A stretch of DNA of 64,000 nucleotides, from contig CAXXFV010000007.1 of the NCBI GenBank assembly GCA_963674595.2, positions 63,280 through 127,279 on the forward strand, written 5' to 3'. The notes beneath the pieces are model-generated. The model worked only from the letters and a program-made list of their open reading frames with translations. It ran no database searches and had not been told where the DNA came from. The stretch is from a bacterium. Lineage in GTDB: Bacteria > Zhuqueibacterota > Zhuqueibacteria > Residuimicrobiales > Krinioviventaceae. A program made the position numbers and the translations under genes. Positions 1 to 64,000 of the stretch are shown here, piece by piece (position 1 is the stretch's first letter; each line of letters begins with the position of its first letter).

Positions 1-1986
1 AGGAAATTTGATTTTAAATAATGTACCGTTATCCCGAATGATTTTTATTTGCCCCTCCAGTTGATTTACGAGAATAGAGACAAGTTTTAAACCTAATGAA
101 TCGGCATGATCCAGGTCTATATCTGCCGGTAAACCAATCCCGTCGTCTTTAACAATTAACTCAATTTGGTTATTGCTTGTAAAATTGAGAGAAATAAATA
201 TACTTCCTTTTTGGTGCGGGAATGCATAAGTCAGAGCATTTGTAAATAACTCGTTTATTATTAAACCGCATGGTATCGCTTTATTTATATCCAGGAAAAT
301 ATCTTTTGTATCCAGAATTATTGAAATTTCATTATTATAATTATATAATTGATTCAGTTCTTTAGACATGGTGTCGATATAGTCTTTAAAGTTGATTTCT
401 GAAAAGTCATCGGATTGATACAATTTATCGTGGACATGCGCCATAGACCGAATACGGTCCTGACAAATTTTTAAAGCATGACCGGTAAGATTTTTTGTGC
501 TTGAATTCAAAAGTTGGAGATTTATAAGACTTGTTATGATATTCAGGTTGTTTTTGACTCTGTGATGTATCTCTTTTAGCAGGATTTTTTTTTCGTCCAG
601 GCTCTTTTTAATATGCAGTTCTGTTTTTTTACGTTCTGTAATGTCCCTTAAAATACCTTGTATCGCGACACCTTTTTTATAAGAAACGAGAGAAACAGAA
701 ACCTCCACTTCTATTTTTTTATTATTTTTGGTTTGTGCTGTCAATTCATATCTGTGATTTACCGGGGTATCTGCAGTTAAATTTTTAACCCGTTCGCTTA
801 TGTAGGCTTTACTTTCCGGCGCCACCAATTTCATAAAATGGAAATCCTTTGAATAGATTTCTTTTGGTGTATAACCAAAAAGTTCAATAAAAGTTTGATT
901 AACAAATTGAAATCTGTTATTATGTACTAAAAAAATTATATCTTTGGATTGCTCAACCAGGGACCGGTACTTTTCTTCGCTCTCCCGAAGGGCTTTTTCA
1001 ACTTTTTTTAATATTGTAATATCCAGTGCAACCGCTATAAATACAGGTTCATTGGATGGACCTTTTTCAAGTAATGCTGCTGAAACCAGGGCTGTAAATT
1101 TGGTGCCGTCGTTTTTTAACAGTTCAAATTCCTGTAACCGGGTTGAGTGACCGGTTGTCATTAATTTTTTAAATTCTTGGGCAAGAAGTGAACGACTGGA
1201 AGGTGAAACCAGTTGTTCGACACTATCTACATATTTGAGCAATTCCGCCACGTTTTTATAACCGTGTAAATCTGCTAAAAATGAATTTGCATACAAAATT
1301 TTTTGTTGAACATTTCCTAATAAAATTCCAGTTGGTGACATTTCTAAAATTGTTCGGTATAACTCTTCTGCCGAATATGTCATTTCCTGATATTTTTTCA
1401 TACTATTAACAAGATAACTTATGGATATTGAAACTGCCGAAGCAATAAACACAAAATTAATACTTGAAGTTGTCCAGTCGTGTAATTGAATAATCTGATT
1501 GTTAAAGTATGGATTGTTAACCAGTTGATTTTGAATTGTGGTGTGGTATACTCCGGCTAAGAGGATTGTTATAAAACTTGCAATTATTGATGCAATGGTT
1601 GCCCGATAATTCAAAAAAATAGTGGTCATACCTATAAAACCAAATAAAAATAATCTGCCGTCCCCATATAAACTCGTATTCGCTAAACTAATGACAGCTA
1701 AAATATAAAATATTAAAAGAATTGTAGAAACACGGAAAGGATAGGAAGCTTTTGAGCGGTTTATGATCAAGAGTGCAATATAGATGGTTGTATAAAAAAT
1801 TGAAAGAGAGAGAAATAGTTTTATATTTTGATGGTTTTGATATCTGTAATAAGCAGTAAAAATGCCAAATATTAAAAGAGGGGCCCCTAATATCGTTATT
1901 CCGTTTAAAATTTGTTTCAGCACATTTTCCTGCCATGTTTTGAATGAAAAAGATGACGTTGGTTGTTTAAAATATGCTGAAATCAT
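1..1986 (-). CDS. Membrane-bound PAS-domain sensor histidine kinase (HisKA_2/HATPase), runs off the left edge
   Basis: Not in the ORF track; translated manually. ATG at 1986 (MISAYFKQ), several hydrophobic helices, PAS-like segments, the KEIHHRVKNNL HisKA_2 H-box near 545-580, and a HATPase end (IRDNGTLFKIKFP) at position 1. Confidence 0.88.
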   Translation of the reverse strand, partial: MISAYFKQPTSSFSFKTWQENVLKQILNGITILGAPLLIFGIFTAYYRYQNHQNIKLFLSLSIFYTTIYIALLIINRSKASYPFRVSTILLIFYILAVISLANTSLYGDGRLFLFGFIGMTTIFLNYRATIASIIASFITILLAGVYHTTIQNQLVNNPYFNNQIIQLHDWTTSSINFVFIASAVSISISYLVNSMKKYQEMTYSAEELYRTILEMSPTGILLGNVQQKILYANSFLADLHGYKNVAELLKYVDSVEQLVSPSSRSLLAQEFKKLMTTGHSTRLQEFELLKNDGTKFTALVSAALLEKGPSNEPVFIAVALDITILKKVEKALRESEEKYRSLVEQSKDIIFLVHNNRFQFVNQTFIELFGYTPKEIYSKDFHFMKLVAPESKAYISERVKNLTADTPVNHRYELTAQTKNNKKIEVEVSVSLVSYKKGVAIQGILRDITERKKTELHIKKSLDEKKILLKEIHHRVKNNLNIITSLINLQLLNSSTKNLTGHALKICQDRIRSMAHVHDKLYQSDDFSEINFKDYIDTMSKELNQLYNYNNEISIILDTKDIFLDINKAIPCGLIINELFTNALTYAFPHQKGSIFISLNFTSNNQIELIVKDDGIGLPADIDLDHADSLGLKLVSILVNQLEGQIKIIRDNGTLFKIKFP

Positions 1987-2173
1987 ATTCGGCGCTTTCT
2001 CAAGTATTCCAGGGCTTTTAGTGTATAGCCATATAATACAAGTACTAAAGAAAACTAGATTCTATTTATTTTGATGTATATAATTCCTTGTAATTTAATT
2101 TCATTATAAAATAGTACAATATCAATATTTTTTTGATAAAAAAAGTTGGTACTTTTGTAACATTAATATTTTT

Positions 2174-4990
2174 TTAGGGCAAGTTTGATGACGCTCCTAA
2201 CCTGGCATTGTTATACCAAATAGTATAGTCGCTCGTTGTGACCTGTCCGTCGAGGTTTATATCGCTAACTTTATAGCCTGATTCTCCGATCCGTGCTGAA
2301 TTGTACCAGGTTGTATAGTCTGTGGTCGTAATTTCGCCGTCCTGATTAACATCACCGGCACAGACGCACCAATATGTTGATTCCTGTTTTTTTGCACTTG
2401 AAGCGGAATGGTAAAGTGTACTGTCTGAAATAAAATTAATGTTCGTTGTTGTGGTCCAGTCGAAATAGACCGGGTCTTTTGTCATAATTGTCAGATGGTT
2501 TCTGTGACGAACAGCCACATAATAACTGTCAGCCACAGCATTCATTATTATTTGTGTGGTTGTGCCGTCATCAGCAACGATCTGGCCGTTATTTTTGAGT
2601 AAAGCGCTTTTCGTGGCAATGATGCTGTCTTTGCTGGTATTGTAAAGTTGCACCATAACCCAGTCGATAATATTAGCCGGCATTGATGAAACGCCTCTGT
2701 TGGGATATGCCGGGTCCTGTGTATAGGGCGAAGACGTTGGCACGGTTATGCTCGTTGTCATAAGTCCGGAGCTGTTATAAGCGCCTTCCAGTAATATTTT
2801 AATATTTGCAAACACGCGTGATACGTCAATGGTTTGATTAACGGGAATATTTTGCAATTCCAGAATCGAATTATCCGTAAACTGGGCAACAATGTCAACC
2901 GTATCATTTGCTGCTGCACCAAAGTGCAGGGCTGTTTGGTTTTGGCTGATATAGGCGGTATTTGAAACAGACTGCTGAAATCCCAACATTTTACTGCTGT
3001 TGTTGATATACCCGCGTTCATATACTTTAACCTTGGTGCCAAAACCGCCGTAATCACCGGCAGGCCCATGACAAAGGATATCTATCCAGTTATAACTTGT
3101 TACGGATTCATTGTGTAATAAATAATTTTGGCCGTCTGCGCAAGCAAAATAAAGGTCCAGTTTACCGTCATTATCAATATCTGCATAAGCCCCTGCCCTT
3201 GGGTCAACGGTTCCCACTTCAACACCGGTGGAACTTTGGAGTGTGAGTGTTCCTGTTCCATCGTTTAAATACAATTCCGGTCTGGTCCCTGGCTCTTTTT
3301 CATCATTCCTTAGCAAAACCAAATCCAAATCAGCGTCGTTTTCAACATCTAAAAAGACCGGAGAATAGCCGCTGACTCTTATTCCCATCGCTGCTGATGC
3401 GTCAGAAAATACACCACTGCCGTTATTAACATACACTCTTAAATATGGCAAGTCAGTATCGGTTGTCATTTTTTCGTTCATGACAAACAAATCCAGATCG
3501 CCGTCGTTGTCATAGTCTGCAAAGGTCGCTCCTTTGGAACGGCCGTCCAGGTTCACACCACGTGCCGCTGCATCTTCAGTGAAATTTCCGGAACCATCGT
3601 TTATAAAAAGATGGTTATTGGCTTCACGACGGCAGCAATAAATATCAACATCCCCGTCATTGTCCACGTCGGCAACGGTTACACCCTGTTTGATTTCAGA
3701 ATCACCCTCTGCACCTCTCGTCACCAGCGTCATTCTTCCGGTTCCGTCGTTAAAATACATTTTATTCGGGTTTTCAGCATCGTTTATATACATATCCATA
3801 AAACCATCGTTGTTAAAGTCTGCTGCTACAGCGCCTTTCGCACGGTTTAAATCCGTAGAAATACCGGCCCAGTCCGTTATATTGGTGAAACTACCGGTAC
3901 CGTCGTTTCTGTACATTGCATCTCGTCCCAATGCACTGCCGTCGGTTTCCTGCATATTGGCAAAATAGGCATCCAGATCGCCGTCGTTATCAAAATCCGC
4001 CGTTACAATTGCATGCGTCATACCCGTATCTGCTGTACCTTTGGAGCTTGCCACTTCGGCAAACGACAGTCCTCCCTGGTTCATATACAATAAATCCGGC
4101 ACTTGACTATCCCAGAGGCCGTTACTTACAAACAGGTCATAATATCCGTCCTGATCAACATCGGCAAAAGAAGCCCCATGTCCGTAGCCGCTGCCATTAT
4201 ATCCTATTGTACCTGAACCATCTGTAACATTTGTAAAAAATATTTCTGTGCTGGGAGTGCCGCCGCTGTCTTTGGTATAAATTTTTACGTTTTTGTAAAT
4301 GACACCCGGCATGCCAATGTAGACATTGTCTTTTCCTAAAAATATCCAGCGAAATGGTTCCACCTGGTTATTAAAGTTTAAAGTGGCTTTAAGATTATTA
4401 TCCAGAACGCAATAGATATTAGTGGTTGTCCACACGATTTTAAATTCATAAATTGCACCTAAATCCCATGTTGCGGATTGCATGATTCTGACTTCTTCAC
4501 GTGAATCCAAATGTTGGGGCGCGGCTAAAAATTTAAAACCGGCTACACCCGGTCCATCGGAATAGCTTGTTCCTGTTCTTATATTCCACCAGGAACCGGT
4601 TGTATAAAAAATATCTTTACTTCCGTTTTCCTGAGAATAAAGGTTGATGATCTGGTGTTTTGCACCGACATTTTGTGAAACCGGGTCAAAATTGGTCACC
4701 TGAACAACCATGGTTCCTTCAAAAGGCAGTCCGGTTGGTAATGTTATTTTTAGCTGACTGGATGTTGATGTTGATTTCCAGCCACCGCCTGATTGAAAAC
4801 TGCCGCCGTTATTGGTAACATAGCCGATACTTGTATTTCCGGCTGCATCCAAATTGGAAGAATATAATAATAGTGTGTGATCCGGGTAGGTTTGTGCATT
4901 TAAAAATGTTGTGTTGAAAAATAAGGTAAAGAATAGAATATAGCCGGGAAATAGCTTTAATTTTTTTAAAAGTTTTAATGATAATTGCAT
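2174..4990 (-). CDS. Secreted FG-GAP/CRTAC1-like (ASPIC/UnbV) repeat protein with C-terminal dockerin-like module
   Basis: Signal peptide; many DxDNDGDLD/DFNNDG Ca-binding FG-GAP repeats; UnbV-like LHFG segment; C-terminal ILLEG...RHRNHL domain and twin GDVNQDG/SDINLDG motifs. Confidence 0.85.
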   Translation of the reverse strand: MQLSLKLLKKLKLFPGYILFFTLFFNTTFLNAQTYPDHTLLLYSSNLDAAGNTSIGYVTNNGGSFQSGGGWKSTSTSSQLKITLPTGLPFEGTMVVQVTNFDPVSQNVGAKHQIINLYSQENGSKDIFYTTGSWWNIRTGTSYSDGPGVAGFKFLAAPQHLDSREEVRIMQSATWDLGAIYEFKIVWTTTNIYCVLDNNLKATLNFNNQVEPFRWIFLGKDNVYIGMPGVIYKNVKIYTKDSGGTPSTEIFFTNVTDGSGTIGYNGSGYGHGASFADVDQDGYYDLFVSNGLWDSQVPDLLYMNQGGLSFAEVASSKGTADTGMTHAIVTADFDNDGDLDAYFANMQETDGSALGRDAMYRNDGTGSFTNITDWAGISTDLNRAKGAVAADFNNDGFMDMYINDAENPNKMYFNDGTGRMTLVTRGAEGDSEIKQGVTVADVDNDGDVDIYCCRREANNHLFINDGSGNFTEDAAARGVNLDGRSKGATFADYDNDGDLDLFVMNEKMTTDTDLPYLRVYVNNGSGVFSDASAAMGIRVSGYSPVFLDVENDADLDLVLLRNDEKEPGTRPELYLNDGTGTLTLQSSTGVEVGTVDPRAGAYADIDNDGKLDLYFACADGQNYLLHNESVTSYNWIDILCHGPAGDYGGFGTKVKVYERGYINNSSKMLGFQQSVSNTAYISQNQTALHFGAAANDTVDIVAQFTDNSILELQNIPVNQTIDVSRVFANIKILLEGAYNSSGLMTTSITVPTSSPYTQDPAYPNRGVSSMPANIIDWVMVQLYNTSKDSIIATKSALLKNNGQIVADDGTTTQIIMNAVADSYYVAVRHRNHLTIMTKDPVYFDWTTTTNINFISDSTLYHSASSAKKQESTYWCVCAGDVNQDGEITTTDYTTWYNSARIGESGYKVSDINLDGQVTTSDYTIWYNNARLGASSNLP

Positions 4991-5143
4991 TATAAGGCCC
5001 AGTTTTTACATGTGGTTATCTGTAAATTTATGAATATAATACTAGAATTTAATTAAATTTTGGAAAAATTAGTATTATTAATTTGAAATATTTTGACTCG
5101 GGTCAATTTATTCCATTTTTTATTATTTTATAAAAACCATTCA

Positions 5144-8100
5144 CTATTTCAAGATAATCATTTTTTTAGTTTTTTCAAAGCGATCCATTTTGATATAGTA
5201 TAAATAAACTCCGGATGGCAAGTCTTTTGCCTCAAAGGTAATTTTATAGGAACCGGGTTCTTTTTCATTATCCAAAAGTGTTTTTATTTTTCTGCCCAAC
5301 AGGTCAAAAACACTCAAAGAGACATGACATTTTTCCTTTACATCAAAACATATCGTTGTTGCCGGATTAAACGGATTCGGATAATTTTGATATAATTGGA
5401 ACGTTTTAGGTAATAATTCGTCAGTACCCGGATTTTCTGTAACAGAGGTAATGTTGATATTAATTTGAATAGTCGCATAAATACCTGTCAAAGTATCTGT
5501 TGCTGTTATATAAAATGTACCATACTCCTCTCCGGCAATATAAAAGCCGCTGGAATCTATTGTCCCGCCGGTTGCGCTCCACAAAACGCCTATATCCATT
5601 GTTATGTTATTTTGATCATAACCGACAGCGTAAAAATATAATGAATCTCCGGGACTTATTGAAACAGAATCCGGGAAAATTGCAACAGACTGCAGGACCG
5701 GTGTACTGGCGATAACAAGTAATGTGTCGTTAAAAGTGTGGGACGTGTTTTGTTCTATCGCTTCAATAAAAACCTTATTTTGTATTCCATCTGTTGTTCC
5801 TTCCTGAACTTTTAATGCAACAAAAACCATAGCGCCCATATTATCTGAATAATTGACTGCAAAGGAGGCTGGTGAGGTGAGCCAGCCATTTTCATCTGAA
5901 ACGTTTATGGTAACAGAACCGTTCAGGTTTTTAAAATTTTGAAAGGCCAGTGCTACAGAATCCTGGGACCCTGGTGAAATATACAGGGTATCTTTTTCGA
6001 CCGATCCTATAAATTCAGGTTCTGCTTCAAGCCAGTTTGTATAATCCGCTGATCCAAATATTTCGTTTGCATTAGGGCCGGATGCGGAACCCCACCAGTT
6101 AAGGCTTGCTTCTATTGATACAGAGGGATCTGTATTAATTAAATCATACCCGGAGTTGCTGTGAATACTGTTATATTGAATAATCGGATTTGATCCTTTT
6201 TCACAGTAAATGCCGTCACCCAGATCATTAATAATCCTGTTTCCTGAAATATCGGATGTTGAATTTACCAGATGAAAGCCTGAATTTCCGCTGTTTTCAT
6301 AGACATTATTGCTTCTTTCAATATTTCGCCATGTATGGTGCGGTGAATTGATTATAATAAATCCCGGACAATTGTGGGCAATGGTATTGTTATAAATTCG
6401 GTTACTCCTTGCCGTTTCAATATGAATTCCAGTGGAGTCATTAAACATAATTTTATTTTGAATAATCGTATTCCAGTTAGTCTCTCTGAGAATGATGCCG
6501 ACGCCGGTGTTTCCCAAATCACTTAAACCGTCAGATTGGGTTCCTATATAGTTAAGATGAATATGGTTTTCACTGCCCCCTGAAATTGAAAGACCATGGC
6601 CGTTATTACCGGAAATAATGTTTCTTTCGCCCAGAATCCGTGAACCAATAACATTATCATCACACCCCCACAGTAATGAAATCCCTTTTTGATTGGGAAT
6701 GGCATAATTTGCAAAAAAATCAGCACCTACAACATTGCCGATGATTTTCGTATAGTCCGAAGCTGTGATAAAGATTCCGTATTCAGAATTGCCGGAAACA
6801 ACGTTAAATTCAATTCGGGTGCTGTCTGACATGCTCACATTTATCCCGTTCTTGTAATTTGGAACTGCTTCACTACCGTTTTTATTCGTTCCAATACAAT
6901 TGTTTTTGACAAGACAATGATCAGACCAATAAATATTTACACCATTTTTCGAATTTCCTGATATTATATTGCTTTCAATAAAAGTAGAATCAGAGTGCTG
7001 GATAACACGGATGCCGTTATCCAGGTTACCTATAGGTCGATTTTCATCAACCATCCCTATCAGGTTTCTGTAAATTTTGTTATTTTTGGAATTGTTGATC
7101 GATACACCGTTTTCTTCATTTCCTGCAATGATATTGGGCGGAATATTAATGTCCAAACTGCCGATTGTATTTGCCTTTGTATATTGTTCCATTAAAATTC
7201 CATTCGAGTGATTTGGTTCATTATTCGCCGCAATTTGATATAGACCAATTTGGTTATTAATAATTATATTGTCATGTCCGGAGGACAGGTAAATTCCGTT
7301 TTCTCCATTACCGCATATATAATTTTTATCTTCAGGATTTGGTCCTCCAATCGTATTATAACTGCTTCTTATATCAATACCATTTGTACCATTTGCAGTT
7401 GTTTGACCCAACATATTTACGCCCACCCAGTTGGAAACAACACGATTACTGTCCGCTCCAGTATTAAGAATAATTCCCTCATCTTCATTACCGGAAACCC
7501 AGTTATCGCGAACGAGACAACTGTCGGCATAAGACAGGTGAATGCCATAACCGTTTTGAATTGCAGATGTACCGGATTCATCAAGTCCAACCATATTATA
7601 TTGTACTGTATTGTACCTTGAGTCGTAAAGACCTATGCCTGCCATGTTGTTGTCTATGCATATATTTCCTGCTCTTCGTGCAGACGTGTCGGCATCTGCA
7701 CGCATTGATCCGATTTGGTTATAATTTCCATATAGGACTGAAATCCCATCAGCAAAACATCTGGATACGGTATTGCTGTATATTTTATTTCTTTGAACGC
7801 CTCTACCCTCCAGCCGAATTCCATGAGCAAAATTTGTTACAAAATTATCGTGAACAATACAATCTTTAACTGATTCTCCATACAAGAGTATACCGGCACC
7901 TCCCAGTTCTCTGCTAAGAACTGAAAATCCGGCAATTTCTGTTGAATCCCTTTGTACATAAAATGAAATATGTTCATATAATGGTTCGTCATTGACTTTA
8001 TTTAATGATTCTTCAGGAGGAGGGATGACAACTGTAACATCCCGCCCATGTGTACTTTTAATCTTTAGTGATTTTGGGAGCGTGACGTTTTCTTCATATA

Positions 8101-10783
8101 CTCCCGGACATACGCTTATATAATGCCCGTTTTGTGTGCCCGGACTGTTTATGGCAGGTTGGATAAGCGGGAACGGGAGATCCGGATTTGTGCTTTTGTT
8201 CCATACACAGGCAATTGTTGTTGTTGGTGAATAAAGTTTTTGAGGGAGTACCGGATCTTTTTGTCCCGGTGGATTGCTTTGCGGTTCAGCATTGACATAG
8301 TTGCCTGTTAAGGCGATTCCATATTCACGAATGTCTTCCAAAGGGCACGGCATAAATGACGAGTCTGATTTTGACGGGAACAGGAAAAAGTAATAAAGTA
8401 CCCAGGTCATCGTTTCCCCTTCAGCAAGCGTTTCGCCAACATTGGCCTGGATTCCTGTTATATATCCTTCCGTGTCTACCTGCAAACGCCCGTTACTGTG
8501 TTTGCCACGGAATTCGAGAACAACAGAATCAACTTCGGAAGCTTTTGCGTGTCCCGTGGCTTCAAAGCGAACACTGCCAATGTCCCAATTTCCGGTGGCC
8601 GCAGCAAAACCACCGGAAGCAATGAGTATTTTTTCATCCGCTTCAGGCGGGCACATATCCTGTCCTCCCAGGGCATTTACGGATACGGTCAACACGGGTG
8701 TAGGTGTAGACGGCGGAAATTCGATCTCTAAAATATTTAATCCATATTTTCCAAGCGTTTCCGCATAATATTCATAACCTTTGATAACATATAAATACCA
8801 GGGAACATCCTCTTCTGTGTGCGGTAAAGGATTTTTCCCTCTCATGCTTCGTAAAACAGGAGACGGGTAATATGCGGCCATTTGACGCGGCGCCGGAATT
8901 TGCAGGCCCGGGCCGGGTGTAAGGTTATGGGTTTCTGAATCATAGTCAAAAGTTGCAATACCATAGGAAGGTAAACACATCACAACGCTGTTATTGATGA
9001 GCAGTATGTCTGAAATAGCAGCGCTGATATTCAGATCATACTGACTGGTAAATTGTGGTGCAGCCGGCGCTGAAACATCATAAAAATCAATCTTTGCCGG
9101 TCCGTTATCCTGGTCCTGATTATGTGTTAAAAATAGCGTATGGTTTGTCAACAAAACACTTTTGGGTAAATAATCCGTTGCTGTTTGAAATACGGATGCA
9201 GGAAGCGCGGGATTTGACACATTTATAACCTGCAATCCTTTTTGGGTTTCATCCCGGTTATAGGCAATGTAGGCATATTGCCCGTCATCCGACAAAGCCA
9301 TATCCATGCCGTTTCCTTCCAACAGCAGGTTTGCTTCCTCATAAGGTGCTGCCGGATTGCTGATATTCACAATATCCAGGTAACTTTGGTCACCTCCAAA
9401 ATTGTATGTTAATATATAGGCATGATCACCCCAAAAAGCCATGTCCATAACACTGGAATGACATTCATAAGTAGAAATAAAATTGATATTGGACAAATTT
9501 GATATATCATATATACTTACATTTTTGACCCAATCGGTTAGAAAAAGCATATTGTTGTGGGCAAATACTTTATTTGGATTATTGAACTGAAAGGTATCTA
9601 TTAAAACAGGTTGCTGAGGAATGTTTAAATCATATATCACGACCCTGTCATCCATTTCTGCAACATATAAAACATCATTATATATAACCTGGCTGCGTAT
9701 AACCGCCGGTTCCAGAATTTGTGCAGCCTTGACAGGTGTTTGCTGGTTTGTCAAATCCAGTAAATTGAGGGTTGAATTCATACGATAATAAAGATAGGTA
9801 TTATTGATATAATCCATCTCAAAAACCTGATTAAAATCATAATCAGTCACATGTTGAATATTCGTGGGAACTGAAATATCTAAAAGAGTAAAATCGGTAA
9901 AAGATGTTTTTAAAATTGCATAATTTCCGCCTGTTAATATGCCTCGAATAGAATAGTTGTTCGTTCCAAATGTGGAATGGATTGTGGGTGCGGTCGGTGC
10001 GGAAATATCATATACTAAAAGTCCCCCGGTGTTTTCACAAGCGCAGTATAATAAGGTACCATCCAATGCAAGGTCCCTTGCATAAGGAACGTCCACACTG
10101 TTTTCCTGCTGAACATTTGATTTATTTGCAATGTTTAAAACCAGGAGTTTATTTAACTGGGTGTTCCCGGTGTTTTTTTCTATAACATAAGCATAATTAC
10201 CAACAGGTATAAAATCGTTCAGTTCTTTTTCATAAGACCCTTTATAAACAGGAGCTTGTGTGTTTGAAATGTCAATAAAATGTACCTTTTTAATATCCTC
10301 TAATCCCGTTCCTGTCATAAAATACAAATAATCACCGTCAGCCCTGAGTTGGGTTATCGGATTTTCAATTTCATTAAAAAGAGTCCGTGAAATGTGCTGC
10401 GGATTTAAGGGATTGGACACATCCACAATTTCAAAATAATTGTTATATGTTCCGCCCCTGTAAGCAATAATAATGTAATTACCGGATAAACACAATTTAT
10501 AACCCAGCGCCGGTAATGCCAGGCTGCCGACTTTGACAAGTTGGCCTGCTTGTAATTCATATACAGCTAATTGTGCGCCCTGAATGAGGAATGTATAATC
10601 ACCCTGTGTAACTGTTTGCTGCACCACGCCGCCAATGTGACCAATTTCTGAAACGGATTGCGGCGGCTGGGATTGTGCGTTTAAAAATTGCATAAAAAGA
10701 ACCAATAAGATAATCACGCCCTTGAATGAAAAATCTGGAGATTTTTTTCCGAGTGTCATAATTGTTTCCTTTTTTTTACACAA
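5144..10783 (-). CDS. Large secreted protein: LVIVD repeats, right-handed parallel beta-helix repeats, T9SS type A-like C-terminal sorting domain
   Basis: Repeated (I/V)DIS-NP motifs in the N-terminal part, N-I-S-G-N..GI beta-helix repeats, and terminal LYQNYPNPFNP...LPSGVY...KKMIILK. The start may be the ATG at 10759. Confidence 0.85.
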   Translation of the reverse strand: MCKKKETIMTLGKKSPDFSFKGVIILLVLFMQFLNAQSQPPQSVSEIGHIGGVVQQTVTQGDYTFLIQGAQLAVYELQAGQLVKVGSLALPALGYKLCLSGNYIIIAYRGGTYNNYFEIVDVSNPLNPQHISRTLFNEIENPITQLRADGDYLYFMTGTGLEDIKKVHFIDISNTQAPVYKGSYEKELNDFIPVGNYAYVIEKNTGNTQLNKLLVLNIANKSNVQQENSVDVPYARDLALDGTLLYCACENTGGLLVYDISAPTAPTIHSTFGTNNYSIRGILTGGNYAILKTSFTDFTLLDISVPTNIQHVTDYDFNQVFEMDYINNTYLYYRMNSTLNLLDLTNQQTPVKAAQILEPAVIRSQVIYNDVLYVAEMDDRVVIYDLNIPQQPVLIDTFQFNNPNKVFAHNNMLFLTDWVKNVSIYDISNLSNINFISTYECHSSVMDMAFWGDHAYILTYNFGGDQSYLDIVNISNPAAPYEEANLLLEGNGMDMALSDDGQYAYIAYNRDETQKGLQVINVSNPALPASVFQTATDYLPKSVLLTNHTLFLTHNQDQDNGPAKIDFYDVSAPAAPQFTSQYDLNISAAISDILLINNSVVMCLPSYGIATFDYDSETHNLTPGPGLQIPAPRQMAAYYPSPVLRSMRGKNPLPHTEEDVPWYLYVIKGYEYYAETLGKYGLNILEIEFPPSTPTPVLTVSVNALGGQDMCPPEADEKILIASGGFAAATGNWDIGSVRFEATGHAKASEVDSVVLEFRGKHSNGRLQVDTEGYITGIQANVGETLAEGETMTWVLYYFFLFPSKSDSSFMPCPLEDIREYGIALTGNYVNAEPQSNPPGQKDPVLPQKLYSPTTTIACVWNKSTNPDLPFPLIQPAINSPGTQNGHYISVCPGVYEENVTLPKSLKIKSTHGRDVTVVIPPPEESLNKVNDEPLYEHISFYVQRDSTEIAGFSVLSRELGGAGILLYGESVKDCIVHDNFVTNFAHGIRLEGRGVQRNKIYSNTVSRCFADGISVLYGNYNQIGSMRADADTSARRAGNICIDNNMAGIGLYDSRYNTVQYNMVGLDESGTSAIQNGYGIHLSYADSCLVRDNWVSGNEDEGIILNTGADSNRVVSNWVGVNMLGQTTANGTNGIDIRSSYNTIGGPNPEDKNYICGNGENGIYLSSGHDNIIINNQIGLYQIAANNEPNHSNGILMEQYTKANTIGSLDINIPPNIIAGNEENGVSINNSKNNKIYRNLIGMVDENRPIGNLDNGIRVIQHSDSTFIESNIISGNSKNGVNIYWSDHCLVKNNCIGTNKNGSEAVPNYKNGINVSMSDSTRIEFNVVSGNSEYGIFITASDYTKIIGNVVGADFFANYAIPNQKGISLLWGCDDNVIGSRILGERNIISGNNGHGLSISGGSENHIHLNYIGTQSDGLSDLGNTGVGIILRETNWNTIIQNKIMFNDSTGIHIETARSNRIYNNTIAHNCPGFIIINSPHHTWRNIERSNNVYENSGNSGFHLVNSTSDISGNRIINDLGDGIYCEKGSNPIIQYNSIHSNSGYDLINTDPSVSIEASLNWWGSASGPNANEIFGSADYTNWLEAEPEFIGSVEKDTLYISPGSQDSVALAFQNFKNLNGSVTINVSDENGWLTSPASFAVNYSDNMGAMVFVALKVQEGTTDGIQNKVFIEAIEQNTSHTFNDTLLVIASTPVLQSVAIFPDSVSISPGDSLYFYAVGYDQNNITMDIGVLWSATGGTIDSSGFYIAGEEYGTFYITATDTLTGIYATIQININITSVTENPGTDELLPKTFQLYQNYPNPFNPATTICFDVKEKCHVSLSVFDLLGRKIKTLLDNEKEPGSYKITFEAKDLPSGVYLYYIKMDRFEKTKKMIILK

Positions 10784-11018
10784 TTACAATTCAGATGAAT
10801 ATTATTCATTAAAGATAATCAAAACAAAGTGGAAATCAAGTGAAATTAAGAATTTTTAAGATACATTCGATTGGCTGCAATACTTTTCACGTTGTGAAAA
10901 AGATTAAAATTTTCAATATTAAAAGTATTGAATAAAAATGGCTTGATTATTATTTATATGAACACCATTTTACGCAGTTAATATTCAGGTATCAGATAAA
11001 TTTTAAGGATCTAAAAAT

Positions 11019-14000
11019 TTGAATCTGTTTTGTAAAAAAAAGCTTTTTATACATATCATATATTTCTTTTTGTTTATTAATATATTACCGCTTTGTGCTT
11101 TTGATATTTACGTCCCGGAATTCAACGATCCCATGGAAGAAGCCTGGCGCTGGCAGGTTTTCCCGGAATTAAGCGGAAGAGGGTGCCGGTGCATGGTGGA
11201 AGATGAAAACGGATTGTTGTGGTTTGGCGTTAATGGGGGACTGTTACGTTATGATGGATTGGAATGGGATTATATTAAATTAAATAACGATTCAACTAAA
11301 ACAAATGTGGTGGCTTTATGTGCTGCCGGGGATGGCTCCATTTATGTCGGAACGCCGGATGGAATTTACCGGTTTATAAACGGCACATGGAAACAGTTTG
11401 ATTGTGATTTGGGTTTTGGTGATACTTTGGATTTTCCCAACAACATGTTTCCCATTGTTGAAGGTTCGGATCATTCAATTTGGGTTGGTACACACAAGGG
11501 TATGCTGCGCATTAAAAACAATTTAATGACTTTATATAATAAAGACCAGGTTTTTACGGATTTTAATGAAAAGACCGGCGTTCCTGAAGAAATACCTTCC
11601 TTTAACGTATTCAGTATTTATGAACAAACACCGGGAAAAATATGGTGCGGGTTACGCGATGGACGGATTTTTATTTATGAATTTAAAAATGATAGTATAA
11701 ATATTCCGCCGGTAATAAAACAAATCGATAGGGATAAAGGATATAAACGCGCTCAATTTCCGTTTATAATCGGTGCAGGGGACGAAAATATTTATATAGC
11801 CAGCGGGCAAATAGACAGGGGCGTTAATGTCTATGAAAATTCCGAATGGAAGACAATCCGGTTCAGTCAAATGTTCGGGCTGGATGATCTGCATTCCGAT
11901 GCGCTGGTTTCAAAAGACGGAACCGTTTGGGTGGCAAGTTTCGGATGTGTTTTTGCCTGTAAAAATGAAAAATGGTACATGTATAACGGGCCCGGATTAC
12001 GGCTTCCGGCCAACCGGTGGAATTTGTATGAAACCACAAACAACAGTTTATGGATAATCGGTCTGGGAAATGAGGTTTGGCGGGTTGATTTATCAAATGA
12101 TAAATGGAAGACTTTAAAAGGTCTGCATTTTCACACTCAAAACCGGAACGGGGATTTGTGGTTTATCGCCTGGGACGATGCGGTTGTAACATGTGATTCT
12201 TCGCTGCAAAACTGGAAACAGTATACAACCAAAGACAATGTGATCGATTGTCCGGTGTCTGTTCTTGCCTCACAGGATGGTAAAATTTGGGTAACCGGCA
12301 GCGATAATCAGACGGCAGCAATTTCCTGCTATAATGGTGAAAAATGGGTCAAATTTTTACATCCGGAAATTTCCTGGGGAATCGGTCGCCGGGCTGTTTT
12401 AGAGGCACAAGACGGGTCTCTCTGGTTTGGGACGGGTCCCGATTATAGCTTTGGCAATGGACATCTGGGGGGATTTGTGAGATATAAAAATTATCAACAT
12501 ATTTTTGAAACAGGTCCTGAACTGGAGTATCATCATTTTAATGACTCATTACGTCTCAGCGCAATTTATGGCATCGGCCAAAGTGCAAACGGATTGATCT
12601 GGACGGGACAGCTTGCCTGTTATAACTATGATCAAAATATAAAAAAATGGTCACGCGTATTTGAGCCCAAAGGTCTGGATGAGAGTTTTATTGACTGTAT
12701 TTATACCTCACCGAATGGAAATTTATGGATTGGAACAAGGACCAGTGGGGTGTTTTGGTATCTCAGCGAATTGAATGAATGGAGACAATTCACACGAAAA
12801 GATGGTCTTTCAAGCAACTGCATCGTCAACATTTTTGCCAAATCAGATTCCAATGTGTGGGTGGCAACCGACCAAAACATTTGTCATTTTGACGGCTTTA
12901 GCTGGACGGCTGATGTGTTTCCCAGCTTTTTTCGAATAACCAAAGACGGCATTCTTATAAAATCCACTGACGACGGCGCTTTCTGGTTTAATCAAATTCC
13001 GCAGCCCTGGATTAAACGGGCCATAAATCGTAAAGCCGTGTCACAGGAACTGGCTTCCGAATATATCACCATTCGATATATGCCGGATGATGTTCCGCCT
13101 GAAACAGTCATAACATATTCACAAGACCGGATTGCACATCCGGGAAATGTGGTATTGTCCTGGACCGGTCACGATCCCTGGAGATCAACGCCTGATGAGC
13201 TGTTACAGTATAGCTCTCGATTTGACGGCAAAGACTGGTCACCTTTTAATTCGGGAAAAAGTCATATATTTTTAAACGTCAGCGACGGGAAGCATAAATT
13301 TGAGCTTCGCGCACGCGACCGGGACATGAATATTGATCCCGTCCCGGCGCAAGTTGTTTTTTACGTTAATCCGCCTTTGTGGAAACAATACTGGTTTTTG
13401 GGTTTGATATTTTTCTTTTTAGCAACAATAACCGGATTCATTATCTACCTGGTACACCGTAACAATATTATTAAAGAATTGTCGGAATCCAAGGTGCGCT
13501 TGTTTGCAAATATTTCCCATGAACTGTGTACGCCGTTAACGTTGATTGCCGGACCGGTTAAAAATGTCTTAAAGACATTAGATCACAAATCGTCTTTATA
13601 TCAACAGCTTTCCATGGTCAGACGGAACTGTGATCGTTTAATAAAACTGGTCAGCCAGATTATGGATTTTCAAAAAATTGATTCCAACACATTAATGTTT
13701 CTTCCTCAAAAAAGTAATATTGTCTCTTTTATAAAAGATATATTTGATTCTTTCCAACCGTTGGCTTGTGACAAAAAGGTAAATTTTTTATTCAAATCGG
13801 AATTAGATTCGCTTGAGATGTTTTTTGATGGAGACAAGATAGAAAAAATATTTTATAACCTTTTTGCAAATGCTTTTAAATTTACACCGGAACATGGGAC
13901 CATTTCTATAACCATTCAACGAATTTTGGATAATCCGAAATTAAAATTAACATCAGAAAAGGATAAACTCGTTATTACTGTTAAAGACACGGGTATGGGA

Positions 14001-15053
14001 ATTCCGGCTGAAAAAATAGACAAAATTTTTAACCGTTTTTATCAGGTAAACGAATCGATTACCCAGGCAGGCGGTGCGGGAATCGGTTTGTCCTTGACAA
14101 AAGAACTGGTTGAGCGGCATCATGGTAAAATTGAGGTGCAGAGTTTTCCTGAACAGGGCACAGAATTCAGGGTTATCATTCCCATACTATCCGAATATAA
14201 AAAATCAGTTCCAACCCACATTATTGAACCGGACATAATGGAACATGAAACCGCAGCTTTAATGGTTGATTCAAACACATCAACGCCAAAAAATGAAAAG
14301 TTGAAAATACTTCTTGTTGAAGATAATGCAGATATGCGTGCGTTTATCAAAAGTGAGCTTGATTCCATGTATCACATTGTTGAAGCCGTTGACGGTCAGG
14401 ATGGTCTGCAAAAAGCGGTTTCATATACACCGGATATTATCCTCAGCGACATTATGATGCCGAATATGAACGGCATTGAAATGTCAAAAAAATTAAAGGC
14501 CGACTATCAAACCAGTCATATACCCATTATATTATTAACGGCGCGTTCTTCTCAGGAACATAAAATAAAAGGTTTGGAAACCGGCGCTGTGGATTATGTT
14601 ACAAAACCGTTCAACAGCAAAGAACTCGAACTACGCATCACCAATATAATTCAGTCACGCAAAAACCTGTGGCAGCGTTTTCACCGTGAGGATTCCGTAA
14701 AACCGGAAGAATTGAGTATCACTTCGGTGGACCAGCAATTTTTAAAACGCGCTGTCGACCTTGTTCACAAAAATATGGATGATCCGGAGTTCAATCCTCA
14801 AATCTTTGGAGAAAAAATCGGTATGAGCCGTGCCGGGTTGTATAATAAAATAAAAATGCTAACCGGTTATTCTGTCAGAGATTTTATTATCTCCATTCGT
14901 CTCAAACGGTCGGCACAATTGTTAAAAGAATCCGGTATGACCATTACACAAATTGCCTATGAAGTCGGATTTAAAGACCCGTCACATTTTACCAGGGCCT
15001 TTAAAAAACAGTTTGGTGTTCCGCCCTCCGAGTTTGCAAAAAAATCAGAATAA
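11019..15053 (+). CDS. Hybrid two-component sensor kinase/response regulator (beta-propeller sensor, Y_Y_Y, HisKA, HATPase, REC, AraC HTH)
   Basis: Repeated LW(F/I)GT propeller blades, a TM helix, ISHELCTPL H-box, GAGIGLSL G-box, SDIMMP receiver, and C-terminal IAYEVGFKDPSHFTRAFKKQFG AraC HTH. Confidence 0.95.
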   Translation: MNLFCKKKLFIHIIYFFLFINILPLCAFDIYVPEFNDPMEEAWRWQVFPELSGRGCRCMVEDENGLLWFGVNGGLLRYDGLEWDYIKLNNDSTKTNVVALCAAGDGSIYVGTPDGIYRFINGTWKQFDCDLGFGDTLDFPNNMFPIVEGSDHSIWVGTHKGMLRIKNNLMTLYNKDQVFTDFNEKTGVPEEIPSFNVFSIYEQTPGKIWCGLRDGRIFIYEFKNDSINIPPVIKQIDRDKGYKRAQFPFIIGAGDENIYIASGQIDRGVNVYENSEWKTIRFSQMFGLDDLHSDALVSKDGTVWVASFGCVFACKNEKWYMYNGPGLRLPANRWNLYETTNNSLWIIGLGNEVWRVDLSNDKWKTLKGLHFHTQNRNGDLWFIAWDDAVVTCDSSLQNWKQYTTKDNVIDCPVSVLASQDGKIWVTGSDNQTAAISCYNGEKWVKFLHPEISWGIGRRAVLEAQDGSLWFGTGPDYSFGNGHLGGFVRYKNYQHIFETGPELEYHHFNDSLRLSAIYGIGQSANGLIWTGQLACYNYDQNIKKWSRVFEPKGLDESFIDCIYTSPNGNLWIGTRTSGVFWYLSELNEWRQFTRKDGLSSNCIVNIFAKSDSNVWVATDQNICHFDGFSWTADVFPSFFRITKDGILIKSTDDGAFWFNQIPQPWIKRAINRKAVSQELASEYITIRYMPDDVPPETVITYSQDRIAHPGNVVLSWTGHDPWRSTPDELLQYSSRFDGKDWSPFNSGKSHIFLNVSDGKHKFELRARDRDMNIDPVPAQVVFYVNPPLWKQYWFLGLIFFFLATITGFIIYLVHRNNIIKELSESKVRLFANISHELCTPLTLIAGPVKNVLKTLDHKSSLYQQLSMVRRNCDRLIKLVSQIMDFQKIDSNTLMFLPQKSNIVSFIKDIFDSFQPLACDKKVNFLFKSELDSLEMFFDGDKIEKIFYNLFANAFKFTPEHGTISITIQRILDNPKLKLTSEKDKLVITVKDTGMGIPAEKIDKIFNRFYQVNESITQAGGAGIGLSLTKELVERHHGKIEVQSFPEQGTEFRVIIPILSEYKKSVPTHIIEPDIMEHETAALMVDSNTSTPKNEKLKILLVEDNADMRAFIKSELDSMYHIVEAVDGQDGLQKAVSYTPDIILSDIMMPNMNGIEMSKKLKADYQTSHIPIILLTARSSQEHKIKGLETGAVDYVTKPFNSKELELRITNIIQSRKNLWQRFHREDSVKPEELSITSVDQQFLKRAVDLVHKNMDDPEFNPQIFGEKIGMSRAGLYNKIKMLTGYSVRDFIISIRLKRSAQLLKESGMTITQIAYEVGFKDPSHFTRAFKKQFGVPPSEFAKKSE

Positions 15054-15091
15054 TCCGAATTATTCCCGGGGAATTTTATAAATACGTTTTG

Positions 15092-15125
15092 TTTAGACGC
15101 ATATACCGAAAATTTAGATGCATGT
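15092..15125 (+). promoter_or_regulatory. Direct repeat, putative AraC/HTCS operator
   Basis: TTTAGACGCATAT (15092) and TTTAGATGCATGT (15113), 21-bp period, between the HTCS and the symporter gene. Confidence 0.6.
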
Positions 15126-15259
15126 AAAAGCATTTTATTTATATTATCGTATATTTAAATTGATATGATTTGGTTTTTTATGTGCTGAAATTTTGTTATT
15201 CAGTTTTCAAACGAGTATTTAATCAATAGGAATATTGTTAACTGTAAATCGAGGTAAAC

Positions 15260-17447
15260 ATGTTTGGACTTCCGTTAATCGATTTGATTGTTATTGTCGT
15301 TTATTTTACTGTTGTCATTTTAATCGGTGTCTGGTCAATGCGCCGTATTAAAAACCAGGAAGATTATTTTCTGGCCGGCCGTCGCTCCGGGAAAATCATT
15401 CAAACTTTTGCTGCGTTCGGACAGGGGACATCGACAGACAATGCGGTTGGTGTCACCACCACAACCTATACAAACGGCGCCGGTGGCATCTGGAGTTCAT
15501 TGTTGCTGCTGTTTGCCACTCCCTTGTATTGGATGACATCACCCTGGTTTCGCCGGCTGCGAGTTCAAACGATGGGTGATTTTTTTCATGATCGTTATAA
15601 TTCCAAAAAAATGGCGGCATTGTATGCGGTGATCGGTTGTGTTTCCATTATGGCAACAATATCCATCGGATTTAGTGCCATGACAAAAACCATCGTTGCC
15701 ATAATCCCCAAACAAGTTTATGAACTAAACGAACAGGAAAGAGCGGAATATAACAAGGCATTGGAACACGAAATGCTGAAAAAAAGCGACTATTTGCTGT
15801 TGTCTGAAGCAGAAAAAGATCGATTAACACAACTGGACGTGGAAAAACCAAAAAAGTTATTTCCGCATGTCAGCGAAACAGCCGTGGTATGGATTGTATG
15901 TTTGATTGTTATGTTATATGCTGTTGCCGGAGGGTTGGAAGCGGCTTTCCTCTCGGATACGCTGCAGGGATTTTTTATCATTATTTTATCGTTCATTCTG
16001 TTACCCTTTGCCTATGGTAAAATCAACTCAATTTACGGGGGTGACACTATGATGGATGCCTTGCGGACCATTCATCACCGCTTACCGGAAGCTTTTTTTG
16101 ATTTGTTTGGTTCACCTACCTGTATCGATTTTACCTGGTATTATGTCGCGGCAATTTCATTCATGTTTACGATTAATGTTGTGATGAATCCCAATATGCT
16201 GTTAACTATTTCAGCAGCCAAAGACGAATTTACAGCACGGTTGGGATTTACCAGCGGCAATTATATGAAAAGGTTTTGTACCATTTTGTGGGGTATGCTG
16301 GGTTTGGCGGCTGTTGTTTTATACGCTGATCAGGTCCATAATCCGGACCTTGTCTGGGGATACACCACCTATGATTTATTAGGATCGTTAAATATGGGGC
16401 TTTTGGGATTGATGATTGCCTGTCTCATGGCAGCGCTCATGTCAACGGCAGATTGTTTGATGATAACCGCTTCCAGTTTAATTATTCATAATTTGTATCG
16501 TCCGTTTACCCGTGAAAGAAGTGAAGAGCATTATGTCTTTGTCGGCCGAATAGCCGGTGCAGGCGTGGTTATCGGCGGGGCTATTATCGCCACCCAGTTT
16601 GACAGCATTTTACAAATGCTGAAATTTACCTGGGAGTTTAATGTTGTTGTTGCCGCCAGTTTTTGGCTTGGCATGAAATGGCGCCGGGCCAATCGAAAAG
16701 CTGCGTGGGCATCAATATTGACGACGATGATGGTTTTTATGATTGGTTCGATTTTTACACCGGTAATTTTCCCTTCTCTTCGCACAAATCCCTATTTGCT
16801 TAAAATGACGAACCCCGAGCCTTTGGAACGAGTTTTTACCGCCCATGACCGGGACGTTGAGATGCGTGAAAAAGAGATTTTAAAATGGAATGAATTGAAT
16901 GAAAAGGGCCTTGCACAAACTGCTGAACCGCAACCTTTAAAAATTGGCGAAAAATTTGTTTAAAATTGACCGTCTTCCTAAAAAAGCGATTTTTTGGACA
17001 CAGGGCATAAAATACGATAAGGACGGCCAAAAATATGGCGCCGGGATGATCAGTTTGGAGCTGATTCTTGTGGACAAATTCGGATTTAAACTGGAGAAAA
17101 ATCCCTATGCCTTTAATGAAACAATCCGTGTTATTATTCGAACGATTACACCCTTTTTAATTTTGATCCTGACCGCACTTTTAACACGTCCGGATGATAA
17201 AAAGTATCTGGACCGGTTTTATGTAAGAATGAAGACAAAGGTCAATTCTGATCCTGAAAAAGATAAAGAGGAAATAGCCCTGTCTTATAAAAATCCGCAA
17301 CGGTTTGATCATCACAAACTTTTTCCAAATTCGAACTGGGAACTTTATAAATGGGACAAGGAAGATACCATTGGTTTTGGGGCGGCTGTTGGTGTTTTAT
17401 TTTTGATAATTTTAATGCTGAAATTTTTAGTGAATTTAGGCGGATAG
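15260..17447 (+). CDS. Sodium:solute symporter (SSS) family transporter, split by one extra T near 16958-16961
   Basis: EDYFLAGR, VAGGLEAAFLSDTLQ and LMAALMSTAD SSS motifs. Removing one T from GTTTAAA joins ORFs 15260..16963 and 16944..17447 (KFVKIDRLP). Confidence 0.9.
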
Positions 17448-17456
17448 GAGTTATAA

Positions 17457-17482
17457 GAGGCCGTTTCCCGAAAAGCGGCCTC
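17457..17482. terminator. Stem-loop, likely terminator
   Basis: GAGGCCG...CGGCCTC just after the symporter stop and just beyond the stop of the duplicated radical SAM 3' end on the other strand. Confidence 0.6.
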
Positions 17483-17499
17483 CTTGCATTTTTGTAATT

Positions 17500-17624
17500 T
17501 CAATTAAATTTCCTCAAATAAAACTCTGTTTCGTTATACTCGGAAACTACAAGCCGGTTCGAATGAACAAGTCCTTCCACAACTGAAAAATTTGTACCTG
17601 ATTTTTCTGTTAGTTCCGGCAGGG
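17500..17624 (-). pseudogene. Orphan 3'-terminal fragment of the radical SAM gene (left copy of 112-bp direct repeat)
   Basis: 17506-17617 matches 21049-21160 at 108/112 nt and encodes ...ELTEKSGTNFSVVEGLVHSNRLVVSEYNETEFYLRKFN*. Confidence 0.9.
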
Positions 17625-18047
17625 CTGATTTCTCTATCGGGCGTACCAATGATATGTATTATGCTCTGCATGATTCAGGGGTAGAGCATAATTATAATAT
17701 GTTTTTGATCCGAACATCAAAATAAAATATTGCCGTAAAAATGTTACCATTTCTTAAAATGTCCTTGACAATTTCATAAAAACAGTTAAATTAAAGTAAT
17801 TATCCAAAAAATTTTAACCAGGCGGTCTTGATATTTAAAAAATATTTGTGAAAATCAGGTACGATTTTAATTCAAGTATTTAAGTTTGATTTTAACCTGT
17901 ATTATGTTTTTGTAACAGGCTATTGTTTCAAAGCTTTATCAATACATTGATTTTTAGCTGATTATATTTGATAGTGTTTTACTAAAACAAAGTATAAAAC
18001 TGATCCACCTTTAGTATTAAAGCCAATTATACTATTTATTAGGCTCC

Positions 18048-18542
18048 AGGTTAGCAACCCTAAAAAAATTAAGGAGATCAATTATGAAAAACACATTTTT
18101 CAAAATTTTAGCAATTACCATCCTTGTTTTAATCTTTTCTTTTAATAGTTCTTATTGCTACACCGGTGCATGGGTTACAGTAACACAATATACAGACGCT
18201 AAGCTGGAGGAATTCGTTTATCTTACTCCGACAGCATTAAATGTTGATTATGAACTTCACATTTCCTGGAATTATAATACCGGCAGAATTTATGCGGAAG
18301 CGACTCTTAATGATGGATATGATGATGAATGGAGTTGGGTTGAAAGTGCTCGGGCAGATTATTTTTGCAGTCCTGATCCGATATTTGGCGAAACAGGGCA
18401 AATTCTGTCAGGGGCATGGGCTTATGCTTATGCTGAACGAAAAAATTCCAATGCGACGATTTGTTCATGGGCGTTCTATTCTTATTAGTTTTTATTCTTT
18501 TTAAAAAATAATTAAATAGGTCGGTTTTAGGGTTGCTAGCTT
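18048..18542. repeat. Inverted repeat pair enclosing RBS and gene 1
   Basis: AGGTTAGCAACCCTAAAA (18048-18065) and TTTTAGGGTTGCTAGCTT (18525-18542): 18 bp, with the 2 non-Watson-Crick positions both G-U compatible. Confidence 0.9.
18084..18488 (+). CDS. Secreted 134-aa beta-rich hypothetical protein, paralog 1
   Basis: AAGGAG RBS, Sec-type signal peptide, aromatic-rich strands, clear homology to the next gene. Confidence 0.85.
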   Translation: MKNTFFKILAITILVLIFSFNSSYCYTGAWVTVTQYTDAKLEEFVYLTPTALNVDYELHISWNYNTGRIYAEATLNDGYDDEWSWVESARADYFCSPDPIFGETGQILSGAWAYAYAERKNSNATICSWAFYSY

Positions 18543-18780
18543 TTATTTTTTTAATTCGATTAAAATTTAATAAAATTTTTGATCATAAGCTTTAAGAAGG
18601 GAAATATGGCATAACGATATTTTCTGTTTTGGTAGAGATGTTCCAGTTTTCATTTTTTTCAAGACATCTTTGATTCTTTTGGTTACCAAAGGAAATTGTT
18701 TTACATGTACAACAACAGGTGCATTGTTAATATAAAATTGATCCATTATAAATAAATAACAACATTTTTATTAATATTGC

Positions 18781-19277
18781 AAGTTAGCAACCCTCAAAAA
18801 AATAAGGAGATCAATTATGAAAAATAAATTTCCTATATTTTTTGCTATTATTATTTGTTTATTAATTTTTAGTTTTACGAATTCTTATGCCGTTACTACC
18901 GGGGCATGGGCGACTATTGGCTATGGACCTCCAACAGAAAAAGAAGATGAGGAGTATCTTACTCCTGCAACCGGCGTTGCCTGGGAACTACATATCTCCT
19001 GGAGTAATAATTCTGGATACGTGTCGGCAGAGGCGACCATTAATACCAATGGTGATGGTGTCTATAGCTGGGTTGAAACTAACAGAACCGAGGCATCATA
19101 TAGTCCTGAACCGGAATGGGGTGAACCCGTTAACATTTATTCAGGCGCTACGGCCTATGCCTATGTAAAAAGTACGAGTGCGAATACTACGGGTTTGTTC
19201 CTGGGCTTTTTATACCTGGTAATTTTAATATTAAATTAAATTTAAATTTGTAGCAAAGTTAAAAGGGTTGCTAACTT
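18781..19277. repeat. Inverted repeat pair enclosing RBS and gene 2
   Basis: AAGTTAGCAACCCT (18781-18794) and AGGGTTGCTAACTT (19264-19277): perfect 14 bp. Confidence 0.9.
18817..19222 (+). CDS. Secreted 134-aa beta-rich hypothetical protein, paralog 2 (extra G at 19191-19193)
   Basis: Removing one G gives ...ANTTVCSWAFYTW* (stop 19220-19222), matching paralog 1 ...SNATICSWAFYSY* and the same 134-aa length. Confidence 0.85.
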
Positions 19278-19318
19278 TTTATAATTGTTTATGTGTAGTA
19301 TTTTGCGAGGAAGTCAAT

Positions 19319-21015
19319 ATGAATGGTAGATTTTTTTCATTGATAATAGTTTTCTTTTTTGGATTTATGTTATTTTGCTCTGATCCTGATAAAAATATAA
19401 AAGAAAAAATTGTTCTCAAATTAGCTAATATTGAAATTACTCATTATGAAATGCAAAAAAAGAATTGACAGGTTCAAAAAAAAATACAAGCAAATATACC
19501 GGCAAGATGCACCAGCGGATTCTATTGAATCTTATATAAACAGTTTTGCAGATGATGTTTACATATTAGCTGAAGCCTTTAACCGGGGATATTATAACGA
19601 TGCTGATATTGATTCTCTGGTAGATTTTATGACCCGAAAAATTTTAACACAGCCAAAACGTGGTCAGGTGTATGAGAGATTGATCCTGGATCGTGTTTAA
19701 AATCACGGATGATATACTTTATGATGCTTTTAATAAAAACAAAAAAGAGTTTAAATTAAAAATATTAAAATTTGCCGACCATCAGGATATGCACAAAACT
19801 CTGGGACCGGACACGCTTTTATCTTTGGAACGTTTTGAAAAAGTTGCCCATGAAAATAAAAACAGTCAATTTGTAAATATATTTGAAGCGCCTTTTATTT
19901 GGCCGTCTTATGGTATTTGGAAAGTCCAGGATAAAATATTCCAAATGAAAAAAGGTGAAATTTCACCTCCTTTACATGCTAATGATGGTATTTATATCAT
20001 TTATGTTAAGGATATTAGTACAAGGAACCAAAAAACATTTGAAGAGGAACGTCCATCTCTGGAGTGGAGTTTAAAAAATATTTATGAGGAAAAATTATTT
20101 TTAGCGGTAAATGATTCGATGTTTAAAGCTTGCAATCTGGTTATTAATAATGATGCTTGTGAGGAATTTTTTAAGCTGATTCCATCTTCTTATTCTGTAA
20201 TATTAGAAAAAGAAACGTTTGCAGAAATTTTGGGTGATACGATAGAAACCTATCAGTATGACAATGAAAAAAACAATGTTACGGTTGATGGATTTTTAGA
20301 TTTTTATTCAAAATGTTTAATTAAAAAACCAATAATTTCAAAAGATATGTTAAAAGATTATTTAAAAGAGCTGGTTAGGGAAAAGTGCTATTATCAATAT
20401 GCAAAAAATCATAACATTTTAGAACAACCCCAATTAAAACTTGATATAAAAAATTATAAAAATAAAGTTGTTTTGTCAAAATTCATTGACAATGAGTTGA
20501 AAAAAAATATTAAAGTTTCTGAAGACGAACTATTACATGAATATGAAAATAATATCAATTCTTTCAAGCAGGTGAAATCAATAATTGCTAATTTGTTTTA
20601 TTTTAATTCCGATCATCATGCATATAAGAGCCTGGAGAAATTAAAAAACTGTTCTGTTGATAGTATTAAATATATTACTAAAGATGGAAATCTGAACGGC
20701 TTGTTAAAGACAGAGTTTAATAGAAAATTAGATTATAATAGTTCATTGTTTAATGAAATGATTTCAAATAGAATACAAAGACTGCGACCCGAACAATTTA
20801 GTTTTCCTCTCAGACTAGAGGACGGATCTTTTTTAATTGTACAAAAATTAAATGATCAGGGTAACGTTATTAAATCTTTCGATGAGGTACGAGACTATTT
20901 AAATAAAAAATTACTTGATCTCAAAGTAAATAATGAAAAACCGCTTTTTATTAAAAGTTTGAAAGAGAAATATACACCTGAAATTTCTGTGGATAAAAAA
21001 CAGTTTTTATTGTGA
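19319..21015 (+). CDS. SurA/PrsA-like parvulin peptidyl-prolyl isomerase/foldase lipoprotein, split by two +1 indels (near 19455 and 19697)
   Basis: GAGG RBS and ATG 19319; lipoprotein-like signal (FMLFC); KIFQMKKGEISPPL...GIYIIYV and FSFPLRLEDGSFLIV...KSFDEVR parvulin-like motifs. Three ORFs join on removing one A and one T. Confidence 0.78.
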
Positions 21016-21045
21016 TGTTTTTATAATAGTTATAATCAGGAAAGC

Positions 21046-21979
21046 TCAAAATTTTCTCAAATAAAACTCTGTTTCGTTATACTCGGAAACTACAAGCCGG
21101 TTTGAATGAACAAGTCCTTCCACAACCGAAAAATTTGTACCCGATTTTTCTGTTAGTTCCAATAGGGCCTGTTTGGTCATCGGATGTACGGATGTTATGC
21201 TCAAAATGTCCTTTTCAATGTTTCCGGTGTATGCAAAATCATTGCCCTCGTAGCCTGTTAGATATTCTACCCGGTCAAAATTTGACTGGAAAATTTGATA
21301 CAGTTCAATCAGCTTTTGTCCTTCAGGCGGCTGGGTACGTTTTTCTGCCGGGGGCCGAATGGGTATGCTGATATAGGATTTTTCCGGATTTATTCCTTTA
21401 ATAAACAGAGATACATTTTTTATGTTCTCTGGCGAATCATTTAAATCTTTTACCAGCATGGTTTCGGTAACGAGCGTGCCGTTAAATTCTTGTGAAAATT
21501 GAAGGATGCCCTTGAATATATCATCGAGACTCAAATCTCTTACAGATCTGTTTATTTTTCTCCACAACGCAGAATCGGCGGCATCAACTTTAACAGAAAC
21601 CCAATCAGCCTGACATAGTGCATCTCTGACATGCTGTGAATGTATAAGCGATGAATTGGTAATAACGGCGATTTTTTTCCCAAACTGTTTCAAGGTTTTT
21701 ATCAGATTACCAAGATTTTCATCCAATGTCGGTTCACCGTCTGCGACAAAAGTCAGATAATCAATGGTTTCTTTGTTTTTTTTCAGCATTTATTATTTTT
21801 TCCTGTACGTCATTGATAATCATTTCAGGATCATAAAATGTCTGTCGTTTTGATGTCATTTTTCCGGCTTTACCCAGTTGACAGTAAACACAGGAATATG
21901 TACATGCCTTTGGTGGTATATTGTTAATGCCGATGCTTTTTCCCAATCGCCTTGATGGAACAGGTCCGAATGCAATCAT
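21046..21979 (-). CDS. Radical SAM protein (COG0731/TYW1-like Fe-S oxidoreductase), split by an extra base near 21776-21783
   Basis: FGPVPSRRLGKSIG, CTYSCVYC (CxxxCxxC), DGEPTL and AVITNSSL motifs. The two ORFs join on shortening an A8 run. Confidence 0.9.
21049..21160. repeat. Right copy of 112-bp direct repeat (current 3' end of radical SAM gene)
   Basis: Matches 17506-17617 with 4 substitutions. Confidence 0.92.
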
Positions 21980-22432
21980 ATCAAATCCTATAATAATATT
22001 AGTTCTTAACTTTTATATATTTTGTAAACCAAATTTATAAACCATGCCGGTTTTTCAAAAAAAACATAAAGTAAAATAATAACTGTTATCGGCACGGGAA
22101 TAAATACGTCGAATACCATTAAAATCAACAAAACAATTAATGTTATGGTTTTTTCTTTCATAACGATCCATGTTTTTTGTATTAAAGTTATCTTTTTTAA
22201 AGCCGTTTGAATGTAATGAAATAAAAATAAAATCCAATAAAAAAATGTCCTGTGAGTTTTATGAAAAAAGATTAAAATGATTTTGTGGTTTTTATTTATT
22301 AAGTAGTATTTTATAACAGTTTTTTTTATTTTTAACGGATTCCTTCAAATCCCTGAAAAAAGAAAATTATTTTTATTACTTGCCCGATAACTCCTTTTTG
22401 AAAATATTATATATACATTTTTTATCTGAAAC

Positions 22433-23929
22433 TTGGGAGATATGATGAATAAATTAGGTATATTAGTTTCTATCCTTTTTTATTGTATTTTTTGTTTTAA
22501 TGCAGCAGGGCAGGATTCTACCCATGTCATTGATATTTCGTCTCAAAAGCAGCTTTTTATAGATGATCTGCTGATTGAATCGTGTCGTGGAATAAGCAAA
22601 ACCATGAATCTACCGCACCAATATGATGAAATTTTATTAGAATGTGATCAGCCCTGGGAAGCCGGACCGGAAAGTAAAGTTGCTGCTTATAGCAGTGTCT
22701 TGAAAGAGAAGAATAAAATTCGATTGTGGTATGATTTGTATAACAGCAAAACGAAAGAACGTTGTGTTGCTTATGCGGAATCAGATGACGGTTTGCATTT
22801 TAAAAAACCAAAGCTTGGCTTAATTAATGTTAACGGTTCACGGGAAAATAACCTGGTTATACCCGGCACAATCGGCGGGTGTTCCGTCTGGATAGATAGG
22901 CATGCTCCGGAGAATGAACGATATAAAACCCAGGCAAAAATTTATCCAAGCCAGGAATTCCAAATTCACACTTCTGCTGACGGACTCAACTGGAAGTCCT
23001 TTGCCAAGCCGAATATCGGTAACAAAGACACGCAAACAATTATATTTTGGGATAGTGCTGTATCAAGATATGTTATGTACACCAGAAAGTGGTTTAAATT
23101 CGAAAATAAAGATGATAATTTTAGATGTGTGCGTCGATTAGAGTCTGATGATTTAGTCAACTGGGACAATGAGATGATTGTTATGGAACCGGACTCTCTG
23201 GACAGGGCTTTGTATAAAACACCAACCGGTCAGTTGCCGGTTGATTATTATGGCGCGCTGGTTTTCAAATACCCGAATGATCAGGGAATGTATATGATGC
23301 TGGCGCAAACATTTTGGCACTGGTTTGGCCGACAGCCCCTAAACCGTTTGGGACCGAATGCTATTGATGTCAGACTGGCTGCAAGTCGGGATGGTAAAAA
23401 GTTTTCTTTTTCGGGCAATCGTATGCCGTTTTTAAACCTTGGACGCGAGGACAGTTTTTATTCCAAAATGGTATGGGCTTTGCCGAATCCGGTTATTATG
23501 GATGATGAAATATGGATATATTTTGCCGGAAGCAATCAGGACCATGCCGGATATTTAGATCCTACAGTAAAGAGTTTCAAGTCCGGAATAGGACGTGCTG
23601 TTTTACGGCTGGACGGATTTGTTTCAATAGACGCGGACTTTCAGGGCGGAGAGATCATTACACCGTTATTAAAGTTCATGGGCAAAAATCTTGAACTGAA
23701 CATGCAAACCAGTGGCGGCGGATGTGTTCGTGTTGAAATTCTGGATGAAAAAAACCAGCCTATTGATGGCTTTCAATTGTCTGAAGCTGTTCCTCTTTGT
23801 GGAAATTCGGTACGAATGCCGGTTAAATGGGAACAAACAGATGATGTGAGCTGTTTGTCCGGAAAAACTATAAAATTACGTTTTGTTATTAAAGCCTGCA
23901 AGTTGTATGCTTTTCAGTTCAAACAATGA
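22433..23929 (+). CDS. Secreted beta-propeller glycoside hydrolase-like protein
   Basis: Signal peptide; Asp-box-like motifs (AESDDGLHF, TSADGLNW, ESDDLVNW, SRDGKKF); C-terminal GRAVLRLDGFVS...LYAFQF. True start probably 22442/22445. Confidence 0.65.
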   Translation: MGDMMNKLGILVSILFYCIFCFNAAGQDSTHVIDISSQKQLFIDDLLIESCRGISKTMNLPHQYDEILLECDQPWEAGPESKVAAYSSVLKEKNKIRLWYDLYNSKTKERCVAYAESDDGLHFKKPKLGLINVNGSRENNLVIPGTIGGCSVWIDRHAPENERYKTQAKIYPSQEFQIHTSADGLNWKSFAKPNIGNKDTQTIIFWDSAVSRYVMYTRKWFKFENKDDNFRCVRRLESDDLVNWDNEMIVMEPDSLDRALYKTPTGQLPVDYYGALVFKYPNDQGMYMMLAQTFWHWFGRQPLNRLGPNAIDVRLAASRDGKKFSFSGNRMPFLNLGREDSFYSKMVWALPNPVIMDDEIWIYFAGSNQDHAGYLDPTVKSFKSGIGRAVLRLDGFVSIDADFQGGEIITPLLKFMGKNLELNMQTSGGGCVRVEILDEKNQPIDGFQLSEAVPLCGNSVRMPVKWEQTDDVSCLSGKTIKLRFVIKACKLYAFQFKQ

Positions 23930-23963
23930 TGATTTGTAAAAATTAATATATAGGAGCTGATTC

Positions 23964-25013
23964 ATGAACAACACCAAATCACTGCCTGTAGAAATTGTTT
24001 TTCAACCGTCCTGGTGGTTTCATCATGAAGGATTGACTTTTGACGAGGATTTCTTTTTTCATCCGCTAAAAAGGGTGGAGGCTGAAAGAAAAATGGAAAA
24101 GGCCCTATACGATAGATGGGGACAATATGGCTTTGGCTGCGATAAAGACAAAGACCTGCCGTTAATCGGCGCCACTCATTTGGCTGCCGGATTTTTATTG
24201 TCTGAAATGCTGGGCTGTCATGTAGAATACAAACAGGATACACCTCCTCAGGTTGTTCCTGCTCATTTTGAAAAACTCTCTGTTTCGGCTGATAAAGCTT
24301 TTCAAACAAATGCTTTTAAAAAGCTTGAAAATCTTGTCGAGAGTTTAAAAAAGAGCTATGGTTATGTTACCGGTGATGTTAACTGGGGCGGTATTTTAAA
24401 TCTGGCGCTTGATTTACGCGGGGATATTTTTTTTATCGATCTGTTTGATAATCCGCAGGATTCTATAAAATTCCTCTCTGAAATTAATAATGTCATCGAA
24501 CAATTTACAGACTATATGTTGTATAACACAGGTTCCACATCCATAAGTGTGAATAGAAATGTACACAATTTTGACAAGCGTGTTTTTCTTCACAGCGAGT
24601 GCAGCCATACCATGATTTCAGTTGAAGATTATGAAAAATACTTGCAGCCGTTTGATATAAAGTGGAGCCAAAAATATCAACCCTATGGCATTCATTATTG
24701 CGGACCGGACCCCGACAGATATGCCGAATCCTTTGCCAAAATACCACAGTTGCATTTTCTGGATGTGGGATGGGGCGGTGATATTGCCGCCCTGCGAAAA
24801 CATTTGCCCAATACATTCTTAAACATTCGGCTGAGTCCGGTTGATATTGTTAACCAATCGGAAGAGGAAATTCGGACCAGTATTATCGAACGTGTGACCG
24901 CATCCGGTAATTTAGAACTTACCGGTGTGTGCTGTATTAACATGGATGAACATATCACTGATAATAAAGTGACAACAATACTGGAAACTGTCCGGGACCT
25001 CTGGCAGGCATAA
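23964..25013 (+). CDS. Uroporphyrinogen decarboxylase/methyltransferase-like hypothetical protein
   Basis: GGAG RBS; LALDLRG, MISVEDYEKYLQPFD and GIHYCG motifs resemble URO-D/MtaA-type barrels. Confidence 0.55.
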   Translation: MNNTKSLPVEIVFQPSWWFHHEGLTFDEDFFFHPLKRVEAERKMEKALYDRWGQYGFGCDKDKDLPLIGATHLAAGFLLSEMLGCHVEYKQDTPPQVVPAHFEKLSVSADKAFQTNAFKKLENLVESLKKSYGYVTGDVNWGGILNLALDLRGDIFFIDLFDNPQDSIKFLSEINNVIEQFTDYMLYNTGSTSISVNRNVHNFDKRVFLHSECSHTMISVEDYEKYLQPFDIKWSQKYQPYGIHYCGPDPDRYAESFAKIPQLHFLDVGWGGDIAALRKHLPNTFLNIRLSPVDIVNQSEEEIRTSIIERVTASGNLELTGVCCINMDEHITDNKVTTILETVRDLWQA

Positions 25014-25084
25014 CACCGCCCCTTTGCGGTGGATTGATATAAATTTTTAATTATAATTAGTGTTGTGATAAATTTAAACCATCT

Positions 25085-25867
25085 GTGGAGAATACTATGC
25101 GACAATTTAAAACAGCTATTGTTTCCCTCGTACTCTTGATTACCCTGAGTTCTGTTTTTGCTTTAACTGATGAGAAAACGCAGTATAAAACAACAGTTCC
25201 GACGATTCAAACCGTAGAATGGGCTGTGAAATGGTGGGGACCACGACATGAAGAAAAAGTTCAACAGGTTAAACAGGGAAATGTGGATTTGCTTTTAATC
25301 GGTAATTCCATAACTCACGGCTGGGAAAATGAAAATGGTATTAATGTGTGGAACAAATACTATAAACACCGCCATGCCGTTAATCTCGGATTCAGCGGAG
25401 ACCGAACCGAACATGTTCTCTGGCGTTTACAAAACGGAGAAATTGATAATATTTCACCCAAACTCGCAGTGGTAATGATCGGAACAAACAATACCGGTCA
25501 ACGCCGGGACCCGGTTGAAGAAACAGCCGCCGGCGTCAAAGCGATTCTTGATCAAGTGCAAAGTAAATTACCTGAGACGAAAATTCTGCTGCTGGCAATT
25601 TTCCCCAGATCAGAATTGCCCGGTGATTCTCTTCGTGTGATGAATGAAGAGATAAACAATATTATTTCCGGATATGCCGATAATCAGCGTATCTATTTCC
25701 TGGATATTAATGATAAATTTCTTGATGACAACGGAGTCCTCACCAAAGAGATTATGCCTGATTTTTTACATCCCAATGAAAAGGGATACCGGATTTGGGC
25801 GGAAAGTATGGAACCGATGGTGAGTGAATTGCTGGGAGACCAGGCTGTATCGAATTGTTCTGAATAA
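25085..25867 (+). CDS. SGNH/GDSL esterase (PAF-acetylhydrolase IB-like), secreted
   Basis: IGNSITHGW, GFSGDRT, MIGTNN and DFLHPN catalytic blocks; signal peptide. Confidence 0.92.
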   Translation: MENTMRQFKTAIVSLVLLITLSSVFALTDEKTQYKTTVPTIQTVEWAVKWWGPRHEEKVQQVKQGNVDLLLIGNSITHGWENENGINVWNKYYKHRHAVNLGFSGDRTEHVLWRLQNGEIDNISPKLAVVMIGTNNTGQRRDPVEETAAGVKAILDQVQSKLPETKILLLAIFPRSELPGDSLRVMNEEINNIISGYADNQRIYFLDINDKFLDDNGVLTKEIMPDFLHPNEKGYRIWAESMEPMVSELLGDQAVSNCSE

Positions 25868-25895
25868 AGACGTTTGAGATAACGGTTTAAAATGT

Positions 25896-25934
25896 AAAAT
25901 CCTCAAAGAAACTGGGAATTTTTGAGGATTTTTT
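25896..25934. terminator. Probable bidirectional terminator
   Basis: AAAATCCTCAAA...TTTGAGGATTTT between convergent genes. Confidence 0.65.
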
Positions 25935-25983
25935 ATTTTTACGGATGTTAAAAGTTATTATAAAAGCTGTATTAGACTAAAGT

Positions 25984-26769
25984 TTATAGTGTGTCTTGAA
26001 AAATTTCTCCCTCCCATATATTCAAAGCCCCAAACACCCCAAATCCGTTTTCAACTGTTGAAATAGGGGGCTGATAGGTATTGAGTTTCAGAATAACGGG
26101 ACTGGTAATATATTCCGTCATGTTGTGGTCATAGGCGATAATTTTAAGAAAGATACCCTTCTTTGGTGCAGCATCTATAGGGATACTGATTCGCTTCTGA
26201 TCGCTTTCTTTAATGGTCCTTTTAAAATATTCCTTACCATCAATGCCGCAATAAATATCATACATCCCCGCAAGTGAATCCGGCATAACTTCAAAAGTCA
26301 CACTGTTGTTTTCAATTTTCAGGGAATTCTCTTTTATGTGCGGTTTATAGGGTATGGTTGTTCGGGCTGTTAAAACCGGCCAACCGTTTTTATAACAATA
26401 AAGGGAAAATGTTTTGCCGGCGGTCGGAAAAAACATTTTGTTCCTGTATTCCGGTTCTATATTTTCCCCAAAGTTTGTATAATTAAACCACACCGAATCC
26501 GGTGTTGATGCATTTTGGTCTATAACGATTACGGTTGCGTCAGGTATATCCGTATCATCCGGTTCTTTTTCCTGGACCGAATAGGACCCTTCCAGGTGAA
26601 TATAGGATTGTGGCAGTTCCATCAGGCTGTCAGGACGTAAAATGCCGAATACATTCAGTTTTGGAACATATCCGTGTTCGTCAATATAAATCGGCTGCGG
26701 ACCGTATCCTGTTATGGGATTTTCACAGGAAAGAGATAAAAGAAACAATAAAAAGAATAATTTTTTCAC
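25984..26769 (-). CDS. DUF4249-like lipoprotein
   Basis: LSLSC lipobox, C-terminal STVENGFGVFGA motif, directly downstream of a TonB receptor. Confidence 0.75.
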   Translation of the reverse strand: MKKLFFLLFLLSLSCENPITGYGPQPIYIDEHGYVPKLNVFGILRPDSLMELPQSYIHLEGSYSVQEKEPDDTDIPDATVIVIDQNASTPDSVWFNYTNFGENIEPEYRNKMFFPTAGKTFSLYCYKNGWPVLTARTTIPYKPHIKENSLKIENNSVTFEVMPDSLAGMYDIYCGIDGKEYFKRTIKESDQKRISIPIDAAPKKGIFLKIIAYDHNMTEYITSPVILKLNTYQPPISTVENGFGVFGALNIWEGEIFQDTL

Positions 26770-26787
26770 GTACCAAATTCCTTTGAA

Positions 26788-29130
26788 TTAAAATTTTATG
26801 GTATAACCCACGCCGAATTCCGGGAAATAATTCGATCCAATAGCGTAAAATTTTTGTTCTTCCATGGGCACATACATCCAGACATTACGCCGTAAGAACA
26901 GTATATTGCCAAAACGGACATTTAAAAAGGATTCGTCCGCCCCAAGAAACTCGGCCAGTTCCGCTGCAAAACCTTTACGAATTCGTTTTTGCAAACCAAG
27001 GTCCAAACGGAGATAAAATGGCAGCCGGATATTATTTTTTACATCAGCCAGATAAGTGTTTTGTGTGGCCAGTTCACCTGTTTGCGGATCGTAATAATAA
27101 TAGGTATAGGACGACCGTTCCAATGTGCGGGGAACACCGGACATAATTTGCAGGGTGCCGCTGATGCCTACGTCCGGGTGTATTTGTTGTGTGCAAACCG
27201 CTTTTAAAGAATGGGTACGATCATAGTCATAGGGCCAGGATTTGCCGTTCATTATATGCGGAAAGGAACGTGTCGAACGGCTGATGCCGTAGCTGAGCCA
27301 TCCAGAAAAACGGCGCCAGGTCCCTTTCCATAAAATTTCCACTCCATAGGCTTTGCCTGTTCCCTGTTTTAGATTATCGGAAAACTGTTGTGTTTCATAA
27401 ACACTCAGCGTCGGATCGTATGTGTAAAGACGTGTCAGGTCTTTATAGTAAAAATCCACTGATAAATGCGAGGAAGGAGTGATCGGTTTTTCAAAACCAA
27501 GAATATAATGGGTGGATGCACTGGGTTTTGTGTTTTTTAACGGATAGTAATTTTCCAAAAACTGGCTTATTTCATATTCCTGCGAGTTGATGCTGACAAT
27601 ATATTGTAAATATTTTCCCCATGCTGCCTTGATTTTCAGGTCGTAGGGAAGATACAACACTCCATTAATGCGGGGTTCTGTGTACCATTTCTCACTGAAT
27701 TTATATTTTGAATAACGTACTCCGGGACGAACAGACAAAAGTCCCAATTGAAATTTGTTTTCTACAAAAGCCGCTTTTATAGTTGGTTGCCTTTTTGAAG
27801 TGCCAAGATCGATATAATTGATTTTAAATCCGTTTTCAAATGAATAATTGCTAAACTCGAATCCGGTATTTAACGTGTTATATTCGTTCAGCTTTACATT
27901 TAATGTCGATTTTGTGCTGATGTCCTGTATTTTATTTTTAATAAAAGTGCTGTAATAAACTTTAATGTTGAGATCGTCCTCTTCATCCGTATATTCCAGG
28001 TCAAGTGTGGTATTGTTGCTGGAATTAAAAAAAGACCCGGAAACCTGTGTTTGAAAGTAAATTTGAGGTGTGATAACACTTTTCCAAATGGCCGTTACAG
28101 CCTGATTGGTCCAGGTGTTGTTCATAATAAGATCATAATCGTCAAATAAATCCGTTTCAAAAGTTGTGGAAAAATAGGATGAAAAACGGGCAAAACTATA
28201 GTCAAACTTGTCGCGCGCGCCAAAGTAACGAACCAAAAGTCTGTTACGGGGACTGATTTTCCAGTTGACGGCCATGTTGCCGTCAAAAAAATAACTTGGC
28301 GAACTGAACAAAAATCTGGAAACCAGATCGTAATAGGAACGACCGGAAATCATCATTGTTGCATTTTTATTCAGGGGAAAATCAACAATAAACCTGGAGT
28401 GACTTGTGGTTGTTTCCAGTTCACCATGCAGTGTTTTATTGTTGCCTTCACGGGTGGTGATATATAAAACAGAAGAATTACGTCCTCCATATTCCGCACC
28501 AAATCCGCCGACTAGTAACTCAATGTTTTTTATGGCATATAGATTGAACAAACCTGATCCGGTAATAAAATGATATGGATTGTAAATTGTAACGCCGTCC
28601 AGCAGGACCAGATTTTCTCCGGGATCACTGCCGCGTGCTGAAAACAAGGGCGAAAAAGGATCGATGCCCTGTATGCCCGGCAGGTATTTTATGGCCCGGA
28701 AAACATCTTCCCGGCTAGTCGTTATTTTTTCAATAATTCGCGGTTTCAGTTCCAGATGGCTGCTTTCGATGGAAACATCCGCGATTTCCGATTGTTGTGC
28801 TGTCACCTCAATTTCCTGCATATCTACTACAGACGGCTGCAAGCCGATGCTTTTTAAAAACAGGCTTTTTGTCTCAACATTAACAGCTATTTCTTTTGTC
28901 GTATACCCCATATAAGAAATTTTAAGAACATGTTTGCCGGGTTTTACTCCAGTAATGCGAAAAAGACCGTTGCCGTCCGTGGCAGCCCCCTGGTAGGTGC
29001 CTGTTATTTGAACATTGGCGCCGATGAGCGTTTCTCCTGTTGAGGCGTCTGTAATATATCCGGAAAGGGTAAAGGTCTGTGCAAAAACAGGGGTGCAATA
29101 TAAAAGTAAAAATAGAAAGTATTTTCTCAT
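26788..29130 (-). CDS. TonB-dependent receptor with carboxypeptidase-regulatory-like N-domain
   Basis: SGYITDASTGETLIGANV N-domain, ENLVLLDG and GGFGAEYGGR plug motifs, C-terminal GYTIKF. Confidence 0.93.
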   Translation of the reverse strand: MRKYFLFLLLYCTPVFAQTFTLSGYITDASTGETLIGANVQITGTYQGAATDGNGLFRITGVKPGKHVLKISYMGYTTKEIAVNVETKSLFLKSIGLQPSVVDMQEIEVTAQQSEIADVSIESSHLELKPRIIEKITTSREDVFRAIKYLPGIQGIDPFSPLFSARGSDPGENLVLLDGVTIYNPYHFITGSGLFNLYAIKNIELLVGGFGAEYGGRNSSVLYITTREGNNKTLHGELETTTSHSRFIVDFPLNKNATMMISGRSYYDLVSRFLFSSPSYFFDGNMAVNWKISPRNRLLVRYFGARDKFDYSFARFSSYFSTTFETDLFDDYDLIMNNTWTNQAVTAIWKSVITPQIYFQTQVSGSFFNSSNNTTLDLEYTDEEDDLNIKVYYSTFIKNKIQDISTKSTLNVKLNEYNTLNTGFEFSNYSFENGFKINYIDLGTSKRQPTIKAAFVENKFQLGLLSVRPGVRYSKYKFSEKWYTEPRINGVLYLPYDLKIKAAWGKYLQYIVSINSQEYEISQFLENYYPLKNTKPSASTHYILGFEKPITPSSHLSVDFYYKDLTRLYTYDPTLSVYETQQFSDNLKQGTGKAYGVEILWKGTWRRFSGWLSYGISRSTRSFPHIMNGKSWPYDYDRTHSLKAVCTQQIHPDVGISGTLQIMSGVPRTLERSSYTYYYYDPQTGELATQNTYLADVKNNIRLPFYLRLDLGLQKRIRKGFAAELAEFLGADESFLNVRFGNILFLRRNVWMYVPMEEQKFYAIGSNYFPEFGVGYTIKF

Positions 29131-30179
29131 AATTTTACCCCCGCATGAAACAATACACCGTATTCCGTTTTAATATCCATGGAATAGATGTAATAATAAT
29201 TAAAAAATATCCCCATGCCGAAGGTTAATGATGACCGGTGCAGGGGATTATATAACAGACTGGTGCTCAGGGATGTGTCCAAAATAAACATGTCATAAAT
29301 TTCATGCTTTTCGGTTTTATAGTCATTCCATTTGTTGAATCCGTATAATACCTGTAATTTTCGCTGTGTGAGAAATGATTTATTTATTCTGTAAAACCAG
29401 GAATCATTATAAAGACCGAATTCTATGGATTCATGATTTTTACCATCGCGATACCGCATACCATAGGCCGTGCGGAAAAATTTTTGTGCGGCTTCCCTTA
29501 GCGAAAAGGACATGTGTGCGTCTACAATACGGCTATCCCGACTGATTAAAATATCTGTTCCGCCTAAAAGATGCACCGGTTTAACCGGTCCTGGGGTTTT
29601 TTCCATATTATATAAATTTATCTTGCGGCCTTTACTAACGGATTCCGATATTTGGTTCAGGTCGTTAACAACATCAAGTTGCCATTTTTGTATCGTTTGT
29701 TCCAGGCCTTTTTCTAGTTTATCTTTTAAGAATGGTTTTTTTGTTGTCACCTCTTGTGTCAGTGTTCCCAGGTATATTTTGTCCTTTTGACGTTGATATA
29801 CATGAATGATGGAAAAGACTTTATAATGCGGGTATAACAGGCTTTTTACTTTATAAAGTTTAAGTTCTGCCAGTTCAAGCGTAAACTGTAAATTTTGATC
29901 GACAGATGTTTTTAGCAATTCGTTTTTTAGGGGAGTTTGGGAGTAAATGCCGAGATCAACCGGAACAAAAAGATATTTGTTTTTTTCCATAATTCCCAAA
30001 AGACGTTCCGGTTTTTGGCGTACATCGAGCACACTGTCAATTGACGCACGCAGGGGCAACAGTTCTTTGTCTTTTAAAGAGATAATAAGACTGTCCCGAA
30101 CGATGGTTTGTGATAATAGAGTGGGGGGCAAGATGAGAAAACAAATTAAAAGATTGATATTCCTTAACCAGATACTCAC
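29127..30179 (-). CDS. Exported hypothetical protein, first gene of TonB receptor operon
   Basis: 350-aa ORF with signal peptide, 4-bp overlap with the receptor gene. Confidence 0.7.
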   Translation of the reverse strand: MSIWLRNINLLICFLILPPTLLSQTIVRDSLIISLKDKELLPLRASIDSVLDVRQKPERLLGIMEKNKYLFVPVDLGIYSQTPLKNELLKTSVDQNLQFTLELAELKLYKVKSLLYPHYKVFSIIHVYQRQKDKIYLGTLTQEVTTKKPFLKDKLEKGLEQTIQKWQLDVVNDLNQISESVSKGRKINLYNMEKTPGPVKPVHLLGGTDILISRDSRIVDAHMSFSLREAAQKFFRTAYGMRYRDGKNHESIEFGLYNDSWFYRINKSFLTQRKLQVLYGFNKWNDYKTEKHEIYDMFILDTSLSTSLLYNPLHRSSLTFGMGIFFNYYYIYSMDIKTEYGVLFHAGVKL

Positions 30180-30413
30180 CGAATAATTCCCTCCGAAAAC
30201 AGGCAGATGTACAATATAATTTGATACGTTTATTCTGTTTATATGGTTTCAAAAATATTGAAAAAGCTGCTGCATATACTTGTTTCGCGCCATTTATATA
30301 AAATCAGCAAGATTTGTTGAAATAATAAAAAAAATGCAGGTGTTAACATAGTAATTTTATTAGAAATAAAAAATAAAAATTCAAAGATATTTAAAAATAT
30401 CAAGGTTTAGAAA

Positions 30414-31523
30414 ATGAAAATAGCCGTATTTAAAGAAATGGAACCCGGTGAGAAAAGGGTCGCCGTAACACCGGATGTCGTGAAAAAAATGGTAAAATTA
30501 GGTTTTTCCGTGATTGTACAAACCGATGCCGGCAACTCTGCGGATTTTAGTGATGAGCAATATAAAGAGGCCGGAGCTGAAATTGAAAGTTCGGTTAACG
30601 CCTTATATGATAAAGCAGACATTATTGTCAGGGTGCAGCCGCCGGATAAATCAGAAATTAAAAAAATGAAAGCAGATTCGGTTTTAATCGGATTTTTAGA
30701 ACCCTATAGAAATCCGGAGACTGTAAAATTTCTCGCTGAAAAAGCAATTACCAGTTTCAGTATGGAAACCATCCCGAGAATCAGCCGTGCTCAAAGTATG
30801 GATGCGTTATCTTCTCAGGCTTCTGCCGCCGGTTATAAAGCCGTTTTAATTGCTGCGGAGGCTTTAAAAAGATTTTTTCCCATGTTGACTACTGCTGCCG
30901 GAACCGTTGCCCCGGCCAGGGTTTTTATTATCGGGGCAGGTGTTGCCGGTTTACAGGCAATTGCCACGGCAAAAAGGCTTGGTGCGGTTGTGGAAGGATT
31001 TGATATCCGACCGGCTGCAAAAGGTGAAGTGGAAAGTTTGGGCGCACGCTTTGTTCAGGTTGAGCTTGATCAAACCGCAACGGCCGGCGGTTATGCCCGT
31101 GAAATTTCGGATGATGAGAAAAAGCATGAACACGATGTGATCCGGCAGCATGTTGCGTCAGCCGATGTTGTTATTACCACGGCCCAGGTACCGGGGAAAA
31201 AAGCGCCAATGCTGGTGACAAAAGATATGGTTGCAGAAATGAAACCCGGCAGTATCATTGTCGATTTGGCGGGTCAACAGGGTGGAAATTGTGAACTGAC
31301 AGAGTATGGTAAACAAATAGTTTTTAATGGTGTTACCATTATAGGACCTGAAAACCTGCCTGCACAAATGGCTTTTCATGCCAGCCAAATGTATGCCCGA
31401 AATATATTTTCCCTGATCACACATTTGGTTAAAGACAATGCGTTGGCGCTCGATTTTAATGACCAGATAACTAGCGAAAGCTGTTTGACTCATCAGGGAA
31501 AAATATTAAATGCACGTGTTTAA
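30414..31523 (+). CDS. pntA: NAD(P) transhydrogenase subunit alpha part 1
   Basis: GEKRVAVTP, RISRAQSMDALSS and GAGVAGLQAIATAKRLGA. Confidence 0.97.
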   Translation: MKIAVFKEMEPGEKRVAVTPDVVKKMVKLGFSVIVQTDAGNSADFSDEQYKEAGAEIESSVNALYDKADIIVRVQPPDKSEIKKMKADSVLIGFLEPYRNPETVKFLAEKAITSFSMETIPRISRAQSMDALSSQASAAGYKAVLIAAEALKRFFPMLTTAAGTVAPARVFIIGAGVAGLQAIATAKRLGAVVEGFDIRPAAKGEVESLGARFVQVELDQTATAGGYAREISDDEKKHEHDVIRQHVASADVVITTAQVPGKKAPMLVTKDMVAEMKPGSIIVDLAGQQGGNCELTEYGKQIVFNGVTIIGPENLPAQMAFHASQMYARNIFSLITHLVKDNALALDFNDQITSESCLTHQGKILNARV

Positions 31524-31550
31524 GATTTATCAAAAATAAAAGAGGTTGTT

Positions 31551-31835
31551 ATGTCTCAGGAATTACTAACAGGAATAACAATTTTTATCCTTTCTATCTT
31601 TGTCGGATTTGAGGTGATAACCAAAGTACCTCCGACACTGCATACCCCGCTCATGTCCGGGGCTAATGCTATTTCAGGAATAGCCGTAATCGGGGCCATT
31701 TTGGTTTCCGGGAGAACAGGCACCAATCTTGAAATAATATTCGGTTTTATTGCCATTGTATTTGCCACCATAAATGTTGTCGGCGGATTTTTAGTAACAG
31801 ATCGAATGCTTCAAATGTTTAAAAAGAAAAAGTGA
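31551..31835 (+). CDS. pntAB: NAD(P) transhydrogenase subunit alpha part 2
   Basis: LHTPLMSGANAISG and NVVGGFLVTDRMLQMF. Confidence 0.97.
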   Translation: MSQELLTGITIFILSIFVGFEVITKVPPTLHTPLMSGANAISGIAVIGAILVSGRTGTNLEIIFGFIAIVFATINVVGGFLVTDRMLQMFKKKK

Positions 31836-33244
31836 GATACATTATGGAAGCCTTGAGGACATTAATTACGTTATCCTATTTGCTAGCCGCATCATGTTTC
31901 ATTCTCGGATTAAAGTTAATGAGTTCGCCGGTTTCTGCCCGCCGCGGGAATATGATTGCAGCGATAGGTATGTTAATAGCTGTTTTGGTTACATTGCTGG
32001 ACAGGCAGGTACTCAGTTTTACCTGGATATTTATCGGTATTTTAGCCGGAAGCTTAATCGGCGTTCTATCGGCACGCCTGGTAAAAATGACGGCCATGCC
32101 GCAGATGGTGGGTATTTTTAACGGATTCGGTGGCGGCGCATCTGCCCTGGTAGCTATGGCGGAATTTATGCGTTTCAGCTCAAATCCTGGAACGGTTATG
32201 CCGATGGATACATCAATAACCATTATTTTAAGTATTATTATCGGTAGTGTTACATTTACCGGAAGTTTAATCGCTTTTGCGAAACTTGAGGGAATTATCC
32301 ATGGTGCCCCTGTAACGTTTCCCTTTCATAAAGTTTTCAGCGGTCTAGTTTTATTGTTATCCGTTATATTAGGTGCATATATCGTGGAGTGGGGTGCGGA
32401 TCCGCTTGTTTTTTATCTTATCCTGGGTTTAGCTTTGTTATATGGCATTTTGTTTGTACTGCCTATCGGCGGTGCTGATATGCCGGTGGTCATATCGTTG
32501 TTAAATTCTTTTTCCGGTTTGGCTGCCTGTACGGCCGGTTTTGTTGTGCAAAACAATATTTTGATTATTGCCGGTTCGCTTGTAGGGGCGGCAGGTTTGA
32601 TTTTGACCCAGATCATGTGCAAAGCTATGAATCGATCTCTGATCAATGTATTGTTTAGTGCTTTTGGAACCGGTGACATGGCGGCAGGCAGTGCGACGGC
32701 ATCCGGTGAAAAATCAGTCCATACCGTTGAAGGTGAAGAAGCCGCTATGGTATTGGGCTATGCCAAATCTGTTGTTATCGTACCCGGCTATGGAATGGCT
32801 GCTGCTCAGGCGCAGCACACTGTTCGTGAGTTTTCCGAGTTACTGATTCAGCGAGGCATTCAAATGCGCTTTGCCATTCACCCTGTTGCCGGACGTATGC
32901 CGGGTCACATGAATGTTTTGCTGGCCGAAGCAAATGTTCCCTATGATTTGTTATATGATATGGATGATATTAATCCTGAATTTTCCCACACCGATGTGGT
33001 TTTAATTATTGGCGCCAATGATGTTGTGAATCCGGCGGCCAGAACAGACACAGCCTCACCGATTTATGGAATGCCCATACTTGATGTTGATAATGCACAG
33101 CATATTATTATTATCAAACGCAGCCTTAATCCGGGATTTGCAGGAATTGATAATGAATTGTTTTACAATCCCAAAACGCTTATGTATTTTGGCGGTGCAA
33201 AGGAAAAAGTTCAGGAATTGGTTACTGAGGTGAAAAAAATGTAA
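31832..33244 (+). CDS. pntB: NAD(P) transhydrogenase subunit beta
   Basis: GGADMPVVISLLNS, HPVAGRMPGHMNVLLAEA and GANDVVNPAA. Confidence 0.98.
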   Translation: MRYIMEALRTLITLSYLLAASCFILGLKLMSSPVSARRGNMIAAIGMLIAVLVTLLDRQVLSFTWIFIGILAGSLIGVLSARLVKMTAMPQMVGIFNGFGGGASALVAMAEFMRFSSNPGTVMPMDTSITIILSIIIGSVTFTGSLIAFAKLEGIIHGAPVTFPFHKVFSGLVLLLSVILGAYIVEWGADPLVFYLILGLALLYGILFVLPIGGADMPVVISLLNSFSGLAACTAGFVVQNNILIIAGSLVGAAGLILTQIMCKAMNRSLINVLFSAFGTGDMAAGSATASGEKSVHTVEGEEAAMVLGYAKSVVIVPGYGMAAAQAQHTVREFSELLIQRGIQMRFAIHPVAGRMPGHMNVLLAEANVPYDLLYDMDDINPEFSHTDVVLIIGANDVVNPAARTDTASPIYGMPILDVDNAQHIIIIKRSLNPGFAGIDNELFYNPKTLMYFGGAKEKVQELVTEVKKM

Positions 33245-33389
33245 TTTTTTTCTTGGAAAATTTTAATGATGTTGTAAATTAAGGTTGATTTGTAATTTGT
33301 AGTATTTGCGTTTTTCATTTTAGTTGTTGAAAAACGCTTTTTTTTGTTATATTTAAAAAACCGGATATTAATTTTATTCAAGTTTAAAT

Positions 33390-34508
33390 ATGAAATCAAT
33401 TCTTTTTTCTGCCCTCTTTTTCAGTACCTGTTTTTTATTTTGCTCTTCGCTTGAAATGACGCAGATTAAAGTCTGTATTGAACAGAATGATATGCCCCAG
33501 GCAGAAAAGTTGTTAACGGCTCAACTGAAAAAAAATCCTGCTGATGCTCAAGCCTGTTTCCTTTTAGGAAAAATCTATGCCGACATACAAAAATGGAGTT
33601 TGATGGACTCGTTATTTATTAAGGCAGTCTCGCTGAAAGGAACATATTATAATAAAGTTGAATCCATCCGAAATGAAAAATATAAATCACAGTTTAACGC
33701 CGGAATTTATAATTTAAACACAAATAATTTTGCTAAAGCTGATTCTCTGTTTAGAAATGCCATCATTATTCAATCCAAAAGAATGGAAGCTTTTCGTGAT
33801 TTGGCAATTATTTACTCGAAAACAAACAAGCCGGATATGGCAAGAAAAATACTGGAACAAGCCATTTTAATTGATAAAAATAATTGCAATATTATTAATG
33901 ATTTAGTGTGTATTTACTATGAGCAGGAGGATTATCTTTCTATTATAAAATTAAATGAATTTTTTCCTTTTTTACCGCCTCTTAACACTCCATCACTGAT
34001 GTATGTGGCAGTTTCCTATGAAAAATTTGGAGACAATAAAAAAGCGATAAATTTATGTATAAAAGCTTTGAGGAAAAAACCGGACAATGTTAAAATATTA
34101 TTTTACCTGGGTTATTTATATCATTTGGAAAATAATAATGAATATGCGATACAACAATATTTGAAAATCCTCGAACAGAACCCGAATAGATTGGATGTTT
34201 TATTAAATATTGCTGAAGCCTTTTTTGCCCTTGGCGATCAAGTGCTTGTTGATTTGCATAATGAAAAAAGCCAAGACAGCAAATATGATGAAAAAGGATA
34301 TATACAATACTTTGAACAGGCTGTTTATTATTATAAAAAAGCTATTTGTATTGAAAATTGTAATCTTGAATTATGGCTTAAATTGTCTGATTCATATAGG
34401 AAAAGTGGAAACCTGATCCTCGCCGAACAATGTAAAAATATAACAAAAGATATTTCTTCAAGTAAAATAAATAGTGCTGTCGAATTTCTTAGAAAAGCTT
34501 GCTTTTAG
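33390..34508 (+). CDS. Tetratricopeptide repeat (lipo)protein
   Basis: TPR patterns; N-terminus similar to the next gene. Confidence 0.8.
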   Translation: MKSILFSALFFSTCFLFCSSLEMTQIKVCIEQNDMPQAEKLLTAQLKKNPADAQACFLLGKIYADIQKWSLMDSLFIKAVSLKGTYYNKVESIRNEKYKSQFNAGIYNLNTNNFAKADSLFRNAIIIQSKRMEAFRDLAIIYSKTNKPDMARKILEQAILIDKNNCNIINDLVCIYYEQEDYLSIIKLNEFFPFLPPLNTPSLMYVAVSYEKFGDNKKAINLCIKALRKKPDNVKILFYLGYLYHLENNNEYAIQQYLKILEQNPNRLDVLLNIAEAFFALGDQVLVDLHNEKSQDSKYDEKGYIQYFEQAVYYYKKAICIENCNLELWLKLSDSYRKSGNLILAEQCKNITKDISSSKINSAVEFLRKACF

Positions 34509-34612
34509 CAAAATAACAGTGCCATATTTGAGGAAAAAAAACTTGATTAAATTTAATATATAGCGTATATTGGCCGATATTTAAAGATACAAAATTATCA
34601 AAGGAGTTAAGA

Positions 34613-35755
34613 ATGAAAATACGAATTGTAATGTTGACTATTTTGTCACTGGCGCTCGCAGGAATATTGCTTACATCTTGTCAGAGTACCTATGTTACTT
34701 CAGCCAAGGTTTATATTCAACAAGATAACTGGGATAAAGCAATTGAGCAGTTGGAACTTGCAGTTCAATACACCCCGGACAATGCAGAGGCACACTATTT
34801 GTTAGGAAGCGCCTATGCTCAAAAAAACCTATGGGAAAAAATGAATGTTGAATTTGACAAATCTCTGCAGCTTAGTCCACTCTATAAAACTGAAATCACC
34901 AATACTCGTTTAAAACACTATAATACAAATTTTAATTCCGGTATTAACAGAATAAATGGTGGAGATGTTGATGGAGCGATCAAACAATTTAAAATTTGTC
35001 ACGAGATCGATCCTGAACAGGAAGGCGCTTTAAAAAATCTGGCTTATTGTTATGATAAAAATAACGACCTGGAAGGTGCTGTGGAAGTTTATAAAAGCCT
35101 GGTAGAAATTGCTGAAAATAAAATTGAAGTTTATCAGTCAATAACTGGCATTTTGTTTAAATTGAAAAAATACGATCAAGTTATTGAAATGGAAAAGAAA
35201 GCCTTAGAGATTGATCCTGGTAATTCAGACGCTATTGCTAACATAGCTATGGCATATGACTTTTTGGGAGATAAAGATCAGGCTAGAGCAGAATATGAAA
35301 AAGCATTGGCTAATAATCCGAATGACAAAGATTTATTGTACAATCTGGGCCGTCTGCAATATATGAATAAAGATTATGACGCAGCAATTGCTAATTTTCA
35401 AAAAGTGATTGAAATGGATCCGAATGATTTTGACTCAAATCTTAATGTCGGTAATGCTTACCTCAGCATGGGTGATACATATCGTAAAACACTTGTTGAT
35501 AAAGAAAATGATAATCAGACAGTAGAACCTGAAGAACGGGATAAGTTAAAAGATTTTTATCGTCAATCTCTACCTTATTTATTAAAAGCATTGTGTTTAC
35601 AAAGTGAAGATGCCAATCTGTGGAACAATATTGCGGTAGCATACGTTAACTCTGGTGATGCCGATAAAGGCAAAGCATGTTTTGCAGTTGCCGATGCTAT
35701 GAAAACCGGAAGTGATACAGAAGCAAAAGAATTCCTAAGTGCAAATTGCGAGTAA
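34613..35755 (+). CDS. Tetratricopeptide repeat lipoprotein
   Basis: LLTSC lipobox; multiple TPRs (PDNAEAHYLLG, PNDKDLLYNLG). Confidence 0.9.
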   Translation: MKIRIVMLTILSLALAGILLTSCQSTYVTSAKVYIQQDNWDKAIEQLELAVQYTPDNAEAHYLLGSAYAQKNLWEKMNVEFDKSLQLSPLYKTEITNTRLKHYNTNFNSGINRINGGDVDGAIKQFKICHEIDPEQEGALKNLAYCYDKNNDLEGAVEVYKSLVEIAENKIEVYQSITGILFKLKKYDQVIEMEKKALEIDPGNSDAIANIAMAYDFLGDKDQARAEYEKALANNPNDKDLLYNLGRLQYMNKDYDAAIANFQKVIEMDPNDFDSNLNVGNAYLSMGDTYRKTLVDKENDNQTVEPEERDKLKDFYRQSLPYLLKALCLQSEDANLWNNIAVAYVNSGDADKGKACFAVADAMKTGSDTEAKEFLSANCE

Positions 35756-35777
35756 ATAAAATAAATTTTACTTTTTT

Positions 35778-35803
35778 GCCCCGTTTTAACGGGGCTTTTT
35801 TTT
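35778..35803 (+). terminator. Rho-independent terminator
   Basis: GCCCCGTT-TT-AACGGGGC followed by T8. Confidence 0.88.
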
Positions 35804-35880
35804 GTATTGACATTTTTCTTGATTTTATAGAAATTTTCGCCTACTTTAAAATCAAACTATTGATGAGGTGAACACTAACA

Positions 35881-36636
35881 GTGATTGATGAAAAACGCTT
35901 AAATATATTAAAAAAGGCTGGTAACGTACCGCGTCATGTTGCAATTATAATGGATGGCAACGGACGATGGGCCAAAGCACGCGGTTTGGAACGAGTTGAA
36001 GGTCATAAAGCTGGCATCCCTTCCGTGCGTGCCGCCGTTGAAGCGGCCGGGGCATTGGGTATAAAAGCAATTACTCTATATACTTTTTCTTCTGAAAATT
36101 GGGCCCGTCCGAAAAAAGAAGTATCTGCTTTAATGTCTCTGTTGCTTACAACTATAAAAAATGAAGTTGATCAGTTAGACGAGAAAAATGTAAAACTTAC
36201 CGTTATTGGCGATTTAGATTCATTACCAATCGGTCCACGAATTGGTGTAAAAAATACAATTTCCCGACTTGGAAAAAATACAGGCCTGATTGTTAATCTT
36301 GCACTGAGTTATAGTTCTCGCCTGGAAATTGTAAACGCTGTTCAGGCAATTGCCGCCAAAGTTAAAAAGGGAAAAATTGACCCTAAAAAAATTGATGAGG
36401 CAACTATCAGCCAACACCTGCAAACAGCAGAAATAGGAGATCCTGATTTACTCATTCGAACAAGTGGTGAAATGAGAATCAGTAATTTTTTGTTGTGGCA
36501 AATTGCTTATACCGAAATATACATTACAGATAAATTATGGCCGGAATTTCGTGAAAATGATTTTTTTGATGCAATTGAAATATATCAAAATCGTGAGCGA
36601 CGTTTTGGTAAGGTAAGTGAACAATTATCCCTGTAA
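35881..36636 (+). CDS. uppS: Isoprenyl transferase (undecaprenyl diphosphate synthase)
   Basis: HVAIIMDGNGRWA, FSSENW and IRTSGEMRISNFLLWQ. Confidence 0.98.
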   Translation: MIDEKRLNILKKAGNVPRHVAIIMDGNGRWAKARGLERVEGHKAGIPSVRAAVEAAGALGIKAITLYTFSSENWARPKKEVSALMSLLLTTIKNEVDQLDEKNVKLTVIGDLDSLPIGPRIGVKNTISRLGKNTGLIVNLALSYSSRLEIVNAVQAIAAKVKKGKIDPKKIDEATISQHLQTAEIGDPDLLIRTSGEMRISNFLLWQIAYTEIYITDKLWPEFRENDFFDAIEIYQNRERRFGKVSEQLSL

Positions 36637-36698
36637 TGAATTTTATAAAATAAATTTTTTTAAAATGGAACCCCGGACAGGGTTTCGACATTATAATG

Positions 36699-36721
36699 AG
36701 GCGGAAATATACCGCCTTTTT
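36699..36721 (+). terminator. Terminator-like hairpin after uppS
   Basis: AGGCGG-AAATATA-CCGCCT followed by a T-run. Confidence 0.55.
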
Positions 36722-36759
36722 GTTGTTTTAGCAGTACCTATAGACGAGAAAGAACGCAA

Positions 36760-39700
36760 TTGAAACAAAGAAATTGGGTTATTTATTTATCTTTATTCTT
36801 TATTATTTCATTTACATTATTATATAATGGCTGGAAGATTATTAATGTTAATGAACGGTTAAAATCTTTTGTATTAAAGGAACTCACACCGATTATTGGA
36901 GAGGGTTTTACTGTCGATAAAATTCGAATCGGTATAGGTAATATCCACTTCAAGGGTGTACATCTGCCCTTAAAAAATGACAGAGGAAAAATATTTGTTA
37001 AAGATCTGAGGATAGGTTATAATCCATTTCGTTTTCTGGTCAGTGGCATCAATCCACAGGCTCTCTCTCAGGATGTTTTGTTTATAAATCCTGAAATATA
37101 TTTAAAATCCGATTTTTTCTCTAGTAACAATCAGAACAAACCTGATTCTTTAAATGCTAATGCGCCGTTAAATATTGAATATTTTTCCAAGATTAGCCGT
37201 GTTTCCATACAGGAAGGAAAACTAATCTATATTGACAGGGACAATAATGAAATTCCGGTTGCTCATACAGTCAACGGTTGGTTTTTTTCCAATTTTGCAG
37301 ATTCTGCAAAAATCCGGCTTGCTGGTCATTTATTTCAATCTGACCAGGAAAATCTCGTTATCAATGCCCGTTTAAATTTGAAAACGGCAACGCCCAGTTT
37401 TTTTCAGGCTGATTTATCCAAATATAAATTATCCGAAGCTAACACTCCTTTTATTCCAAAAGAGTTGCACGTTTTGAATGGTTCGTTAAGTGGACAGCTA
37501 ACCATGCGAACAAAACAAAATAAAACGCTTTTAGAAAATCTCTTGGGCTCCTTTACTGTACATGATTGTGATCTAAGTGCGTTTAACGATAGCCTTGCCG
37601 TTAACATCGACAAACTGGTTGCCAATATTAAAGGTACGGATGTTTTAATTTCTCCCACTGAACTCGTTGTTAATGAACAGAAAGTTAATGTATCCGGTAG
37701 AATACGCAATATTTCCGAGCCAAAATATGATATTGGTTTTCATTCAGATGAAATATCCTTGCAGAATATATCCGGGCTTTTACAGAAAAAAGTCGATTTA
37801 ACAGGAAAGGTTCGACTTGATGCAAAGGTTCAGGGCACAAATAAAGATATTAAAATCACAACATCAGTATTTTCCGATTCTTTTCAATTTAATAATATCA
37901 AATTCCATAGTTTAAAACTGAACGCCAGTTTGGATAAAAAAGCCATTCGAATTAAAAAATGCACGGCCGGATATTTGAACGGAGAGTTACAGTATACCGG
38001 CACCATTTCCCGCGGAAGGAATCAGTGGCAAAACAATGGAACTTTACTTTATGACATTGATTTGTTGACTCCTTTTCAAAATTTTGCCAGTGACAGTATG
38101 AAATATTTTACAGCAACGGCAAAAGCTCAAGTTTCCGGACAACTGACAAACCCCACAGTTTTTGGGAACTGTTTGCTTCGTTTTAGTTCGGGAAAAACGA
38201 TTTATACTCTTTCTCCGGCTTTTTCTCTTCATGATAAAGTATTTCAATTATTTACACCCGACGGGAATAGCGGTCCCCTTATTAGTGGCGCCATAAATCT
38301 GGCCGATCAGTCTGAATTTGAATTGAATATTTATCAGCTCAAGGATGAAATCAATACATTGTTTGATTTTCCTTTTGAAGATTATGTTAGGGATAATTTT
38401 TCTGTTACCATACATGTATCCGGAAATATTAAAGAATTTACGGCAAATTTACTTGTTCGCAAGCTTGAAGGCGGTTTTTATGAATCTGATCTGTTTCGTT
38501 TTGAAGCTTCGGTGAATCACCGGGTTTCTGACACCCGGGGTATTGGACGAATCTTTTGTTTTCCCGAAACACCGAATGAGATAAACGGCCGTATCTTTGT
38601 TATTAATAAGCCAACTGTTCTGGATATTCAGGAATTGACATTGGGAGATCACCTGGAGGCATCAGCTCGTTTTATAAAAGGAGAGCGGGGAGAACGACAG
38701 ATGCAGGGATATGCAAAAATTTTAAATGCTTCACTTCAAGATTATTTTGCAGCTATGGATACTCTGCTTCAGGGTGATGTGAATATGGATGTTCAAATTT
38801 CCGGCACAACACACTTTCCGGATATTCAAGGCTCGCTATCTATTGATAATTTTATTTATGGTAATGTCGGCCCTTATTTAAGCGAAATGTCATTTCAATA
38901 TAATAGAGATGATTTTTCTTTGGACAAGTTTACCTTTAGTACTGACAGTTCGACAATTTTGTATGCTCAGGGGAATTATTATTTCCAATCTGACAGCATA
39001 AAGTGTTCGTTAAAAGGCGCCGGATTTGATGCAGGTTCCTTTGCTCAACTTGTTGATTCATCAGGGCCGATTTTTGACGGAAGAACGTTGGTTGACATAA
39101 ATATTGAAGGTTTGGTGTCACAACCCAATGTTACCGGTCTTATTGCAGTAAAGAACGGACATATTTATAATGTTCCTTTTGATGAAATTGAGTTAAATAT
39201 AGGATCAAATCGTGGCAGCCCCGCTGAAAAAATACTTTCGCAGGGAGTTGTAATTCAAAAAATGCGACTTTTAAGGCATGACAAGTATGAAATTTCAGGA
39301 AATGGCTTTTATCCTTATTCCAGAGATGACAGTTTAAATATATCATTAACAGGTGACGGAAATTTTTTACAAATATTATCTGATCTGGTCCCTTATTTTG
39401 AAAATCCGGAATGTGAAGGTTATCTTTATATAAATATTACCGGAAGTCCTGAATCTCCTATATTACATGATGTGAAATTAGGATTTGAAAACGGCGAGAT
39501 TGAATTTGATAGTATTATTCCCGCCGCTTCTGATGTTAAAGCAGAACTTGAGTTTCAACCGGATGAACAATTTTTGCATCTAAAATATCTTTCCGGGAAA
39601 ATGGGAGGCAAGGATTTTAATATATATAATCAATTGGCCTATTCCGGTCTTTCAAGCAAAGCTATCGATAACATTGTTTTGGGTGGTTCCGGCTTTAATT

Positions 39701-40890
39701 TAGGTGTTTTTACCCTTGAAACACCCCAAAAAGGTGTTCCCCTTAATATCCGTGGATTGATGGAGGATAAAGTTTTTGGAACGCTGGAAGCTTTGGGAAG
39801 AAATGTGGATGAAAAATTTTATTTTGCTTTTTATAATGGTTATCCGACATTAAGAGGTACCATAAACTTGTATGATTGTGAAATCATGTTTCCTTTTGAT
39901 GAATCAGCGGGTGAACCTTCGACGATCATTATGGATTTTTTATTTAATACCGAGTGGGACATTTTTGCTTATGCCCAAAAAGACGTACGTTTTGTCCGTT
40001 CTTTCCCCGGAGCAATTGATAAGGCCTATGTCAATTTATTGGTTGATGAAAAATACGGCGGACTGGAATTTACCGGACGAATTGAAGATGAGTCCTTTCG
40101 AATTAACGGCGAGGCAAGGGCAACGTCGGGATTGATTGAATATTTGGATATGACCTTTCGATTGGACCGTGCCGGTGTAGAGTTTGATCGCAGCACATTA
40201 ATTCCGGTTATGTATGGTAAAGCGCATACAACAATTACAGATTCAACAGGTTTTTCCTCACAGGTTTTTTTAACGCTGCAAACTGTTGATAATACAGTAG
40301 ATTACTCTTCGCTTGACGAAATTGATAAACAAGAGCAGCAAAAAGGACGATGGGATGAAGTTCGTTTTAAACTGACTTCCGATAACCCTAACTTTGGCAC
40401 TTCGGAAGCTCAAATACTTGCCTCTTTGGGTTATTCCGTAGAAAATCTAGAAAGCACAGCTATTGATGCCGTCGGCTTTAGTACTGAAAATTTCTTGTTC
40501 CGGCCGCTTTTTCGGCCTATGGAACGCAAACTGGAACAACTATTTGGGATCGATTATATCCGATTCAGTTCCCGTTTTACCAAAAACTTTATAAATTTTA
40601 ACTTGTATGAAAACCGTGATTTAAATATGCGGTTGGCATTACTGCGCAGTACAAAATTAATTTTGGGAAAATATCTAACAGACCATCTGTTTTTTCAATA
40701 CACAGGTCAGGTCGAATCAAATATGGGCTATAGATATGGACAAAGGGACGTCGGCTTGCACCATACTCTTGGCCTGGAATATCGTATAAATCCGCAAATT
40801 CTTTTGGAACTTGAGTATGACTATGATAGTTTGATGTTGTACAACCGTGATGACAAACGAATTGTGCTCAGACATTGGTTTCCGTTTTAG
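36760..40890 (+). CDS. AsmA/TamB-like translocation and assembly protein
   Basis: N-terminal TM anchor, long beta-rich repeats, C-terminal GKYLTDHLFFQY...GLEYRIN, directly upstream of bamA. Confidence 0.72.
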   Translation: MKQRNWVIYLSLFFIISFTLLYNGWKIINVNERLKSFVLKELTPIIGEGFTVDKIRIGIGNIHFKGVHLPLKNDRGKIFVKDLRIGYNPFRFLVSGINPQALSQDVLFINPEIYLKSDFFSSNNQNKPDSLNANAPLNIEYFSKISRVSIQEGKLIYIDRDNNEIPVAHTVNGWFFSNFADSAKIRLAGHLFQSDQENLVINARLNLKTATPSFFQADLSKYKLSEANTPFIPKELHVLNGSLSGQLTMRTKQNKTLLENLLGSFTVHDCDLSAFNDSLAVNIDKLVANIKGTDVLISPTELVVNEQKVNVSGRIRNISEPKYDIGFHSDEISLQNISGLLQKKVDLTGKVRLDAKVQGTNKDIKITTSVFSDSFQFNNIKFHSLKLNASLDKKAIRIKKCTAGYLNGELQYTGTISRGRNQWQNNGTLLYDIDLLTPFQNFASDSMKYFTATAKAQVSGQLTNPTVFGNCLLRFSSGKTIYTLSPAFSLHDKVFQLFTPDGNSGPLISGAINLADQSEFELNIYQLKDEINTLFDFPFEDYVRDNFSVTIHVSGNIKEFTANLLVRKLEGGFYESDLFRFEASVNHRVSDTRGIGRIFCFPETPNEINGRIFVINKPTVLDIQELTLGDHLEASARFIKGERGERQMQGYAKILNASLQDYFAAMDTLLQGDVNMDVQISGTTHFPDIQGSLSIDNFIYGNVGPYLSEMSFQYNRDDFSLDKFTFSTDSSTILYAQGNYYFQSDSIKCSLKGAGFDAGSFAQLVDSSGPIFDGRTLVDINIEGLVSQPNVTGLIAVKNGHIYNVPFDEIELNIGSNRGSPAEKILSQGVVIQKMRLLRHDKYEISGNGFYPYSRDDSLNISLTGDGNFLQILSDLVPYFENPECEGYLYINITGSPESPILHDVKLGFENGEIEFDSIIPAASDVKAELEFQPDEQFLHLKYLSGKMGGKDFNIYNQLAYSGLSSKAIDNIVLGGSGFNLGVFTLETPQKGVPLNIRGLMEDKVFGTLEALGRNVDEKFYFAFYNGYPTLRGTINLYDCEIMFPFDESAGEPSTIIMDFLFNTEWDIFAYAQKDVRFVRSFPGAIDKAYVNLLVDEKYGGLEFTGRIEDESFRINGEARATSGLIEYLDMTFRLDRAGVEFDRSTLIPVMYGKAHTTITDSTGFSSQVFLTLQTVDNTVDYSSLDEIDKQEQQKGRWDEVRFKLTSDNPNFGTSEAQILASLGYSVENLESTAIDAVGFSTENFLFRPLFRPMERKLEQLFGIDYIRFSSRFTKNFINFNLYENRDLNMRLALLRSTKLILGKYLTDHLFFQYTGQVESNMGYRYGQRDVGLHHTLGLEYRINPQILLELEYDYDSLMLYNRDDKRIVLRHWFPF

Positions 40891-40978
40891 ATATTGTTGA
40901 TACTCTTAATATTTTCCTTTACAAAAAGTATAGAATTTTTTAAATTTAGAGATTGATTGAAAACAAAGGAATAACTAC

Positions 40979-43282
40979 ATGCGACTTTGGTACTTGATTG
41001 TTACTGTAACTTTACTCATTTTCAGCCTATTACATGCTCAATCCCGATCCGTTAAAGTGTTGGGGGTTTCTATTGAAGGTAATCATACAACAGATGCCAG
41101 TATGATTCGTTTGGCTTCCGGCATTGAATCAGGTTCGGAAATAACAGGGGAGGGGATTCAAGAGGCTATTAAACAGCTTTGGGCGCTTTCAATATTTTCA
41201 GAGGTTGAGATTTTAGTCGATCGTGAGCTTGCTGAAGGTGTATTTTTAACCATCAAAGTCAAAGAATATCCAAAACTTGAAAAAGTTGAACTTGAAGGTA
41301 ATAAAAAGCTTAAAAAAGACGATATTGACGAGTTGCTGAATTTTTATACCGGACAAACAATCAGTCCCTCGACAATAAAAAGAGCAAAAAACAAATTGCT
41401 GGAAAAGTATAAAGAAAAAGGCCATTTATTGGCAACGGTTGAGACAACTGAAGTGCCAAGTAAAATTGACAGCAATCGTGTTATTTTACGTTTTAAATTT
41501 GATGAAAAAGAAAAAGTACAAATTAAAAAAATTAACTTTTTTGGTAATGATCATTTTTCAGACGGCAAGCTGAGAAAACAGTTTAAAAAAACCAAAGAAG
41601 ACAAATGGTGGCGCGGTGCAGATTTTAACCGCGAAAAATATGATGAAGATAAGGACCTGTTACTCGACTTTTATCAGAATGAAGGATTTCGTGATGCTGA
41701 AGTATTAAGGGATTCTATTTATTACGATGTTAAAAAGAAGGACATGTATATTGACATTTGGGTCAACGAAGGCCTTCAGTATTCCTTTGGGGATATTACC
41801 TGGGAAGGAAATGAATTATTTCCGGCTAAAGAATTGAATCAAAACCTCGGTTTTAGTCCCGGAGAAATCTTTAGCAAGAAAAAACTTGATGAAGCCGTAT
41901 TTCAGAAAATCGGAAGTCTTTATTATGATATGGGGTACATTTACTCTTCAATCACCCCGCGCGAAACTATAAGAGACGAAAACGTTTTAGACATTCACTT
42001 TTTTGTTTCAGAAGGTAAACAAGCCAGAGTGAATGAAATTAAAATTACAGGAAACACCAAAACAAAAGAAAAAGTTATTCGCCGGGAATTGCGTGTTTTT
42101 CCGGGTGACACATTTAACAAAGCATTGTTGGAACGAAGCCAGCGTGATGTTTGGATGTTGAACTATTTTGCCAATGTAGAACCCCAGGTATTGCCGATTG
42201 ACGATGAACATGTTGATCTTGGCATTAAAGTAGAAGAAAAATCAACCGATACTGCAAACATGTCCGCCGGATATAGTGAAAGAGACAAGTTGATTGGTAG
42301 TGTGGGTGTTGCCATGTCCAATTTACTGGGCGGTGGTCAGCGGTTAAGTTTTAATATGAACTTTGGACGTTATTATCGTTCTTTTAACGTTTCCTTTACG
42401 GAACCCTGGCTCTTTGATACTTCAACGCTTGCGGGATTCAGTTTTTATGATACCAAACGTGAGCCCTATTATATCGGTTACAAACAGCAGAGCAGAGGCG
42501 CTTCATTCCGAATCGGCCGTCGTTTTAAATGGCCGGATAATTTTACCCGTGGTGACTGGATTTATCGTTTTGACCAAACCGAACTTTCAGAATTTGACAG
42601 CTATTATATAGAATCTAATCCCAGCGGTATCGTAAGCATGGGATGGCCGCTGATTACAAGTAGTATTACTCAAATATTTACCAGAAACAGCCTGGACCGC
42701 CCGGAATTTCCAACAGCCGGCTCAGAATTTACTATAACGACTGAATTGGCCGGTACAGTTTTGGGTGGAAATGTTGATTATCACAAACATACATTGCGTC
42801 TCGACTGGTTTACACCATCATTTTGGAAACTTGTTCTTTATACCAGTTTTCAGGCTGGTTATATGGAAGGTATTGGTAAAGACGCCAATATTTCCTATCT
42901 TGAATACTTTTTCATGGGCGGTGATGGTCTTTCACGATCAATTCCTTTACGTGGTTATGAAGATCCATTGGGCACGTCAGGCCAAATTTATGGTGAAGGT
43001 GGTAAATCCATGTTAAAGTATACCGGTGAATTGCGAATTCCTATTGCGCCAAATCCCACAATATTTGCGCTGATATTTGCTGAAGCTGGTAATACATGGT
43101 CAAGTTTTAAACGTGCCGACCCCTTTGCCATGCGCCGTTCTGTTGGTATCGGTGCGCGAGTATTTATGCCAATGATTGGAATTATCGGTTTTGATTATGG
43201 ATATGGTTTCGATCGTGTTAATAGTTATGGCGATCCGGATCCAAAATGGAAAATGCATTTTGTGTTTGGACGCAGCTTTTAA
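40979..43282 (+). CDS. bamA: Outer membrane protein assembly factor BamA
   Basis: POTRA repeats (ITGNTKTKEKVIRREL), LRGY loop, C-terminal F. Confidence 0.96.
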   Translation: MRLWYLIVTVTLLIFSLLHAQSRSVKVLGVSIEGNHTTDASMIRLASGIESGSEITGEGIQEAIKQLWALSIFSEVEILVDRELAEGVFLTIKVKEYPKLEKVELEGNKKLKKDDIDELLNFYTGQTISPSTIKRAKNKLLEKYKEKGHLLATVETTEVPSKIDSNRVILRFKFDEKEKVQIKKINFFGNDHFSDGKLRKQFKKTKEDKWWRGADFNREKYDEDKDLLLDFYQNEGFRDAEVLRDSIYYDVKKKDMYIDIWVNEGLQYSFGDITWEGNELFPAKELNQNLGFSPGEIFSKKKLDEAVFQKIGSLYYDMGYIYSSITPRETIRDENVLDIHFFVSEGKQARVNEIKITGNTKTKEKVIRRELRVFPGDTFNKALLERSQRDVWMLNYFANVEPQVLPIDDEHVDLGIKVEEKSTDTANMSAGYSERDKLIGSVGVAMSNLLGGGQRLSFNMNFGRYYRSFNVSFTEPWLFDTSTLAGFSFYDTKREPYYIGYKQQSRGASFRIGRRFKWPDNFTRGDWIYRFDQTELSEFDSYYIESNPSGIVSMGWPLITSSITQIFTRNSLDRPEFPTAGSEFTITTELAGTVLGGNVDYHKHTLRLDWFTPSFWKLVLYTSFQAGYMEGIGKDANISYLEYFFMGGDGLSRSIPLRGYEDPLGTSGQIYGEGGKSMLKYTGELRIPIAPNPTIFALIFAEAGNTWSSFKRADPFAMRRSVGIGARVFMPMIGIIGFDYGYGFDRVNSYGDPDPKWKMHFVFGRSF

Positions 43283-43337
43283 AGAATTAAATTGAATAAT
43301 TAAAATAATAAATCTAAAACTGTACGAGGAGGAAGTC

Positions 43338-43895
43338 GTGAAAAGATTTAATTTGCTGTCTGCTATGTGTGTTGTAGCATTGTTACTTATCGCTTCTACT
43401 GGAAATGCTTTAGCACAAAAAATTGGTTTTATTAATTCACAAAAAATATTGGCAACTTATAAAGAAGCCCAGGACGCACAGGAACGCCTTGATAAAATCA
43501 ATCGCGAATGGGAAGCTGAAGGCCGCGAAATGCAAAAAACTTTTCAGGAGTTAGGTGAACAGTTGGAATCTCAAAGTCTGCTTTTAAGCGAAGAACGCCA
43601 GAAAGAAAAACAACAGGAACTGCAGACACTGTATATGAAAATTCAACAGTTTCAGGCAGAAAAATGGGGACAAAGCGGTGAATATTATCGTAAACAAGAT
43701 GAGATCATGCAGCCAATTATTGATAAAATTGACAGTGCCATCAAAAAAATTGGTGAAGAAGAAAAATACGATTATATCTTTGATACTGTTGCCGGAAACA
43801 TTGTTTATGCAAGTGCATCTCAAAAAGATTTGACAGAGCTGGTAATTGAAGAGCTGGAAAAAGGGCTGGAATCAAGCTCTGAAACCGGCAGATAA
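43338..43895 (+). CDS. skp: OmpH/Skp periplasmic chaperone
   Basis: KIGFINSQKIL, coiled coil, YDYIFD; follows bamA. Confidence 0.93.
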   Translation: MKRFNLLSAMCVVALLLIASTGNALAQKIGFINSQKILATYKEAQDAQERLDKINREWEAEGREMQKTFQELGEQLESQSLLLSEERQKEKQQELQTLYMKIQQFQAEKWGQSGEYYRKQDEIMQPIIDKIDSAIKKIGEEEKYDYIFDTVAGNIVYASASQKDLTELVIEELEKGLESSSETGR

Positions 43896-43925
43896 TAGAG
43901 TATTGTTTTAACAAAAGGATATTTC

Positions 43926-44960
43926 ATGCCCGTTACTGTTCGTGAGATTGCACAATGGGTTGGCGGTAAAGTTGATGGCGATGAAACACTCGCCATTAAC
44001 GGTATTGGAAAAATTGATGATGCCCAACCCGGCAATCTTTCCTTTATAGCCAATCCTAAATATGCAAAATTTATTTCCGACACAAATGCATCGGCTGTTT
44101 TGGTTGAACCGGATTTTCCACAATCCGATAAAACGTTAATACGGGTCGAAAATCCATATTTTGCCTTTTTGACCCTGACGAAAAAATTTCATCAGGCTGA
44201 ACCGGAAGTTGAACCTGGTGTTCATCCGACTGCTGTCATCGGTACAGATACTCAATTTGGTGAAAATTGCCGGATCGGCGCCTGTGCTGTTATCGGAAAA
44301 AAATGCCGGATAGGTGAGAATACTATAATCTATCCGGGTGTTGTTATAAGTGATAACGTACAAATCGGTGATAATGCCATTATCTATGCAAATGTGAGTA
44401 TTCGTGAAGGCTGTTCTATCGGTCATAACGTCATTATTCACATGGGCGCTGTTATCGGCTCTGACGGATTTGGTTTTGCTTTTGAAAACGGTCAATACCA
44501 CAAGCTGCCCCAGGTAGGCATTGTCGTAATTGAAGACGATGTTGAAATTGGGGCCAATACGACCATTGACCGCGCCACTTTGGGAGAGACCATTGTTCGC
44601 AAAGGTGCCAAAATTGACAATTTGGTACAGATTGCTCATAACGTACAAATCGGTGAACATACAGCTATTGCTGCTCAGGCCGGAATATCCGGAAGCACCA
44701 AAGTGGGCAAATATGTTCGAATGGGTGGTCAGGTAGGTATTGTGGGCCATATTGAGATCGGTGATCAGGCAGCTATCGGTGCTCAAAGCGGTATTATGAA
44801 AGCTGTTGAACCCGGAAAAACCGTGTTCGGTTCTCCCGGACGTGATCAACGAAAGACCATGCGAATTGAAGCGAGTTTGGAACGCTTGCCGGATCTATTA
44901 AAACAGGTAAAAAAATTAGAAAACAGAATCCAGGAACTTGAGCAAAAACTCGACAAGTGA
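43926..44960 (+). CDS. lpxD: UDP-3-O-acyl-glucosamine N-acyltransferase
   Basis: IGSDGFGF, GANTTIDRA and KIDNLVQIAHN hexapeptide repeats. Confidence 0.97.
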   Translation: MPVTVREIAQWVGGKVDGDETLAINGIGKIDDAQPGNLSFIANPKYAKFISDTNASAVLVEPDFPQSDKTLIRVENPYFAFLTLTKKFHQAEPEVEPGVHPTAVIGTDTQFGENCRIGACAVIGKKCRIGENTIIYPGVVISDNVQIGDNAIIYANVSIREGCSIGHNVIIHMGAVIGSDGFGFAFENGQYHKLPQVGIVVIEDDVEIGANTTIDRATLGETIVRKGAKIDNLVQIAHNVQIGEHTAIAAQAGISGSTKVGKYVRMGGQVGIVGHIEIGDQAAIGAQSGIMKAVEPGKTVFGSPGRDQRKTMRIEASLERLPDLLKQVKKLENRIQELEQKLDK

Positions 44961-44997
44961 TTCTGTTGACAGATTGATCAGAAATGATGGAGGTTTA

Positions 44998-46398
44998 ATG
45001 CTGAAGAACCAGCAAACAATAAACAAGGAAGTTTCTTATTCAGGAGTGGGGCTCCACACAGGTAATAAAACATCGATCACATTCAAGCCGGCCCCGGCAA
45101 ATTCAGGTATTTTATTTCGACGGGTTGATATACCGGACAGTCCGGTCGTTCCTGCTGATGTTGATCATGTTGTGGATATTTCTCGCGGTACAACCATTGG
45201 TATTGGTGAAGTTAAATTTCATACTGTCGAACATGTTTTGGCTGCCATTAGTGGTTTGGAAATTGATAACATAATCTGTGAAGTTGACGGGAACGAACCA
45301 CCTGTCGGTGACGGAAGTGCCCTTCCATTTGTTGAAGTTTTACTTAAAGCTGGTTTTGTGGAACAGGACTCTCCAAGAGATTATTTGATGATTGACAAAA
45401 CAGTCGCCTATTCTGATCCGTCAAAAGGCATTGATATTGTTGTCTTTCCTTCTGATGAGTTTCGTATTACATTTATGGTTGACTATCAAAATCCTGCGCT
45501 TGGCACACAATATACTTCCATGTATTCGCTGCACGAAGAATTTGCCACAGAGTTTGCCGCTGCCCGTACTTTTTGCTTTTTAAGTGAAGTTGAACAGTTA
45601 TGGAATGCCGGCCTGGTTAAGGGCGGTGATATAGATAATGCTGTTGTTATCATCGACCGCAATATGGAAGATGAAGAACTGGCCCAACTGCGCAATATGT
45701 TTGGAATTGATTCCAAGGTTTCTTTGTCAACCAATGGTATTTTAAACGGTAAAGAACTGCGTTATCCCAATGAACCTGTTCGCCATAAAGCTCTGGATTT
45801 AATCGGCGACCTGGCGCTTTTGGGTGTTCCGTTAAAAGCACACATTATGGCAGCCCGGTCAGGACACGGCGCCAACGCAGAACTGGTCAAGCTTATCCGA
45901 AAAGAATATCAGAAAAAGCTGATAAAGTCCAAATACCAGACCACAGAGGGAAAAGGCGGTGTTTTTCTGGATAGTGAAGCCATTGAAAAAATATTACCGC
46001 ATCGTTATCCCTTCCTGCTGGTGGACCGTATTATCGATCTTGTTCCGCAGGAGCATGTTGTTGGTATTAAAAATGTCACTAAAAATGAGCCGTTTTTTAC
46101 AGGTCATTTTCCCGGAAAACCGATTATGCCCGGCGTTTTGATTATTGAGGCTATGGCGCAAACCGGAGGTATTTTACTTTTAAACACGGAAACAGACCCG
46201 ACACAAAAATATGTTCTCTTTACCGGTATTGATAACGTTCGTTTTCGAAAAATGGTTACACCGGGTGATACATTACGCTTTGAAGTGGAAATGAGCGCCT
46301 ATCGTCGTTCCATCGCAAAAATGTACGGACGTGCTTATGTACAGGGAGAGCTCGTTTGTGAGGCGGAATTAATGGCGGCTGTTGTTGATAATAAATAA
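44998..46398 (+). CDS. lpxC-fabZ: Bifunctional LpxC deacetylase / FabZ dehydratase
   Basis: GGAGG RBS before ATG 44998; TVEHVLAA and RHKALDLIGDL (LpxC); LPHRYPFLLVD and GHFPGKPIMPGVL (FabZ). Confidence 0.97.
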   Translation: MLKNQQTINKEVSYSGVGLHTGNKTSITFKPAPANSGILFRRVDIPDSPVVPADVDHVVDISRGTTIGIGEVKFHTVEHVLAAISGLEIDNIICEVDGNEPPVGDGSALPFVEVLLKAGFVEQDSPRDYLMIDKTVAYSDPSKGIDIVVFPSDEFRITFMVDYQNPALGTQYTSMYSLHEEFATEFAAARTFCFLSEVEQLWNAGLVKGGDIDNAVVIIDRNMEDEELAQLRNMFGIDSKVSLSTNGILNGKELRYPNEPVRHKALDLIGDLALLGVPLKAHIMAARSGHGANAELVKLIRKEYQKKLIKSKYQTTEGKGGVFLDSEAIEKILPHRYPFLLVDRIIDLVPQEHVVGIKNVTKNEPFFTGHFPGKPIMPGVLIIEAMAQTGGILLLNTETDPTQKYVLFTGIDNVRFRKMVTPGDTLRFEVEMSAYRRSIAKMYGRAYVQGELVCEAELMAAVVDNK

Positions 46399-46410
46399 AA
46401 GGATATTTAC

Positions 46411-47190
46411 TTGATAGAAATTCATTCAACTGCTATTGTTGATAAAAAGGCCCAAATTGGTGAAAACGTCTCTATAGGGGCCTTTTCTGTTGTTGAGGGA
46501 GATGTTGTTATTCAGGACGAAACCCAAATCGGTCCGCACACACTCATTGCGAATGGTGCCCGAATTGGGAAAAATGTAAAAATTCATAACGGCGCTGTTG
46601 TTTCCACCGTCCCTCAGGACCTGAAATTTGGCGGAGAAAGTACAACGTTTCAAATAGGTGACAATACCACTGTCAGAGAATTTTGTACATTAAACAGAGG
46701 CACTGATGCCCATCAAACCAGCATCGTTGGTAAAGATTGTTTGGTTATGGCCTATGCTCACGTGGCGCATGACTGTATTATAGGAGATAATGTTATCCTG
46801 GCAAATGGTGTACAGCTCGGCGGTCACGTTGAAATTGAAGATTGGGCCATTATCGGTGGTATGACACCCATTCACCAGTTTTGCCATGTCGGTCAGCATT
46901 GTATGGTTGGCGGTGGTTTACGTGTCATTCAGGATATTCCTCCCTATATTCTGGTTGGTGGAGAACCGCTTCGGTTTGGCGGTTTAAATTCAATCGGTTT
47001 ACAGCGCAGAGGCTTTTCCAGTGATGTCATTACTGCACTTAAAAGAGCTTATCGTTTGATATATCGTTCCAATCTTAATATTTCTCAGGCTGTTGATCGA
47101 ATTAAAAACGAGTTCGAGATCACACCAGAGATAAACAATGTTCTCGATTTTATTAACCGATCTGATCGGGGCATTTTAAAAAGTAAATAA
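46411..47190 (+). CDS. lpxA: UDP-N-acetylglucosamine O-acyltransferase
   Basis: PQDLKF, AHVAHDC, GGHV and IHQF. Confidence 0.97.
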   Translation: MIEIHSTAIVDKKAQIGENVSIGAFSVVEGDVVIQDETQIGPHTLIANGARIGKNVKIHNGAVVSTVPQDLKFGGESTTFQIGDNTTVREFCTLNRGTDAHQTSIVGKDCLVMAYAHVAHDCIIGDNVILANGVQLGGHVEIEDWAIIGGMTPIHQFCHVGQHCMVGGGLRVIQDIPPYILVGGEPLRFGGLNSIGLQRRGFSSDVITALKRAYRLIYRSNLNISQAVDRIKNEFEITPEINNVLDFINRSDRGILKSK

Positions 47191-47202
47191 TCGGGGAAGC
47201 TC

Positions 47203-48021
47203 TTGAATAATCCTCAAAATGTATGGCGGTTTATTAATTCCGAACCGTCCGATGGCGCTATGAATATGGCCGTTGATGTGGCCATGACCCATTCTTCAAA
47301 TCAAAATATTCGGCCGACTTTACGCTTTTATCAATGGAACCCTTTTGCTATTTCACTCGGGTTCCACCAGTCTGAAAAAGACATTGATACTGATAAATGT
47401 AAAGATGCAGGTATTGATGTTGTTAAACGTCCCACAGGAGGGCGTGCCATTCTTCACGCTGTTGAGTTAACCTATTCCGTTGTTTTACCAAATACAAGCC
47501 GGTTTTACAGTCCTGAAATTTTACCTGTGTATGATTTAATCAGCAATTGTATTATGGCTGGTTTAAAAAAACTGGATATAACGGCTGATTTTGAGCGCGC
47601 AAAAAAAACACCTGAAAATTTTTCCCGTGGTGAACTTTCATCGTTATGTTATGCCTCTTCGGTCCAGTATGAAATTGCTTTAAAAGATAAAAAACTGGTC
47701 GGCAGTGCCCAACGTCGGTTTGATGATGCTGTATTACAGCATGGTTCCATCTTGATCGGAAAACGTCATTTGGACTTGCCGTTGTTTTTAACAAAGGGAG
47801 ATGATAAATGGCGTTCAGCAGTGCGACGATATATGGAAAAAAATACCATCTGCCTTGAAGATATTATCGGAACCAATCTTGACTTGGAAAAGCTTGTTCA
47901 GGCGGTTAAGCAGGGATTTGCCGAAACGCTGCAGGTAGAGTTTGAACAAGAGGATTTGACAAAATTTGAACTTGAAACGGCAAAACAGATGCGTGAAAAA
48001 TATCTGGTTTTTTCCGGCTAA
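47203..48021 (+). CDS. Lipoate-protein ligase A family protein (LipM/LplA-like)
   Basis: NMAVD, RPTGGRAILH, KKLVGSAQRR and LQHGSI. Confidence 0.9.
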   Translation: MNNPQNVWRFINSEPSDGAMNMAVDVAMTHSSNQNIRPTLRFYQWNPFAISLGFHQSEKDIDTDKCKDAGIDVVKRPTGGRAILHAVELTYSVVLPNTSRFYSPEILPVYDLISNCIMAGLKKLDITADFERAKKTPENFSRGELSSLCYASSVQYEIALKDKKLVGSAQRRFDDAVLQHGSILIGKRHLDLPLFLTKGDDKWRSAVRRYMEKNTICLEDIIGTNLDLEKLVQAVKQGFAETLQVEFEQEDLTKFELETAKQMREKYLVFSG

Positions 48022-48030
48022 AAATAAACG

Positions 48031-49191
48031 ATGTGTAAAATTATGAAAAAAAGAATTATCATATTAGGCTCTACCGGTTCCATAGGGACCAATTGCCTGG
48101 ATATTGTGAAACGTTTGCCTGAAAAATTTGAGGTTGTCGCCCTGACAACAAACAGCCGTGTTGATCTGTTAAAAAATCAGGTAAAAGAATTTAAACCTGC
48201 CATGGCAGCAATTACCGGCGTTGACTCTGATCCGGGAATTTCTTCCGACACCCGTTATTTTTACGGTAAAGATGCCCTGGTTCAAATTTTAGAAGAAAAT
48301 GACTATGATCTGCTGATCAATGCTGTTGTCGGTGCTGCCGGTTTTTTACCGACCCTGAAAGCGTTGGAACAGGGTAAAAATGTAGCGCTGGCAAATAAAG
48401 AGACCCTGGTCGTTGGCGGTGAAATTATTACCCGAATTGCCAAAGAAAATAACTGCTCGATATGGCCTATTGACAGTGAACACAGCGCTATTTTTCAATG
48501 TTTAATGGGTGAAGAATATAGCAATATTGACAAGATTATTTTAACAGCGTCCGGTGGACCCTTTCGTGCATCGACTATGGAAGAATTGGAAAAGGTTACT
48601 GTAGAGCAGGCGCTGAAACACCCGAACTGGAATATGGGGCATAAAATAACCATCGATTCAGCCACTATGATGAATAAGGGACTGGAAGTGATTGAAGCGC
48701 GCTGGTTGTTTGATGTGACTGCTTCTCAAATTGAGGTGGTCATTCATCCGCAGTCCATTATACATTCCATGGTGGAATTTTGCGACGGTTCCATCAAAGC
48801 CCAGCTTGGTGTGCCGGATATGCGGATTCCTATACAGCTTGCCATGACATTTCCCGATCGATTTCCTTCTGATTTACCCAGACTTGATTTCAAGACCCTA
48901 AAAAATTTAACATTTGAGCAGCCGGATTTAAAAAAGTTTAAAGCTCTCAAACTTGCCTTTGAATCGCTTGAAACTCAGGGAACAGCACCGGCTGTATTGA
49001 ATGCTTCCAATGAAATAGCTGTGGCGTTATTTTTGCATAAAAAAATCAAGTTTTTAGATATAGCAAATATTGTAGAAAATGTACTAAATGATCACCAGGT
49101 TGTTAAAAATCCCCAGGTTAAAGATTTATTATACGCCGACGAATGGGCCAGAAAAAAAACAAGTGAATACGGCAGCAAGGTTGATTGTTAA
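48031..49191 (+). CDS. dxr: 1-deoxy-D-xylulose-5-phosphate reductoisomerase
   Basis: LGSTGSIG, LANKE, PIDSEH and DSATMMNKGLEVIEA. Confidence 0.98.
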   Translation: MCKIMKKRIIILGSTGSIGTNCLDIVKRLPEKFEVVALTTNSRVDLLKNQVKEFKPAMAAITGVDSDPGISSDTRYFYGKDALVQILEENDYDLLINAVVGAAGFLPTLKALEQGKNVALANKETLVVGGEIITRIAKENNCSIWPIDSEHSAIFQCLMGEEYSNIDKIILTASGGPFRASTMEELEKVTVEQALKHPNWNMGHKITIDSATMMNKGLEVIEARWLFDVTASQIEVVIHPQSIIHSMVEFCDGSIKAQLGVPDMRIPIQLAMTFPDRFPSDLPRLDFKTLKNLTFEQPDLKKFKALKLAFESLETQGTAPAVLNASNEIAVALFLHKKIKFLDIANIVENVLNDHQVVKNPQVKDLLYADEWARKKTSEYGSKVDC

Positions 49192-49276
49192 TGATATATA
49201 AATATTGAATCGTTTTGTTTGTATCTCTATCAAATTAATGTATTTTGAATTTTGATGTATTTTAAGAGGATTATTT

Positions 49277-50347
49277 ATGGCACATATTTTTCAAATGTTT
49301 TATTCCTACATATTACCTTTTGCCTTTGTCCTTGGACTTTTAATTGTTGTTCATGAATTGGGTCATTTTTTAATTGCCAAACTAGTTGGTATTCGTGTTG
49401 AACGTTTTTCTATTGGATTCCCTCCAAGATTGTTTGGAAAACAAATTGGTGATACGGATTATTGTGTTTCTGCTGTTCCTTTTGGCGGCTATGTCAAAAT
49501 GTCCGGAATGATTGATGAAAGTATGGATACCGACGGCATTAAAGGCGAACCCTGGGAGTTTATGTCAAAACCGATCTGGATGCGTTCGCTTGTTATTTTT
49601 GCAGGACCGGCATTTAATGTTCTTTTAACGGTTATCATTTTTTCTGCCAGTGTTTATGTTACCGGTATTGCAGAAACAATCGGCCCGATTGTTGGTCAGG
49701 TAATGAAAGAGTCTCCGGCCGAATCTATCGGACTCCATGAAGGGGATATCATTAAAGCTATTGACGGTAAACCCATTGAAACGTGGAACGATATGGTAAT
49801 GGTCATTCATGCTGCCTCTGATAAAGAGCTGTTGTTGGAGTGGGAACGAAATGGTGAACAGTTTTCGTCTGCTGTAACACCAAAGCTGGACAAAATCCAG
49901 GGTGTGGGATTAATCGGGATCAGTCCTGCTACTGAAATGCGTGATGCGGGTATTTTTGAATCCATTGCGGTTGGATCGCGCTCAACCTGGAATTTGATTG
50001 AATTAGTAGGCAGGTCATTTGGACTTTTATTCAGCGGTCAGGTTCCTTTTAAAGAAGGTCTTGCAGGACCGGTACGCATCGCTCAGATGGCCGGTGATTC
50101 TGCAAAAACCGGCTTTACAAATTTAATGGTATTCGCTGCGTTTTTGAGTCTTAATTTAGGAATTTTAAACCTGTTCCCGTTTCCGGTTCTGGATGGCGGA
50201 CATTTGGTTTTTCTCGGAATCGAAGCGATTATTCGCCGTCCCTTGTCGGTAAAATTGAAAATGATTGTTCAACAAGTCGGTATGGCAATCCTGCTCGCTC
50301 TAATGATTTTTGTTATTTTTAACGATTTTTCACAACTATTTAAATAG
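49277..50347 (+). CDS. rseP: RIP metalloprotease RseP
   Basis: HELGH, PDZ domain, NLFPFPVLDGG. Confidence 0.97.
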   Translation: MAHIFQMFYSYILPFAFVLGLLIVVHELGHFLIAKLVGIRVERFSIGFPPRLFGKQIGDTDYCVSAVPFGGYVKMSGMIDESMDTDGIKGEPWEFMSKPIWMRSLVIFAGPAFNVLLTVIIFSASVYVTGIAETIGPIVGQVMKESPAESIGLHEGDIIKAIDGKPIETWNDMVMVIHAASDKELLLEWERNGEQFSSAVTPKLDKIQGVGLIGISPATEMRDAGIFESIAVGSRSTWNLIELVGRSFGLLFSGQVPFKEGLAGPVRIAQMAGDSAKTGFTNLMVFAAFLSLNLGILNLFPFPVLDGGHLVFLGIEAIIRRPLSVKLKMIVQQVGMAILLALMIFVIFNDFSQLFK

Positions 50348-50358
50348 TTTATATATAT

Positions 50359-50386
50359 AACCAGCGTCTTGGACGCTGGTTTTTTT
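50359..50386 (+). terminator. Rho-independent terminator
   Basis: AACCAGCGTC-TTG-GACGCTGGTT followed by a T-run. Confidence 0.88.
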
Positions 50387-50399
50387 ATTCACACGGGTA

Positions 50400-51395
50400 T
50401 TGATTTTGAAATGGTCTAAAGCAATAATAGAAAAGTACATCCGGCTTATGCAGCAGCAGAAAATTCTGGTGTTGGGTGATTTAATGCTGGATGAGTTTAT
50501 ATGGGGTAAGGTAACCCGTATTTCACCGGAAGCGCCGGTGCCGGTGGTCCATGTCACCAAAGATTCTGCCTACCCTGGTGGTGCCGCTAATGTCGCCCGA
50601 AATTTGGCTGATTTTGGAGTAACCGCTATTGTCGGCGGTATTATAGGTCAGGATGCAAACGGTTCAAGATTGGTCGAATCGCTGAGCAATTCAAATATTT
50701 CTACGGAAGGATTGTTTCGTATCCGGGATTTTGAAACGATAGTTAAAACCCGTATTATTGCCCTGCACCAACAAGTGGTTCGGGTAGATCGTGAAAAAAA
50801 GTACCATTTAAATGATGAACAATATGAACAATTATTAAAAAAAATTGATAATTTATTACCCTCTGTTTCAGCCGTTGTTCTGGAAGATTATGGAAAAGGA
50901 TTTTTTAATCAGATGTTGGCTGATCAAATTATTGCCATGTGCCGGCAGAAAAATAAAATTGTTACTGTTGATCCCAATCCTCTAAATCTTATAGACTGGT
51001 CCGGTGCTACCTTGGTAAAACCAAATCGTCAGGAAGCCTGTATGGCGGCAAATATTCCAATGGATGATGACGTTGATATGACCAGTGTCAGTAAAATTTT
51101 AATGAAAAAATGGAACGTATCCTATTTATTGATAACACTCGGAGAAAAGGGCATGGCCCTGTTTCATCCTGATGAGGAAACATACACAACCCCGACACGG
51201 GCCAAAGAAGTTTATGATGTTTCCGGTGCCGGTGATACGGTTATTGCCTGCTTTACGGCAGCGCTGGCCGCAGGAATTTCCGGCAATGGAGCGGCAGAAA
51301 TTGCCAATCATGCTGCCGGTGTCGTGGTCGGCAAGTTGGGAACAGCAACACTGCAACCGCATGAATTGATGAGTAGTTTATTATATGAAAAATAA
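50400..51395 (+). CDS. rfaE1: D-glycero-D-manno-heptose-7-phosphate kinase (kinase domain only)
   Basis: RISPEAPVPVV, GGAANVA and DVSGAGDTV. Confidence 0.93.
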   Translation: MILKWSKAIIEKYIRLMQQQKILVLGDLMLDEFIWGKVTRISPEAPVPVVHVTKDSAYPGGAANVARNLADFGVTAIVGGIIGQDANGSRLVESLSNSNISTEGLFRIRDFETIVKTRIIALHQQVVRVDREKKYHLNDEQYEQLLKKIDNLLPSVSAVVLEDYGKGFFNQMLADQIIAMCRQKNKIVTVDPNPLNLIDWSGATLVKPNRQEACMAANIPMDDDVDMTSVSKILMKKWNVSYLLITLGEKGMALFHPDEETYTTPTRAKEVYDVSGAGDTVIACFTAALAAGISGNGAAEIANHAAGVVVGKLGTATLQPHELMSSLLYEK

Positions 51396-51927
51396 ACAAG
51401 CTGTGTTTTTTGACAGGGACAATACCATTATTTTTGATGTTCCCTATTCAGGGGACCCGTCAAAAGTTGAACTGGTGCCTCATATAAAAGATGCTTTAAT
51501 TATTTTAAAAGAAAACGGATTCGAGTTATTTATCATCTCCAATCAGTCCGGAGTCGGCAGGGGATTGATAACAGAAGAACAAGTGCAAGCTGTGAATGAT
51601 AAAGTACAGTCCTTGCTTGGCATACAGTTCACTGCTATTTATAATTGTTTTGATGCACCGGACAATCCTGTACAAAAATGCCGAAAACCTTTCCCAAAAA
51701 TGATTTTGCAAGCTTGTAAAGATTATCCGATTAATCCTAAAAAATCTTTTATGGTGGGTGATAAAAAAAGTGATATTTTGGCCGGTATTTCTGCCGGTTG
51801 TAAAACAGCGCTTTATTCTTTAAAAAGTAAACAATCAGATATTAACGATGTGGAGAACATTGTCGATTTCATTTCCGATGATATTTTGACGATAGCAAAC
51901 TGGATGTGTCGTCAAAAAATCGAATAA
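51385..51927 (+). CDS. gmhB: Heptose 1,7-bisphosphate phosphatase (HAD IIIA)
   Basis: FFDRDNT, SNQSGVGRG, CRKP and MVGD. Confidence 0.88.
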   Translation: MKNKQAVFFDRDNTIIFDVPYSGDPSKVELVPHIKDALIILKENGFELFIISNQSGVGRGLITEEQVQAVNDKVQSLLGIQFTAIYNCFDAPDNPVQKCRKPFPKMILQACKDYPINPKKSFMVGDKKSDILAGISAGCKTALYSLKSKQSDINDVENIVDFISDDILTIANWMCRQKIE

Positions 51928-52086
51928 AATGTGTCAGGGAACTGTTTTTCCTATAGAAAAATAACCTTGACACTCTATAAAATTTGTACTATTTTTATAG
52001 TCGCGGTAAAAAGTCAATTAGCCTAATAATAATATATATTTAATTAGCAATCCCCCTCAAACCCTTAAAACCCAATAGGAGGGCTA

Positions 52087-53253
52087 ATGAACTTTAAACT
52101 TGCGGACCGAATGTCCCGCCTTGGTACTGAAACTGCTTTTGAAGTATTGGCTAAAGCAAAAGCGATGGAAGCACAAGGCAAGGAAATAATCCATCTGGAA
52201 ATTGGAGAACCGGATTTTGATACACCTGTACATATTAAAAATGCTGCAATCAAAGCCCTTGAACAAGGAAAAACAGGTTATTCTCCCGCTCCAGGAATTC
52301 CCGAACTTCGCCAGGTTATAGCTAAAGATGCCGGTGAAAAACGTAACATTACGTTTGCCCCGGAAAATGTTGTTGTAACACCCGGAGCCAAACCAATAAT
52401 TTATTTTGTTATCCATGCTCTGGTAAACAGCGGTGAAGAGGTCATATATCCGAATCCCGGATTTCCGATTTACGAATCTGTTATCAATTTTATTGATGCC
52501 AAAGCAGTTCCAATACCGTTACGTGAGGAAATGGATTTTCGATTTGATGTGGATGAATTCGAGTCCCTTATAACTCCAAAAACAAAACTGGTTATTCTTA
52601 ATTATCCACAGAATCCCACCGGCGGGAATCTTGGAAAAGAAGACCTGAAAAAGATCGCGCAACTGGCCGTAAAACATGATTTTTATGTTCTGGCAGATGA
52701 AGTTTACCTGAACATAATTTATGATCATAAATTTGAAAGTATTATTCAATTTCCGGGAATGCCGGAAAGGACAATTATTCTTGACGGTTTTTCCAAAACC
52801 TATGCGATGACCGGCTGGCGATTGGGATATGGTATTATGCCGGTTGACCTGGCAGAACAAATGGCAAAATTGTCTATCAACAGTTTTTCCTGTACATCTC
52901 ATTTCAGTCAATACGGCGGCATTGAAGCCATCCGTGGACCTCAGGATGATGTACATAAAATGGTAGCAGAATTCAAAAAAAGACGTGATTTTATTGTCGA
53001 TGGATTAAACGATATCGATGGAATTTCCTGCCGCACACCACAAGGCGCGTTTTATGTTTTTCCAAACATAACGCAAACCGGACTAACGTCACGCGAAATG
53101 GAAACACTGTTGTTGGAAAAAGCCGGTGTTGCCGCTTTATCCGGAACAGCATTTGGCCAATATGGTGAAGGATATATTCGCCTTTCCTATGCCAATTCTA
53201 TTGAAAATATTGACCGGGCTTTACAGAAAATGAAGGCCCTTAGCAAAATGTAA
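52087..53253 (+). CDS. Class I/II PLP-dependent (aspartate) aminotransferase
   Basis: IGEPDF, NPTG and GFSKTYAMTGWRLGY. Confidence 0.95.
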   Translation: MNFKLADRMSRLGTETAFEVLAKAKAMEAQGKEIIHLEIGEPDFDTPVHIKNAAIKALEQGKTGYSPAPGIPELRQVIAKDAGEKRNITFAPENVVVTPGAKPIIYFVIHALVNSGEEVIYPNPGFPIYESVINFIDAKAVPIPLREEMDFRFDVDEFESLITPKTKLVILNYPQNPTGGNLGKEDLKKIAQLAVKHDFYVLADEVYLNIIYDHKFESIIQFPGMPERTIILDGFSKTYAMTGWRLGYGIMPVDLAEQMAKLSINSFSCTSHFSQYGGIEAIRGPQDDVHKMVAEFKKRRDFIVDGLNDIDGISCRTPQGAFYVFPNITQTGLTSREMETLLLEKAGVAALSGTAFGQYGEGYIRLSYANSIENIDRALQKMKALSKM

Positions 53254-53271
53254 CTAAAAAAGGAAAACAGA

Positions 53272-54357
53272 GTGCAAGTTCAAAAAACCGGATTTTACGA
53301 TATCCACCAAAAACTTGGCGCTAAAATTGTCGAGTTTGCAGGATATTACATGCCCATCCAATACAAGGGCATTATACAGGAACATAAAAGAGTCCGTGAA
53401 ACTGTTGGTTTGTTTGATGTTTCACACATGGGCGAGTTTGTTGTTAAAGGCGAAAACGCACTGGACTTTTTACAAAAAATTACCATCAATGATGTTTCTG
53501 CCTTACAGGTCAACCAGGTCCAATACAGCGCCATGTGTTATGAAAACGGCGGCATTGTGGACGATCTTTTGGTTTACCGTTTACCGGACCATTATCTCAT
53601 GGTTGTAAATGCCTCAAATCTTGATAAAGATTTTGAATGGGCACAACAGCATCTTTTACCGAATGTTTCTTTGGAAAATATAAGTGATGAATGCAGTCTG
53701 CTGGCCCTTCAGGGACCTGACGCTGTAGCTGTTTTGCAAAAGCTTACGGATGTTGAGCTGGATAAAATCAAATTTTATTGGCTGGCAAGCGGCACTGTTG
53801 CCGGTGTTGATATGATGATTTCCCGTACCGGTTATACCGGTGAACCCGGTTTTGAATTGTGTTTCCCAAAAGAAGATTCTGAAAAAGTTTGGGAAGCAAT
53901 TATGCAAGCCGGACAGGAATTTGATATTGAACCTATCGGCCTTGGTGCACGCGATACATTGAGACTGGAGATGAAATATTGTCTTTATGGCAATGATATT
54001 GATGCCACCACTAATCCCTTGGAAGCTGGTTTGGGATGGATTACCAAATTGAAGAAAGGTGATTTTATCGGCAAGGATGCCATTGTTGCTGCAAAAGAGC
54101 AAGGTCTTGGACGAAAACTTGTCGGATTTGAACTCGACGGTAAAGGTTTTCCCAGACATGGTTATACCATTGAAAAAGACGGAAAAGAAATTGGTTTTGT
54201 AACCAGCGGAACGGTTTCGCCCATGCTGAACAAAGGTATTGGTATGGCCTATGTTTCCAGTGAATTCGCTGCAGTTGGGACGACAATTGATATCAAGATA
54301 CGCAATTCTAATGTCCCGGCTACGGTTGTAAAAACACCCTTTTATCAAAAAGCCTGA
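53272..54357 (+). CDS. gcvT: Glycine cleavage system aminomethyltransferase T
   Basis: GLFDVSHMGE, SRTGYTGEPGFE and GLGARDTLRLE. Confidence 0.98.
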   Translation: MQVQKTGFYDIHQKLGAKIVEFAGYYMPIQYKGIIQEHKRVRETVGLFDVSHMGEFVVKGENALDFLQKITINDVSALQVNQVQYSAMCYENGGIVDDLLVYRLPDHYLMVVNASNLDKDFEWAQQHLLPNVSLENISDECSLLALQGPDAVAVLQKLTDVELDKIKFYWLASGTVAGVDMMISRTGYTGEPGFELCFPKEDSEKVWEAIMQAGQEFDIEPIGLGARDTLRLEMKYCLYGNDIDATTNPLEAGLGWITKLKKGDFIGKDAIVAAKEQGLGRKLVGFELDGKGFPRHGYTIEKDGKEIGFVTSGTVSPMLNKGIGMAYVSSEFAAVGTTIDIKIRNSNVPATVVKTPFYQKA

Positions 54358-54378
54358 TCTTTTGGTACCCGGTGTTTT

Positions 54379-55098
54379 ATGACGTTAAAATGTGATGTGT
54401 TTCCCGTACCACGGGAAAATCCGGTTTTTGAGAATAATGATGTTATAGTTGTAATTGATGTTCTAAGGGCCACGACCACTATGGTCACGGCCTTTGAACA
54501 TGGTTGCAAACAAATAGTGCCGGTCATGCAGGTCCAAAATGCGTTTGACCGGGCTGCTGAATTACAAAAGACAGAGTCGGTTGTTATCGGCGGAGAGCGT
54601 AAAGGAAAACGGGTAGAAGGTTTTGATTTTGGCAATTCTCCGCTGGAATATCAAGTTGACTTGTTACGCGAAAAAACGATTATTATGACAACAACCAACG
54701 GCACCCGTGCTTTGGTTTTAAATCAACAGGCTCCGCATGTTTTAATTGCCTGTTTGCGGAATATTCAGGCCGTTCTTATAAAAATTGCACAATTGAAAGG
54801 AAATGTAACAATTGTTTGCGCCGGTACAGACGGTCACGAAACCCTTGAGGACAGTGTCTGTGCAGGACTGATTGCAAAGGAATTGGCAGAACAATTTTCT
54901 TTTCAATTAACTCCGGATGCTGATAAAGTTAAACTTTTGGCAGAACAAAACCAGTATGATCTGTTAGCCATGTTGTTAAAAAGCCCTCATGGCGCTTATT
55001 TAAAAAGTATCGGATTTATGGATGATTTAAAATTTTGTTCCAAAAGAGATGTCTCTGAAATGGTACCCATGTTTAAAAATGATTGTATTATGATATAA
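54379..55098 (+). CDS. comB: 2-phosphosulfolactate phosphatase family protein
   Basis: VIDVLRATTT, GGER, DFGNSP and TTTNGT. Confidence 0.92.
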   Translation: MTLKCDVFPVPRENPVFENNDVIVVIDVLRATTTMVTAFEHGCKQIVPVMQVQNAFDRAAELQKTESVVIGGERKGKRVEGFDFGNSPLEYQVDLLREKTIIMTTTNGTRALVLNQQAPHVLIACLRNIQAVLIKIAQLKGNVTIVCAGTDGHETLEDSVCAGLIAKELAEQFSFQLTPDADKVKLLAEQNQYDLLAMLLKSPHGAYLKSIGFMDDLKFCSKRDVSEMVPMFKNDCIMI

Positions 55099-55110
55099 TT
55101 TGATTTTATT

Positions 55111-57525
55111 ATGCGAAAAAAACTGACTCAAAAGAAAAGACAATCTGTAAAATCAGTACAGCTTCCTCCGGAAGTTAAGCAGCGAAAACAGGAAGAGATG
55201 TTGGGCGTGTTGCTTATTCTTCTGGGTGTTCTTGTATTGATTGCACTGTTTACGTATAATTCTCAGGAAATCCCGGAATCAGGGCAAATAGATTATCGCC
55301 AGGTTAAAAACGGACTTGGAATTGTCGGTGTTTATATTTCGCATTATCTTATACGATGGACAATAGGCTTTCCCATTGTTGTGCTGCCGTTTTTAATTAT
55401 TGCCTGGGGTATAAACAGACTGTTACGAAAAAACGCGGAACAGCTTTTTCGATGGACTGTTTTATCAGCTTTGTTTGCTCTGTTTGTATCTGTGAGTTTT
55501 GCTCTGCATGAATCATTATCCGTGGCGGCAAATGCAGCGCCCTCATTTCAGTTTTCAGGACGGTTTGGAGGGTATGGCGCCAAACTGTTGTTATTGATTT
55601 TTGGGGCTTATGGGTCCATTGTTGTTCTTATCGGTCTTATTCTGATGACCTTTCTTTTTGCAACAACCATAACTATCAGCCAGGTATATGTAACCGTATC
55701 ATTGTTTTTATCACGATTTTTTTCGAGTATCGTTTTAACCTGGCGAAAATCATTTCAGTTTAAAGATAAAAAACGACCTTTTCAAACTGGTCCTGTTATT
55801 CAGCAGAACAAAATCAATCGGCCTGTTTTAGAAAAACCGCCATACAAAGAAGATGAAGAGGATGATTTTTACAAAAACGATACGGAACCGCTGATCTCTC
55901 GTCGTCAGATTGAAAAACCGATGCAGCTTGACCTTCAGTTGGAGGAAGATGAGTCTGATCAATTAGAAGAGGAACAAAATGATGATCAGCTCGATGTACC
56001 GATAGAGAATGAACAAAAACCTTATGTATATCCGCCTTTGGATATTTTACATCTTGATGAATCGGACACAGAATCACTTGACGAAGATACATTACGGGAA
56101 AACGGTAATTTATTACAAGCAACACTTGGTGATTTTGGAATTCGCGCCAAGGTGATTGAAATTCACCCCGGTCCCGTTATTACACGATATGAATTAGAGT
56201 TGGCACCGGGCACCAAGGTGAGCAGAATTACCTCCTTATCGGATGATTTGGCGCTGGCGATGCGGGCCAAACGAATTCGAATTGTTGCCCCTGTTCCCGG
56301 AAAAGCAGCCGTAGGTATTGAACTGCCGAATCCTGATCCGGCCATTGTATATTTGCGTGAAATTTTAGACATCCCGGAATTTAAAGCTGCTGAATCTCCC
56401 CTGACAATTGGATTCGGTAAAACCATCTCCGGTTCACCTTATCTCGCTGATCTGTCAAAAATGCCGCATTTGCTGGTTGCCGGTTCAACAGGTTCCGGTA
56501 AAAGTGTTTGTTTGAATACAATTATAACCAGTTTTTTATACAAGGCACATCCCTCTGAAGTGCAGCTTTTAATGATCGATCCGAAAAGACTGGAGCTTTC
56601 AAATTACGCCAAACTTTATAAACATCATTTAAATTATGTTGAAGGCGAAAAACAAAAAGTTGCAACAACAGCCAAATCCGCCATATCCGTCCTGCGGGCT
56701 GCTGAACAGGAAATGGAAAAGCGTTATAATAAATTGGCAGCAGCCGGTGTTCGTAATATTCAAGAGTATAATCAGCGCATCAAAGAGGGAAGCTATGCTC
56801 CTTATGGAGAGGAAAATCCGGATCCATTGCCTTACCTGGTCGTTATTGTTGATGAATTGGCTGATCTCATGCTAAGTTCCAGTGCTTCAAAGGACGTTGA
56901 AGAACCGATTGCCCGGTTGACACAAATGTCACGCGCAGTTGGAATACACCTGATTCTGGCAACACAACGCCCGTCTGTCGATGTTATTACCGGTGTTATA
57001 AAAGCAAATTTCCCGGCACGTATTGCTTTTCAGGTGGCATCAAAAGTGGATTCCAGGACCATCCTGGATATGAACGGTGCGGAAAAATTACTGGGTCGCG
57101 GCGATATGCTTTTTCTACCGCCGGCAAGTCCCGAACCCATTCGATTACACAACGCTTATATAAGTCTGGAAGAAATTGAAGAATTAATTGAACATATACG
57201 TCATCAACCGACAATTGAGAAAAAGCCTTTGCAGGCCTTTAAGGACGAAGAAGAAACTGAAGGATACAGTTATGAAGGAGGCGGCAAACGGGACCAACTG
57301 TTTGATGAAGCCATGAAATTGGTTATCAGACACCAGCAAGGTTCTGTTTCGTTAATTCAACGCCGTCTAAAAGTCGGATACTCCCGAGCAGCCCGCATTA
57401 TTGATGAACTTGAAGATGCCGGTGTTGTCGGGCCTTTTGAAGGCAGTAAAGCACGTGAAGTTCTGATCACTCCGGAAGAGTTGGAAGCCATGCAGTTTGA
57501 TCAGCCGGAAGACGAAGATTTTTAA
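55111..57525 (+). CDS. ftsK: DNA translocase FtsK
   Basis: N-terminal TMs, PHLLVAGSTGSGKS, ATQRPSVDVITG, gamma domain. Confidence 0.98.
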   Translation: MRKKLTQKKRQSVKSVQLPPEVKQRKQEEMLGVLLILLGVLVLIALFTYNSQEIPESGQIDYRQVKNGLGIVGVYISHYLIRWTIGFPIVVLPFLIIAWGINRLLRKNAEQLFRWTVLSALFALFVSVSFALHESLSVAANAAPSFQFSGRFGGYGAKLLLLIFGAYGSIVVLIGLILMTFLFATTITISQVYVTVSLFLSRFFSSIVLTWRKSFQFKDKKRPFQTGPVIQQNKINRPVLEKPPYKEDEEDDFYKNDTEPLISRRQIEKPMQLDLQLEEDESDQLEEEQNDDQLDVPIENEQKPYVYPPLDILHLDESDTESLDEDTLRENGNLLQATLGDFGIRAKVIEIHPGPVITRYELELAPGTKVSRITSLSDDLALAMRAKRIRIVAPVPGKAAVGIELPNPDPAIVYLREILDIPEFKAAESPLTIGFGKTISGSPYLADLSKMPHLLVAGSTGSGKSVCLNTIITSFLYKAHPSEVQLLMIDPKRLELSNYAKLYKHHLNYVEGEKQKVATTAKSAISVLRAAEQEMEKRYNKLAAAGVRNIQEYNQRIKEGSYAPYGEENPDPLPYLVVIVDELADLMLSSSASKDVEEPIARLTQMSRAVGIHLILATQRPSVDVITGVIKANFPARIAFQVASKVDSRTILDMNGAEKLLGRGDMLFLPPASPEPIRLHNAYISLEEIEELIEHIRHQPTIEKKPLQAFKDEEETEGYSYEGGGKRDQLFDEAMKLVIRHQQGSVSLIQRRLKVGYSRAARIIDELEDAGVVGPFEGSKAREVLITPEELEAMQFDQPEDEDF

Positions 57526-57545
57526 GCTATATAGGAAGTTAATTT

Positions 57546-58172
57546 ATGAAATTAAAAAATCCACTTTATACCATTATTATTTTATTATCCTGTGCGCTGG
57601 GCCTTTTTGCCAAAGAAGACGATCCTCAAAAAATTTTGGACAAGGTTCAAAACAAATATGAAAAAAATCACAATCTTTGTATTGATTTTGTTCAAACATT
57701 TGTATGGGAAATGGCAAATGAAGAGCAAATGGTTGAAGGAAAAATTAAAGTTCAGGATGGTACTAAATTTTTAATAGAAACTCCGGACCAACGCCTTGTT
57801 TGTGATGGTAAAACACTTTGGACATTTAATTTTGTAAACAAACAGGTAATGGTTGATAACGCTTCAAAACAAAGTCAAAAAATACCGTTCATTCAGGAAT
57901 ATTTATCCGTATATAAAGAAAATTACAATGCCAAATTAATGAGTAATAAAGACGACTATATAATTGAACTGACTTCAAAAAATCAAGATCAATATATTGT
58001 TAAAATAATTCTTGATGTTGATGATAATTTTATTGTTAAAAATATTGAACAGATAGATACAAATAACAATAAAACAATTTACAAAATTAATGATGTATCT
58101 TTTGATTGTGTATTACAGGCGAATGATTTTAAGCCGTCTGTTGAGGGTTTTGAGCTTGTTGACCTTAGATAA
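57546..58172 (+). CDS. lolA: Outer membrane lipoprotein carrier LolA family
   Basis: Follows ftsK; FVQT, LVCDGKTLWTF and signal peptide. Confidence 0.85.
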   Translation: MKLKNPLYTIIILLSCALGLFAKEDDPQKILDKVQNKYEKNHNLCIDFVQTFVWEMANEEQMVEGKIKVQDGTKFLIETPDQRLVCDGKTLWTFNFVNKQVMVDNASKQSQKIPFIQEYLSVYKENYNAKLMSNKDDYIIELTSKNQDQYIVKIILDVDDNFIVKNIEQIDTNNNKTIYKINDVSFDCVLQANDFKPSVEGFELVDLR

Positions 58173-58591
58173 ACTGATAAAACTATAAAAACACCTTGAT
58201 TTAAAAGAAAAAATTATTAACTTTCCTTATGTGGTTGGGCTTATTTAACTTGGGACGTGTAGCTTACAGCCTTTCAATTGGGACATCGGATTTTATTAAA
58301 AAAAACTTGTTTTTTAAAAGAATAATTGTATTTTGTAAAGAATTATTTTCGTTAAAAAAAGTACTATTTTTTATAAAAGATAATTTTTTTTCTAAAGATT
58401 TTAATCTGTTTTCAGGATTTATCTTTATTAAATCGTGGGCAATTTATTTTGGAATATAGATTATAAAAGGGAAATAAGAATTAACTATCAATTGTTGTTT
58501 AAGTGCTTACTATTGCATTTAACAACGCTCGAGACACTTTGCTAAATTTTCATTTAAAAAACTAAAAATGGGATAAGCTGAAGGGAAAAAT

Positions 58592-58930
58592 ATGGTCTCA
58601 TCAAATGGTTACAGCTTTCCGCACAATGCGCTGGAACAGGCTCAAAAAACAGCAAAAGGATGGCGGGAACTCGAGCAGAGGTTGGATATTACAGTGTTGG
58701 ACATTGAAGATTTTGAGCAACTTATTGAAAAGGCAACGGAACTATCAGATAAATGTAATGCACTACGCGAGGAACGGAGCAAAATTGTCGCTGAACGAAA
58801 TAAAATCCTTAACGAAATGTGGGGTCATACAAAGCGGATACGGAATGCGGCAAAGTCAATACTTGGAGATGATTCACCGGATATGCGTGCGCTGGGATTG
58901 TTGCCTGTAAATGCTCGACGTAAAAAATAA
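58592..58930 (+). CDS. Helical hypothetical protein
   Basis: 112-aa ORF with RBS-like AAGGG, coiled coil and GDDSP...G..basic tail. Confidence 0.75.
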   Translation: MVSSNGYSFPHNALEQAQKTAKGWRELEQRLDITVLDIEDFEQLIEKATELSDKCNALREERSKIVAERNKILNEMWGHTKRIRNAAKSILGDDSPDMRALGLLPVNARRKK

Positions 58931-59036
58931 ATCAATGGTATTAATTTTGCCTTAGTTTATAAATTCATTTTATTTAAAGTACAAAAAACTTTAAATATGT
59001 ATGTATGTGTGACTCTTAAAAAGGAATTGTTTAAAA

Positions 59037-59537
59037 ATGAAACAGTTGTCAGGCATCGTCACTTTATTTTTAGTGTTGCTGAGTTTTGTTTTAGTACAAG
59101 CTCAAACAGCTGGTTACAATAACCAGGGTGGAGCAGCACAATATTATTTGGGTGACAAAGATCAGGTCCTCATGCCGGTAAATATCTGGGGTTTTGTTGT
59201 AAAACCCGGACAATACATGGTACCCTATGGCACCGATCTTGTTTCTCTTTTATCTTATGCTGGTGGACCTCGTGAAGAGGCAAAAATTAAAAGCATCAAA
59301 GTTGTTCGTAATGGCGGGAGCACTGAAAGCGGGCAAAAAGAGCAGGTCATTGACGTTGATGTGAAAAATTTCCTGGAAACAGGCAAATCCGAAATTATAC
59401 CTGTTTTAAAACCTGGTGACACAGTTGTCGTTTCTGGAACGACGTTTCACTTTGTCAGCCGGTTTTTTGATTTTGCGTGGAAAATTGCAACGCTCGTTCA
59501 GGTATGGGCCTTTGTTCAATATTACGGTGGCAAGTAA
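59037..59537 (+). CDS. SLBB-domain polysaccharide export (Wza-like) protein
   Basis: VNIWGFVVKPGQY, LSYAGG and LKPGDTVVV; upstream of wzc. Confidence 0.85.
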   Translation: MKQLSGIVTLFLVLLSFVLVQAQTAGYNNQGGAAQYYLGDKDQVLMPVNIWGFVVKPGQYMVPYGTDLVSLLSYAGGPREEAKIKSIKVVRNGGSTESGQKEQVIDVDVKNFLETGKSEIIPVLKPGDTVVVSGTTFHFVSRFFDFAWKIATLVQVWAFVQYYGGK

Positions 59538-59566
59538 TCAGGCATCTATAAATTGTTAGGCAGCAA

Positions 59567-62017
59567 TTGTTTTATGAACATTTAAGAGTTGGAATATATA
59601 TGAATTCAAAGTCTTATTTTCAGTCAAATTTCGGGGGAAATGGTAACTCAAATCAACCGGTTTATGAGATTCAGGACCCTCAGGTTAGTTTTCGCGATTA
59701 TATTCGTATTTTATACAGAAGTCGTTGGGTTATTTTTATTTCTTTTATATTGGTAATGGTGGCAACGATTTATTATACATTTACAACAGAACCCGTTTAT
59801 GAAGCTGGCGCCAAGCTTATGATCAAGGAACAAGCCAGTATGGGCGAATCGTTGTTTGATATTACCAGTATGATGAAAAAAGAGACCATGATTAACAATC
59901 AGGTAGAAATATTAAAAAGTCGCACGTTGGCGGAAACAGTTATTAGTGACTTGAAAGCTTCTCCTGTGGCAGATCGATTGCGACTTTTAGGGTATCAGCC
60001 CGAAGATGTTAAACACCGTTTCAACCCGTTGGGATTTATCAAGAAATTACTACAAAGTGGCAACATGGACATGACAGAAGAATTCACCTCTGAAGAGGAA
60101 TTTAATAATCAGGTTCAGTTATTACGAGAATCCATCTCTGTTGCCCCCATTCGTAATACCGACATGGTTGAAATTAAAGTCAGTGCTTTTAGTGCAATAG
60201 AAGCCGCGTATCTGGCAAATGCGGTTGCGGAGGCTTTTTCTCGGACGAATAAAGAAGAAAGTCAGGCTGAAGTTCGTGAAGTACGTAACTTTTTGGAAGA
60301 ACAGCTTAAACAATATGAACGTGATCTTAGTCAGTCTGAAGAACGGTTAAAACAATATCAGGAAACTGCTAAAGTTGTCGCTCTTGATCAGGAAACTGAA
60401 GAACTGGTCCGTAAGATTGCTGAGTTTGAAACACTATTGAATTCTGCCAGAACAGATATGCAAGCAGCCCATAAACGCTTGGATTATATTGACACACAAT
60501 TAGCTAAACATGGTAAACATATTGATATTGAAACCATCTCTTCCGCCCCATATTTAGCTGAATTAAAAAAGCAAATTGCAGAAAAAGAAGCCAAGTTGGC
60601 ATCTTATACTGCATCGATGATTGAAATCGGCGAATCAGAAGATCTTAATCTTAAAGGAGAAAAGCAACTTCAGGAAAAACAAATTGAAGCTTTGAAAGAT
60701 AAATTTCGTTCCGAAGTTAGCAAGATTGCTGCTTCTGAATTTGTTGATCCTGCCTTATTGTCGGGTTCACTGATAACCAGCAAAATTGAAGTAGAAACGG
60801 AGCTACAGGCACTGAAACCCAAGGTTGAAGCTTTTGAAAAGATTGTAAAAAAGTACAATAATGAAATTGATTTGCTACCGGAAAAAAGCTTGAAATTAGC
60901 ACGCTTTAAACGTGCCGCTCAGGTTGACGAAAAAATATATATCATGCTGCAGGAAAAGTATCAGGAATCTAGAATTACCGAAGTTGGGCAACTTGGTAAT
61001 GTCAGGCCGATTGATCTGGCTAAAGCCCCCAAATTTCCTGTAAAACCGAAAAAGAGACTTAATATCTTACTGGGTCTTTTAATTGGAATTGGTTTAGGTG
61101 TTGGTATTGCTTTTGTTGTTGAATATATGGACAACACCGTAAGAACAATGGAAGATGTTGAACATTTGAACCTGCCTTTAATGGCAACAATTCCATATAT
61201 TAAGCCTGATCAGGCCAACGGGGTGATAAGCAGAATGACAAGAATAGATGATCCTGAGGCAGCGGATATAAATGAGCGTCTTGTCACTCATTTGAAACCC
61301 AAATCACCGATTTCTGAAGCTTATCGAACGCTTCGAACAAATATTTTATTTTCAGCTCCGGAAAATCCGAAACGTGTTATTCTGGTAACCAGTAGCGGAC
61401 CTCGTGAAGGCAAGTCAACATCCATTTCAAATTTAGCAATTACTTTTGCCCAAATGGGATCAAGAACGTTATTGATTGATGCTGACTTGAGAAAACCCAT
61501 GCTGCATAAATTGTTTGGTATGGAAAAGCAGGTTGGTTTAACAAATGTTCTAGTCGGCAAAGAAAAGTTGGAAAGTGCCGTTAAAAGAGTCGATGGTATG
61601 CAAAATCTCGACATTTTAACATGTGGCGTTATTCCGCCAAATCCGGCAGAGTTACTTGGTTCATTACCAATGAGAGAAATGTTGGCAGAGGCCAAGCAAC
61701 AATATGATATGATTTTGATTGATACGCCACCGATTATTGCTGTAACAGACCCGTCTGTGTTGGCAGGTATTGTAGATGGACTTATTCTTTTAATCCGTTC
61801 TGCTGTTTCCAATCGTGATGCCGTTTTGCATGCTGTGGATCAACTAAAAAGAGTAAATGCTCCGCTTCTGGGTGCTATATTAAATGATATTCAGGCTTCA
61901 AACGTGTATGGTTCTTATTACTATTATTACCACTATCATTACTATTATGGCACTGATGGTGAAAAAAAGAGAAAAAAGGCAACACGACACAAAAAAAGAA
62001 AACATAGCTATTCCTGA
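59567..62017 (+). CDS. wzc: Polysaccharide co-polymerase / tyrosine autokinase
   Basis: Two TMs, SEAYRTLRTN, Walker A GPREGKST, IDADLRKP, IDTPP, tyrosine cluster YGSYYYYYHYHYYYG. Likely start ATG 59600. Confidence 0.95.
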   Translation: MFYEHLRVGIYMNSKSYFQSNFGGNGNSNQPVYEIQDPQVSFRDYIRILYRSRWVIFISFILVMVATIYYTFTTEPVYEAGAKLMIKEQASMGESLFDITSMMKKETMINNQVEILKSRTLAETVISDLKASPVADRLRLLGYQPEDVKHRFNPLGFIKKLLQSGNMDMTEEFTSEEEFNNQVQLLRESISVAPIRNTDMVEIKVSAFSAIEAAYLANAVAEAFSRTNKEESQAEVREVRNFLEEQLKQYERDLSQSEERLKQYQETAKVVALDQETEELVRKIAEFETLLNSARTDMQAAHKRLDYIDTQLAKHGKHIDIETISSAPYLAELKKQIAEKEAKLASYTASMIEIGESEDLNLKGEKQLQEKQIEALKDKFRSEVSKIAASEFVDPALLSGSLITSKIEVETELQALKPKVEAFEKIVKKYNNEIDLLPEKSLKLARFKRAAQVDEKIYIMLQEKYQESRITEVGQLGNVRPIDLAKAPKFPVKPKKRLNILLGLLIGIGLGVGIAFVVEYMDNTVRTMEDVEHLNLPLMATIPYIKPDQANGVISRMTRIDDPEAADINERLVTHLKPKSPISEAYRTLRTNILFSAPENPKRVILVTSSGPREGKSTSISNLAITFAQMGSRTLLIDADLRKPMLHKLFGMEKQVGLTNVLVGKEKLESAVKRVDGMQNLDILTCGVIPPNPAELLGSLPMREMLAEAKQQYDMILIDTPPIIAVTDPSVLAGIVDGLILLIRSAVSNRDAVLHAVDQLKRVNAPLLGAILNDIQASNVYGSYYYYYHYHYYYGTDGEKKRKKATRHKKRKHSYS

Positions 62018-62061
62018 TTGTATTATTGCCAATAATGTTTGAAGATTAACTGGATAACTAT

Positions 62062-62586
62062 ATGTTGAGTAAAGATTCGGGCTTATCAATACATCGAATA
62101 CCTCAATGGTATGCTTTTTTTACACGGCCAAGACATGAAAAAAAAGTTATGCAAAGTTTAAATGATGTAGGTATCAAGACCTATCTTCCTTTGCAGCGGT
62201 CATTAAACAAGTGGAAAGACCGGAGAAAATGGGTCGAAACACCCTTGTTTTCCTGTTACATCTTTTCACATATTCCTTTTATAAACAGATACGATGTGCT
62301 GAAAATCCCTAGTGTTGTTCGTATAGTGGGGGATAATCGTACACCCGCTCCGGTAAGAGATTTTGAAATCGAAGCCATCAAGATTTTTTTACAACAAAAA
62401 AAATCAGTCTGTGTACAAGACGGAATCCTTGAGGGCGACAGTGTTCGTATTAAAGCCGGGCCTTTAAGCGGCTATGAAGGCAAGTTCATTACTATGCAGG
62501 GAAAACGCTGGTTTGTTATTTATATTAGTGCCCTTGGTAAATCAATTATGGTTGATGTCCATGATAGTGCTGTAGAAAAAATTTAA
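62062..62586 (+). CDS. UpxY/RfaH-family NusG paralog antiterminator
   Basis: WYAFFTRPRHEKKV, KWKDRRKWVETPLFSCYIF and KOW GDSVRIKAGPLSGYEG. Confidence 0.93.
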   Translation: MLSKDSGLSIHRIPQWYAFFTRPRHEKKVMQSLNDVGIKTYLPLQRSLNKWKDRRKWVETPLFSCYIFSHIPFINRYDVLKIPSVVRIVGDNRTPAPVRDFEIEAIKIFLQQKKSVCVQDGILEGDSVRIKAGPLSGYEGKFITMQGKRWFVIYISALGKSIMVDVHDSAVEKI

Positions 62587-62690
62587 CATAGTTTTTACGT
62601 GATGTAAAACACAACAATTTATGTCATTTGTGTTATATTATGTAATTTGATTAAAAAATTTTATAACCTTTCTGCAGGAAATTTTTTTCT

Positions 62691-62719
62691 GTAAGTGACA
62701 GGGCGGAAGCGTGCCTGGG
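62691..62719 (+). promoter_or_regulatory. ops/JUMPStart-like element
   Basis: GTAAGTGACAGGGCGGAAGCGTGCCTG; core GGCGGAAGCGTG (62702-62713) versus ops consensus GGCGGTAGnnTG, in an otherwise AT-rich leader. Confidence 0.72.
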
Positions 62720-62759
62720 TTTATTTTGTATTCAAAAAAACTTAATGTTAGGGTAAATT

Positions 62760-63724
62760 TTGTCTAATTTTGCATTAATAGGAACTGCCGGTTATATTGC
62801 TCCCCGACATTTACAAGCTATTAAAGACACTGGTAACAGCCTTGTTTGTGCTCTGGATCCCAGTGATTCCGTAGGCATTTTGGACCGGTTTTTTGATAAT
62901 GTTGATTTTTTTACTGAATTTGAACGTTTTGATAGACATGTCGATAAGTTAAGACGCCGTAATTCAGAACGGCAAATTCATTATGTCAGTATATGTTCAC
63001 CCAATTTTTTGCACGACTCTCACATTCGTTTTGCATTGCGCAATGGTGCACATGCAATCTGTGAAAAACCACTTGTTTTAAATCCATGGAATTGTGACGG
63101 ATTAATCGAGTTTGAGCAGGCAACGAATTTTCGGGTATATAATCTTTTACAGTTGAGACTGCACCCGGCTATTCAACAATTGAGAGAAAAAATTCAACAG
63201 GAGAAAAACAAACGTCACTCTGTTGATCTAACCTATATTACCTCCCGTGGTAATTGGTATTACTATTCATGGAAAGGTAATATTGCAAAAAGTGGGGAGT
63301 TGCCACCAATATCGGTATTCATTTTTTTGATATGCTGATTTGGATATTTGGTCGCCCCCAAACTTCCAAGGTGTATCATTCTGATGATAAAAAAGTCAGC
63401 GGATTTTTACAGCTTGAAAAGGCAGATGTACGCTGGTTTTTGTCGCTGGACAAACAGGACCTGCCGCAACAGGCTGTTCAGCAGGGAAATTCAACATTTC
63501 GTTCCATTCAGGTGGATGGTGACGAGCTTGAATTTTCCGGAGGTTTTACGGATTTGCATACGCGTGTTTATGAACACATTTTGGAAGGGAAAGGCTTTGG
63601 TATAACCGATGCCCAACCCAGTATTCAACTTGCCTATGATATTAGATATGCAAAAACTTTGGGTGTCACGAATCATGAATATCACCCTTTGTTAAAAAAA
63701 ATTGACAAATTTAACAATATATAA
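62760..63724 (+). CDS. wbpB: Gfo/Idh/MocA oxidoreductase, WbpB/WlbA-type UDP-GlcNAcA 3-dehydrogenase; one G missing near 63294-63297
   Basis: FALIGTAGYIAPRH, FFTEFERFDRH and ICEKPLVLNPWN. Adding one G restores KSGGVATNIGIHFFDML. Confidence 0.9.
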
Positions 63725-63858
63725 TCGTGTGAAATACATCCTCCGGGATACATTTCAATTTAACACGCTAAAAGGTTTTGTGTTAAATAAAAAATGTATT
63801 TAATAGACAAATTTAGTTATTGGGAATTTTATTGAAAGCATCAAATTCACATCTTTTA

Positions 63859-64000
63859 ATGAAAAGAAAAGAGTTCTCGTTACCGGTGGCGCTGGATTTA
63901 TCGGTTCAAACCTTGTCAGATTCCTTTTACAAAATACCGAATGGCAGGTATATAATATTGACAAATTGACCTATGCCGGGAATCTGTTGTCGCTTGCAGA
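63859..64000 (+). CDS. rfbB: dTDP-glucose 4,6-dehydratase, 5' part (apparent missing A near 63867)
   Basis: [16 protein letters not shown]...[13 protein letters not shown] 63859 is in frame only if one A is added. Confidence 0.88.

Follow-up and report, generated by a model that had tools for sequence, protein, structure and literature searches.

A 3.5-kb islet between two copies of a radical SAM gene end, one of which is a hybrid of two ages

Introduction

In the 64-kb window analysed here (the whole stretch of DNA), the tail of a radical SAM gene is copied at both ends of a 3,543-bp (~3.5-kb) insert, and the locus raises the question of how such a duplication was built. Gene-end duplication of this anatomy is the textbook icd/icdC pattern (PMC10111431, PMC6379469), known from icd of E. 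coli, where prophage e14 has displaced the icdC fragment (PMC13626634, PMC6379469). The islet is therefore a familiar type of insertion footprint and does not overturn current understanding. What differs from the e14/icdC anatomy is a missing integrase and a decayed shoulder beside one of the repeats.

Results

Both gene ends derive from one clade, probably from functional alleles

Positions 17506–17617 and 21049–21160 are identical at 108 of 112 nt. The four mismatches (17512, 17560, 17584 and 17599; one AGG/AGA and three TCA/TCG swaps) all fall at third codon positions and are synonymous; the coordinates, identity and synonymy given in the original prediction were all exact on re-check. A self-BLAST of the window (E < 1e-5) returned only two repeat pairs, of which the radical SAM tail is one. 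The two gene ends agree at 37/37 amino acids, whereas the best of 198 relatives reaches 20/37; both ends therefore come from the host's own clade. The probability that all four changes are synonymous is 0.003–0.015 if every change fell on a neutral orphan and 0.02–0.07 under in-place divergence of a constrained gene from a neutral orphan, figures that support, without being overwhelming, the proposal that both copies had been under coding constraint.

The left copy carries an extra codon, AAT, before its own TGA at 17500–17502, and 190 of the 198 relatives run past the position of the right copy's stop. As had been described, the left stop faces a hairpin near the symporter gene (17457–17482). 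Gaps of 9 nt and 17 nt separate this hairpin, a probable terminator, from the stops of the symporter and the left copy, respectively. At the right end of the islet only 30 nt separate the PPIase stop from the radical SAM stop, with no stable hairpin, and the earlier view that the left copy sits in the older context is supported. The fresh part of the left copy thus appears to be a displaced, recently functional 3′ end, and the right copy the replacement end of the radical SAM gene.

Table 1. Features of the islet and its flanks (positions in the window)
Feature	Position	Strand	Evidence
Sodium:solute symporter (host flank)	15260..17447	+	PF00474 E 4e-32; TIGR00813
G+C-rich hairpin, 10 bp, in the gap between symporter stop and left-copy stop	17457..17482	.	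z −5.4 on +, −3.4 on −
Left copy, fresh part: last 37 radical SAM codons, AAT and TGA	17500..17617	−	108/112; 37/37 aa
Left copy, decayed shoulder: 13 further in-register codons	17618..17656	−	24/39 nt
Hairpin next to the end of homology; its 12-bp stem continues beyond a 4-nt bulge	17651..17704	+	folding z-scores
Cargo unit 1: 134-aa orphan ORF 18084–18488, complementary 12-nt elements 18050–18061 and 18529–18540	18050..18540	+	
Cargo unit 2: paralogous 134-aa ORF 18817–19222, same elements 18783–18794 and 19264–19275	18783..19275	+	
PPIC-type peptidyl-prolyl isomerase, SurA–PrsA-like exported chaperone	19319..21015	+	PF13145 E 2.6e-16
Right copy: functional radical SAM 3′ end and its TGA	21046..21160	−	repeat alignment; P0002 has the same ending
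Radical SAM gene, uncharacterised family, 310 aa when intact	21046..21979	−	PF04055; P0002 99%

The left copy is a hybrid of two ages

The 112-nt match stands, but the homology is really 151 nt long: a 39-nt shoulder, overlooked in the original prediction, continues in register (17618–17656 versus 21161–21199) at ~62% identity, and over the next 100 nt beyond it 22/100 positions agree. An equally good extension occurred in 4 of 100,000 random window stretches, and the step in identity from 108/112 to 24/39 is sharp (Fisher p = 2.6e-7). Differences in the shoulder are spread over codon positions 1, 2 and 3 as 4, 5 and 6. It lacks H265, present in 198/198 relatives, together with T262 and S263, and retains K269 (33/198) and L272 (8/198), residues of the host gene that are rare among the relatives. 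By its sequence, the shoulder is evidently non-functional and derived from the radical SAM gene of the host clade. Third-position differences (4/37 sites in the fresh block versus 15/39 in the shoulder, p = 0.008) indicate that block and shoulder parted from the host gene at different times. With a dead shoulder beside a fresh block, the left copy is a hybrid of a decayed arm and a recently functional 3′ end, joined at 17617/17618; the decayed arm probably arrived with the cargo.

These observations bear on the proposed insertion of about 3.5 kb of cargo with a displaced and a replacement end. The 3,543-bp unit is supported, but a single event leaves the decayed shoulder unexplained, and the locus calls for two events that differ in age. 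A second hairpin abuts the end of the homology; folded as RNA it scores z −3.7 on the + strand (0/200 shuffles) and −0.7 on the − strand, and folded as DNA −1.9/−1.6. In the open-access literature searched, we found nothing specific on a decayed shoulder of such kind.

The cargo encodes two small orphan proteins and a chaperone

Between the repeats lie two tandem 134-aa orphan genes for predicted secreted proteins and the gene for a PPIase-type chaperone. Secretion of the unit 1 product is suggested by its hydrophobic N-terminus, a putative signal peptide modelled as a helix over residues 2–21. The unit 2 ORF, 50% identical to that of unit 1, has one extra base near 19190, and its first 125 aa are identical to the intact database record P0123. 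One of the two small-ORF candidates had a database match. A profile search over 1.84 billion representatives returned both small proteins themselves and two weak matches (E 2e-5 and 2e-4), which are long repeat proteins and were not trusted as kin; the best small-ORF Atlas scores (0.85–0.86) are leads only. The structure model (pLDDT 57) is all-beta after the signal helix, and its fold search gave no Foldseek match at E ≤ 0.001 (best VIA Z 4.8), so the protein was given no fold assignment. The PPIase, spread over three frames in the given sequence, has one relative (P0122, 555 aa, 29%). At 30% GC the islet is the lowest of 607 windows, owing to the PPIase (19693–21015, GC 27%, GC3 23%) and the spacers; the two small ORFs, at 38% and 42%, are host-gene-like.

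Complementary elements flank each small ORF, and an integron cassette array was considered. Integron attC sites form a hairpin after each ORF, carry an AAC triplet and are linked to IntI. Here the elements are 242 nt apart between units, the 3′ element of unit 1 has no AAC triplet, and neither an Rfam match nor an integrase was found, and we rejected this class.

Frameshifts break the radical SAM gene (once, in an A-run near 21780), the symporter (once, near 16960), the second small ORF and the PPIase in the given sequence; with five in about 7 kb, the consensus is noisy. Two of the broken frames have intact versions in other database records (P0002 and P0123), and strains of close similarity are on record, P0002 differing by 2 residues and P0121 by 1. 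Some records of the radical SAM family are labelled 'wyosine synthetase (radical SAM superfamily)', but identity with the TYW1 wyosine synthase was rejected at a TIGR03972 score of 35.4 bits against a cut-off of 317.95.

No recombinase was found in the window

No recombinase was detected by NCBIfam among 44 window ORFs or by Pfam among 16 + 18 proteins, tblastn of IntE and PinE against the six frames of the window gave no recombinase match, and five short spacer frames contained no recombinase remnant. The statement that no recombinase is present is thus borne out within the 64-kb window. Likewise, a tRNA/tmRNA search of the window and an Rfam search of 15000–23000 returned 0 matches each. The islet does share one trait with integrase islands, a restored target with a displaced terminal fragment in the same orientation and on the correct side; an encoded site-specific recombinase was not found in the window, although one may lie outside it. 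In a search for an att core, expected as a dyad around an identical overlap of 6–8 bp, the best dyad near the identity step matched at 7/9 positions. Of 2,000 random windows, 620 did as well, and one of the four repeat mismatches falls in the spacer of this dyad. The inner ends of the islet share only A+T-rich 9–10-mers and no convincing common arm-type repeat.

Two further element classes were rejected. For a prophage remnant, PHROGs searches with seven proteins returned no structural, replication or regulatory phage genes: the PPIase matched a family of unknown function, and the remaining matches were radical SAM families. For the template and variable repeats of a diversity-generating retroelement, the coding-strand A lies in the right copy at two of the sites and in the left copy at two, all differences are synonymous, and no reverse transcriptase occurs among the 44 ORFs. 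Against mobile-element collections the radical SAM protein gave 11 plasmid and 1 phage matches, all below 40% and none extending into the last 40 residues, and the islet DNA had no match in the plasmid collection.

Distant family loci carry no comparable duplication

To see whether this radical SAM family is a recurrent insertion hotspot, as had been suggested, we compared the best 80 of 587 confirmed family loci. These are distant relatives at 50–58% identity, the closest locus among the matches listed being at about 58–59% aa identity. Downstream DNA spans at least 1 kb in 71 of them, at least 4 kb in 48 and at least 9 kb in 34; in nine it is too short for the duplicate test. No 3′-end duplicate was found at the 71 testable loci (best 35/60 versus 59/60 here), and none of their 127 downstream ORFs encodes an integrase or recombinase. 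Among these distant relatives the hotspot is therefore not borne out, although it may be limited to the host's clade. Short matches at one locus (L064) proved to be a dispersed repeat past the stop, and those at two others (L003 and L010) fall in the N-terminal cysteine-motif region. A close tandem radical SAM duplicate is present at 0/80 loci; one (L034) has a distant paralog nearby, at 29% identity. Cargo proteins, symporter halves and neighbours had no match in the 80 loci except a generic histidine kinase. We found nothing specific on this family as an insertion site in the open-access literature.

Discussion

Comparison with known systems

We checked e14/icd–icdC directly and found a 165-nt block with 12 differences, 10 of them synonymous. 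As in the islet, the working gene lies at one end and a same-orientation orphan 3′ fragment at the other, with the block ending at the stop. However, e14 is 15.2 kb long and encodes IntE and XisE, whereas the islet is 3.5 kb without recombinase or phage genes, and upstream of its block e14 drops to background (21-nt bins of 3–10), whereas the islet shoulder has bins of 12 and 15. With the tyrosine-integrase islands of Islander/TIGER, which occupy tRNA/tmRNA or protein-coding targets, the islet shares the restored target and displaced fragment, the orientation and a size above 2 kb (PMC4383910); such calls require an integrase gene, and none was found in the islet window. Displacement of C-termini is known from Rhs, CDI and T6SS effector loci, where incoming DNA takes hold in a conserved gene and likewise pushes the resident 3′ region downstream without an integrase (PMC5361080); the model published for Rhs and T6SS is homology-facilitated illegitimate recombination (PMC5361080). 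In those systems the new 3′ end encodes a different toxin domain and an immunity gene, whereas that of the islet encodes the same 37 residues next to unrelated cargo. The Streptomyces phages Samy, PhiJoe, PhiOZJ and PhiWTR have attB sites in radical SAM genes (PMC12924846); they are full phages with their own integrases, and the likeness, a radical SAM target, is at the level of the superfamily.

Origin of the islet

We suggest, at a probability of about one half, that the islet was built in two steps by host recombination at the radical SAM 3′ end within one clade. The order of events and the enzyme are inferred, as are polarity and timing, which are read from a single sequence. In an old first step, the small secreted-protein and PPIase genes would have entered behind the gene together with the gene end of a clade-mate, pushing the resident 3′ end, at least 151 nt, to the far side, where it would have decayed to about 62% identity. 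In a recent second step, the islet-bearing chromosome would have recombined with an empty-site allele, renewing the displaced end. One joint would lie in the usual homology of the flanks, the second at 17617/17618 or slightly 3′ of it along the gene. The outcome would be the last 112 nt of one functional allele on the left and those of a second on the right, and two such fresh ends would account for the synonymous-only differences; 39 nt of the old dead copy would be left between fresh block and cargo. At least the second step would have used host recombination and no dedicated recombinase, working either by a homologous anchor with a short-homology joint or by one crossover in the 112–151-nt repeat. 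The radical SAM gene would stay whole throughout, and recombination between the two repeats could remove the unit again. Host recombination is supported by the sharp step, the dead shoulder, the 30-nt right end and the lack of a recombinase in the window and of a convincing arm repeat, and it is favoured over an integrase by the intermediate shoulder, absent at the integrase product e14/icdC. Against it, homology-facilitated illegitimate recombination is described as less frequent than homologous recombination by orders of magnitude (PMC5361080). In addition, an integrase element (e14) shows precisely such a block, with its edge at the last sense codon and its changes mostly synonymous, and the synonymy statistic is p 0.02–0.07 against in-place divergence.

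The strong rival, possible though clearly less probable, is a remnant or satellite of a tyrosine-integrase element whose attP held the gene's 3′ end, with a crossover near 17617/21160, an integrase since deleted or acting in trans, and a shoulder left over from the captured fragment. Its anatomy is that of e14/icd–icdC, in-gene integrases leave identity blocks of up to ~250 bp with replacement sequence (PMC10111431), and integrase and att function are commonly lost (PMC6379469). However, it must accommodate the window without recombinase or remnant, the 30 non-coding nucleotides of the right end, the commonplace dyad with a mismatch in its spacer, and 71 testable family loci free of duplicates and integrases. 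Moreover, one capture followed by a fixed crossover predicts equal synonymous divergence in block and shoulder; because the block is less diverged, a refresh by homologous recombination would be needed even with an integrase. A single old duplication-insertion followed by in-place gene conversion of the orphan by the working gene over 112 nt, the four differences arising later or through exchange of the working gene's allele, would explain the step without a second transfer, and direct repeats 3.5 kb apart are substrates for gene conversion. A converted orphan should, however, gain non-synonymous changes, and the left copy still has a stop of its own and the extra codon, which makes this route improbable. 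Two full tandem paralogs, one later deleted or overwritten by cargo, are very unlikely: at 151 nt the left homology exceeds the length first given, and L034 offers a distant neighbouring paralog, but one deletion would leave a remnant of uniform age rather than a 96%/62% step, and the family loci lack close tandem copies. Least probable is an assembly artefact that created the repeat or merged two strains. The frameshifts and the similar strains would fit it, but the errors seen are of the indel kind and not synonymous substitutions. Collapse or merging could not have produced the in-register shoulder, whose decayed sequence is unique, and other records contain the right-copy gene end and both small proteins, as separate records without adjacency.

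If the two-step build by host recombination is true, the locus is a clear case of an integrase-like footprint that host recombination between two alleles can make or renew, and it warns against calling att sites on the strength of gene-end repeats alone. The decayed shoulder offers a simple, genome-wide searchable signature that could tell one-step integrations from re-transferred islets, and the cargo offers an uncharacterised pair of secreted orphan proteins. As a long shot, the islet might be a recombinase-free shuttle cassette, a 3.5-kb circle repeatedly leaving and re-entering the radical SAM gene of one clade by host recombination. The coding 3′ end would serve as a self-renewing attachment site: downstream of each crossover it would have to encode a working enzyme and would be renewed from hosts, while the upstream part decays, giving the step in identity, and the cargo would be clade-restricted small secreted beta-proteins with a dedicated chaperone, their mRNAs closed by 5′–3′ pairing.

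Two ages of a duplicated gene end

The islet, a 3,543-bp unit inserted between two copies of the 3′ end of a radical SAM gene, is a real small insertion with a footprint of a known kind; only its decayed shoulder and its orphan cargo are unusual. The two 112-nt blocks were identical at 108/112 bases at an offset of 3,543, and the four differences are third-position transitions that leave the same residues in 37 minus-strand codons. This block is specific to the clade: both copies agree at 37/37 residues, against 20/37 for the closest of 198 relatives. The original prediction had described the repeat, its synonymous differences, the left stop and the hairpin accurately, and its alignment and coordinates were reproduced. 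Its length of 112 nt held for the fresh block, but ungapped homology extends a further 39 nt at 24/39, forming a shoulder beyond which identity drops to 22/100. An extension this good was matched by just 4 of 100,000 stretches drawn at random from the window, and the step between the blocks is sharp (p = 2.6e-7).

Differences in the shoulder are spread over codon positions 1, 2 and 3 (4, 5 and 6, respectively), and H265, present in 198/198 relatives, is absent along with T262 and S263, so that the shoulder is, judged from its codons, dead sequence. It most likely descends from the gene of the host clade, since it retains K269 (33/198 relatives) and L272 (8/198), family-rare residues found in the host protein. 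A diverged, dead shoulder beside a fresh, clade-specific block gives the left copy two ages. The hairpin that begins in the shoulder's final bases (plus-strand RNA z −3.7, far less stable as DNA) might act as an operator or as a further terminator.

Features of the islet and its surroundings (window positions)
Feature	Position	Strand	Remark
Putative sugar-use cluster	11019-25867	+	
Hairpin	17457-17482		stable; between left-copy stop and convergent symporter
Left-copy stop	17500-17502	−	one extra Asn codon beyond repeat
Fresh block, left / right	17506-17617 / 21049-21160	−	
Shoulder / counterpart	17618-17656 / 21161-21199	−	
Hairpin starting in shoulder	17651-17704	+	
12-nt elements, unit 1	18050-18061, 18529-18540		complementary
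12-nt elements, unit 2	18783-18794, 19264-19275		complementary
PPIC-type PPIase, region matching phrog_16409	19693-21015		
Radical SAM stop (TGA)	21046-21048	−	immediately after repeat
Frameshifts	~16960, ~19190, ~19460, ~19700, ~21780		

Origin of the islet

A single capture with a fixed crossover predicts synonymous sites as diverged in the fresh block as in the shoulder, whereas the counts were 4/37 and 15/39 (p = 0.008); the fresh block was therefore renewed. In the simplest account, an old insertion would have pushed aside 151 nt or more of the gene's 3′ end, and this orphaned end would then have decayed. Crossing over at 17617/17618 with an allele whose site was empty would later have left the islet's two ends with two functional alleles of one clade, one each. 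On circumstantial grounds, namely the hairpin context and the 190/198 relatives that extend past the right copy's last residue, the left copy may be the older end. We put the probability that host recombination carried out at least the last step at about 0.5. Conversion of the block in place is an unlikely source of its renewal, and deletion of one of two tandem paralogs is more improbable again, slightly ahead of an assembly artefact.

An integrase, since lost or acting in trans, is possible as the agent, clearly behind host recombination. The original prediction had noted that no recombinase is present, and none was found in 44 window ORFs (NCBIfam), among scanned proteins and short spacer frames (Pfam, PHROGs) or by tblastn of the window with the e14 integrase and invertase. 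The contig continues on past the window, and a recombinase may lie elsewhere. Non-coding DNA at the islet's right end amounts to just 30 bases, and a stable hairpin is lacking there. A dyad near the step was equalled or bettered by 620/2,000 random windows. Unlike integrase islands, defined in text from PMC4383910 by a restored gene, a displaced fragment and an integrase, the islet has no integrase. It works like e14/icdC: the E. coli K-12 icd/icdC block, analysed here, runs for 165 nt up to the stop and has 12 differences, 10 of them synonymous. On the upstream side of that block, identity is at background (3-10 per 21-nt bin), whereas the bins here read 12 and 15, then rise to 20-21.

Excerpted literature describes att identity blocks of up to about 250 bp where attP brings replacement sequence, for example at icd (PMC10111431), icdC and the synonymous changes remaining after e14 excision (PMC13626634, PMC6379469), and Streptomyces phages whose attB sites lie in radical SAM genes (PMC12924846). 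Homology-facilitated illegitimate recombination is likewise described (PMC5361080, PMC2884548), in one excerpt as a rare process that models displaced 3′ regions (PMC5361080). In the open-access literature we found no paper on the radical SAM target family or on a decayed shoulder.

Family-wide comparison

The original prediction had raised a recurrent-insertion hotspot, which found no family-wide support in 80 family loci from many phyla (the best 80 of 587, all distant relatives). Among these, 0/71 loci that had 1 kb or more of sequence downstream carried a gene-end duplicate (best 35/60, versus 59/60 here) and 0/127 downstream ORFs from the 71 loci encoded a recombinase; downstream neighbours differed widely. 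These results speak against a hotspot, and only as a family-wide claim because the compared loci are distant relatives. A candidate duplicate in locus L064 (10926-10960, 12567-12600, 20243-20280) was rejected as a short dispersed repeat that starts at the family-gene stop and recurs in the locus.

A second radical SAM gene followed the family gene in 8/71 of these loci, as first downstream ORF (L005, L013, L025, L029, L034, L035, L050) or second (L024). Other recurring neighbours were metallo-beta-lactamase-fold, HypE/AIRS-like, FeoA/FeoB and ParA-Fe-S proteins, hinting at metal-cofactor metabolism.

Cargo and neighbourhood

The cargo enclosed by the repeats comprises a PPIC-type PPIase gene and a tandem pair of paralogous 134-aa ORFs, whose N-termini resemble signal peptides. 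The small proteins matched nothing convincing apart from their own records, and no fold could be assigned to them; the PPIase has a single relative (29%). Islet GC (30%) is the lowest of 607 sliding windows and comes from the PPIase (27%) and spacers, the small ORFs being host-like. The PPIase matches phrog_16409, of unknown function (PHROGs, E 2.5e-16); PPIase-related domains therefore occur in phage-derived sequence.

Each small ORF is flanked by complementary 12-nt elements, 22 nt 5′ of the ATG and 40-41 nt 3′ of the stop, with a T-run after the 3′ element (4 matches in the window versus 0.19 expected). The pairs form 18-bp (unit 1, with G-U pairs) and 14-bp RNA duplexes, whose energies rank 1 and 3 among 36 genes. 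In two related copies only, this weakly suggests 5′-3′ mRNA pairing.

The radical SAM gene belongs to a large uncharacterised family (7,691 matches among 8,000 scored candidates), its nearest relatives being 51-59% identical apart from a 99% record (P0002); identity as TYW1 was rejected. The window also encodes a fused LpxC-FabZ, a T9SS-type sorting domain and UpxY, features that suggest a Gram-negative bacterium from the Bacteroidota-related group. Five frameshifts in about 7 kb, four at short homopolymer runs, fit errors in a long-read consensus better than pseudogenes, because two of them are missing from other records, one from P0002 and one from P0123 (an intact second small protein); for the three lacking counterpart records the same origin is presumed. 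The plus-strand genes around the islet (hybrid two-component sensor, symporter, glycoside-hydrolase-like, URO-D-like, GDSL esterase) look like one sugar-use cluster, interrupted where a 51-aa ORF and the radical SAM gene with its islet now sit; that gene, too, may have moved in, before the islet did.

Follow-up and report, generated by a model that had tools for sequence, protein, structure and literature searches.

Two small neighbouring genes, located in a window of 64,000 nucleotides (the whole stretch of DNA analysed here) from a bacterium of the phylum Zhuqueibacterota, raise a simple question: what are the proteins that they encode, and what do the surroundings of the genes suggest about them?

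Two small paralogous genes

Gene 1 (18084..18488, forward strand) codes for a 134-aa precursor, P0001, with a signal peptide of ~25 aa followed by an acidic, aromatic-rich mature part of 109 aa. Gene 2 (18817..19222, forward strand) codes for a 134-aa paralog, the intact form of which is P0004. BLASTP aligns the products of genes 1 and 2 with 60 identities over 126 positions (E 7e-33). The original prediction had recognised two 134-aa paralogs with some 66 identities after repair of one indel, and our three-row alignment including the intact copy 2 (P0004) contains exactly 66 invariant columns. All the conserved blocks that it listed (TGAW, YLTP, ELHISW, AEAT, SWVE, SPxPxxGE, SGAxAYAY and CSWAFY) fall within these columns and, as it also stated, both proteins end in an aromatic residue, Y in P0001 (...CSWAFYSY) and W in P0004 (...CSWAFYTW). 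P0003, a 99% identical copy of the gene 1 protein, comes from another assembly, and run X3, which belongs to a second study, has a contig that covers gene 1.

The indel corresponds to one G too many in this assembly, within the GGG run at 19191-19193, because of which the assembled ORF reads on to 19239 and yields a 140-aa product with a hydrophobic tail. The frame ending at 19222 reads CSWAFYTW*, and compared with copy 1 the only changes in its CSWAFY codons are synonymous ones at third positions. One letter fewer at 19191 is seen in contigs of runs X2 and X4, which are two samples from a single study, and P0004, 134 aa long and encoded on an 18,230-nt public contig, is exactly the repaired reading. 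Copy 2 is intact and the frameshift is an extra G in this assembly; a programmed frameshift was rejected, since both the reads and the database protein give the plain 134-aa frame.

The Nei-Gojobori comparison of genes 1 and 2 gives pN 0.34 and pS 0.68, that is, a dN/dS of ~0.26 with saturated dS, on account of which we take the genes to be real. The pair is under purifying selection overall, at odds with the diversifying selection initially proposed, although two sequences with saturated dS cannot reveal positive selection in loops.

The proteins had been described as an unrecognised family, and they remain so, with 0 above-threshold matches in Pfam, NCBIfam, PHROGs, PADLOC and PDB. Pfam-A hmmscan at E<=10 returned no family for P0001, three unrelated sub-threshold matches for P0002 and none for P0004. 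The relatives retrieved in searches of 5.8e9 and 1.84e9 proteins were near-identical copies only, and the best ESM Atlas scores, 0.85 with the whole protein and, among named clusters, 0.79 with the mature part, are both at chance level. Contig collections of genomes and metagenomes, scanned with both small-protein alignments, contained nothing relevant; the sole metagenome match (L029) was discarded, being an unrelated ORF of 215 aa that matches by chance through IYPNDD and adjoins a large Gram-positive-type surface protein.

Two giant T9SS repeat proteins also came up when the profile was run against 1.84e9 proteins, namely P0005 (E 1.2e-8, in 9 stretches) and P0006 (E 2.8e-4). Both have Ig_7, PKD_6 and Por_Secre_tail, and P0005 aligns to the profile from position 64 to 132, with its W, GxY and C in agreement. 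Taken at face value, this would relate the C-terminal 70 residues, as a free-standing unit, to the Ig-like (Ig_7/PKD/SprB-type) repeats of giant T9SS adhesins, and make the small proteins single-domain, adhesin-like beta-sandwiches. We regard this kinship as highly improbable. The individual stretches reach 7.7-11.1 bits in P0005 and no more than 6.3 bits in P0006, with independent E-values of 3e4 or worse, none of them, at 11.1 bits or less, being a significant per-domain match to an Ig_7/PKD-like repeat; the P0005 total is a sum over near-identical repeats with a bias of 48.7; P0005 and P0006 align in different registers; and neither P0001 nor P0002 has a Pfam Ig-like match even at E 10.

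An inverted repeat around each gene

Each of the two genes lies between the arms of an inverted repeat, a feature new here and missed in the original prediction which, as read from the sequence, would join the 5′UTR and 3′UTR of each gene over 14-18 bp. The 5′ arm of gene 1 (18048..18065, forward strand; exact core 18052-18065, TAGCAACCCTAAAA) ends 5 nt upstream of the Shine-Dalgarno sequence AAGGAG (18071-18076), and its 3′ arm (18525..18542, forward strand) begins 36 nt past the stop and is followed by TTTTATTTTTTT. These arms are 100% complementary over 14 nt and, when extended, form 18 pairs including 2 G.U. Gene 2 has its 5′ arm, AAGTTAGCAACCCT, at 18781..18794 and its 3′ arm at 19264..19277 (both on the forward strand), the latter 41 nt past the true stop and followed by TTTATAATT. 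The stretch that runs from the 5′ arm as far as the ATG has 35 of its 37 nt in common between the two units, despite saturation at synonymous sites (pS 0.68).

With one mismatch allowed, GTTAGCAACCC occurs four times in the window, exactly flanking both genes, against 0.81 occurrences expected by chance, and four were reached in none of 100 shuffles. Elsewhere in the genome, the 10-mer TAGCAACCCT has three other matches, about as many as the reversed-pattern control yields. Genome-wide, only three genes stand inside GCAACC...GGTTGC brackets of 12 nt or more: gene 1, gene 2 and P0007, on contig C6, a small exported protein gene unrelated in sequence that has the same bracket and adjoins a paralog of the C7 foldase gene described below. 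A fourth 12-nt match in the same scan pairs the 5′ arm of gene 1 with the 3′ arm of gene 2. More generally, exact brackets of at least 12 nt were found around 6 of the 2404 SD-preceded ORFs of 60-260 aa, versus 0-4 in seven controls, and RNAduplex energies for the flanks of these 2404 ORFs showed no separation between real and shuffled pairs (means of -28.5 vs -28.1 kcal/mol).

Two further observations concern the pairing. Between the C6 and C7 brackets, positions -1, -2 and +1 around GCAACC have changed on both arms in a compensatory way, evidence that comes from a small number of independent loci. In addition, this stem is the closing helix of the gene 1, gene 2 and P0007 mRNAs alike, in the MFE fold as well as in the centroid fold. 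In vivo, the arms may pair as RNA. Across loci, the arms lie 1-8 nt before the Shine-Dalgarno sequence and 25-41 nt past the stop, where a T-rich run follows. An Rfam search of 17300-19800 at E<=1 gave 0 matches.

Inverted repeats might instead act on DNA, either as the recombinase sites of an invertible cassette (phase variation) or as terminal inverted repeats, at the ends of a mobile cassette that is small and non-autonomous. Repeats of 14-18 bp do enclose a whole gene with its Shine-Dalgarno sequence, their arms match within a locus and differ between loci, as in invertons, and one X2 contig departs from the reference at 18518, beside gene 1's 3′ arm. We nonetheless consider an action on DNA very unlikely. 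The contigs of four runs contained neither joints nor strand changes, a comparison of low power because contigs drop rare variants, and run contigs cross arms A, C and D colinearly. The 18 ORFs scanned from 1 to 31.5 kb included no recombinase and no transposase, and a target-site duplication is not seen. There is no change of orientation between two species of genus g16, nor in the strain of run X3. All three non-Watson-Crick bracket positions are G.U on the sense strand, and the fixed placement of the arms near the Shine-Dalgarno sequence and the stop, with a T-rich run after the 3′ arm, is the pattern that an RNA signal would give.

The closest parallel to such an RNA helix is the hbs mRNA of Bacillus subtilis, for which a 14-bp interaction that links the 5′UTR to the 3′UTR is described as modulating RNase Y cleavage (Braun, Durand & Condon 2017, PMC5737220). 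Complementarity of at least about 14 bp between the two UTRs, beyond chance, characterises genes 1 and 2, P0007 and P0011/P0012 (see below), and the pairing is kept by compensatory changes. As far as the hbs mRNA is described in that source, the likeness extends to the size of the helix (~14 bp there, 14-18 bp here), a short message of monocistronic size and a strong Shine-Dalgarno sequence (PMC5737220). The two systems differ in phylum and RNases, and in their products, a nucleoid protein in B. subtilis and exported proteins here; on the same description their arm sequences are not shared, and the helix reported here is a predicted one, kept by compensating changes across paralogous loci.

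The adjoining foldase gene and its relatives

Downstream of gene 2 lies a gene for a parvulin-type (PrsA/SurA/PEB4-like) peptidyl-prolyl isomerase (19319..21015, forward strand) with an N-terminal signal and the Pfam domain Rotamase_2. Because of single-base insertions it is split in this assembly into three ORFs (19268..19468, 19431..19700 and 19693..21015, all on the forward strand). The reads have one letter fewer at 19455, a loose end at 19697 would fit with a single T less, and the pieces are colinear with the paralog P0010. Rotamase_2 is matched in the foldases at E 2.6e-16 and 2e-19, and within the PDB the neighbour comes closest to 3rfw (“cell-binding factor 2”, E 2.4e-7).

The association between foldase and small gene, also overlooked in the original prediction, recurs elsewhere. 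The gene for P0011/P0012, a 128-aa exported protein from two genomes of another family of the order, has a perfect 18-bp bracket, placed alike but unrelated in sequence, the 18-mer of genus g16 being wholly different. The small genes lie upstream of the foldase gene in C7 and genus g16 and downstream in C6, and P0008 and P0009 are found in tandem on one contig elsewhere. The three small-protein groups have no significant similarity to one another (BLASTP E 0.014-0.16, mostly over signal peptides; hhalign probability 2-8%), so that their common descent can be argued from context only. Our best reading of this arrangement, new here, is a putative, fast-evolving and lineage-restricted module in which one or two small exported-protein genes stand next to a dedicated foldase gene.

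The foldases of these loci group together as a single clade, likewise new here, according to a tree of 21 homologs of at least 400 aa, obtained by a quick tree search and including clade rows with an unusual amino-acid make-up. The four foldases adjoined by a bracketed small gene occupy one side of a branch with SH-aLRT 97, and none of 500 label shuffles gave a value as low. Members detected with the clade profile occur in only 3 of the 125 genomes of the class (E<=1e-195, the next best match being at 6e-25), and among the 30 loci of that profile search, only the three clade loci have exported-looking small ORFs enclosed by brackets of 11 nt or more. A small exported gene with such a bracket adjoins all four clade members, in two families of the order, and was present at none of the six non-clade loci inspected by hand.

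A PPIC-type domain in the neighbouring product and an adjacency kept across genomes are what a foldase with a dedicated client would display, and both were found. SurA is described as recognising Ar-X-Ar motifs, which are enriched in OMPs (PMC11401910). On that description the locus resembles the SurA/PrsA/PEB4 systems in the PPIC-type domains and N-terminal export signal of the neighbour, as well as in the Ar-X-Ar-rich sequences and aromatic ends of P0001 and P0004. It differs from them in that the foldase belongs to a clade of its own, and in that general chaperones do not normally have the gene of one small client as a neighbour; the foldase also falls far below the NCBIfam cut-offs of the PrsA and peptidylprolyl isomerase equivalogs. 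A complex prediction for the foldase P0010 (residues 21-557) with P0007 (23-127) returned a score of 0.04 and a mark of 0.32.

Export, composition and possible role

In agreement with the original description of secreted proteins of beta type, both P0001 and P0004 have a Sec-type signal and a beta-rich prediction. The signal peptide of P0001 is probably cleaved after SYC; a lipoprotein anchored at Cys25 was discarded, since copy 2 has Ala there. The mature proteins contain 13-15 D+E versus 3-5 K+R, with a net charge of ~-10, which is unusual for OMPs. AF2 models have low confidence, with a pLDDT of 49.1 and partial sheets only for the P0001 alignment and a pLDDT of 35.0 for the P0007 alignment, each of three rows.

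The envelope or OMP-like role first suggested for the pair gains indirect support from the conserved adjoining parvulin-type foldase and from a very high density of Ar-X-Ar motifs, with 6.4 per 100 aa in P0001 and 3.7 in P0004, compared with a mean of 0.98, a 99th percentile of 3.0 and a maximum of 5.25 in a proxy proteome used as reference. Both proteins also end in an aromatic residue on an amphipathic last strand, as in the BAM beta-signal. This client-like signature is not general among the small proteins: the P0007 group has 0-1 Ar-X-Ar motifs, and P0011/P0012 end in the non-aromatic ...GLSVTN. The pair recalls the 8-stranded barrels OmpX, Ail and OmpA-TM in its roughly eight amphipathic strand-like segments, short turns, richness in aromatic residues and C-terminal aromatic. 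It differs from them in being strongly acidic, only 109 aa long when mature and without any Pfam match, and in that its positional counterparts P0011/P0012 lack the aromatic end. To our knowledge, the known 8-stranded outer-membrane barrels are all longer than this mature length.

The same features could belong to released, soluble extracellular factors (metal- or calcium-binding, adhesive or bacteriocin-like) that are independent of the foldase, the adjacency reflecting the shared ancestry of a duplicated segment. The signal peptide, the small size, the strong acidity and the Gly/Ser/Asp-rich stretches would all fit, as would the DIDWDGG of P0007 and P0009, which we take to resemble a DxDxDG motif, the recurrent tandem duplication (P0001/P0004 here, P0008/P0009 elsewhere) and the fast divergence common among secreted factors. 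We still judge such factors unlikely, in view of the linkage to the foldase at every member of the clade. The bacteriocin variant, for which a faint resemblance to lactococcin 972 had been put forward, found no backing: the proteins share with that family a small size, Sec export and beta-richness, but they are acidic rather than basic, hmmscan at E<=10 gave no match to its Pfam profile, and no bacteriocin, toxin or defence model was matched. No ABC-transporter, immunity or processing genes adjoin the pair, and anionic charge is atypical of membrane-active bacteriocins.

We therefore favour, tentatively and with a little less than even confidence, the view that the two are rapidly evolving envelope proteins, acidic and rich in aromatic residues, that they are the clients of a dedicated SurA/PrsA-like foldase, and that their mRNAs are closed by an hbs-like helix. 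Each small gene would be transcribed into a message in which the 5′UTR, just upstream of the strong Shine-Dalgarno sequence, pairs over 14-18 bp with the 3′UTR, the entire ORF being looped out. Going by the hbs mRNA, this helix may set message processing, stability or translation. The precursor would be exported by Sec and cut by signal peptidase I, after which the co-encoded foldase may escort or fold the aromatic-rich beta protein in the periplasm, toward the outer membrane or envelope. That the small proteins are clients of the foldase, where they end up and what they do in the cell are matters of inference here. A bolder version, which we hold to be distinctly doubtful, would see in them a new class of exported mini beta-proteins (~105-109 aa when mature), either the smallest outer-membrane barrels or obligate private partners of SurA-like foldases, evolving so quickly that their paralogs lose every sequence similarity while keeping the foldase neighbour, the export signal and an mRNA helix that would govern expression, all in a dedicated cassette of a chaperone and its clamped client.

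If correct, this reading would reveal a compact system for the tuning of small exported proteins through their 5′ and 3′UTRs outside the model phyla. It would also show how specialised periplasmic foldases gain private clients and how small secreted proteins diverge beyond recognition within a fixed regulatory and genomic scaffold. If wrong, the pair would be two lineage-specific hypothetical exported proteins. The foldase clade together with the bracket context found relatives that exhaustive sequence searches had missed, a lesson for the annotation of orphan secreted proteins.

Two paralogous genes for small exported proteins

Gene 1 (18084-18488) and gene 2 (18817-19239 as assembled) lie on the same strand and encode proteins of 134 aa (P0001) and 140 aa (P0002) with 60 identities over 126 positions (BLASTP, E 7e-33). 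The assembled product of gene 2 has a hydrophobic tail past residue 125; the +1 frame there reads CSWAFYTW* and stops at 19222. DNA alignment of the two copies places an extra base in gene 2 at the GGG run 19191-19193, and in the CSWAFY codons 3' of it the copies differ at synonymous third positions only (TCA/TCC, GCG/GCT, TTC/TTT). Contigs from sequencing runs X2 and X4 (two samples of one study) have one letter fewer at 19191, and an exhaustive profile search retrieved an intact form of the protein, P0004, of 134 aa and with the C-terminus ...NTTVCSWAFYTW; a public contig of 18,230 nt encodes both this protein and P0003, which is 99% identical to P0001. Because these contigs and P0004 show the repaired frame, and because further single-base insertions occur nearby, we ruled out a biological frameshift and consider it an assembly artefact. 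The alignment that includes P0004 has 66 invariant columns, in agreement with the original prediction of two 134-aa paralogs sharing about 66 identities once one indel is repaired; it also contains all the conserved blocks then named, and both P0001 and P0004 end, as had been described, in an aromatic residue.

Single-base insertions of the assembly relative to short-read contigs were located at 17890, 19191, 19455 and about 19697. The reads have one letter fewer at 17890 and 19455 too; at 19697 they show a loose end that is compatible with one T fewer. Such insertions break the PPIase gene that follows the pair into three ORFs. An SSF symporter gene (15260-16963/16944-17447) and a radical-SAM gene (21046-21789/21761-21979) are split at A/T homopolymers, around 16944-16963 and 21761-21789, probably by the same type of error. 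In a second study, run X3 yielded a contig over 17778-18501 that differs from the window at 6 letters and has 2 gaps (listed substitutions: 5).

Both genes carry AAGGAG 8 nt 5' of the ATG, and a 4-mer Shine-Dalgarno core is found at 779 of 1702 long ORFs; the host organism uses Shine-Dalgarno sequences. The window also encodes, on the minus strand, a 938-aa protein with FG-GAP and dockerin domains (2174-4990) and a 1879-aa protein with LVIVD, beta-propeller, NosD/beta-helix and T9SS C-terminal sorting domains (5144-10783), as well as a hybrid two-component regulator (11019-15053). These proteins mark the organism as one of the FCB-group type with a T9SS, yet one using Shine-Dalgarno sequences. 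Both small proteins start with MKN..., followed by a hydrophobic core and N-S-Y-C/A, a typical signal peptide that, by the -3/-1 rule, would be cleaved after SYC/SYA, which fits their description as small secreted proteins. By contrast, the proposed diversifying selection is unsupported: over 124 aligned codons of the two copies (Nei-Gojobori), pN is 0.34, pS 0.68 and overall dN/dS about 0.26, with synonymous sites saturated (pS 0.71 in the mature part).

An unrecognised family

No known family accounts for these proteins. Pfam gave no family for P0001 and P0004 (and three unrelated sub-threshold matches at E<=10 for P0002), NCBIfam, PHROGs and PADLOC gave no match, and the best E value of a PDB profile search was 2. 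A word-indexed search of 5.8e9 proteins found P0003 alone. A profile search (hmmsearch, 1.84e9 representatives) returned P0003 and P0004 together with P0005 and P0006, both giant proteins of T9SS repeats. The matches to these giants are no evidence of kinship, since their scores per repeat are weak (7.7-11.1 bits in P0005, <=6.3 bits in P0006) and add up to the total through many near-identical repeats (bias 48.7), and since the two align to differing registers of the query. The source genome itself (6.6 Mb, 37 contigs) holds the two copies and no more, the best match among 40 relatives had an E value of 0.064, and searches of the genome_contigs and metagenome_contigs collections gave no match. 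Two AlphaFold2 runs, on the alignments of P0001 and of the small protein P0007 described below, were of low confidence (pLDDT 49.1 and 35.0) and ESM Atlas scores were at chance level, so that the description of the fold goes no further than a predicted richness in beta structure.

Inverted repeats bracketing each gene

Each gene is bracketed by an inverted repeat with one arm 5' and one arm 3' of it. The 11-mer GTTAGCAACCC, with one mismatch allowed, has four sites in the 64-kb window, before gene 1 (18050, +), after it (18530, -), before gene 2 (18783, +) and after it (19265, -), against 0.81 expected, and none of 100 shuffles reached four. The bracket of gene 1 pairs 18048-18065 with 18525-18542 (18 bp counting G.U) and that of gene 2 pairs 18781-18794 with 19264-19277 (14 bp). 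In RNAfold predictions, both MFE and centroid, the bracket stem closes the whole message of either gene. From the 5' arm to the ATG, 35 of 37 positions are the same in both units while synonymous sites are saturated, which implies that the leader is under constraint. Rfam had no match in the region.

The two units could also pair with each other, either through the inner arms (18525-18542 after gene 1 and 18781-18798 before gene 2; 18 nt, 89%, 238 nt apart) or through the outer ones (5' of gene 1 and 3' of gene 2; 12 nt), so that alternative pairings are possible on a two-gene transcript. One X2 contig matches the window up to 18518, just short of the arm that follows gene 1, and continues with 255 unrelated letters, which may reflect a difference between strains or a branching of the assembly graph within the AT-rich spacer; none of the contigs listed bridges 18543-18609.

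A neighbouring parvulin-type PPIase and its counterparts

The pair is followed by a parvulin-type PPIase gene (19319-21015; Rotamase_2, E 2.6e-16). Its product resembles foldases of the PrsA/SurA/PEB4 type, with 3rfw, 'cell-binding factor 2', as the top PDB match (E 2.4e-7); against the equivalogs for PrsA and peptidylprolyl isomerase it scores far under the cut-offs. The single paralog in the genome, P0010 on contig C6 (557 aa, 29% identity, two Rotamase_2 stretches), is directly followed by the gene for a 127-aa exported protein, P0007, ending ...YVSWY. This gene is bracketed too, by GGTCGGCAACCTTAA 5' of the Shine-Dalgarno sequence and TTAAGGTTGCCGGCC 3' of the stop; the 17 pairs, including one G.U, close the predicted fold. 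Compared with the brackets of the pair, positions -1, -2 and +1 around the common GCAACC core are changed on both arms.

The inverted repeats might instead act on DNA, as an inverton or a mobile cassette. This is less likely, given that the only three positions departing from Watson-Crick pairing at the three loci are all G.U when read on the sense strand, that arm placement is fixed relative to the Shine-Dalgarno sequence and T-rich tails, that the 18 neighbouring ORFs scanned include no recombinase, and that contigs of four runs show no joints and cross arms A, C and D colinearly (a comparison of low power). Favouring an mRNA clamp, we infer that the arms would pair in vivo, and infer likewise the transcript ends and an effect on stability. 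The closest precedent is the hbs mRNA of B. subtilis, in which a 14-bp interaction between 5' and 3' UTRs is described as modulating RNase Y cleavage (PMC5737220), a length comparable to the 14-18 bp of the brackets predicted here.

Homologs of P0010 with about 20-27% identity occur in 22 of 42 other genomes of the order. A scan of 25 PPIase loci for small exported ORFs yielded one further case, in genus g16 of another family (genomes G023 and G031), where exported proteins of 128 aa (P0011 and P0012) are encoded directly upstream of the PPIase homolog, within a perfect 18-bp inverted repeat, GGGATAATTCATATCATG, unrelated in sequence to the arms of the source genome. The last base of its 5' arm adjoins the Shine-Dalgarno stretch TTGGAGGG, and its 3' arm begins 22 nt past the stop. 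Six other PPIase loci checked by hand had no such bracketed small gene. In a tree of 21 homologs of at least 400 aa (3 of 24 phmmer hits were dropped as shorter), a single branch (SH-aLRT 97; 0 of 500 label shuffles as low) separates the four PPIases next to a bracketed gene from all the others. The tree comes from a quick search, the amino-acid composition of the clade rows is unusual, and a 440-aa fragment makes up one row. Across 125 genomes of the class, the clade profile reached E<=1e-195 only in the source genome (two copies), G023 and G031, the next value being 5.7e-25. At the 30 loci of this search, brackets of at least 11 nt enclosed exported-looking ORFs at the three clade loci only; two additional short ones, of 11 and 13 nt, surround ORFs not of this kind.

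Upstream synteny differs between the two g16 species and breaks just 5' of the conserved leader, one species having there what we take, by eye, to be an IS110-like transposase. Downstream of the PPIase homolog in both genomes, an ORF open to the locus end has what looks by eye like the carboxypeptidase-regulatory-like N-terminus typical of TonB-dependent receptors.

All groups of small proteins have a signal peptide (with MKN... and N-x-Y-A/C common to P0001/P0004 and P0011), a mature size of 105-109 aa, a strongly acidic composition (D+E 13-22 vs K+R 1-5) and 12.5-20% aromatic residues. Each sequence type is confined to one genus where checkable: the P0011 type occurs in 2 of 125 genomes, and the P0007 type in one genome out of 43 from the order and in two relatives, P0008 (77% identity) and P0009 (68%), which share a public contig. 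Sequence similarity between the groups is not significant: BLASTP gave E values of 0.014-0.16, mostly in signal-peptide regions, and hhalign probabilities of 2-8%. Parsimony favours descent of all loci from one ancestral module, with very fast divergence and repeated tandem duplication of its small gene; replacement of the small gene by unrelated genes is possible.

Putative function

Ar-X-Ar motifs number 7 in the 109 aa of P0001 (6.4 per 100) and 4 in P0004 (3.7 per 100), against a mean of 0.98, a 99th percentile of 3.0 and a maximum of 5.25 in 3295 long ORFs. This motif is described as recognised by SurA and enriched in outer-membrane proteins (PMC11401910). Given the foldase neighbour, this richness and the aromatic C-termini, the sequences fit envelope or outer-membrane beta-proteins, putative clients of the co-encoded foldase, which keeps the envelope location originally proposed plausible. 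Against it stand the P0007 group, devoid of the motif, the last residue of P0011, which is N, and the unusually acidic composition; 109 aa also falls short of the known barrels. The suggested bacteriocin role finds no support in family matches, nearby transporter or immunity genes, or the anionic charge, and neither does the resemblance to lactococcin 972 in any family match. The pair appears to represent an unrecognised family of exported beta-proteins, plausibly directed to the envelope. What sets it apart from ordinary hypothetical proteins is a conserved scaffold in three parts: an mRNA with a putative clamp, a small exported protein and a parvulin foldase that is apparently its own.

Brackets across the genome

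Genome-wide tests support the specificity of the brackets. GCAACC/GGTTGC brackets of at least 12 nt enclose genes 1 and 2 and the P0007 gene only, a fourth 12-nt match joining the 5' arm of gene 1 to the 3' arm of gene 2. Exact brackets that measure 12 nt or more and have a GC content >=0.3 surround 6 of 2404 Shine-Dalgarno-preceded ORFs of 60-260 aa (seven controls: 0, 1, 1, 2, 0, 4 and 1), the remaining three encoding an IS200-like transposase and two more small exported proteins.

The minus strand of contig C8 (52317-52691) encodes an exported protein of 124 aa (MSIKKTGVIL...) within an exact 15-nt inverted repeat, AAACCGAGAGTATTT, with one arm about 85 nt ahead of the start codon and the other 58 nt past the stop; this may be another mRNA clamp, unrelated in sequence, although chance is possible at the background rate of the control scan. 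On contig C4 (321803-322096, +), a 97-aa lipoprotein-like ORF (MKKMVSLLMLVILVSMFMGC...) lies in a 13-nt inverted repeat, AAAGGCCATCGAA. Contig C23 carries at least 2 copies of an IS200/RAYT-like 184-aa transposase ORF (31590-32144 in the minus-strand scan; 900856-901410, plus strand), one of which has a 13-nt flanking inverted repeat and very strong flank pairing.
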